The notes: a model not told the origin generated them from the letters alone. Shown: positions 1 to 32,000, counted from the stretch's first letter. The stretch: DNA of 32,000 nucleotides from Phycisphaerales bacterium (GCA_050730655.1 JBOHNL010000019.1:106689-138688); one strand, 5' to 3'. A program made the numbers and translations.

Positions 1-73
1 GGCAAATCAGCCGGGTGATCCGCCCCCGCGCGACGATCGCCGACCTGTTGACGAGCGCCGGCGTGGTGGTGGC

Positions 74-922
74 ATGGATTTTTCACAGCTGCGCGAAGCG
101 TCGCGTGATCCCAAAGCGCTCGGCGACATGCTGGATCGGATGCTTGAGCAAAATGGACGCATCGAACGCAGGCTGACGGATGCCAAGGAAAAGCTCGACG
201 CGGGTGCGTCGCCCGAAGAAGTGTTCCGCATGTTGCGCGAAGCACGCGCCGGAGACATGGCGGGCCAGTTTTTCCAGAACTGGCGCGAACGCCAACGCGA
301 CGATCAAGATGCGCAAGGCCCGATGTTCGAGAAGCAGCCGGGCGGTCATGGCGGTCCTGGTGGCGGAGGGGGCGGCCCCGATCCTCAGCAGCGCGAGGAG
401 CTGTTGAAGTTCATCCGCGAAGTGCGCCCGGAATTCGCATCCAAGTTGGAGCAGTGGCAGAAGGACGAACCCAAGGCGTTCGGCGCGGTGATTGGGCATC
501 TCTTCATGCAGGGTGTTGACACCTTCCGCGAGCGGGATCGCGACGCGAAGCTGTACGAACTGCGCAAGGAAGATCTGCGTGCGAGCATTTTGATCGTCGA
601 GAAATCGACCGAGCTTCGTCGCGTGCAGATCGAGAGCAAGGGGCAACCAGAGAGCCAGGAATTTGTCAAAGCAAAGGCGGAACTTCGCGACCTGATGGGG
701 AAGGGATACGACTCGCGGGTGCGGGTCCGCGAGTACGAAGCCGAGCGCCTTGCGAAGCGGCTCGACGAAACGCGCGCGAGGATTCAGGAAACAAAGGACG
801 TGCGCGAGCAGATGCTGGACAAAGCCGTGCAGCAGTTGCTTGAGCGCAAACGCCCGATGCCGCAGCCCGGAGATGGTCCCGGAGAACCCGGCGGTCGAAG
901 GCCAGAACCTGGACCGAGATAA
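74..922 (+). CDS. hypothetical charged coiled-coil protein with internal Gly-run; possibly 5'-truncated by window edge
   Basis: Long ORF. The reading frame stays open back to nt 2, so the true start may lie upstream of the window. ATG at 74 follows a G-rich GGTGGTGG. Product is Glu/Arg/Lys-rich with a GGHGGPGGGGGGP tract. No signal peptide and no family recognised. Confidence 0.6.
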   Translation: MDFSQLREASRDPKALGDMLDRMLEQNGRIERRLTDAKEKLDAGASPEEVFRMLREARAGDMAGQFFQNWRERQRDDQDAQGPMFEKQPGGHGGPGGGGGGPDPQQREELLKFIREVRPEFASKLEQWQKDEPKAFGAVIGHLFMQGVDTFRERDRDAKLYELRKEDLRASILIVEKSTELRRVQIESKGQPESQEFVKAKAELRDLMGKGYDSRVRVREYEAERLAKRLDETRARIQETKDVREQMLDKAVQQLLERKRPMPQPGDGPGEPGGRRPEPGPR

Positions 923-976
923 CGGATTTGATTGAAATCCTGACGACGTAGAGGTCTGACGCCTCGACGCCGATCG

Positions 977-1405
977 TTACGAAACCACCGACCCCGGCGC
1001 GATGTCGCTCTTGGGCATGAGAATCACCACGCGCCGCTGAACGTCCGGAGCGGCGTCTTTTGGCGCATCGCTCGCGGCGAGCAACATACCGCGCGACTCT
1101 TCGCCGCGAATCACGCGCGGCGCGAGATTCGCCACGATGATGATCGACTGGCCCGTGAGTTCTTCAGGCGTGTAGTGGCCACGGATGCCCGCGCAGATCT
1201 GGCGGGGCGTGCCGGAGCCGTCGTCGAGCTGCAGCTTGAAGAGCCGGTCTGCAGACGGATGGAACTCGGCCTTGGTGATGCGTGCGACACGAAGGTCGAC
1301 CTTGGCGAAGTCTTCGAACGTAATTGCGGGCTTCGCCGTCACGGCGCCCTGAGCCGGGGCCGGAGTTGAGGCGGGAGTAGAGGCGGGTGCTGGTGCGTCG
1401 GCCAT
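977..1405 (-). CDS. tRNA-binding OB-fold domain protein (CsaA / Trbp111 / MetG C-terminal-like)
   Basis: KVDLRVARITKAEFHPSADRLFKLQLDDGSG..RQICAGIRGHYTPEELTGQSIIIVANLAPRVIRGEESRGMLLAA matches the EMAP-type tRNA-binding domain. ATG at 1403-1405 with AGGAG 8 nt upstream. Ala/Pro-rich N-terminal tail. Confidence 0.85.
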   Translation of the reverse strand: MADAPAPASTPASTPAPAQGAVTAKPAITFEDFAKVDLRVARITKAEFHPSADRLFKLQLDDGSGTPRQICAGIRGHYTPEELTGQSIIIVANLAPRVIRGEESRGMLLAASDAPKDAAPDVQRRVVILMPKSDIAPGSVVS

Positions 1406-1458
1406 CGGTCGGTCTCCTGAGAAGGGCCGACTGTAGGAGCCTGCATCTGCGCTTCACA

Positions 1459-2367
1459 TCAGGGCGCGGGGGCTGGCGATGCTTCTGCGGCCACCCACTG
1501 CCCGTCGCGCCAGACGGACAACTTCACATCCGCCCCAAAGGCCGGAGCGACGTTCGCTGGATCGGGGTCGCGTGCCGGCGACGCACCCTCGGTGGCAATC
1601 AGCGAACCCCACGGTTCAGACGTTGCGCCCGTCAAGCGACGCTGCAGGCGGAGCTGGGCCGCGAAGTCGGGAAGACTGAGTTTCATTCCCGGCTGGCCGC
1701 CGCAGATGGGGCAGATCTTCGCTGGGCCGCGTTGGCCTTTCGGCGGAACGATCATGCCGGTGCCGGCACATTCGGTGCAGGGCCACTTCTTGGCTTCACT
1801 CTCGAGATCCTGCACCGAAATCGAGCCAAGGGCGGAGAGTTCGCGTTCGTGATCCTCCAGGACGTGGCGAACACCCTTGGCATTCAGTGAATCGCGGGCC
1901 TCGATCCCGGCACCGGAGCGCAATTGGGTAAGAAAGAGCGAGGCCCGGGCCGCGGCAACCTGCGATTCCTGCTCCTTGGCCTTGCGCGCCGGTGCAAACT
2001 CGGCGCTCGAAGGTTCGAGGATCGCAGCGATCGAGCGCAGCCAGAGCCGATCGCCTTCGCGTTTGCTCATCGACGCCAGCGCGATGGCAGCCGAAGCTGC
2101 GGTCCGCCGCTGGTCGGGCTTGGCGCGTCCGTATTCGAGCGCACGAACCAGAAGTTGGCGGATCATCTCTACCCGCTCGGGCGAGTCGGGCGTTTCAAGC
2201 ATGTCTTCGCCGAGCTCCAGATAGGCGCTGGGGTTGCCCGGTTTGAGCGTGGCGAGGCGCGCGAGCTCGCTGTCATCAAACGGCGTAGGCGGTGGCGCGA
2301 CCGGCTGCGCGATCGAAACGGTGCAGGCAAAAAGGATCGAAGCCAGGATGAGACACGCTCGCTTCAA
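1459..2367 (-). CDS. exported (possible lipo-)protein with DnaJ-type CxxCxGxG zinc-finger motif
   Basis: N-terminal signal peptide MKRACLILASILFAC (lipobox-like LFAC). CTECAGTG...CPICGGQPG at aa 197-227 (nt 1687-1779). TTG start overlaps the upstream TGA (TTGA at 2364-2367). Confidence 0.75.
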   Translation of the reverse strand: MKRACLILASILFACTVSIAQPVAPPPTPFDDSELARLATLKPGNPSAYLELGEDMLETPDSPERVEMIRQLLVRALEYGRAKPDQRRTAASAAIALASMSKREGDRLWLRSIAAILEPSSAEFAPARKAKEQESQVAAARASLFLTQLRSGAGIEARDSLNAKGVRHVLEDHERELSALGSISVQDLESEAKKWPCTECAGTGMIVPPKGQRGPAKICPICGGQPGMKLSLPDFAAQLRLQRRLTGATSEPWGSLIATEGASPARDPDPANVAPAFGADVKLSVWRDGQWVAAEASPAPAP

Positions 2368-5138
2368 GACGCCTTCCCCTTTCTTCCGATCCGCAGCAGT
2401 TGAAGGCGGAGCATGACTTTTTCACCCTCGAAGAGTTGCTCGGTACTCGAAGCGGCGCGGCGCCGTGCGGCGTTCCACTGCTCGACCAATTGCTGAACCG
2501 CACCGATGTCTCCGAGGCGCTCGTGCGCCACGCTCAGCGCGGTCCATTCCACGCAGGCTGCCTGCTTTGCAACGGCGCGTTCGAGCGGGCCGGGCGCGAT
2601 TTCCGATCGCGCGGCAAGCCGGCGACGGATGTCGGCAACGTTCAAGCCAGACGGCGCGCCACGCGACGCGCGTGCCTCAGACGCCATCGATGATTCGAGC
2701 GCGTCGATCGCAACGCCCGGATTGGTCTCCTTCGCGGACGCGTTCTGAGCAGAACGCTCCATCCACGAATCCGAGAGCGCACCGGATGCGATATCGACCA
2801 ACGACTCCGCCGACGATACCGGGAAGAATGTGATGGCGCGATCGAGGAGTGCGCCCTGGGCCGCGTCTTTCCATTTGGGCCTCTTCTTCCACGCGCCTGC
2901 CGAACCGGCAACCTCCGAAACCCATTCTGCATTCTCAGGAGTTTCGGGAATCGACGGCAGGAGGCGAATCACAGCAAGCACGATCGCAGGTTCAGAAACG
3001 TGCCGGCGCAGCTCGCTTCGGGCGAGATCGCGTATCGAAGCCGGCGTGCCCCGCGCCGATTCGGTCACGAGCACGTCGGCGAGGAGTGTGTCGGGGCGCG
3101 CGTTCGCGGATTGAACCTGCTTCAGCACTTCAAGCCGCGCCTGCACGGAATTTCCTGCCGCGGCATAGTCGAGCGCCTTTGAACTCGGATCGGGTCTGGG
3201 CAATTCTGGCTTCGCGCTGTTCGCATTCGCCGTTGGCGCATCAGCATCCGCCGCGATGATTTCGACCGCGTGATCGGGCTTCCCGGCGCGCAGCGCGTCT
3301 GCTGCCAGCGATGCCTGCGAAAGCCTTGCTGCAGTCCACAATCGGGAAGCGTCCGAATCCGGGCTTGTTCCGAGCAACTTTTCCGCCCAGGCAGCCCAAG
3401 TCGCAAAGTCTTCGCGTTCGCTTGTCACCGTCTTTCCCTGCCAAGCCTGGGCGAGACGCTCCCGGAGATTGCTGCGTGCTTCGGGTCCCGCCCCAACCGG
3501 CAAGATCATCGTGGAGTCAACACCAGGTGCGCTGCTGCCGACCATCGCACGGGTGATTTCGGCAAGCAGTTCCGATGACACTGTCGCGTCCTCGAGCCAT
3601 CCCGAAAGCGCCATCCGCAGTTCATCCGAAGGACGCCAACTCAGCGCCGGGGCAAGAACGCCGATCGAGCGAACCAGATCGCGAGGCGGCACCGAAGGGT
3701 TGCGAAGCAACAGCTCGAGCGCATTCAGCGCTGCGATGTCTCTCGCTGGCTGACGATCGCCGAATGCCGCGTCGCGAACTTCGACAAATCCCTTCCACGA
3801 ATCGGCCGACGCCGGAGCCGATGCCGCAATCGCGGACGCAAGCCCGCTCAGGTTGCGCTCAAGCCCGACGCGGAACGCCGAGCTCGATTCCACCTTCGAG
3901 CCGTTCGCGCCGATCGACGCTCCAGATTCGATCTGATCCAGAAACGCTCGTGGCAACTCTCGCTCGGAGAGCAACCGCCCGGCGATCGATGCGCTCGCTG
4001 CGGCGGCGCGGACGGCTTTCGCCGATACAAGACTCTCATGAAGCGGATGCGTGATCGTGCTCGCGGCCGGAGTCTCGAGACGAGATGCGCCGTAACAGAA
4101 ATCAACGACCGCCGAAACTACCGAGGAGATTTCATCCGCGCTCATCCGCGTCCACGATGTTCCAAAGGCGTCGTACGCACGAGCGAAGCGGACGTGCGCC
4201 GCGGAAGCATCCGCGGCAAGGTCCTGCGTCGCGCCGCTGATTTCGTGCGTGACGGCACGGGGATCGCCGATTTCGAGATCCGCCGAGAGTCCCGACTCTG
4301 TCGTTGGGGCAAAACCCGATGGCTCGCGTGGAGTCATTGTTAGCGGAGCGCTCGCAAGCGGAGCCGAAGGTGGGGTCGACGATTGCAGCTTCGGACGTTG
4401 TGAAGGTGTCAGCAGAATGATCGCGGTCGCAAGGCACAGAAAACCTGCGGCACTGATCGCGATGAGGATCAACGCATCGCGCGGTATCACGCGCGCCGGG
4501 CGGCGAAGCGCCTCATTTGCGTGTCCGGACGCGATCGCGGGCGGCTGGATCGCAGAGCGACGCCGCTTGCGATTGGGCGAACGAGTGTGTTCGCGTCCGG
4601 GAAGCCTTCGAACCGAAGGCAGAGACGCGGGAGTCCCGCGCCGTGCGTGACTGGCCCACTGAACCGCGCGGATCGCGTCGGCAAGCTCAACGCCCTTGGA
4701 TTGACACGCAATCGCGAGCCGTTCCATTGCCCGGGCGTTCCATCCGCCGCTCAGCCCGATTGCGAGATGGAGTTCGCGTTCGATGTCTGCGCTCTCGTCG
4801 TCGTTCCCGTCAACGCGAGCACGCTGGTTTATGTACGCGGTTTCAGTCCCGTCTCCCCAGATACGCAGAAGGACGCGGCGGATGGCGGGATCGCAAAGCT
4901 GCGCCGCGGCCGCGTGGAGCGCGAGATTGACTTCCTCCCCGGCAGGAGTGGCAGACTGAGGATGGCGCGCAAGCCTGGCGAGACGCGCGTGGAGCGCCTC
5001 GAGCACTCGAGACGGTTCGATTTCGACCGCGTCGATTCCGAGGAGCGCGAATGGGCCCGGACCGGTCGGGCCGAAAAACATCGGAACCGGATCGAGACGC
5101 GACGTGCGCCGACGATTGGAGGTGGATTCGTCGCTCAC
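2364..5138 (-). CDS. bitopic membrane protein: N-terminal degenerate J-domain (HPQ), one TM helix, about 680-aa Ala-rich extracytoplasmic region
   Basis: 924-aa ORF. Residues 30-95 align by eye to the J-domain (FALLGID...ARLARHPQ...LCDPAIRR). Hydrophobic helix ALILIAISAAGFLCLATAIILL. GTG start overlaps the upstream TGA (GTGA at 5135-5138). Alternative ATG at 5081. Confidence 0.75.
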   Translation of the reverse strand: MSDESTSNRRRTSRLDPVPMFFGPTGPGPFALLGIDAVEIEPSRVLEALHARLARLARHPQSATPAGEEVNLALHAAAAQLCDPAIRRVLLRIWGDGTETAYINQRARVDGNDDESADIERELHLAIGLSGGWNARAMERLAIACQSKGVELADAIRAVQWASHARRGTPASLPSVRRLPGREHTRSPNRKRRRSAIQPPAIASGHANEALRRPARVIPRDALILIAISAAGFLCLATAIILLTPSQRPKLQSSTPPSAPLASAPLTMTPREPSGFAPTTESGLSADLEIGDPRAVTHEISGATQDLAADASAAHVRFARAYDAFGTSWTRMSADEISSVVSAVVDFCYGASRLETPAASTITHPLHESLVSAKAVRAAAASASIAGRLLSERELPRAFLDQIESGASIGANGSKVESSSAFRVGLERNLSGLASAIAASAPASADSWKGFVEVRDAAFGDRQPARDIAALNALELLLRNPSVPPRDLVRSIGVLAPALSWRPSDELRMALSGWLEDATVSSELLAEITRAMVGSSAPGVDSTMILPVGAGPEARSNLRERLAQAWQGKTVTSEREDFATWAAWAEKLLGTSPDSDASRLWTAARLSQASLAADALRAGKPDHAVEIIAADADAPTANANSAKPELPRPDPSSKALDYAAAGNSVQARLEVLKQVQSANARPDTLLADVLVTESARGTPASIRDLARSELRRHVSEPAIVLAVIRLLPSIPETPENAEWVSEVAGSAGAWKKRPKWKDAAQGALLDRAITFFPVSSAESLVDIASGALSDSWMERSAQNASAKETNPGVAIDALESSMASEARASRGAPSGLNVADIRRRLAARSEIAPGPLERAVAKQAACVEWTALSVAHERLGDIGAVQQLVEQWNAARRRAASSTEQLFEGEKVMLRLQLLRIGRKGKAS

Positions 5139-7831
5139 GTGCCCCCTCCGGTCGGATTGGGAATGAGCAATTTCTCGCGCAACTCACTGAACTTGGGCGC
5201 CCACGCGGCCGGGCCGAGGTCAGGGTGCGAGAGTTCAAAGAGGCGGAACGCGTCGCGAGCGGCGTTGGGATCAGTTTTCTCCATCAAGACGATGGAGCGA
5301 TAGCGCGCTTCAAACCAGCCGTTTTGCTCTTCACGAAGTCCGGAGACTAGAAGCTTCCAACACTCGAGCGCAAGCGCGGTGTCGCCGGTTTGTTCGCTCA
5401 TCTCGGCGAGGCGGCGGAGGCTGGACGTAAACCGCCCCCCCCGCTCGTACATTGCGCGATCGATGCGGAGCGCAAGATCGCGGAGCGTCGCATCCTTGGC
5501 GTTTGTTTCGCGATAAACCGATGCGGCGGCGCCCGCCACCTCATCGCGCAGCGCATTCGAACGCGGATCGAACTGCTTCTGGTCGTCGAGCGTGCGAACC
5601 ACGACGTCGCCGATCGAGACAATCCGCCGCGAAGCCTCGATGTCGGTGGGCGCGGCGCGGGATGCCTCGATCGCGCGGCGGAGCGCCAGCATGCGCGCGC
5701 CCTGCGCAAAGGGTGTTGCCGATTCCCTGATCGACGCAATCGCAGCGTCGACTTCGGAGTCATTGCCGGAAGCGACCGCGAGTTGCATCCGCCGGAAGGC
5801 GAGTTCGTCGGTTAGATCGGCGATCGATACGCCGCAGAGTTCGGCGACGTGGGGGATTTCAGTCAGGAGGCGCTGCGCTCGGGCCACATCAGGATTGGTG
5901 AGGGCGAGCGCCGCTTCGAGTTGTTGACGCGCGATGAGCACAACCCGCTGGGCCTGGATGTTGCGGCGCGATCCCTCCGACGCAACCGCAGAATCGCGTT
6001 CGATAGGGTAAATCTGATCCGAAACGGTGAGAAACTTCGTCAGCGCTTCGTCGCGCTCGGTCGGCGCCGTAGCACGTGCGACCTTGAAAAGCAGCGTGGA
6101 CGCCTGGACTCGGGCCTCGTGGCGGAGCGGGGAGCTTTCTGGGACCGCAAGTAGCGATTCGATCACGTCCGCGTCAGAGAACTTGCCGATGCCGGCCCGC
6201 TTCAGAAGCAACCGCGCCGATTGCTCGCTTTTCGGATAGGTTGCGACATAGAACACGGCCGCGCCATCGCGCCGGTCGGAGATCTCTTTGTGACCGGACT
6301 CGAACGCGCGATCGAGTGCGACAACCTCGAACCACAGGGCTTCGCGGCGCGCGTCATCTTCTTTCACACGCTTTGCGACTTTGGCGAATTGATCCGCTGC
6401 GGGGATGAAATCTCCGGCGTAAAAAAGGCTCATGCCCGCGTTGAGCGCGGCCTTGTTGGCATCGGCTTCGAATGCACCTGAGTCCTGCGCGGAAGCTGCG
6501 GCATCGAAGAGCGCCGCGGAATCTCGATAAGCGAGAATGACTTCAGTGCCCGTCGCTGGATCGTTTTCCTTTCCAGCGGCGCGATGCTTGGCCCGCGCCG
6601 TATCGAATGCTTGCAGAGCTCGCACATACTGCGCGACGAAGCCATCGGATGCAAGTGCGCCCGTTCCGAAGCGCTTCGCAAGCGTCACGACATACGAGGT
6701 TTGGCCCCGCGCGATGAGATCTGCCAAGGCCAGACGCCCGAGTTCGGTGCGAGCCTTTGCAGCTCCCGGTGCAGGGCCGTCGGAGCCTTCAAGCGATGTG
6801 ACGGCGAGAAGCACGGCGTCTGCGGTTTCGAGCGGAGTAACAACCCTGCCCTGCGGAGCGCGGGCGCGCTGCACCCATGTCGCAAGCTCGTTCCAGCGCG
6901 AACTCGGACCGAGCACCGCAATGCGGCGTGCGAGTAATTGTGACCGCACATTGGCAGGAACACCCTCGGCTGTCGCAAGTTCATCGAGCCAGCGGAGAGC
7001 TTCCGCATCGTTGCCGAGAATGGCGAGACAAGCGGCGGTACCCAAACAGGCGCGCGCGACATGCTCGTGCACGAGAAGCGACTTTGGGAGCCGGTCGAGC
7101 GTGGGTGCCTTTCGATCCGGCGCATTCAGCAGCGCACCAAAGTGCAGAAGCGCGTCGCCCGCCGCCTCGCGGTCCTTCGTCAATTGCGCGATGTAGCAAT
7201 CGCTCCAACCCGCGTAATAGTGCGCGAGTGATTTGACGCGACGGGCTTCCTGCAGTTGCTTCTTTCCGTCTTCCTCATCCGCGAAGCTCCCGTCGCCGCT
7301 TCCGCCTCCACTCCGATTCTGTTCCTGAGCATCCAGTGCTCGCGCCTTCGCGCCGGCCGCCTGAGCAATCTCGGAAAACTCGATCGCAAGGCGCTTGAGC
7401 GACGCAATTGCTTCGGCTGCGTCGGTCTCGGTGCTCAAGCGCAGCCGCTGGCGTTCGGCCACTTGCTCTGCCGCGAGATATTCAGCCTTCAAGAGATTGA
7501 TGCGGAGTGCCGCGAGCTCGGGGCGCGGGTTGTCCTTGAGCAGAGTGCGAGATTGTTCACGGAACGCGGCACGCTTCTCCGGCGGGAGAGTTTCCAGCAG
7601 TGTTTCGTATGCCGAGGCGAGATCAGTCAGAACGCGCGAGCGCTCGGTGCCGGTCGAGCCGGGCAGCCTCTTTTCCAGCGCGTAGACGCGCATCGTGAGA
7701 AGACCGCGTTGCTTGAGATACTCATCGAGCGCATCGTCATGGAGCGCACGGTCAACAGCAACCGCGCCGAACGACGCGGCAGAAACGAGCGCGAGCAGCG
7801 CGAACATGATGGAGTTACGGAGTCGGGGCAT
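5135..7831 (-). CDS. exported TPR-like helical-repeat protein (898 aa)
   Basis: Signal peptide MFALLALVSAASFGAVA. TPR-like units such as AHYYAGWSDCYIAQLTKDREAAGDALLHFGALLN and ALNAGMSLFYAGDFIPAADQFAKVAK. ATG at 7831 overlaps the upstream ExbD by 17 nt. Alternative ATG at 7807. Confidence 0.75.
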   Translation of the reverse strand: MPRLRNSIMFALLALVSAASFGAVAVDRALHDDALDEYLKQRGLLTMRVYALEKRLPGSTGTERSRVLTDLASAYETLLETLPPEKRAAFREQSRTLLKDNPRPELAALRINLLKAEYLAAEQVAERQRLRLSTETDAAEAIASLKRLAIEFSEIAQAAGAKARALDAQEQNRSGGGSGDGSFADEEDGKKQLQEARRVKSLAHYYAGWSDCYIAQLTKDREAAGDALLHFGALLNAPDRKAPTLDRLPKSLLVHEHVARACLGTAACLAILGNDAEALRWLDELATAEGVPANVRSQLLARRIAVLGPSSRWNELATWVQRARAPQGRVVTPLETADAVLLAVTSLEGSDGPAPGAAKARTELGRLALADLIARGQTSYVVTLAKRFGTGALASDGFVAQYVRALQAFDTARAKHRAAGKENDPATGTEVILAYRDSAALFDAAASAQDSGAFEADANKAALNAGMSLFYAGDFIPAADQFAKVAKRVKEDDARREALWFEVVALDRAFESGHKEISDRRDGAAVFYVATYPKSEQSARLLLKRAGIGKFSDADVIESLLAVPESSPLRHEARVQASTLLFKVARATAPTERDEALTKFLTVSDQIYPIERDSAVASEGSRRNIQAQRVVLIARQQLEAALALTNPDVARAQRLLTEIPHVAELCGVSIADLTDELAFRRMQLAVASGNDSEVDAAIASIRESATPFAQGARMLALRRAIEASRAAPTDIEASRRIVSIGDVVVRTLDDQKQFDPRSNALRDEVAGAAASVYRETNAKDATLRDLALRIDRAMYERGGRFTSSLRRLAEMSEQTGDTALALECWKLLVSGLREEQNGWFEARYRSIVLMEKTDPNAARDAFRLFELSHPDLGPAAWAPKFSELREKLLIPNPTGGGT

Positions 7832-8234
7832 AACTCACACGGTCAAATCCGGCGTCCTTTGCGGCCTGCATGGCGGCAGCCACATCGCCAACGAGTGCGC
7901 CCGCGTCGGAACGCACGATGACGCCTCCTTGTTTTGGAGATTCAGACAGCGCAAGCACGACCGCGCCGAAGCTCGGAATTTCGCGCTGGCCGATACGAAA
8001 CACGACCGACTCACCATTTCGGAACACTTTTAGCGAAACGGGCGGCAGATCCGGTGCCTTGCCTCCAGCAGCTGCTGCCTTTTCTAGCCCGGCGGAGAGC
8101 CGCGACTCGGGCGGAGCAAGCGTGCCCGCGAGCATCAGATAGAGGAGCAAAAAGAGCACGATGTCAATGAACGCAACGAGCGAGAGCCGCGGCATCGAAG
8201 TGATGCCCCGTTCTTTGGTCTGGCGGAAGTTCAT
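7815..8234 (-). CDS. exbD: biopolymer transport protein ExbD/TolR family (paralogue 2)
   Basis: N-terminal TM with conserved Asp (SLVAFIDIVLFLLLYLML) and a periplasmic domain of about 90 aa. ATGA start/stop overlap with the upstream exbD at 8231-8234. Confidence 0.85.
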   Translation of the reverse strand: MNFRQTKERGITSMPRLSLVAFIDIVLFLLLYLMLAGTLAPPESRLSAGLEKAAAAGGKAPDLPPVSLKVFRNGESVVFRIGQREIPSFGAVVLALSESPKQGGVIVRSDAGALVGDVAAAMQAAKDAGFDRVSYAPTP

Positions 8235-8743
8235 GGGTTCACACCCCCACCATCCCCACCGCCCCCACCACCACTCGAATTCTCGTTCTTTACGCTGCCT
8301 CGGATTGAACGACGTGACTCGCCGCTGGTGGCCAGGCGCCAGGTGGAAACGCCTTCGGCGCTGAGAGCGCCGGCGAGCCTCTGGAGCTGCGGCGCGGGCG
8401 TTGATCGATCGGCGCGAACGATGACATCGAGGAAGTTGCCGGTGCGCTCGGCGCGCTGGCGGTCGATCGCGATCATGGTGGCAAGGCGCTCGAGCGGATA
8501 GTTGCGGCCTGCGACCGAGAGTCCGCCGTCTTTTTCAAGATCGATGACGACCGCGGCATTCGCCTCCGAATCGGGGCGCGGCTTCGCGTCACCCGCTTGC
8601 CGCGGCAGATCAAGACTTCTTTGCGCTATTCGGGAGAACTGCGACGACATCATGAAGAAGATCGTCAAAAGCAAAACCACGTCGATCATCGAGGTGATGT
8701 CGAATCCGGCTTCGGGCATGTCGCGGTTTTTATTGAAACGCAT
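8231..8743 (-). CDS. exbD: biopolymer transport protein ExbD/TolR family (paralogue 1) with C-terminal poly-Gly tail
   Basis: DITSMIDVVLLLTIFFMMSSQF is the canonical ExbD TM segment. The periplasmic domain is followed by SSGGGGGGDGGGVNP. Confidence 0.85.
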   Translation of the reverse strand: MRFNKNRDMPEAGFDITSMIDVVLLLTIFFMMSSQFSRIAQRSLDLPRQAGDAKPRPDSEANAAVVIDLEKDGGLSVAGRNYPLERLATMIAIDRQRAERTGNFLDVIVRADRSTPAPQLQRLAGALSAEGVSTWRLATSGESRRSIRGSVKNENSSGGGGGGDGGGVNP

Positions 8744-8793
8744 ACTGCGGGAAATCAGAGAGAGGAAGAAAGACAGCGAAAGCGACGAAACGA

Positions 8794-9546
8794 TCAGGGC
8801 ACTTCGATGGGTTCGGCGGGCTCTCTTGTGCTGCTTGCTCGCGCGGCGCGGCGTTCCGAACCCGGCGCGCTGAGAATCGCCGCCAGATCTTCGACGACTT
8901 CGCCGACATCGACGGCGAGCCGCTCCACTCGTCGCCGCAGGATCGTGTAGAGCACCGTGCAGGGAATCGCCACGAGCAGGCCCTGCGCCGTTGTGACAAG
9001 CGCGAGCGACATGTAGCTGGAAAGTTCGTTCGAGCGGGCAGCGCCTTCCAACTGGCCGATCGTCGCAAAGGCACCGATCATGCCGATCGTTGTGCCCAGC
9101 AGTCCCATCATCGGGCCGATCGCGGCGATAATGGCGATTCCATCGGTCGTCCGGATGAGTTTCTCAACTTCTTTCGAACCTGCGTCTTCGAGCGCGGCGC
9201 GGAGTTCGAGAAGACCAAAGTTGGAACGCGAGCAGCGCGTGAGCGCGGATGCGAATGTGTTCGCAAGAAAGCACTTGTTGTCGTCGCGCCGGCAGAACTC
9301 GATCGCGCCGACGGTGTCCGCGTTTCGCAGACGTTCTTCAAGCCCCAAAATCACGGTGGTCGGAGCCATGACCGAGATTCTCACTTTGAGGAGGTGCGCG
9401 ATGAGCAGAGCGACGGCCAGAATTGACAGGAGCACAAGCGTGTAGCCGATGAGGCCGCCCGCGTGGATGTACTCAAAGAGCGAGCGGCGCGACGCGGCGG
9501 GTGCGGCATCGGCAAGAAGCATGGGAAGCTGTCCAAGAAATCGCAT
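8794..9546 (-). CDS. exbB: MotA/TolQ/ExbB proton-channel family protein
   Basis: Three TM helices and the family signature IAAIGPMMGLLGTTIGMIGAF...LVTTAQGLLVAIP. Starts 2 nt after the upstream stop. Confidence 0.9.
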   Translation of the reverse strand: MRFLGQLPMLLADAAPAASRRSLFEYIHAGGLIGYTLVLLSILAVALLIAHLLKVRISVMAPTTVILGLEERLRNADTVGAIEFCRRDDNKCFLANTFASALTRCSRSNFGLLELRAALEDAGSKEVEKLIRTTDGIAIIAAIGPMMGLLGTTIGMIGAFATIGQLEGAARSNELSSYMSLALVTTAQGLLVAIPCTVLYTILRRRVERLAVDVGEVVEDLAAILSAPGSERRAARASSTREPAEPIEVP

Positions 9547-9548
9547 CG

Positions 9549-10715
9549 TTATTCCTTGTCGGGCACGGGAGCGGATTGGGGCAAAGGAGAGGTCTTTGGC
9601 GAAGCGGGCGGCATTTGTGCCAGCGTGTGACGGAGCGATGCAACGCCAGGCGAATCGAGAACGACATCGCCGGAAAATCGTCGCTCAAGATCGTCGAGGA
9701 GAGCACGAGAGCCATCCATATCGCCGAGCAGCGAAAGGCCGCGCGAGGCGCCGACGAGGGCAAGTGCAACAAGCGGCTGGGGCGCGCTCGTGCGCGACGC
9801 GATCCAAAGCAGATTCAGAACTCCCGCCCGCCGATCGTCGGCTCCTGACTCGGCGAGCAGCGATCGGCCGAACGCAAGCCGAATCCAGATTTGCTTCCAA
9901 AGCGGAACGTCGCCAGTCAGCCGGGCTGTGAGTTTTTGACGCGACTCAGCGCGGACTTCAGGATTGTCGCACTCGGCAAGCACCATGTCACCGGCAAGAT
10001 TTGCCCACGCCGGGTCTTTGGAGGCCTGCGCAAGATCGATCTTCCAAGGCTGCCCTGTATCGCGCCTCGCCGCGACGGCATAGATCAAAAACAGGTCGTC
10101 GCCGGACGGATGCGCCGTGCTTGGCGCGTGGGTAGTAAGCCCTTGACCCGCGAGCGCTCGAACGGCGGTTGAATCGGTCCACACAGGTGGAAGGACGTCG
10201 ATCCAATTGCTGGTAGGGTCAGAAATCCCGAGCCGAGCGCGCTGTGCCACCACCTGCTCCGGTGCGAGAGACGCAGATTGACGCACCCATTCGGTCCACG
10301 GTTCGATGGCGGTGGCGAGCGCACCCCGGTGCACGCGGCACGCCGCAAGGCCCGCGGCGACCTCGGCACGCGTAGGCCCGGAGGTTCCGGCCGTGCGAAC
10401 CCAGAGCTGTTCGTACAACGGCTCAGCGCCACCTTCGTCGTCGCGGCCCAGACGGGCCGAGGCACGCCAGAGGTCGGTCGCGAGCGAACGGTTGTCGTCG
10501 AACTTGCCGGCGAGCGGGCCTGACACACTCTTCACCTGCGAAAGCGATTCGAGCTTGGCGGGACGACCGCGTTCCGTTGCAAGGGTGATCCCCGCGGGCG
10601 AGATGTCCGTGATCGCGACGCGCGTGCCGGAGCGCAGGAGGGCCTGCGAATCCTCCGCCAATGAAGCGCAGGCGAGCATCCCGGAGCAGATGATGAGCGT
10701 GAATACTCGCTTCAC
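9549..10715 (-). CDS. exported hypothetical protein (388 aa), no family recognised
   Basis: Signal peptide MKRVFTLIICSGMLACASLA. GTG start overlaps the upstream TGA (GTGA at 10712-10715). Helical, Ala/Leu/Arg-rich. Confidence 0.7.
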   Translation of the reverse strand: MKRVFTLIICSGMLACASLAEDSQALLRSGTRVAITDISPAGITLATERGRPAKLESLSQVKSVSGPLAGKFDDNRSLATDLWRASARLGRDDEGGAEPLYEQLWVRTAGTSGPTRAEVAAGLAACRVHRGALATAIEPWTEWVRQSASLAPEQVVAQRARLGISDPTSNWIDVLPPVWTDSTAVRALAGQGLTTHAPSTAHPSGDDLFLIYAVAARRDTGQPWKIDLAQASKDPAWANLAGDMVLAECDNPEVRAESRQKLTARLTGDVPLWKQIWIRLAFGRSLLAESGADDRRAGVLNLLWIASRTSAPQPLVALALVGASRGLSLLGDMDGSRALLDDLERRFSGDVVLDSPGVASLRHTLAQMPPASPKTSPLPQSAPVPDKE

Positions 10716-11704
10716 GGGCGTGCTCCCGTGATAAAGGTGTAGGTTCCCTTCGACTGTGTCGCAATCCGTCGCATCTGAGGCTCGGACTCTCGGCTCATAA
10801 ACGCGAGGCAGTGGATGGGAATGCGAGGCGAGTTGAGCTTTGCGATGTCGTCGGCGATGGATGGATCAAACTCACCGTCGGTCATGAAGTAGATTGCGTC
10901 CGGACGTGGCCGGAGTCGAAAGGCAGCGCGGAACGCGTTGATCGGCTGTGTGCCGCCGCTGGGTGTAATGCCGGCGATCACCTTTCGTGCCCAGCGCTTG
11001 CGTTCTTCAAGTGCCTGCGACCAGTCTTTGGAATTGCCAAGCGGCGCGGCATCATCTGAAAAAGTGAAGACAGCGAACGTCGAAGTCTCGACAAGATTCT
11101 GAATGGAGCGGACGAGTTGCGACCGCAGCGCCTCGATCTTTCCCCCGACGCTCATCGAACCCGAGACATCGACAATAAAGACGAAGCGGCTGCCGGTGGC
11201 CTCGACACCAAAGAACGATGCGCCGCCTCCGCCGCCCCCGAGTCCAAGCCCGTCACCCATCGCCTCGTTGGCCGAAACGTTGCCGGCTCCAGACATTGCA
11301 CCGGAGGACTCAAGATTTTCAGAGTTCGCCAGCGACGGATCTCGCGGCACATCGAGCGGTTGCTCGGGGCTGACCTCTTTGAGTTCTGCCGAAAGGTCTC
11401 CCGATAAAGGCGATGCGACCTCGATCGAACTGGCCATGAGGTCGGAAAGCTCAGGGCCGCGTGTGAGGGCAAGCCCCGGTGGGTTCTCGTCACCGACTGC
11501 TGCGGACCCGCCGATGCCGTAGAAGACGCGCGACGAAATCAGCAGCCCGACAACATGGAACAGAATCGAGAGGATGAGACCGACCAGAAGTGCACGCCGC
11601 GCGAGTCGGAGGAGCCACCTCGAAGTTGGTTCAGAAGCGATCAATTGATCGCTGAGTGGATCGCGGGGCGACTCTCCGGATTCTGGATCGAGGACCTGCT
11701 CCAT
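10712..11704 (-). CDS. membrane-anchored von Willebrand factor A (vWA) domain protein
   Basis: N-terminal TM LLVGLILSILFHVVGLLISS, a low-complexity linker of about 100 aa with GLGGGGGG, then a vWA fold with MIDAS DVSGS (nt 11156-11170) in FVFIVDVSGSMSVGGKIEALR. ATG at 11702-11704. Confidence 0.85.
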   Translation of the reverse strand: MEQVLDPESGESPRDPLSDQLIASEPTSRWLLRLARRALLVGLILSILFHVVGLLISSRVFYGIGGSAAVGDENPPGLALTRGPELSDLMASSIEVASPLSGDLSAELKEVSPEQPLDVPRDPSLANSENLESSGAMSGAGNVSANEAMGDGLGLGGGGGGASFFGVEATGSRFVFIVDVSGSMSVGGKIEALRSQLVRSIQNLVETSTFAVFTFSDDAAPLGNSKDWSQALEERKRWARKVIAGITPSGGTQPINAFRAAFRLRPRPDAIYFMTDGEFDPSIADDIAKLNSPRIPIHCLAFMSRESEPQMRRIATQSKGTYTFITGARP

Positions 11705-11911
11705 GGAATGGAATTATGGCTTGGCCGGAAGGGTGTGCCCGGAGGGCGGTGCGCGCATGGCGTGACGGGCCTCCTTCCCGCGGACGGGCCCGAACATGAG
11801 TCTCTTTCGGTTGGGAGGGGAGTTGGTTGCCGCGGAAGCCAAAATCTGCGTGTGATGATCGCTCAAAGTGGAGAAAAACACGACTTCGGGGCCACGAAGA
11901 GGCGGGCGAAG

Positions 11912-11940
11912 TTGACGTGGCTGGATGCTTTGGTTTCAAT
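11912..11940 (+). promoter_or_regulatory. candidate sigma70-type promoter for pyrH-frr
   Basis: TTGACG (11912-11917), 17-nt spacer, TTCAAT (11935-11940), about 30 nt upstream of the pyrH ATG. Sequence match only. Confidence 0.3.
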
Positions 11941-11970
11941 GCCCTGCTTGCCACGCAAGAAGGAGCACCG

Positions 11971-12750
11971 ATGCCGACCAAGGAAGCAACCCGCAAAGTG
12001 ACAGCCCCAAAAAGCGGGAAACCAACCGGCGGCACGCGGAAGTACAAGCGTGTACTTCTCAAATTGAGCGGCGAGTCCTTCTGCAAGCCGGGCGGATTCG
12101 GGATCGGGGCGGACGAGCTGCACTGGATCGCGGGCGAGATCCGGGAGGCGGCCAAGCTTGGCACCGAGATCGCGGTCGTCGTCGGGGGCGGAAACATCAT
12201 CCGCGGAGCACAATTGGCCGAGGCGGGACACATCCACCAAGCGACGGCGGACCAGATGGGAATGCTCGGGACGGTGATCAACGCGCTCGCGCTGAAGGAA
12301 AAGCTTCGGGAACTGGGGAATGAGTGCCGCGTGATGTCGGCAATTGAAATTCGCGCGGTTGCGGAGCCGTTCATCCGGGGTCGCGCACTGCGTCACATGG
12401 AAAAGGGACGCGTGGTCATCCTCGCGGCGGGTACGGGCAATCCGTTCTTCACGACCGATACCTGCGCCGCGCTGCGGGCGACGGAACTCGAGTGCGACAT
12501 TCTTCTGAAAGCAACAAAAGTGGACGGCGTGTACACAGCCGATCCAAAGAAAGACCCGACCGCCAAGCGCTATGACACCATTTCGTTCGCCGACGCGCTC
12601 GCGAAGCAGCTCAAAGTGATGGACATGACGGCGCTGGCGATGTGCCAGGAACATGAGATCCCCCTGCTGGTTTTCGACTTCAATAAGAGCGGCAATATCG
12701 CGAAGGTGATCAAGGGCGATCGAGTCGGCACGCTTGTCACCGTGCACTAG
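11971..12750 (+). CDS. pyrH: UMP kinase
   Basis: RVLLKLSGE...VVVGGGNI.RG...MGMLGTVINALAL...ILAAGTGNPFFTTDTCAALRA.E...LLKATKVDGVYTADP is the UMP kinase signature. ATG at 11971 preceded by AAGGAG. The ORF-track start at 11827 adds an implausible 48-aa extension. Confidence 0.93.
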   Translation: MPTKEATRKVTAPKSGKPTGGTRKYKRVLLKLSGESFCKPGGFGIGADELHWIAGEIREAAKLGTEIAVVVGGGNIIRGAQLAEAGHIHQATADQMGMLGTVINALALKEKLRELGNECRVMSAIEIRAVAEPFIRGRALRHMEKGRVVILAAGTGNPFFTTDTCAALRATELECDILLKATKVDGVYTADPKKDPTAKRYDTISFADALAKQLKVMDMTALAMCQEHEIPLLVFDFNKSGNIAKVIKGDRVGTLVTVH

Positions 12751-12792
12751 ACCCTCCGCTTCGCTACGATCGATCAATCCGGAGCACCACGA

Positions 12793-13362
12793 ATGAGCGA
12801 CCCCGACACGATTCTGCTTGAGACCGAAGAAACAATGACCAAGGCTCTTGAGTATCTCAAGAGCGAGATCCGCGGCATCCGCACGGGGCGTGCGAGCCCG
12901 GCGATGGTGGACTTTGTGAAAGCCGATTACTACGGAACGATGACCGACCTGAAGAGCCTGGCGGCGGTCAGCGTCCCGGAGCCTTCGCAGCTTTTGATCA
13001 AGCCGTTCGATGCTGGATCAGTCGCCGCGATCAAGCAGGCGATCGAAGCCTCGGGACTGGGTCTCAACCCGCAGGTGGAAGGAAAGCAAATCCGCCTGAT
13101 CGTCCCGGCGCTCTCGACGGAGCGTCGCGCGCAGCTCTCGTCAAAGGTCAAGAAAATGGGCGAAGAGCAGAAGACCGCCATACGCAACGTTCGCCGCGAC
13201 GCAAACAAGCACGCGGAGAATCTTTCAACGCAGCCGGGCACACACTTCCCCGAAGACGAGATCAAGACGCTGAAGGACGAGATCCAGAAGCTGCTCAAGA
13301 AGTATGAGGACGACATCGACAAGCGTGTCGAAGAGAAGACCAAGGAAATTCAGACGGTGTGA
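12793..13362 (+). CDS. frr: ribosome recycling factor
   Basis: Full-length match to Frr (IRTGRASPAMVD...YYG..T.L..LA.VS.PE...L.I.PFD......I..AI..S.LGLNP...G..IR...P.L..ERR). GGAG 8 nt upstream of the ATG. Canonical pyrH-frr pairing. Confidence 0.95.
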   Translation: MSDPDTILLETEETMTKALEYLKSEIRGIRTGRASPAMVDFVKADYYGTMTDLKSLAAVSVPEPSQLLIKPFDAGSVAAIKQAIEASGLGLNPQVEGKQIRLIVPALSTERRAQLSSKVKKMGEEQKTAIRNVRRDANKHAENLSTQPGTHFPEDEIKTLKDEIQKLLKKYEDDIDKRVEEKTKEIQTV

Positions 13363-13416
13363 GAACCGTGCAGAATTGGAAGCGTTTTCAAGCTTTCACC
13401 CACCGAGTTATGTGAC

Positions 13417-13446
13417 AAACGCCCTGCAGTTGTAGGGCGTTTTCCG
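13417..13446 (+). terminator. rho-independent terminator after frr
   Basis: Stem AAACGCCCT (13417-13425) / AGGGCGTTT (13434-13442), 8-nt loop, followed by a T-rich TTTCCGTTT stretch. Confidence 0.5.
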
Positions 13447-13613
13447 TTTGCAGCGATTCGTAAATGTTGATTGCGCGCCTTCACCTTGTGGAACCTGGCC
13501 GGGCCCGCCTGCGCATGGCATAGTGAGATTGACAGTGAGAGTCTCGTAGAGCGGTCGGAGGTGCGCATTCGTTCAAGCGCAGCTGGCCGAGCTTCAGGGA
13601 AGGGGAAAAAGGG

Positions 13614-14822
13614 ATGATACCCGTCATACTTGAAATGAGGCGCTTCGGCGCCAGCGCGATGATTGCGCTGCTCTTTGCCTCGGCTATTACTTCGAGCGAT
13701 TCGCTCGCATCGATGGCCGACTCGACCGTCACGTCCAAGCTGGGCAACCGCGTCTCGCGCCGTGTTGATGCGATCAATGCAGGCAACTACAGCGCGTATC
13801 TGCCGGGCGCGATCACGCTGCTTAGCCCCACGCTTAGTCCTGAACTTGAAATGCTGGCCACGCTGCCGCTCAACGTCGGCCCCCAGGGTCTCGGCAAGTT
13901 TGTGCCCATGTCGCCGTTCGATACCGATATCGTGCTACAGCGCGGCTCCGCCGATGACAACTGCCGCGTGCTCTATCGCTCGGATTTCGATTCGCCTTTC
14001 CAGAAGACGCTGCGCAACGAATGGTCTTATGGAGACGTGCGTGAGACTCCTCAGGGTCGGCGCTTTCTCGGAACCATCGGGAACGGCTCGACCACGCTCA
14101 CTGTCGCCCAGGCGCCCAAGAACGGCGACTTTGTCATCCAGTTCGACGTTCTGGCGATCGGCCAGTGGCAGGGCAACAAGACCGCCACGGGCACGCCCGA
14201 AGTCTGGGGCGTCAAGGTTGTCGATGGCCCGGTGCTCGCCGAAACCAACTTTGCGACCATCCCCGGCGCAACGCAGTCGTATCCCGATTCGGTGGGCCGC
14301 TCGCAGTTCGAAGCCGGTTACCAGGCGCTTGAAACGTTCAAGACCGCTGATGGCAACTCAGCGACGGTGTATCGCCTGACCTATCGCTTCAATCGCGCCG
14401 CCTCGGCGACGGAATCCGGCACCGACGATGTCCGCATCGAGTTCTTCGCTCGCGGGCTGGCCGGCGAGCACGCTCCCGCCTGGGGGCTGACCAACGTCGT
14501 CCTCGCGCTCATCCCGGATTCGGGCGGCATGGGCGGTGGCGGCGGCACGAACAAGTATGACGGCAATTGGGGCGGCTTCGTCGCGGGCTTTCAGCCCAAT
14601 GGCTTCGGATTGATGCCGCCGGGTGCCTCGGGTTCAAAGACATCGTCCGCCCCGGCCCAAGCCGCGCGTCCGACAAACGACCAGGACCCGGGTTGGACCG
14701 AGCCCGACACGACTCCTCATCCGCCGACCCCGCCAGCACCGTCGGAGAACCAGGTGCCCGCGCCAGGGTCGCTCCTGGTGCTTGCGGCTAGCGGTCTTCT
14801 CGGCATCAAGCGCAAGCGCTGA
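13614..14822 (+). CDS. secreted PEP-CTERM sorting-domain protein, otherwise uncharacterised
   Basis: Signal peptide (MRRFGASAMIALLFASAITS; alternative ATG at 13635). C-terminus VPAPGSLLVLAASGLLGIKRKR has the PEP-like motif, a hydrophobic helix and a basic tail. Pro/Thr-rich linker and a GGMGGGGG tract upstream of it. Confidence 0.8.
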   Translation: MIPVILEMRRFGASAMIALLFASAITSSDSLASMADSTVTSKLGNRVSRRVDAINAGNYSAYLPGAITLLSPTLSPELEMLATLPLNVGPQGLGKFVPMSPFDTDIVLQRGSADDNCRVLYRSDFDSPFQKTLRNEWSYGDVRETPQGRRFLGTIGNGSTTLTVAQAPKNGDFVIQFDVLAIGQWQGNKTATGTPEVWGVKVVDGPVLAETNFATIPGATQSYPDSVGRSQFEAGYQALETFKTADGNSATVYRLTYRFNRAASATESGTDDVRIEFFARGLAGEHAPAWGLTNVVLALIPDSGGMGGGGGTNKYDGNWGGFVAGFQPNGFGLMPPGASGSKTSSAPAQAARPTNDQDPGWTEPDTTPHPPTPPAPSENQVPAPGSLLVLAASGLLGIKRKR

Positions 14823-14953
14823 ATCGGTTTGAGATCAACGAGACGAAAATAGAAAGAGGAGAGGGGCCATGGCGCGACAGAGTGCGATACACCCGTTCTC
14901 ACGTTCAAAGCGTGACCGGCAGCGTCTGAGCTGGGAGCGAATCCAGCACACTT

Positions 14954-15958
14954 CTACGCGAAGAGGCTTCGGCAAAAATCGACATCGGCCGGTGACATCG
15001 GGGCGTCAGACGCGCCCTTGACGTTGCAGGCCGACTGCCGCGCGTTGCGGAAGCCGGGGATCGTGCTGCAAACGTGCGGGTGAGCGAGCACAAAGCGACA
15101 CGCGGCCGAAGAAAGCGCTTCGATCGAGTCGCCAAATCGCGACTTGAGCATCGCCATCTTGGGCTGGAGCTCGCGCAGAGAGTCAGAAAGCATGTCCTTG
15201 CGGTTGTTCCGGTAATCACCCTCGGCGAACTTCGGCGGATTCTCCGGGTCGAACTTATCGAGCAAGATGCCCTGATCGAGCGGACCGAATCCAACGAACG
15301 AACAGCCGTACTTCTCCATCAGCGCGGGCACTTTGTTCCCCGGCTTGATGAACGGGTCGTACCGCATGTTGGACTTGCTCTGGAGCACATCCGGTCGGAC
15401 GACGGGGATTGCACGTTCGAAATCTTCGTCCGAGTACGCGCTCTGGCCGACGGCGCGAACCTTGCCTTCCTTCACGAGCGCCCGCATCGTGCCGGCCGCT
15501 TCGTGCAGATAGTCATGCTCCTTGCCATCAACCGTGCGCCCGACGAACGTGCCGTGGTGGAAGTAATAGATGTCAATGACTTCAGTTTGAAGGTTGCGAA
15601 GCGACTGTTCGCACTGGTGACGGATGTTGGAGGGTTCGTACGAGCACGACGCGGTGCCCGAAAAGTGCCCCACTTTCGTCGCGATCACCTGGTCTTTGCG
15701 CTGGACTCCAAGCTTTCGGAAACAGTTGCCAAGGATGCGTTCGGCGCGGCCGTTGCCGTAGACGTCGGCGTTGTCCCAGTGATTCACGCCGGCATCGAGC
15801 CCAACCTTGATACCGGCGAGAACTTCATCCTCGTTGACGTCGGCCCAGCCAATGGATTGGCCGTTGGAAGTGGACCAGTTCGGTCCACCCATCGTCCAGC
15901 AGCCGAATCCGATTTCCGAGACCTTGAGGCCTGTCTTGCCGACGGTTCGATAGCGCAA
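14954..15958 (-). CDS. aldo/keto reductase family oxidoreductase
   Basis: MRYRTVGKTGLKVSEIGFGCW...HWDNADVYGNG.AE..LG is the AKR N-terminal signature. Proposed TTG start at 15956-15958 with AGGAG (15965-15969) 6 nt upstream. The longest ORF (start 16069) would overlap sppA by 94 nt. Confidence 0.85.
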   Translation of the reverse strand: MRYRTVGKTGLKVSEIGFGCWTMGGPNWSTSNGQSIGWADVNEDEVLAGIKVGLDAGVNHWDNADVYGNGRAERILGNCFRKLGVQRKDQVIATKVGHFSGTASCSYEPSNIRHQCEQSLRNLQTEVIDIYYFHHGTFVGRTVDGKEHDYLHEAAGTMRALVKEGKVRAVGQSAYSDEDFERAIPVVRPDVLQSKSNMRYDPFIKPGNKVPALMEKYGCSFVGFGPLDQGILLDKFDPENPPKFAEGDYRNNRKDMLSDSLRELQPKMAMLKSRFGDSIEALSSAACRFVLAHPHVCSTIPGFRNARQSACNVKGASDAPMSPADVDFCRSLFA

Positions 15959-15975
15959 AGCAAACTCCTGAAGGC

Positions 15976-17766
15976 TTACTTGAAGATCAGAATGCCGGGA
16001 TGCATGAGCAGAACCGGTTCGCGCCGGAGCTGCATCAAGCCGTCGAAGGCCTGCGAAACCTGCGTCCACGCCTGATCGCCCACAAACTCGGACGAAACGC
16101 GGCGGAGTTCGGCAAGGGCGCCGGCCCCGATCGGCGCTTCGATCGATCCAAAGGCGTTGTCGAGCATGTCGCTAAACGTCGGCGGCGCGGGGTAATCAAC
16201 CACGTCGTACGTCGCGAGATGGAGCTGCAAGCTGAGATCAACGAGCGCGTCGCGTAGACCACCGATCTTGTCGGCCATTTTTAGATCGATCGACTTGTCG
16301 CCGGTAAAGAGCCAGCCTCCGGCAGTCTTGGAGAGGTCAATGCCTTGGCGACCCTCGGCGACGCGTTTCTTAAAGAGCTCAAATGTCTCTGTCATCTTGC
16401 CGCGGACGAGCTTGATCTGGTCCTCCGTCCACGGGGTCGTGGAATCAAACATTCCCGCCATCGGGCCGCGCGAGCGGCTGGAGACATGCACTTTCAGATG
16501 GTCGTACAGCCCACCCAAAGTGATCTTACCTCCGACAACGCCGATACTGCCGACGATGCTTGAGGGATTCACGTACGTCTTCTGACCCGCGCTTGCGATG
16601 TAGTATCCGCCGCTTGCGGCCATGCCACCCACGCTCACCCACACGGGCTTCTTCGCGGCGACCCGCTTGAGTCCCTGCCAGATGACTTCACTTGCAACGG
16701 CGCTGCCGCCGGGCGAATCGATACGGACGATGACACCCTTGACAAGATCCTCGTCGAGGATGTCCTCGAGGGCATTGCGAATCGTGCGGCTACCGACACT
16801 GCGCTCGCCTGTAAAGCCTGCCTTCGAATCGCCATCGACAATCGTTCCGTCAATGTGTAAGACGGCGATCGTGTCTTGCGTGATTTCCCGCTTCGGCGGT
16901 TTCATGATCGTGGAAAGGATCGTGAACGGATTTGCGGCAGAAAGGTCTGCCTCATCACGTGCTGCAACCAGGCTCACAGTTTTCTGATTGTCGAGATTGC
17001 TCTTCGCAGCGACGTGCTTCACCAAGCCCATAAGGTCGAGTTGCGTATCAACGAGTCCGACTGCGATTGCGTCTTCCGAATCCGCCATCCAGGCCTTGCG
17101 CATTGCTTCGTCGAGTTTGGCGTCATCCATCGAACGGCCGGTCTTGATGGCGGATCGCTGATTGGCGTAGAGGCTGTCAAGCAGTTGATCGATATTTTCG
17201 CTCCAGGGTTTGCTGGGCGACGATCGCGTCATCTGCTCGTTGGCGCCTTTGTACTCGCCAATTTGAACCATGTCGGCCTTGAGCCCGGCCCAGCCGAGAC
17301 TGTCGGCGAGAAACATCTCTTCCATGTGAATGCCGGGAAGCGAAACCGGTCCGGCGGCCTGAATGATGATTTCGTCTGCGTAGCTGCCCAGCAGCAGGTC
17401 GGTCGCGTCGTAGCCTTCGCTAAACACCGACACTCGCTTGCCCTTTGCACGGACGCGCTTGATCGCGGCGCCGATCTCCTCCGTTTGCGACATTGAAACC
17501 TTCGCGTCCTTCAAGCGGATCAGCACTGCGCCGACTTCGTCGTTCGTGGCGGCGGAGTCGATCGCGTCCACCAGTTCACGGAGCGTCTGGCCGCGCTTGC
17601 CGCCAAGGAGTGATATCGCGGTCTGGCGCGCCGGTGGAGTGCCCTTAATTTCGATGCTTCCGATCTTGCCCTTGCTGTCCGGCGCGCGGGTTTCCGCGAG
17701 CGACGAAGCGGCGAACGTGCCGACGAGTGCAAGAACAAGACGGACGGAACGACGTGCGAACGCCAT
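15976..17766 (-). CDS. sppA: signal peptide peptidase SppA, 67K (tandem S49) type
   Basis: Signal/anchor MAFARRSVRLVLALVGTFAASSLA. Two S49 halves. IDSPGGSAVASE and GGMAASGGYYIA motifs in the C-terminal half. ATG at 17766 with GGGAG 6 nt upstream. Confidence 0.9.
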   Translation of the reverse strand: MAFARRSVRLVLALVGTFAASSLAETRAPDSKGKIGSIEIKGTPPARQTAISLLGGKRGQTLRELVDAIDSAATNDEVGAVLIRLKDAKVSMSQTEEIGAAIKRVRAKGKRVSVFSEGYDATDLLLGSYADEIIIQAAGPVSLPGIHMEEMFLADSLGWAGLKADMVQIGEYKGANEQMTRSSPSKPWSENIDQLLDSLYANQRSAIKTGRSMDDAKLDEAMRKAWMADSEDAIAVGLVDTQLDLMGLVKHVAAKSNLDNQKTVSLVAARDEADLSAANPFTILSTIMKPPKREITQDTIAVLHIDGTIVDGDSKAGFTGERSVGSRTIRNALEDILDEDLVKGVIVRIDSPGGSAVASEVIWQGLKRVAAKKPVWVSVGGMAASGGYYIASAGQKTYVNPSSIVGSIGVVGGKITLGGLYDHLKVHVSSRSRGPMAGMFDSTTPWTEDQIKLVRGKMTETFELFKKRVAEGRQGIDLSKTAGGWLFTGDKSIDLKMADKIGGLRDALVDLSLQLHLATYDVVDYPAPPTFSDMLDNAFGSIEAPIGAGALAELRRVSSEFVGDQAWTQVSQAFDGLMQLRREPVLLMHPGILIFK

Positions 17767-17891
17767 GAGCAACTCCCTTTGCGGTGCGTGACGAATCCTT
17801 GGAGGGCGGAATGCGCGGGGTGATACCGGAATCCAATGGTATTGGGTGCGAATTCCCCCGAACGGACAGCCCCGGTGATCTTCAACCCGGT

Positions 17892-18305
17892 TCAGGCATA
17901 TCCGAGCCGTTCGAGGTCGTCCTCGTCAAGCCCAAATTCATGCCCGATCTCGTGAAGCAACGTAATCATGATTTCTTCGTAGACGATGTCGTCGGCTTCG
18001 GGCTGCTCGAAGCCGCCCGCGAGTTCGACGATGCCTTCGCGGAAGAGATGGATGTCCGAAGGAAGTTCGCCCGAGCGGTCCACCGACTTCTCTGTGTTGG
18101 CAACGCCCGTATGCAGCCCGCAGAAAGAGGTCGCCTCTTCTTCGTCGTTGGGGTCGACCCCGAGGTCGCGGAGCATTTCCGGTGTCGGGCGATCCAGCGC
18201 GACGACCGGCACCTCGTCGATGAGCTTGCGAAGTGCGGGCGGCAGTTGCTCGATCGCCTCTTCCAGAAGCGCGTCGAAGCGGTCACGGTCGCGTGAATTC
18301 AACAC
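17892..18305 (-). CDS. zincin-like metallopeptidase family protein (DUF1025/Zincin_1-like)
   Basis: 137-aa acidic protein with HEIGHEFGLDEDDLERLGY near the C-terminus, as in this small cytosolic family. GTG (18305) or TTG (18302) start, 4 nt after the upstream stop. Confidence 0.8.
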   Translation of the reverse strand: MLNSRDRDRFDALLEEAIEQLPPALRKLIDEVPVVALDRPTPEMLRDLGVDPNDEEEATSFCGLHTGVANTEKSVDRSGELPSDIHLFREGIVELAGGFEQPEADDIVYEEIMITLLHEIGHEFGLDEDDLERLGYA

Positions 18306-18309
18306 GGGT

Positions 18310-19347
18310 TCAGGGTACGCGTGAGCTGGACGTGCTCAAGATAGATCCGGAGAACTCGCCGTCGGTCACGGATTCGAGCGAAACCGGCGCGCTCAACACG
18401 GCGGGGAGGATCCGGAAGATATCTACCAGCACGCCGGCCATGCCGACGGTGAGGAACATCGATCCGACCGCAATGAGAACGGTGCCGAGTACCTGAGCGA
18501 TCTGTTCGATGCCGCCGGTGAACTGCGTGCCGCAGAGATGAACCAAGTCTCCGACCGAGATCACGGCGAGCGCGCCCACCATCGCGAGCATGGTCTGGCG
18601 ATCGACCTTTCCCGATCGCAGCAGCATGGAGCGGTGCACAAAGAGGCGGGCATTTGGCCTGAGACACGCGATGATGATCATCAGGAGCAGATCGCAGACC
18701 AGGCGCACCGCCGAGCGCTCCACGCTCAACTGCCCGAGTGCCACAAACGGCGTGGGCGCGATCGTGTCCATCCGATTCAGCACGATATGGAACGCCAGCG
18801 CGAGCGGCAGGTAGAGCAGAATGCCGACGACCGCCCGAGCAATCCCGTCGGCCGCGATCTGCGCGTGAGGCTTGATGAGCGCGATCGCCCCCATTCCCGA
18901 AAGCAGCGTGCAGAGCACGGCTGCATCGCCGACCCACGCGGGCGCGGGGCGGTCGGCAAACTCCGACGCGCGCACGCACCACAAACAAAGTGCTGCAAAG
19001 AGGGCTGCCAGCGGCCAGATAATCAGGCCCAGCGCCGTAAGACGCGGGAAGTAGATCGGTTGAAGCTCCGTCGCGTGAGGATCGACTTTGGCCAGAATCG
19101 TCCCGCGGATGGACATGCCGCATTCCGGGCATCGGGCGCGGATCGAAAGGCCGCGCAGGTTGTACTGGCAACGCGCGCAGCGAAGATCACCGGTCAGCTC
19201 TTTGGCGAGCAGCGGCTGATCGTTTGACGCCGCGCTGAACGCGGCAGATTGAGTCGGATCGAACGTGCTGTCCAAACTGCCCACGGCCTCCTGCGATCCC
19301 CCGCCTCTCCCTACCTCTTCTCGCCAGCCCGCCTCGCCTTCAGTCAA
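18310..19347 (-). CDS. polytopic membrane protein with N-terminal CxxC...CxxC zinc ribbon
   Basis: CARCQYNLRGLSIRARCPECG (nt 19120-19179) followed by about six hydrophobic helices. The longest ORF begins with TTG at 19347, so the exact start is uncertain. No family recognised. Confidence 0.7.
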   Translation of the reverse strand: MTEGEAGWREEVGRGGGSQEAVGSLDSTFDPTQSAAFSAASNDQPLLAKELTGDLRCARCQYNLRGLSIRARCPECGMSIRGTILAKVDPHATELQPIYFPRLTALGLIIWPLAALFAALCLWCVRASEFADRPAPAWVGDAAVLCTLLSGMGAIALIKPHAQIAADGIARAVVGILLYLPLALAFHIVLNRMDTIAPTPFVALGQLSVERSAVRLVCDLLLMIIIACLRPNARLFVHRSMLLRSGKVDRQTMLAMVGALAVISVGDLVHLCGTQFTGGIEQIAQVLGTVLIAVGSMFLTVGMAGVLVDIFRILPAVLSAPVSLESVTDGEFSGSILSTSSSRVP

Positions 19348-19430
19348 CTCTGGCAGTGCGCTCTTCGTCAGATACTAACCGAAGTGTAAAGGAATTTACG
19401 CACCCTAGCATTCGAAACCCGGAGATTCGC

Positions 19431-19667
19431 ATGGCAAGGCTGGTTCGACACGAGCAGACAGGTCCGATCAAGATCGACCCGGCGACGTGGCCCCGCGACG
19501 CGGAAGGCAATCTCAAGGCGATTTTCGTCTGCGCTTGCGGCTTATCGAGCAAGTTTCCGCTCTGCGACGGCACGCACAAGAGCTGCCGCGAGGAACCGGG
19601 TAGGTTGTACCAATATGACCCGGTGACAAAGGCAGTGCTGGATTCGACGCAGGAATCGGAGGCCTAG
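19431..19667 (+). CDS. CDGSH iron-sulfur domain-containing protein
   Basis: CACGLSSKFPLCDGTHK fits C-x-C-x2-S-x3-P-x-C-D-G-[SAT]-H. ATG at 19431 with GGAG 6 nt upstream. The ORF-track start at 19356 is less plausible. Confidence 0.85.
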   Translation: MARLVRHEQTGPIKIDPATWPRDAEGNLKAIFVCACGLSSKFPLCDGTHKSCREEPGRLYQYDPVTKAVLDSTQESEA

Positions 19668-22600
19668 CGTACGTTTTGCATCCACCGATCGATGAGTTCG
19701 ATCGGATGCGACGCGTGGTGGTCGGTTGCGTCGTGAATCTGGTGCCGGCAGGAAGTGCCGGGCGCGCAAATCGGCGTGTTCGAATCCGCTGACTTCGCCG
19801 CACGAACCGCGGGCGCGAGGGTCAACTCGCAGATCTTCATCGACAGATCGTATTTGTCTTTCGAGTAGCCGAATGAGCCGGCCATGCCGCAGCAACCGGT
19901 ATCGAGCGTGCGCACGCGCGCACCCGCAAAGAGCTTGAGCGCGGCAGCACTCGATTCGGCGCCCCAAAGCGCTTTCTGGTGGCAGTGGCCGTGAAGGATG
20001 ACGGGCGCGGTTTGGCTCGCGGCGGAATCAGCAGCATCCGCGATCGCTCGCTGGTTCGGGTGCGTCTTGGCTTCCTTCGCGAGGAATTCCTCTGCGAGGT
20101 AGCATTTCGCGGCGATTCGGCGCCGCAGCTCGATCGAGCCTTCGAGCTTGAGTTGCAGCCAGTCGTCCTTGATTGCGGAGAGACAGGACGGTTCGATGAC
20201 GAGAATGGCGCGAACGTTTGGATCTTCGGCAAACGGCCGCAGAAGTTCGATGGTTCGATCAATCTGCGTGGTGGCATCTTCGAGCAGTCCCGTTGAGATG
20301 AGGGTTCTGCCGCAGCAGCCGGCATCGGCGAGCGTGACGCGGTAGCCGAGTTTTTCGTAGACGCGCATTGCCGCGGCACCGATGCCTGAATCGAGATACA
20401 TCGTGAAGCAGTCGCCGAAGAGGGCCACCGTTGGGCGCCCGGACCGGTGCGGAGCCTCACGCCAGAACCATCGCTTCAGGCTCGGTGAAAACGGCGGCAC
20501 GGTTCGACGCGCATCGAATCCCATGACGGCGTTGATTAGCGGACGGCCCACGCTGGACGAATTCATCCAGTTGCTGATCCTGTGCGTGAATGAGCCGAGT
20601 CGCGCCAGCGGCCGGAAATGCCCAAGCAGCATCGTCTTCAGCGGCGCGAATCCGAGCTGACGGAAGCGCTGCCCGGTGTACTCCGCCTTCAGCCGCGCAA
20701 TATCAACGTTGCTCGGACACTCTGTCTTGCACGCTTTGCAGGAGAGACAGAGATCGAGCGTCTTGATCGTTTCGATGTCATTCCACGCAGGCTCGGCGCT
20801 GCCCGGTGTCAACTGACCAGTGATCGCCAGCCGCAGCGCATTGCCACGCCCGCGCGTGCTGTGACGCTCATCGAGCGTGCCCATGTACGAAGGGCACATC
20901 GTGCCGCCGGATTTCTTGCGGCAGACGCCCGAGCCGTTGCACATCTCGACCGCACCATCAAAACCATGCTGATCGTCATAGGTGAAAAACGTGTTGATCG
21001 GTGGAATCGAAATCGGGGTGCCCGCGGGCTCGATGCGGAGATCCTCGGCAATCGCCTCGATCGGGCGAGGCTCGACGATGTTGCCGGGGTTGAGTAGATT
21101 GCGGGGATCGAAGATCTCTTTGACGTCCCGCAGCGCCTGCATCAACTGCGGACCGTAAAAGCGCTCGAGCAGAGGCCCGCGCACGCGCCCGTCGCCGTGC
21201 TCGCCGGACATCACGCCGCCGAGACTCTTGGCGAGATCGGCCGCCTCAACGGCGATCGCCTGCATTCGGCGGCGGTCCTCTTCATCGTGGATATCGATCA
21301 GCGGGCGCACATGCAGGACACCGACCGACGCGTGCGCCCAGTATGCCGCCCGAGTGCCGTGCTTCGTGACAATTTCCCGAAGGCGACGCACGAACTCGAC
21401 GAGATGCTCGACGGGGACAGCGTTGTCTTCGATGAACGTAATCGGCTTTCGCGCGCCGGCAACGCCGTGCAGTAGCGGCTCGCCGGCCTTGCGAAGCTTC
21501 CACGCGCTCGCCATCGAAGCTGCGTCGGTCACCTCTTTCATCGCCACCGACGGAAACAGACGGCGAAGCGACTCGAACTTGGTGCTCAACTCTTCGCTGC
21601 TGTTGCCGTAATACTCGACATAGAGAATCGCGCGAAGCTCGCCCGAATGCGGGCGCGGCATGATCTCAACGTACTTTCGATATTCAATATTCGCCCGGGC
21701 GAGATCAATGACCGTGTCATCGAGCAGTTCGACCGCAGAGGGGCCGGTCGTGAGAATCGGCACCGTTGCCTCAATCGCCGGATCCAGATCCGAGAAACTC
21801 AGCAGCGCGAGGCCTTTGAGCTTCGGACGCAGATGAAGTCTTAACTGCGCGCCGAGCGTGACGGCGAGTGTGCCCTCGCTTCCCGCGAGCAGGTGGGCCA
21901 GATTGATTCCGTCGAGATCGCCCCGCGAGGCTTCGATCTGATTGAGCATCAGATCAAGGCTGTAACCCGCATTGCGCCGAACGGTCTTGGGAAACCGCTC
22001 ACGGATCGCGGCGCGATTGCGAAGAACCACATCTACCACGCGGCGCGTCAGCCGCCCGATGTGCTCGTGCCGCGATGCGGCACCTGCTTCCAATCGGGCG
22101 ACAAATCCATCAGCGAGGCAGGCATCGACCGAAATCAAGTTCTCCGAAGTGCGTCCATACAGGATGGACCGAGCGCCCGCCGCGTTGTTGCCGATGCAGC
22201 CACCGACATTGGCGTGTTTCGAAGTCGCTGGGTCGGGCGCGAAAAAGAGTCCGGTCGCGGCAAGCTTTTCATTGAGATCGTCCGGCGTGATCCCGGGTTC
22301 GACGCGGCAAGTCTTCGCGTGTACGTCGGTCTCAAGGAGACCATCGCAGCGGCTGGAGAAGTCGATCACAACCGCGCGATTGGTGCACTGCCCGGCGAGA
22401 GAGGTGCCGCCGCCCCGGGGCAGAATCGGGAGATCTCGCGATAAACAGAACCGGACCCCCCGCACCGCATCGTCCGTGCTCGCCGGGATAAAGACGCCCA
22501 AAGGCTCGACCTGGTAAAGCGACGCATCGGTTGCGTAAAGCAGCCGATCATGCAGGCCAAATCGAACTTCGCCCTCTACCGCCGAAGCGAAGGCGCGCGA

Positions 22601-22702
22601 GACCGCATCGCGATCGAAATCCGCCGGGATGCCCGGCGCAGACCACGACCGTGCGCCCGGCGCACTCGAAGACCCGCTGTTCAGGACTGGAAGACTCGTC
22701 AT
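19664..22702 (-). CDS. fused FAD-binding (GlcD-like) / 4Fe-4S / CCG-domain oxidoreductase, YdiJ-like D-2-hydroxyacid dehydrogenase family
   Basis: N-terminal FAD-PCMH domain (LLYATDASLYQ..., PRGGGTSLAGQ). Cys clusters CNGSGVCRKKSGGTMCP and CLSCKACKTECP. C-terminal Cys-rich GlpC-like repeats. Start uncertain: ATG at 22702, 22720 or 22729, or GTG at 22840. Starting at 22702 gives a length close to E. coli YdiJ. Confidence 0.85.
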   Translation of the reverse strand: MTSLPVLNSGSSSAPGARSWSAPGIPADFDRDAVSRAFASAVEGEVRFGLHDRLLYATDASLYQVEPLGVFIPASTDDAVRGVRFCLSRDLPILPRGGGTSLAGQCTNRAVVIDFSSRCDGLLETDVHAKTCRVEPGITPDDLNEKLAATGLFFAPDPATSKHANVGGCIGNNAAGARSILYGRTSENLISVDACLADGFVARLEAGAASRHEHIGRLTRRVVDVVLRNRAAIRERFPKTVRRNAGYSLDLMLNQIEASRGDLDGINLAHLLAGSEGTLAVTLGAQLRLHLRPKLKGLALLSFSDLDPAIEATVPILTTGPSAVELLDDTVIDLARANIEYRKYVEIMPRPHSGELRAILYVEYYGNSSEELSTKFESLRRLFPSVAMKEVTDAASMASAWKLRKAGEPLLHGVAGARKPITFIEDNAVPVEHLVEFVRRLREIVTKHGTRAAYWAHASVGVLHVRPLIDIHDEEDRRRMQAIAVEAADLAKSLGGVMSGEHGDGRVRGPLLERFYGPQLMQALRDVKEIFDPRNLLNPGNIVEPRPIEAIAEDLRIEPAGTPISIPPINTFFTYDDQHGFDGAVEMCNGSGVCRKKSGGTMCPSYMGTLDERHSTRGRGNALRLAITGQLTPGSAEPAWNDIETIKTLDLCLSCKACKTECPSNVDIARLKAEYTGQRFRQLGFAPLKTMLLGHFRPLARLGSFTHRISNWMNSSSVGRPLINAVMGFDARRTVPPFSPSLKRWFWREAPHRSGRPTVALFGDCFTMYLDSGIGAAAMRVYEKLGYRVTLADAGCCGRTLISTGLLEDATTQIDRTIELLRPFAEDPNVRAILVIEPSCLSAIKDDWLQLKLEGSIELRRRIAAKCYLAEEFLAKEAKTHPNQRAIADAADSAASQTAPVILHGHCHQKALWGAESSAAALKLFAGARVRTLDTGCCGMAGSFGYSKDKYDLSMKICELTLAPAVRAAKSADSNTPICAPGTSCRHQIHDATDHHASHPIELIDRWMQNVR

Positions 22703-22886
22703 CGCCGATACATTCCGCATGGGCCGCATGGGCCGCGTGGACCGAAAGTTCGGCCACGGTGGACTATACGGATCGGCACGATCGCCCCGCGTGCTGAAGG
22801 AGGGTGTGTGAAGTTCGATGGGGCAATTGAACCCGAACACAGCGCTGTGCGCTCAAGTCACGGCGCACATCTGAATGGAGTGAATC

Positions 22887-25049
22887 ATGTCGAACTTGCG
22901 AGTTGCCCTGGCTCTTTCGCTGGTCTCGGGTCTTTGCTGCGCAATGCCCGCGCGGACGGCGCTCGGGGCATGGGTTGAGAACGAAACCGTTGCTGCGGCA
23001 GATGCCAAGAACGTTGCCGGTGCCGCTCTCCCCATCACCCGAATCACGCTTTATCGCTCCGGCGTTGCGTCCTTCGAGCGTGCGGGAACTGTTTCCGGCG
23101 ACGCCACGCTTCGACTGAGGTTCGACAACGCACAGGTCAACGACGTCCTCAAGTCTCTGGTCGCGGCAGACATGTCCGGCAAGGGCACGGTTCGAGGCGT
23201 CACCTATGCAAGCAACGCGCCGCTGGCACGGAGGCTGGCGGCGTTTGGAATCAATCTCGGTGATGACCCGTCCATGGGCGCGCTGCTCGGCCGGCTCCGC
23301 GGAGCCGAAGTGAAAGTGACTTCCGCGAATGGAACCGTCAGCGGCACAATCCTCGGCAGCGAAGTCCGCGAGGAAGCCAGCGGGAATGCGCAGAAAACCA
23401 TTCAGGTTCCGTTCCTGAACGTCGTGGGCAAAGGCGGCATCCACTCCGTCAATCTCTACGAAGCACGTTCCATCGAACTGGCCGATCCCGACCTGCAGGC
23501 CGAACTCACCAAGGCGCTCACGGCCATCGCGCAGCAACGCCAGGAACAAAGCCGCTCACTCGATGTCTCGTTTGCGGGCAACGGTGATCGCGAGGTCGCC
23601 GTGATGTACACACACGAGTCGCCGGTCTGGAAAGCGTCGTACCGCGTGCTGCTCGATGAGAAAGCGCCGACGCGTATGAGCGGCTGGGCGATCATCGAGA
23701 ACACGACCGACGAAGATTGGACGGATGTGCGTCTCTCGCTCGTTTCGGGCCGGCCCGTCAGTTTCACGATGGATTTGCAGGAGCCGCTGTTTGCATACCG
23801 GCCCAATGTCGCCGTTCCTTCCGTCGGCGGCATGATGCCGCGGACGTACGAAGACAGCGTTGGTGATCGTTCCTTTACACAGGACAAAGCGAAAGACGAG
23901 CTGCAGGCGGCAGGTCGGAAAATGTCGATCGCAAATAGAGGGCAATCCGTGGAGGGGAAACGCGGCTACGGCTTCGCCGACTCTCCGGCCGCATCGCCGG
24001 CGTTGGAGCAATCACTCCGAGAACGCGATGCGTCCATTGGCGGCGCAATGTCCTCGTCAATGGCTTCGGGTGCCGATGGCGTCGTGACCGGTGAGGTCTT
24101 TCATTACGACGTCTCAACCCCCACCACGATCGCCCGCCAGAGTTCCGCGATGATTCCGATTGTCGGCGCTGACGTCAAAACTCGTCGCGTCAGCATCCTC
24201 TCACCCGGACCCGCCAACCAGACCCGCTATCCCATGCGAGGCATGGAACTCACCAACTCCACCGATCTTCAACTTCTCCCCGGCCCGCTCGCGATCTACG
24301 ACTCGGGTGTGTACGCCGGTGACTCGATGATCGAACAGATCGGCCCCGGCGATACGCGGCTGGTCTCGTACGCGACCGACCTCGAAGTCGTCGCAGTCAC
24401 CGAAGAGTCGTCTTCCACCGACATCAAGCGCCTGCGCATCGTGCAGGGAAGCTTCGAGCAACGCTCGATCTCCACGCAGACCACCACGTACAAGCTTCGC
24501 AACAAGAACGAGAAAACCGGGCGAACGGTGATTCTGGAGCAGCCCCGCCTGGGCGGTTACAAACTCATCGAATCGCTCAAGCCCGTGAGCGAGACCGCAT
24601 CCCTCTATCGCTTCGAAGTCGAGTTGAAACCCGGCGAGAAGAAAGACTTCACGGTCGTGCAGGAGTCCGCGGGCATCACCACCCTCGGCATCAATTCCTA
24701 CGACGACCGCACCATCCTCGCGTGGCAGCAATCGGGCAAGGTCTCACCCAAGGTGCTCGAAGTCTTCCGCGACGTCGCCAAACGCCAGGCCGCGATCAAG
24801 ACCCTCGAACGCAAGATGTCTGACCTCGACACCGAATGGAAGCGCATCAGCGACGACCAGACCCGCACCCGCGCGAACATGCAGGCGATCGATCGCAATT
24901 CCGATCTTTACGCCCGCTATATGAAGAAGCTCGGCGAGCAGGAAACCCAGGGCGAGCAGATCGGCGCTGACAACATCAACACCAAGAACGAACTGCGCAA
25001 ACTGCAGGAGGAGTTGAACAAGTATTTGAGCGATCTGACGGTCGAGTAA
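22887..25049 (+). CDS. exported DUF4139/DUF4140-like protein with C-terminal coiled coil
   Basis: Signal peptide MSNLRVALALSLVSGLCCAMPARTALG. N-terminus ITRITLYRSGVASFERAG...LRLRF..AQVNDVLKSL resembles the DUF4140 N-terminal module. GGAG 6 nt upstream of the ATG. Family call is from memory only. Confidence 0.6.
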   Translation: MSNLRVALALSLVSGLCCAMPARTALGAWVENETVAAADAKNVAGAALPITRITLYRSGVASFERAGTVSGDATLRLRFDNAQVNDVLKSLVAADMSGKGTVRGVTYASNAPLARRLAAFGINLGDDPSMGALLGRLRGAEVKVTSANGTVSGTILGSEVREEASGNAQKTIQVPFLNVVGKGGIHSVNLYEARSIELADPDLQAELTKALTAIAQQRQEQSRSLDVSFAGNGDREVAVMYTHESPVWKASYRVLLDEKAPTRMSGWAIIENTTDEDWTDVRLSLVSGRPVSFTMDLQEPLFAYRPNVAVPSVGGMMPRTYEDSVGDRSFTQDKAKDELQAAGRKMSIANRGQSVEGKRGYGFADSPAASPALEQSLRERDASIGGAMSSSMASGADGVVTGEVFHYDVSTPTTIARQSSAMIPIVGADVKTRRVSILSPGPANQTRYPMRGMELTNSTDLQLLPGPLAIYDSGVYAGDSMIEQIGPGDTRLVSYATDLEVVAVTEESSSTDIKRLRIVQGSFEQRSISTQTTTYKLRNKNEKTGRTVILEQPRLGGYKLIESLKPVSETASLYRFEVELKPGEKKDFTVVQESAGITTLGINSYDDRTILAWQQSGKVSPKVLEVFRDVAKRQAAIKTLERKMSDLDTEWKRISDDQTRTRANMQAIDRNSDLYARYMKKLGEQETQGEQIGADNINTKNELRKLQEELNKYLSDLTVE

Positions 25050-25082
25050 CGCCAGGCCAAGTCAACTCCGAATTCATTGCCG

Positions 25083-25121
25083 CCGCCGATCGAACTCTGA
25101 AGCGATCGGCGGTGTTTTTTT
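25083..25121 (+). terminator. rho-independent terminator
   Basis: Perfect 10-bp stem CCGCCGATCG (25083-25092) / CGATCGGCGG (25103-25112), 10-nt loop, then TG plus T7 (25115-25121). The T-tract overlaps the TAA stop (25120-25122) of the convergent gene. Confidence 0.8.
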
Positions 25122-26337
25122 ACACAAGAGCGTGATCAAGATCGGCCGTCAAATCTTCGACATCCTCGCAGCCGACACTCAGGCGGATCAGGCCGTCGGC
25201 GATTCCGAGGATCGCGCGGGTTGGTGCCGGCACGCTCGCATGCGTCATGATCGCCGGGTGCTCGATAAGGCTTTCGACGCCGCCGAGCGACTCCGCCAGC
25301 GAGAAGAGCTTGGTCCTTTCGAGTACCTTCCGGGACGGCTCGAGCCCTCCCTTCACGACGCATGAAATCATGCCGCCGAAGCCGTTTCGCATCTGCTTCT
25401 TCGCGAGCGCGTGCTGCGGATGACTCGCAAGGCCCGGGTAGATCACCTTTTCGATCTTGGCGTGCTGCTCCAGCCACTGCGCGATCTTCATTGCGTTCTC
25501 GCAGTGGCGCTGCATGCGGAGGTGTAGCGTCTTGGTGCTGCGGAGCATGAGGAAGCAATCCATCGCGCCCGGCACGGCTCCCACCGCGTTCTGGACGTAC
25601 TTCAGACGCTCGCCGAGTTCCTCCGACTTCGTGACAATCGCGCCCGCGACCATGTCGCTGTGGCCACCAATGTACTTGGTGCACGAGTGCAACACCACAT
25701 CCGCGCCGTGCGCGAGCGGATTCTGGAGATAGGGCGAAGCGAACGTGTTATCGACGATCAGCAGCGGTTTTTCGAGAGGCGTCCCGAGCGGGCCGATCGT
25801 CTTGTCCGTATCGCCGAAATCACTCACTTTCGCGCTGTCCACGAGTTTGCGCATGCCGGGAATATCGATGACCTTGAGCATCGGGTTGCTTGGCGTCTCG
25901 AGCCAGACCGCCCGCGTCTTGGGCGTCATCGCCTTTTCGACTTCGGCGAGTTTGGTCATGTCCACCCGCGTGTAGGACATGTTCATGTGCCGGAAGACTT
26001 TGTCCATCTGCCGGAACGAGCCGCCGTAGACATCGTCCGAAAGCACGACGTGATCACCCGCCCGAAGTTGGTGGAGAACGCAATCCATGGCCGCGAGGCC
26101 GCTTGAGAACGCGAGCCCAACCGTGCCCCCTTCAAGTGCCGCGAGATTGTCCTCGAGCGCCTGGCGCGTCGGGTTCTTGCTCCGCGCGTAGTCGTATCCG
26201 TCCTTGAACACGCCCGGCGACTTCTGCACGAACGTGCTGGTCATGTAGACGGGCGTCATGATCGCGCCGGTCGTCGGGTCCGGCTCCTGGCCGGCGTGGA
26301 TGCAGTTGGTTCCGAAACGATGCGTTTCTTGCGACAT
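25120..26337 (-). CDS. cystathionine gamma-lyase / gamma-synthase family PLP enzyme
   Basis: RFGTNCIHAGQEPDP.TGA...P.Y.TSTF, VVDNTFASPYLQNPL and the PLP-Lys motif HSCTKYIGGHSD. Lies downstream of a CBS gene, which favours a gamma-lyase (reverse transsulfuration) role. Confidence 0.88.
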   Translation of the reverse strand: MSQETHRFGTNCIHAGQEPDPTTGAIMTPVYMTSTFVQKSPGVFKDGYDYARSKNPTRQALEDNLAALEGGTVGLAFSSGLAAMDCVLHQLRAGDHVVLSDDVYGGSFRQMDKVFRHMNMSYTRVDMTKLAEVEKAMTPKTRAVWLETPSNPMLKVIDIPGMRKLVDSAKVSDFGDTDKTIGPLGTPLEKPLLIVDNTFASPYLQNPLAHGADVVLHSCTKYIGGHSDMVAGAIVTKSEELGERLKYVQNAVGAVPGAMDCFLMLRSTKTLHLRMQRHCENAMKIAQWLEQHAKIEKVIYPGLASHPQHALAKKQMRNGFGGMISCVVKGGLEPSRKVLERTKLFSLAESLGGVESLIEHPAIMTHASVPAPTRAILGIADGLIRLSVGCEDVEDLTADLDHALV

Positions 26338-26361
26338 GCTTGTGCTCTGTGAAGCGGAAGA

Positions 26362-26475
26362 GAGAGAACGCGGAGTACGCGGAGAGGGCGGAGTTGCGCG
26401 GAGTAAATCAATTCATCAGTATCTGATCTGGCTCTCCGCGAGGCTCCGCAACCTCAGTGCTCTCCCCGTTCTCTC
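26362..26475. repeat. long imperfect inverted repeat (about 114 nt) in the CBS-CGL spacer, built from GCGGAG / CTCCGC units
   Basis: Perfect outer stem GAGAGAACG (26362-26370) / CGTTCTCTC (26467-26475). Left arm carries four CGGAG-containing units; right arm carries CTCCGCG, CTCCGC and CTCTCC. Apical mini-palindrome ATCAGTATCTGAT (26414-26426). Confidence 0.6.
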
Positions 26476-26490
26476 GAAAACGTATGGAGT

Positions 26491-27867
26491 TCAGCGACCT
26501 TTTTTGCTCATGAAATCAATCACGTCAATCTGACTCACCACTCCCACGATCTTCTCGTTATCCACGACGATCGCGACCTGATTTGTCTCGAAGATGCGAT
26601 AGAGCTCTTCGATGCGGGCCTTCGGATAAATCAATCCACCGATGCGCTGCGCCACCGTCTTCACGGGCGACGACATCTGGGCGTGACCTTCCTGCAATCC
26701 CCGGAGAATGTCCACTTCCGCGATGATTGCGTGCGGGCGGCCCTTGTCGTCGACCACGGGCACCTGCGAGACGCCGTGCTTCTTGAGGAGCGCGATCACC
26801 GACTCGACCGAGTCGGTTTCCTTTGCCGTGATGACCTGCCCTTGTCGCCCCTTGAGGATGTCTTCCACGATGCCCAGATCGCGGTCGCTGCCGAGGAAGC
26901 CGTAATCCTTCATCCACGCGTCGTTCAGGAACTTGGTCGTATAGCGCGTCGCCGAATCGGGAAGCAGCGTGACAACCGTCTTGCCGGGTCCGAGCAGTTT
27001 GGCGACCTTGATCGCGATGTGGACGTTGCAGCCCGAAGATCCGCCGCAGAAGAGACCCTCTTCTCGTACCAGTCGCCGTGCCACCGTGAACGCTTCTTTG
27101 TCGTTGGTTTGATGGAACTCATCGACCACCGAGTAGTCCATCGCGTCGCAAAGAATATCTTCGCCGATGCCCTCGACCTTGTACACGTGCGGAGTCGGCA
27201 TCGTCTTGGTGTAGAAGTAGTGATAGTGCACGCTGCCGATCGGATCGACGCCGACGATGCGGACATGCGGATGGTTCCGCTTGAAATAGCGGCCGATGCC
27301 CGAAATCGTTCCGCCGGTTCCAGCGCCGGCAACCACCGCATCCACCTTGCCGCCGGTCTGCTTCCAGATCTCGGGGCCTGTGGAAAGCATGTGCGCATCG
27401 ATGTTGAGCGGGTTGTGATACTGGTTCACATAAAACGCGCCGGGCGTCTCGCGTGCGATGCGCTTGGCGGTCTCGACATAGTGCTCGGGTGAATCGCCCG
27501 GGACATCCGTCGGAGTAATCACCACTTCCGCACCGAACGCCTTGAGCATGTTCACTTTCTCAAGGCTCATCTTGTCCGGCATCGTGAAAACACACCGATA
27601 CCCTCGAACCGCGGCCCACATCGCGACACCCTGACCCGTGTTGCCGCTGGTGTTCTCAACAATCGTCGCGCCGGGCTTGATCAGTCCCTGCTTCTCGCTC
27701 TCGTTCAGAATGTGCACCGCCATCCGGTCCTTGATCGAACCGGTCGGGTTCATGTACTCGCACTTGACGAGCACCGTGGCCGAATCGGGGCCAACGACCT
27801 TGTTCAGGCGGACGAGGGGAGTATTACCGACGGCATCCAAAATATTTGCGTAGATGTTTGCGTGCAT
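26491..27867 (-). CDS. cystathionine beta-synthase (PLP fold-type II domain plus tandem CBS/Bateman module)
   Basis: CEYMNPTGSIKDRMA (PLP Lys) and ENTSGNTGQGVA. The C-terminal 130 aa or so contain two CBS repeats (ITAKETDSVESVIALLKKHGVSQVPVVD; IYPKARIEELYRIFETNQVAIVVD). Confidence 0.88.
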   Translation of the reverse strand: MHANIYANILDAVGNTPLVRLNKVVGPDSATVLVKCEYMNPTGSIKDRMAVHILNESEKQGLIKPGATIVENTSGNTGQGVAMWAAVRGYRCVFTMPDKMSLEKVNMLKAFGAEVVITPTDVPGDSPEHYVETAKRIARETPGAFYVNQYHNPLNIDAHMLSTGPEIWKQTGGKVDAVVAGAGTGGTISGIGRYFKRNHPHVRIVGVDPIGSVHYHYFYTKTMPTPHVYKVEGIGEDILCDAMDYSVVDEFHQTNDKEAFTVARRLVREEGLFCGGSSGCNVHIAIKVAKLLGPGKTVVTLLPDSATRYTTKFLNDAWMKDYGFLGSDRDLGIVEDILKGRQGQVITAKETDSVESVIALLKKHGVSQVPVVDDKGRPHAIIAEVDILRGLQEGHAQMSSPVKTVAQRIGGLIYPKARIEELYRIFETNQVAIVVDNEKIVGVVSQIDVIDFMSKKGR

Positions 27868-28025
27868 AAGGGTGCGTTCACCTTACCAAATTGACGGGCA
27901 GAAGGGCCTCTTTCCTGTTTCCGACGATACGCCCCGGATCGCGGGCTGGTCAGGTTCGAAATCCGCATCGAGAACGGTTTGCCCGCATCCAACAATGCCG
28001 CTCCGGCGAGTTCTTTTCGTACCCC

Positions 28026-29495
28026 ATGAATACCGCCCCCCAAAACATCTCAAAATCTGTTTCCTCCGAACTACCCCGCACCTTGAAAGCACTCCGAGCT
28101 TCCGGCTGGAAGTCGCGGTCGGTCAAGGCGGAGCTGCGCGCAAACCTCAGCTGCGCCCTGCGTTCCGGCGACGTGCTCTTTCCGGGCATCGTCGGTTTCG
28201 ACAGCACGGTCATCCCCGAAATCGTCAACGCGGCACTCGCGGGGCATGACATGCTCTTTCTGGGCGAAAAGGGTCAGGCCAAGAGCCGGCTGATGCGCCA
28301 GCTTTCCCGTTTCCTGGATCCGGTCATCCCCTATCTCGATATTCCGAACGATTTCCGTGGCGGCTCGCCGGTCCACGAAGACCCGGATCGTCCGATCACC
28401 AGCGTCGGCCGCGCGTTCCTGGCCCAGCACGGCGAGAACGCCCCAATCGCGTGGTGGCCCCGTGAAGAGCGCTACGCCGAACGCCTCGCACCCGGGACAA
28501 AGTTTGCCGACGTCGTTGGCGAGATCGATCCGGGTAAGCTCGCCTCCGGCGCGAGCATGTCGGTCGAAGAGTCGCTGCACTTTGGCCTCATCCCCCGCAT
28601 GCACCGCGGCATCTTCGCCATGAACGAACTCCCCGACCTTGACGATCTCGTCCAGGTTGGCCTCTTCAACATCCTCGAAGAACGCGATGTCCAGATTCGT
28701 GGCTATCCGATCAAGTTCGACCTCGACATCCTTGTGCTCTTCTCGGCCAACCCGAGCACATACAACCGCTCGGGCAAGGTGATCCCGCAGCTCAAGGATC
28801 GAATCGGCAGCACGATCCAGACGCACTATCCGATCGAACGCGAGCTCGGTATCGAGATCATGGAGCAGGAGACGGCAAAGGGTGAAGGCGGCGACTTGGG
28901 TGGCGACTTCCCGGTTGTCGTCCCGCCGTTCATGAAAGAGATCGTCGAGCAAATCTCAATCGCGGCACGCAAGAGCAAATTCGTCGATCACGCGTCCGGC
29001 GTCTCCGCGCGTTTGAGTATCGCGGTCTATCGCACCATGATCGCGTCGGCACGGCAGCGGGCGATTCGACTGAACGAGAAACCTGCAGTCCCACGCATCA
29101 GCGACCTTGCACACTTTCACACCGCGGCAACGGGCAAGCTCGAACTCGACATGATGGGAAGCCATCAGTTGTCTGAAAAGCAGGTACTCGATTCGATCGC
29201 GGCAGAAGCCGTCAAGACCGTCTTCACCGAATACGTGAGCGAACACGGTCTTGCTGAGATCAGCGAGATCTTTGCGAAGGGAGTCAAGATCGAAGTCGGC
29301 GACATGCTGCCGAGTTCGCATTACGAGAAACTTCTGAAGCGTGTGCCGCCGGTGTGGGACAAAGCATTTGAGGTCAACGCATCGACCGATCCGGCCGTGC
29401 GGGCAAGCTGTGTTGAGTTTGTCCTCAGCGGGCTGTATGCCGCAGATCGGATCAGCCGCTCCCAGCGGCACGGGACCATCACGTTCGAGACCTGA
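28026..29495 (+). CDS. ChlI/BchI-like AAA+ ATPase (Mg-chelatase subunit I-like) with atypical Walker motifs
   Basis: [51 protein letters not shown] aligns to the ChlI core. Walker A is GEKGQAKS (28263-28286). Walker B is IFAMNE (28611-28628). ATG at 28026 preferred over the ORF-track start at 27891. Confidence 0.8.
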
Positions 29496-29503
29496 GCGAT
29501 TTC

Positions 29504-31273
29504 ATGGCGCCAAGTGACGAAGTACACTCCAGCGGCAAATCCAACGGGGATTCCCTCCCCGCGCCGGGGCTTATCCACACGTACCTCGGGTACGACCCGA
29601 AGAACTTTCCATCCCCCACCGCCGAACCGCCGGACCTTGCTTCCGCGGCGATGGAGCACATGCTGGCGTATGGCTCCACGCGCGATCTGACGCCCGAAGA
29701 ACTGGCGAACGCGATCCGCCTCGACCCGAGCATGTTCCCGAAGCTCGGGCCGAGTCTGGAATCGCTGATCGCCATGCTCGAAGAGCGCAAGCAGCGGATT
29801 CTGGAGACGTACGAGATCGATTCAGCGCGAAAGGCCGCGGCAGCCGACTACCAGCGAACGCTGCGCGAAGCCAACCCTCCGGGGAAATTTCGCTCCACCT
29901 TCGAAAAGTTCGCCAAGAGCGAGCAGATCCGCGAACTGGAAAAGCTCTGGGAAGCACAGCGCGATGACAACTCGCCCTTCGCGCGGGATCTGATGCGGAT
30001 CACGACGGCCCTCGGAGACAAGTACCAGCTTGATCAACTCGCGGGCAAGTACTCGTTCTCCGGACGCGAAAGAACGGATGTCGAACGCGCGATCGAGTTG
30101 AAGGAGGAACTCGAAACAATCGACCGGCTACTGGAACAACTCAAAGAGGCGATGCAGAACGCCCAGCTCGCGATCATCGACCTTGATGAGCTTTCGCAGT
30201 TTGCCGAGTCGCAAGACATCGATAACATCAACGACCTGCAGAAGCAGATCGAGAACTACCTGCGCCAGGAAATGGAACGCCAAGGTATCGAGCAAACCAA
30301 GCGCGGCCTCTCGCTCACGCCAAAGGCCGCCAAGATTTTCCAGTCGCGCGTGTTGAGTGAGATTTTCAGCGAGCTGCAGGCTGCACGGTCGGGCCGACAT
30401 ACCGGCCCAATCTACGGCGAAGGCGCGGTCGAATTGCCTCGCACGAAGCAGTACGAATTTGGCGATTCGATCGCGAACATCGATGCGCCGGGCAGTTTCA
30501 TCAACGCCGCGATCCGCAGCGCTCGGGAGAACGATTCGCGCCGTTCCGCAAACGCACCGAAGCGTCTCCGCCTCGATCTCTCCGACATCGAGATCCATCG
30601 CACCCGCAACAACCCGCGCTGCGCATCGTGCGTTCTGCTCGATATGTCCGGCTCGATGCGGTACGGAGGGCAGTACATCGATGTGAAGCGCATGGGCATG
30701 GGCCTCGATGGGCTGATCCGCTCCGAGTATCCGAATGACTTTCTCCGCATCATCGAGATGTACACGTTCGCCAAGGTGCGCACGATCAGCGAGCTGCCGA
30801 CGCTGATGCCCAAGATGGTCTCGATCAATAGCCCGGTCGTGCGCCTCAAAGCCGACATGAGCGATCCGGAGGTCGTCGAATCGCGTGTGCCGCAGCACTT
30901 CACCAACATCCAGCGTGCGTTGCAGCTTGCGCGACAGTTGCTCTCGGCACAAGACACGCCCAACCGCCAGGTCATGCTCATCACCGACGGCCTGCCGACT
31001 GCTCACTTCGAAGGCAGCGATCTCTACATGCTCTACCCGCCCGACCCCCGCACGGAAGAAGCAACGATGCGCGAGGCACAGTTATGCGCGAAAGAGAACA
31101 TCACGATCAATATCTTCCTGCTCCCAAGCTGGTCGCAAACGCACGAGGACATTCGATTTGCACAGAAAATGGCACAGGGAACCGGCGGCCGCGTCTTTTT
31201 CACGGGTGGCAAGGATCTCGATCGATTCGTGCTGTGGGATTACGTCAGCCATCGCCGCAAGATCATCGGCTGA
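29504..31273 (+). CDS. vWA domain protein (acidic coiled-coil N-terminal region plus C-terminal vWA, CoxE/ChlD-like)
   Basis: Starts 8 nt after the ATPase stop. MIDAS DMSGS at 30641-30655 in CVLLDMSGSMRYGG. Downstream ITDGLPTA. The N-terminal half is Glu/Gln/Leu-rich helical. Confidence 0.82.
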   Translation: MAPSDEVHSSGKSNGDSLPAPGLIHTYLGYDPKNFPSPTAEPPDLASAAMEHMLAYGSTRDLTPEELANAIRLDPSMFPKLGPSLESLIAMLEERKQRILETYEIDSARKAAAADYQRTLREANPPGKFRSTFEKFAKSEQIRELEKLWEAQRDDNSPFARDLMRITTALGDKYQLDQLAGKYSFSGRERTDVERAIELKEELETIDRLLEQLKEAMQNAQLAIIDLDELSQFAESQDIDNINDLQKQIENYLRQEMERQGIEQTKRGLSLTPKAAKIFQSRVLSEIFSELQAARSGRHTGPIYGEGAVELPRTKQYEFGDSIANIDAPGSFINAAIRSARENDSRRSANAPKRLRLDLSDIEIHRTRNNPRCASCVLLDMSGSMRYGGQYIDVKRMGMGLDGLIRSEYPNDFLRIIEMYTFAKVRTISELPTLMPKMVSINSPVVRLKADMSDPEVVESRVPQHFTNIQRALQLARQLLSAQDTPNRQVMLITDGLPTAHFEGSDLYMLYPPDPRTEEATMREAQLCAKENITINIFLLPSWSQTHEDIRFAQKMAQGTGGRVFFTGGKDLDRFVLWDYVSHRRKIIG

Positions 31274-31279
31274 CATTTT

Positions 31280-32000
31280 TCACTCTTCGAAAAGCGCATC
31301 CACAAACTTCTCTGGCTCAAACGGCTGCACATCATCCGGCGTCTCGCCCACGCCGATGAACTTCACCGGAATCTTGGTCACTTCCTTGATTGCCACAACG
31401 ATGCCGCCTTTCGCGGTTCCGTCGAGCTTCGCAAGGAAGATTCCTGTCACGCCAACCGCATCCGCCGGCTTTGGCTGATTCGCACCAAACCCCGCGACGG
31501 CGCGGTCAAACTCTTCGGCTTGCCGCAGCGCGTTCTGGCCGGCGGTCGCATCGAGCACGAGCAACACCTCATGCGGCCCGCCGGGAATCTGCTTACTCAC
31601 GACCGAGCGGATTTTCGTCAGCTGACGCATCAACGGATCCTGCGTTTGCAATCGCCCGGCCGTATCGAGAATCAGCACATCCGCCCCCCGTGCCTTCGCC
31701 GCCTGACACGCGTCAAACGCGACCGCGGCGGGATCACCCCCTTGCTGTCCCTTCACCACATCGATCCCAAGCCGCTCGCCCCAGATCTCAAGCTGCCGCA
31801 CCGCACCCGCGCGGAATGTATCGCAAGCGCCGAGCATGACCTTGTTGCCGCGTGATTGCAGCAACTTCGCGAGCTTGCTGATGCTCGTCGTCTTGCCGGC
31901 GCCGTTCACACCTGTGACGAGAATCACTGTCGGCTTCTCGCCGGCCGGCGCGAGCCGCAGTTCGCGATCTTGCGGCGGCCACATCGAGCGAAGCTCGCCC
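31280..32000 (-). CDS. ftsY: signal recognition particle receptor FtsY (3' part; N-terminus beyond window)
   Basis: NG-domain motifs GVNGAGKTTSISKLA, DTAGRLQ and AKLDGTAKGG. The frame stays open to nt 32000, so the ATG at 31984 is internal. Confidence 0.9.
   Translation of the reverse strand, partial: GELRSMWPPQDRELRLAPAGEKPTVILVTGVNGAGKTTSISKLAKLLQSRGNKVMLGACDTFRAGAVRQLEIWGERLGIDVVKGQQGGDPAAVAFDACQAAKARGADVLILDTAGRLQTQDPLMRQLTKIRSVVSKQIPGGPHEVLLVLDATAGQNALRQAEEFDRAVAGFGANQPKPADAVGVTGIFLAKLDGTAKGGIVVAIKEVTKIPVKFIGVGETPDDVQPFEPEKFVDALFEE

What the first reader, a model, noticed from the sequence alone, without database searches (positions are those of the whole stretch)
1459..11704. Eight-gene translationally coupled envelope operon built around an orphan ExbB-ExbD-ExbD proton motor (no TonB, no receptor)
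Eight ORFs on the minus strand run head-to-tail from 11704 to 1459, with junctions of -4, +2, +50, -4, -17, -4 and -4 nt. The order is:
- membrane-anchored vWA protein (MIDAS DVSGS)
- exported 388-aa protein
- ExbB/TolQ-type channel
- two different ExbD/TolR paralogues, both keeping the TM Asp (AFIDIV, SMIDVV)
- 898-aa exported TPR-like protein
- 924-aa bitopic protein with a cytoplasmic J-like domain
- 302-aa exported zinc-finger protein

Five of the eight genes, about 8.5 kb of the 10.2 kb, belong to no family I can name. Nothing in the operon or the rest of the window looks like TonB (Pro-rich linker plus TonB C-terminal domain), TolA/TolB/Pal, a TonB-dependent barrel, or a MotB/OmpA peptidoglycan anchor.

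One channel plus two distinct stator-like subunits, combined with giant TPR and zinc-finger partners, is loosely reminiscent of the Myxococcus AglRQS/Glt gliding apparatus. The partners here are different. The operon is therefore a candidate for an undescribed PMF-energised, envelope-spanning machine, for example for uptake, secretion or surface remodelling.
Basis: partly seen in the sequence, partly recalled or inferred. Interest (0 to 1): 0.8.

Follow-up and report, generated by a model that had tools for sequence, protein, structure and literature searches.

The report
vWA-headed TonB-like motor operon, Phycisphaerae
This is a real eight-gene envelope operon in which a membrane-anchored von Willebrand A protein, rather than TonB or TolA, appears to take force from an ExbB-ExbD-ExbD proton motor; the motor-plus-vWA arrangement was predicted by computation in 2025, and here it comes with four extra conserved partner proteins of unknown function.

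Summary
The gene order is kept in 55 of 67 fully covered related loci, all from class Phycisphaerae, down to about 25-30% protein identity.

The motor is not an orphan. The first gene, a 330-aa vWA protein, has a TonB/TolA-type membrane anchor. Ser46-x3-His50 is invariant in 70 of 70 orthologues while neighbouring helix positions vary freely. A conserved strand-like motif, a roughly 100-aa linker and a vWA head with an invariant MIDAS site follow it.

New here:
- Conserved partners: a 388-aa TPR-like protein, an 898-aa TPR solenoid, a 924-aa bitopic solenoid protein and a 302-aa four-cysteine protein.
- In-frame 388-898 fusions.
- Repeated absence of the three motor genes from the locus, with the vWA motor-binding signatures retained.

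No TonB_C, TolA, TolB, Pal or TonB-dependent barrel was found. I rate it a new variant of a known, uncharacterised kind.

The parts
10712..11704 (-). 330-aa inner-membrane-anchored vWA protein, the putative force transducer. It has a short cytoplasmic N-terminus, one transmembrane helix, a Gly-rich spacer, a strand-like motif, a linker of about 100 aa and a periplasmic vWA head.
   Evidence: Pfam VWA_3 2.7e-15. One transmembrane segment. Seventy orthologues were aligned. It matches the class described in PMC12204202.
11531..11593 (-). Transmembrane helix of the vWA protein (residues about 38-58), carrying Ser46-x3-His50. This is the first half of the TonB/TolA SHLS motor-binding motif.
   Evidence: Ser46 and His50 are invariant in 70 of 70 orthologues, while the other helix positions take 5-10 different residues. 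Both are also present in the most divergent loci, L091 and L093. In the E. coli cryo-EM structures, TonB Ser16/His20 and TolA Ser18/His22 contact ExbB/TolQ TM1 (PMC12215075).
11435..11482 (-). Conserved strand-like motif after the helix. The family consensus is V-E-F-A-V-M-S/T-E-x-E-L; in the window it reads LALTRGPELSDL, residues about 75-90. It is a candidate 'motor box' that would pair with an ExbD periplasmic domain.
   Evidence: Alignment. The motor-box concept comes from PMC12204202. This assignment is inferred; no structure was predicted for it.
10727..11197 (-). vWA domain with a complete MIDAS metal-ion site: Asp179, Ser181, Ser183, Thr252 and Asp276.
   Evidence: All five MIDAS residues are invariant in 70 of 70 orthologues. 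Pfam VWA_3, VWA and VWA_2 hits.
9549..10715 (-). 388-aa exported protein with a small conserved N-terminal module followed by TPR-like helical repeats. By position it corresponds to the uncharacterised TPR gene upstream of tolQ described in the 2025 paper.
   Evidence: No Pfam or NCBIfam hit for the window copy. Five of 31 orthologues hit TPR_19 or TPR_14 weakly, best E 3.8e-4. 596 representative clusters were found. It is fused in frame to the 898-aa protein in L029, L070 and L074, and P0221, P0279 and P0336 have fusion-like lengths of 1219-1291 aa.
8794..9546 (-). ExbB/TolQ-type proton channel subunit, 250 aa, three transmembrane segments.
   Evidence: Pfam MotA_ExbB 1.2e-24. The best solved relatives are TolQ (8.5e-10) and ExbB (3.1e-8). 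The pore motifs GLLGT and ALVTTA.GL.VAIP and Ser41 in TM1 are conserved in 51 orthologues.
8231..8743 (-). ExbD/TolR paralogue a, 170 aa, with the transmembrane Asp in the motif MIDVV.
   Evidence: Pfam ExbD 1.6e-15. The Asp is >=95% conserved in the orthologues. It forms an orthologous group distinct from paralogue b across the loci.
7815..8234 (-). ExbD/TolR paralogue b, 139 aa, with the transmembrane Asp in the motif FIDIV.
   Evidence: Pfam ExbD 4.6e-12. The Asp is >=95% conserved in the orthologues. HHalign against paralogue a gives 98.6% probability.
5135..7831 (-). 898-aa exported all-alpha TPR superhelix, a putative periplasmic scaffold.
   Evidence: AlphaFold2 mean pLDDT 90.3; the model consists only of helices and connecting loops, about 40 helices, with no strands. 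Foldseek against the PDB returns only generic TPR scaffolds such as Ski3, IFT-A and Ctr9, plus the C. jejuni flagellar periplasmic scaffold 9hmf_K; TM-scores are at most 0.23. Weak TPR Pfam hits occur in a subset of members. 54 homologues were found, and every one with a source name is from Phycisphaerae or Planctomycetota MAGs.
2364..5138 (-). 924-aa bitopic inner-membrane protein. It has a cytoplasmic helical domain (residues 18-94, a weakly J-like helical hairpin with a conserved His-Pro loop), a second cytoplasmic helical module (115-165, with a GGWN motif), a transmembrane helix (about 220-243), a disordered Pro/Ser-rich linker (245-280) and a periplasmic all-alpha solenoid (281-916).
   Evidence: AlphaFold2 mean pLDDT 82.9. 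Foldseek gives only weak ARM/HEAT-like matches, best E 6.3e-3. There is no Pfam hit, including DnaJ, in 32 members, and no PDB profile hit. HHalign against J domains gives 37% probability. No residue in the helix region reaches 50% consensus across the orthologues.
1459..2367 (-). 302-aa exported protein with an N-terminal signal-like segment, a helical region, four invariant cysteines (WPCxxC, then 16-20 residues, then CxxCxGxPG) and a conserved C-terminal RDPDP...W...W module.
   Evidence: Alignment A4 shows Cys197, Cys200, Cys219 and Cys222 invariant. Only weak zinc-ribbon Pfam hits were found. The DUF58 hit (E 0.0037, below cut-off) occurs only in the window copy and is treated as spurious.
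11705..12030 (.). Divergent intergenic region between the operon and pyrH-frr; the presumed promoter region.
   Evidence: pyrH matches TIGR02075 at 2.3e-92 from residue 73 of the ORF that starts at 11827. The consensus scan found no convincing promoter or terminator above chance. The same divergent pyrH arrangement is seen in nearly all related loci where that flank is covered.

Best explanation
The locus encodes a proton-motive-force-driven envelope machine of the recently predicted 'vWA force transducer' type, in a Phycisphaerae-specific extended form.

**Shown here:**
- An ExbB/TolQ-type channel and two different ExbD/TolR-type subunits. Both ExbD subunits keep the proton-binding Asp.
- A single-pass inner-membrane vWA protein whose helix carries the invariant Ser-x3-His signature. 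TonB and TolA use this signature to dock on ExbB/TolQ.
- A conserved strand-like motif, a linker of about 100 aa and a periplasmic vWA head with an invariant MIDAS site.
- Four further conserved envelope proteins in fixed order.

**Inferred mechanism:**
1. ExbB forms a pentamer around an ExbDa-ExbDb heterodimer.
2. Proton flow turns the motor.
3. The vWA protein rides on the outside of ExbB through Ser46/His50 and engages an ExbD periplasmic domain through its strand motif.
4. Its MIDAS head binds an acidic residue of a target and pulls on it, as TonB pulls on a TonB box.

The 388-aa and 898-aa TPR proteins probably form one periplasmic scaffold, because they are fused in some species. Together with the 924-aa inner-membrane solenoid protein and the 302-aa four-cysteine protein, they are the best candidates for the structural partners or targets of the pull.

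The physiological output is unknown. Given the housekeeping neighbourhood, the single copy per genome in the loci examined and the reported absence of Pal in Planctomycetes, I favour outer-membrane tethering or envelope remodelling over nutrient uptake.
For: - **ORFs and domains:**
- **Motor-binding signature:** Ser46 and His50 are invariant in 70 of 70 orthologues while the other helix positions vary. The same holds in the most divergent loci.
- **Role of the signature:** Ser-His contacts ExbB/TolQ TM1 in the E. coli cryo-EM structures (PMC12215075). The Phycisphaerae ExbB keeps a TM1 Ser and the TM3 Pro, each conserved in at least 95% of orthologues.
- **Linker:** a conserved strand-like motif follows a Gly-rich spacer, and the linker is about 100 aa.
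- **vWA head:** all five MIDAS residues are invariant.
- **Published class:** the same architecture and gene neighbourhood is described as a new class of force transducers in PVC bacteria (PMC12204202).
- **Gene order:** conserved in 55 of 67 complete loci. It also holds at 24% identity of the 924-aa protein in L091, where the flanks beyond pyrH-frr differ.
- **Coupling:** 4-nt overlaps are kept in independent gene calls at 30-33% identity.
- **Fusions:** in-frame 388-898 fusions occur in L029, L070 and L074, which fall in two separate clades. P0221, P0279 and P0336 have fusion-like lengths of 1219-1291 aa.
- **Folds:** the 898-aa protein and the periplasmic part of the 924-aa protein are confident all-alpha solenoids.
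- **Exclusions:** no TonB_C, TolA or barrel anywhere.
Against: - Nothing here shows physical interaction, proton dependence or a phenotype. The published class is itself only a computational prediction.
- Only the Ser-x3-His half of the SHLS motif is present. The position that is Leu in SHLS is Ala or Ser, and ExbB lacks the TM1 Trp that contacts TonB in E. coli.
- The motor-box assignment rests on sequence pattern alone.
- Twelve of 67 loci lack the three motor genes. The five-gene core can therefore exist without an adjacent motor, and I could not show that those genomes encode a motor elsewhere.
- No outer-membrane component or MIDAS ligand was identified.
- Much of the surrounding neighbourhood is also syntenic across the class. 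Order conservation alone is therefore weaker evidence than it looks.
- I could not test sequence homology to the Tichowtungia seed family of the 2025 paper.
Confidence: 0.7

Rival explanations
1. There are two separate units. The upstream vWA-388-ExbB-ExbD-ExbD genes form the published motor module. The 898-, 924- and 302-aa genes form an unrelated envelope module that merely sits next to it in a highly syntenic housekeeping region.
For: The wider neighbourhood (pyrH, frr, S49 peptidase, Zincin_1, tRNA-binding gene, sigma factors) is also conserved across the class. Synteny therefore does not by itself prove function. The 2025 paper mentions only a TPR gene as the extra partner.
Against: - The 388-aa and 898-aa proteins are fused in frame in L029, L070 and L074, which fall in two clades, and three database proteins have fusion-like lengths. 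This ties the upstream and downstream halves together.
- When the motor genes are absent, 388 and 898 become directly adjacent, with a 4-nt overlap in four loci.
- 4-nt overlaps link 898-924-302 and vWA-388 in distant relatives.
- In L091 the eight-gene block stays intact while the flanks beyond pyrH-frr differ.
Confidence: 0.12
2. The system is a surface-adhesion or gliding-type machine analogous to Myxococcus Agl-Glt. The motor would move or load a vWA adhesin complex. The authors of the 2025 paper and the first reader both suggested this.
For: Like AglR with AglQ and AglS, there is one channel plus two different stator-like subunits. The Myxococcus gliding machinery uses a vWA protein, CglB (PMC9946355, listed). 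It also has large TPR partners. PMC12204202 speculates on gliding.
Against: - The vWA domain here is tethered to the inner membrane by a linker of about 100 aa. It is not an outer-membrane lipoprotein.
- No Glt-type outer-membrane barrels and no TonB_C-like GltG/GltJ domains were found in the window.
- The locus appears once per genome in the loci examined and sits next to housekeeping genes, which suits a core envelope role.
Confidence: 0.1
3. It is a conventional Ton or Tol motor whose TonB or TolA is encoded elsewhere. The vWA and other genes would be bystanders.
For: ExbB/ExbD sets are often shared by TonB paralogues encoded elsewhere (general knowledge). The channel is about equally similar to TolQ and ExbB.
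Against: - The adjacent vWA protein itself carries the invariant Ser-x3-His anchor.
- No TonB_C, TolA, TolB, Pal or TonB-dependent receptor was found in the window.
- The 2025 paper's supplement reports no pal in Planctomycetes.
- ExbB/ExbD score far below the NCBIfam equivalog cut-offs for ExbB, ExbD, TolQ and TolR.
Confidence: 0.05
4. It is a Bat/MoxR-type vWA-TPR membrane complex (aerotolerance-like), assembled by a MoxR ATPase and not powered by the proton motor.
For: It combines a membrane-anchored vWA protein with TPR proteins. A MoxR-type AAA_3 gene lies about 5 kb away in L001-L003. The 302-aa protein has a weak DUF58 hit, E 0.0037.
Against: - MoxR is absent from the corresponding position in the window.
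- The DUF58 hit is below the cut-off and appears only in the window copy among 28 members.
- The motor genes are embedded inside the operon, and the vWA helix has the motor-binding signature.
Confidence: 0.03

Closest known systems
vWA force transducers with TolQ-like and paired TolR-like motors (predicted class; Mol Biol Evol 2025, msaf138, PMC12204202; seed locus Tichowtungia aerotolerans)
   Same: - A single-pass inner-membrane protein with the Ser/His motor-binding helix.
- A disordered linker of about 100 aa with a strand motif.
- A C-terminal vWA domain.
- A neighbourhood containing a tolQ-like gene, two different tolR-like genes and a TPR gene.
- Occurrence in PVC bacteria, including Planctomycetes.
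- Function unknown.
   Different: - The gene order is permuted. The vWA gene comes first here, whereas the paper describes it downstream of TPR-tolQ-tolR-tolR.
- There is one transducer rather than the two noted for Tichowtungia.
- Three further conserved genes (898, 924 and 302 aa) are attached.
- 388-898 fusions and motor-less variants occur.
- The word Phycisphaerae does not occur in the paper or in its held supplements.
- Sequence homology to the seed family was not tested.
Ton system (ExbB-ExbD-TonB plus TonB-dependent transporters)
   Same: An ExbB-type channel, ExbD-type subunits with the transmembrane Asp, and a transducer with an N-terminal Ser-x3-His helix and a periplasm-spanning linker.
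   Different: There is no TonB C-terminal domain, no Pro-rich rod and no TonB-dependent barrel in the window. There are two different ExbD paralogues. The head is a MIDAS-containing vWA domain, so target capture would go through metal-ion coordination rather than beta-strand addition.
Tol-Pal system (TolQ-TolR-TolA-TolB-Pal-CpoB)
   Same: A TolQ-like channel (the best solved relative, 8.5e-10), a transducer with the Ser-His helix, an associated TPR protein reminiscent of CpoB, and a housekeeping genomic setting.
   Different: No TolA domain III, no TolB beta-propeller and no Pal/OmpA-like peptidoglycan binder. The partners are giant alpha-solenoids and a four-cysteine protein.
Myxococcus Agl-Glt gliding machinery
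   Same: One channel protein with two distinct stator-like subunits, many TPR-rich partners, and involvement of a vWA protein.
   Different: In Myxococcus the vWA protein (CglB) is an outer-membrane lipoprotein adhesin, and the transducers (GltG, GltJ) have TonB_C-like domains. No Glt homologues were detected here.

Membership tests
vWA force-transducer systems (PMC12204202) | N-terminal transmembrane helix carrying the SHLS motif with the conserved His | tested here: met
   Ser46-x3-His50 is invariant in 70 of 70 orthologues and in L091 and L093. The Leu/Ser half of the motif is not kept: the position that is Leu in SHLS is Ala or Ser. PMC12215075 notes that this half is also poorly conserved in TonB.
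vWA force-transducer systems (PMC12204202) | [quoted passage not shown] | tested here: inconclusive
   A conserved alternating hydrophobic motif (V-E-F-A-V-M-S/T-E-x-E-L) follows a Gly-rich spacer in nearly all orthologues. No secondary-structure or complex prediction was run for this protein.
vWA force-transducer systems (PMC12204202) | Domain II linker of about 100 residues | tested here: met
   There are 94-103 residues between the helix and the vWA domain in the sampled orthologues, rich in Gly, Ser, Ala and Glu.
vWA force-transducer systems (PMC12204202) | C-terminal vWA fold in place of TonB_C/TolA domain III | tested here: met
   Pfam VWA_3 2.7e-15 over residues 174-324. All five MIDAS residues are invariant.
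vWA force-transducer systems (PMC12204202) | Neighbourhood of a tolQ-like gene, a pair of different tolR-like genes and a TPR gene | tested here: met
   ExbB plus two ExbD paralogues lie in the operon. The 388-aa family gives weak TPR hits, and the 898-aa protein is a TPR solenoid. This arrangement is present in 55 of 67 loci. The gene order differs from the published description.
vWA force-transducer systems (PMC12204202) | Sequence homology to the Tichowtungia seed proteins, and a predicted complex with His at the TonB site on the motor | not testable with these tools
   The seed sequences could not be fetched.
Ton system | TonB C-terminal domain on the transducer, and a TonB-dependent outer-membrane barrel | tested here: not met
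   No TonB_C or TonB-dependent receptor hit in any operon protein or elsewhere in the window. PDB profile searches of the unknown proteins were negative. The folds of the 898-aa and 924-aa proteins are all-alpha.
Tol-Pal system | TolA domain III, TolB beta-propeller and Pal peptidoglycan-binding lipoprotein | tested here: not met
   None was detected in the window. The paper's supplement states that pal is not found in Planctomycetes. ExbB/ExbD score far below the TolQ/TolR equivalog cut-offs.
J-domain proteins (for the N-terminus of the 924-aa protein) | Match to the DnaJ J-domain profile and an HPD tripeptide in the helix II-III loop | tested here: not met
   No Pfam DnaJ hit in 32 members at E<=1. 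The PDB profile search was negative. The loop is mostly HPQ, HPE or HPL, with HPD in only about 4 of 70. A degenerate J-like fold remains possible.
DnaJ-type zinc finger (for the 302-aa protein) | Repeated CxxCxGxG motifs matching PF00684 | tested here: not met
   PF00684 scores E 0.098 in the window copy only. The family consensus is CPxCxNxR...CxxCxGxPG with four invariant cysteines. This is compatible with a zinc ribbon or with two disulfides.
Bat/MoxR-vWA systems | An adjacent MoxR AAA+ ATPase and a DUF58 protein | tested here: not met
   There is no MoxR at the syntenic position in the window. The DUF58 hit is below the cut-off and unique to one member.
Anti-phage MotAB-like systems (e.g. 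Zorya) | Match to defence-system protein models | tested here: not met
   No PADLOC hit for any of the eight proteins. The locus lies in a conserved housekeeping setting.

The most novel reading that the evidence does not exclude
The eight proteins form one Phycisphaerae-specific, proton-driven trans-envelope machine that takes the place of Tol-Pal in bacteria reported to lack Pal.

In this reading, the inner-membrane vWA transducer uses its MIDAS site to grip and pull a periplasmic 388-898 TPR scaffold, or a target that the scaffold presents. The 924-aa protein would couple this to the cytoplasm through its J-like domain. The result would be outer-membrane tethering or constriction during division.

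It would be the first force transducer that captures its target by metal-ion coordination, and the first with defined partners.
Probability: 0.15. Interest if true: 0.85.

Novelty: new variant of a known kind. Interest (0 to 1): 0.5.

Why it matters
Only two families of periplasmic force transducers, TonB and TolA, have been characterised. A third, vWA-headed family was predicted in 2025, with no known function, target or phenotype.

This locus places that transducer in a fixed eight-gene operon that is widespread in class Phycisphaerae. It supplies four concrete candidate partners. Two of them are linked by natural gene fusions.

It also shows that the motor genes can be missing from the locus while the motor-binding signatures persist. 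That turns the question "what do vWA transducers pull on?" into specific pairwise tests.

Planctomycetes are reported to lack Pal, so the system is also a candidate for how these bacteria energise their outer membrane.

Tried and rejected
- **Family searches.** Pfam and NCBIfam searches of all eight proteins, and Pfam searches of up to 37 family members each for the four unknown families, gave no family for the 388-, 898-, 924- and 302-aa proteins beyond weak TPR or zinc-ribbon signals.
- **PDB profile searches** of the four unknown families found nothing significant.
- **Foldseek** of the two AlphaFold2 models gave only generic alpha-solenoid matches. The hit to the Campylobacter flagellar periplasmic scaffold (9hmf_K, TM-score 0.23) is no better than the hits to eukaryotic TPR scaffolds, so I do not read it as specific.
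- **HHalign all-against-all** among the operon families showed no hidden paralogy except between the two ExbD proteins.
- **J-domain and DnaJ zinc-finger readings** were tested and not supported at family level.
- **Defence-system reading** was rejected.
- **Bat/MoxR reading** was rejected.
- **Promoter and terminator scan** was uninformative, with fewer sites than in shuffles.
- **Search for a relocated motor.** A metagenome scan using the ExbB of the nearest motor-bearing relative (L032) returned only seven loci. The four with enough flanking sequence (L085-L087, plus the short L084) showed the usual operon context, and the rest were too short or too weak to judge. The question stays open.
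- **Exhaustive search with the 388-aa protein** found 596 clusters, but only the best 150 are shown and few carry names. I could not establish its range beyond Planctomycetota/Phycisphaerales.
- **Exact look-up of the 898-aa product** failed because the database copy uses a start eight codons downstream.


Full report
**Observation**

The eight minus-strand ORFs are present at the stated coordinates:
- 10712-11704, 330 aa
- 9549-10715, 388 aa
- 8794-9546, 250 aa
- 8231-8743, 170 aa
- 7815-8234, 139 aa
- 5135-7831, 898 aa
- 2364-5138, 924 aa
- 1459-2367, 302 aa

The junctions are -4, +2, +50, -4, -17, -4 and -4 nt.

Pfam names four of the proteins: VWA_3, MotA_ExbB and ExbD twice. NCBIfam agrees, but the scores are far below the equivalog cut-offs for ExbB, ExbD, TolQ and TolR. 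The 388-, 898-, 924- and 302-aa proteins hit no family.

Hydropathy supports the proposed topologies.

The operon is bounded upstream by divergent pyrH-frr. Downstream lies a tRNA-binding protein that passes the NCBIfam cut-off for the methionyl-tRNA synthetase beta-type domain. Both boundaries are therefore housekeeping genes.

The rest of the window contains no TonB, TolA, TolB, Pal, OmpA-like or TonB-dependent receptor gene.

**Distribution and gene order**

The 898-aa protein has 54 homologues in the large protein collection. Every one that carries a source name is from Phycisphaerae or Planctomycetota MAGs.

A scan of one genome per species found 124 relatives. The 80 fetched loci are all titled Phycisphaerae, Phycisphaerales, Phycisphaeraceae, Tepidisphaera or Planctomycetota, apart from one 'uncultured bacterium' record and one bin labelled Leptolyngbya sp. 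PLA1.

I called ORFs in all loci and classified them with profiles built from the window proteins. Among the 67 loci that cover the whole region:
- 55 have all eight genes in the window's order.
- 9 lack exactly the three motor genes.
- 3 lack the motor genes and have the 388-like and 898-like proteins fused in one reading frame.

Independent gene calls at 30-33% identity keep the 4-nt overlaps.

Much of the wider neighbourhood is also syntenic, which weakens order conservation as evidence. However, in L091 the 924-aa homologue is only 24% identical and the flanks beyond pyrH-frr differ, yet the eight-gene block is intact.

**The motor is not an orphan**

In an alignment of 70 orthologues of the vWA protein, Ser46 and His50 of the single transmembrane helix are invariant. 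The other helix positions take 5-10 different residues. The same Ser-x3-His occurs in the two most divergent loci.

This is the first half of the SHLS motif of TonB and TolA. In the E. coli cryo-EM structures, TonB Ser16/His20 and TolA Ser18/His22 contact a Ser and a Trp of ExbB/TolQ TM1, which connect to a Pro in TM3 (PMC12215075).

The Phycisphaerae ExbB keeps a Ser in TM1 and the Pro of the VAIP motif in TM3, both in at least 95% of orthologues, but not the Trp.

After the helix come:
- a Gly-rich spacer
- a conserved alternating hydrophobic motif, V-E-F-A-V-M-S/T-E-x-E-L
- a low-complexity linker, giving about 100 residues before the vWA domain

All five MIDAS residues of the vWA domain are invariant.

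**Prior description**

A full-text search found that this architecture was published in 2025 (PMC12204202).

[quoted passage not shown] They were found next to a tolQ-like gene, a pair of different tolR-like genes and an uncharacterised TPR gene in the PVC group. They also occur in Proteobacteria, Planctomycetes, Verrucomicrobia, Bacteroidetes and Rhodothermaeota.

The function is stated to be unknown, and no deletion phenotypes have been reported. The authors' AlphaFold3 models place the His at the TonB/TolA site on the motor.

The paper and its held supplements do not mention Phycisphaerae. For Planctomycetes they note that pal was not found.

No other paper in the library treats this class.

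**The four unknown partners**

*898-aa protein.* AlphaFold2 with a 37-sequence alignment gives mean pLDDT 90.3 and a model of about 40 helices and connecting loops, with no strands. Foldseek finds only generic TPR scaffolds with TM-scores of at most 0.23. A subset of members hit TPR Pfam models weakly.

*924-aa protein.* AlphaFold2 with a 32-sequence alignment gives mean pLDDT 82.9. The model has:
- a cytoplasmic helical domain (18-94)
- a second helical module (115-165)
- a transmembrane helix (220-243)
- a disordered linker (245-280)
- a periplasmic alpha-solenoid (281-916)

Foldseek gives only weak ARM/HEAT-like matches. Sequence profiles find nothing in Pfam or the PDB. No residue in its helix region reaches 50% consensus, so I see no sign that it docks on the motor the way TonB does.

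The J-like reading is weak:
- The loop is mostly HPQ, HPE or HPL rather than HPD.

*388-aa family.* It has a small conserved N-terminal module followed by helical repeats. Five of 31 members hit TPR_19 or TPR_14 weakly. An exhaustive single-sequence search found 596 representative clusters, among them three proteins of 1219-1291 aa, a length consistent with 388-898 fusion.

*302-aa family.* It keeps four invariant cysteines and a conserved acidic, Trp-containing C-terminal module. Only the window's own clade looks DnaJ-like at the first cysteine pair.

The unknown families are not paralogues of one another.

**Links between the parts**

The in-frame 388-898 fusions tie the upstream half of the operon to the downstream half. 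On a neighbour-joining tree of the 924-aa family, which has no support values, the three fused loci fall in two separate clades.

On the same tree, the motor-less loci fall in at least five separate clades. The three motor genes have therefore been lost from, or moved out of, this position repeatedly.

All motor-less orthologues keep Ser-x3-His, and most keep the strand motif. I take this to mean that they use a motor encoded elsewhere, as many TonB paralogues do. I could not verify this.

**Mechanism**

*Shown:*
- the parts list
- the topologies
- the invariant motor-binding, proton-binding and MIDAS residues
- the conserved order
- the fusions

*Inferred:*
1. ExbB forms a pentamer around an ExbDa-ExbDb heterodimer and is driven by proton flow.
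2. The vWA protein docks on its periphery through Ser46/His50 and engages ExbD through its strand motif.
3. The MIDAS head binds an acidic residue on a target and transmits pulling force.
4. The 388-898 scaffold, the 924-aa inner-membrane solenoid and the 302-aa protein are structural partners or targets.

The output is unknown. I lean towards outer-membrane tethering or envelope remodelling for three reasons: the locus appears once per genome in the loci examined, it sits among housekeeping genes, and the phylum reportedly lacks Pal. The gliding or adhesion idea raised in the 2025 paper cannot be excluded.

**Rivals**

- A split into two unrelated modules is contradicted mainly by the fusions and by the behaviour of the motor-less loci.
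- A conventional Ton or Tol motor with a distant TonB or TolA is contradicted by the adjacent Ser-x3-His transducer and the absence of any Ton or Tol hallmark.
- A Bat/MoxR-type complex is contradicted by the absence of MoxR at the syntenic position in the window and by the spurious DUF58 hit.
- A defence system is excluded by PADLOC and by the genomic context.

**Verdict**

The core (vWA, TPR-like protein, ExbB and two ExbD) belongs to a class predicted in 2025 and still uncharacterised. The following are new details:
- the Phycisphaerae form, with vWA first
- the three additional conserved genes
- the 388-898 fusions
- the recurrent motor-less variants

I rate it a new variant of a known kind, interest 0.5.

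**Caveats**
- ORF starts are maximal ORFs, not curated gene starts.
- The tree is a simple distance tree without support values.
- The structure models rest on alignments of 32-37 sequences.
- The J-domain comparison used sequences recalled from memory.
- No interaction, transcript or phenotype was tested.

Noticed in passing
L029:8408-12658, L070:8000-12622, L074:8948-12616 (+ strand of each locus): In three related genomes the 388-like and 898-like proteins are encoded as one fused ORF of about 1200-1500 aa, and the ExbB/ExbD genes are absent. Three database proteins (P0221, P0279, P0336) have fusion-like lengths of 1219-1291 aa.
   Followed up: yes
L001, L026, L034, L046, L047, L061, L066, L068, L076 (between the 388-like and 898-like genes): Nine related loci lack exactly the three motor genes but keep the other five genes contiguous. 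They also keep the Ser-x3-His helix in the vWA protein. Where these genomes encode a motor, if at all, is unresolved.
   Followed up: partly
window 27891-29495 (+) and 29504-31273 (+): A second, unrelated vWA pair: a 534-aa protein with weak AAA+/Mg-chelatase-like (BchI/ChlI-type) hits is followed at a 8-nt gap by a 589-aa VWA_2 protein. This resembles ATPase-plus-vWA chaperone pairs.
   Followed up: no
window 977-1405 (-): The gene 53 nt downstream of the operon on the same strand is a 142-aa tRNA-binding-domain protein. It passes the NCBIfam cut-off for the methionyl-tRNA synthetase beta-type C-terminal domain and scores lower for CsaA. It follows the operon in most related loci but not in L091.
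   Followed up: partly
window 17898-19643, compared with L001:1029-3794: The MoxR-type AAA_3 ATPase that sits between the zf-CDGSH gene and the 267-aa unknown gene in L001-L003 is missing from the window. Its neighbours (zf-CDGSH, the 267-aa unknown and Zincin_1) are all present.
   Followed up: partly
window 13614-16069: A 402-aa ORF with no family hit (13614-14822, +) and an aldo/keto reductase (14954-16069, -) lie between frr and the S49 peptidase. In L001-L003 those two genes are adjacent. This looks like a local insertion in an otherwise syntenic region.
   Followed up: no
window 22887-25049 (+): A 720-aa protein with a MuiA-family (mucoidy inhibitor) / DUF4139 match. This is another envelope-related protein of unclear role.
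   Followed up: no
L020 (QWIH01000039.1): This record is titled 'Leptolyngbya sp. PLA1', a cyanobacterial name, but carries the full Phycisphaerae-type operon and flanks. The bin is probably mislabelled.
   Followed up: no
window 4734-4745 (-), residues 131-134 of the 924-aa protein: A nearly invariant GGWN motif lies in a second cytoplasmic helical module (residues 115-165) of the 924-aa protein. It has no match to any known domain.
   Followed up: no
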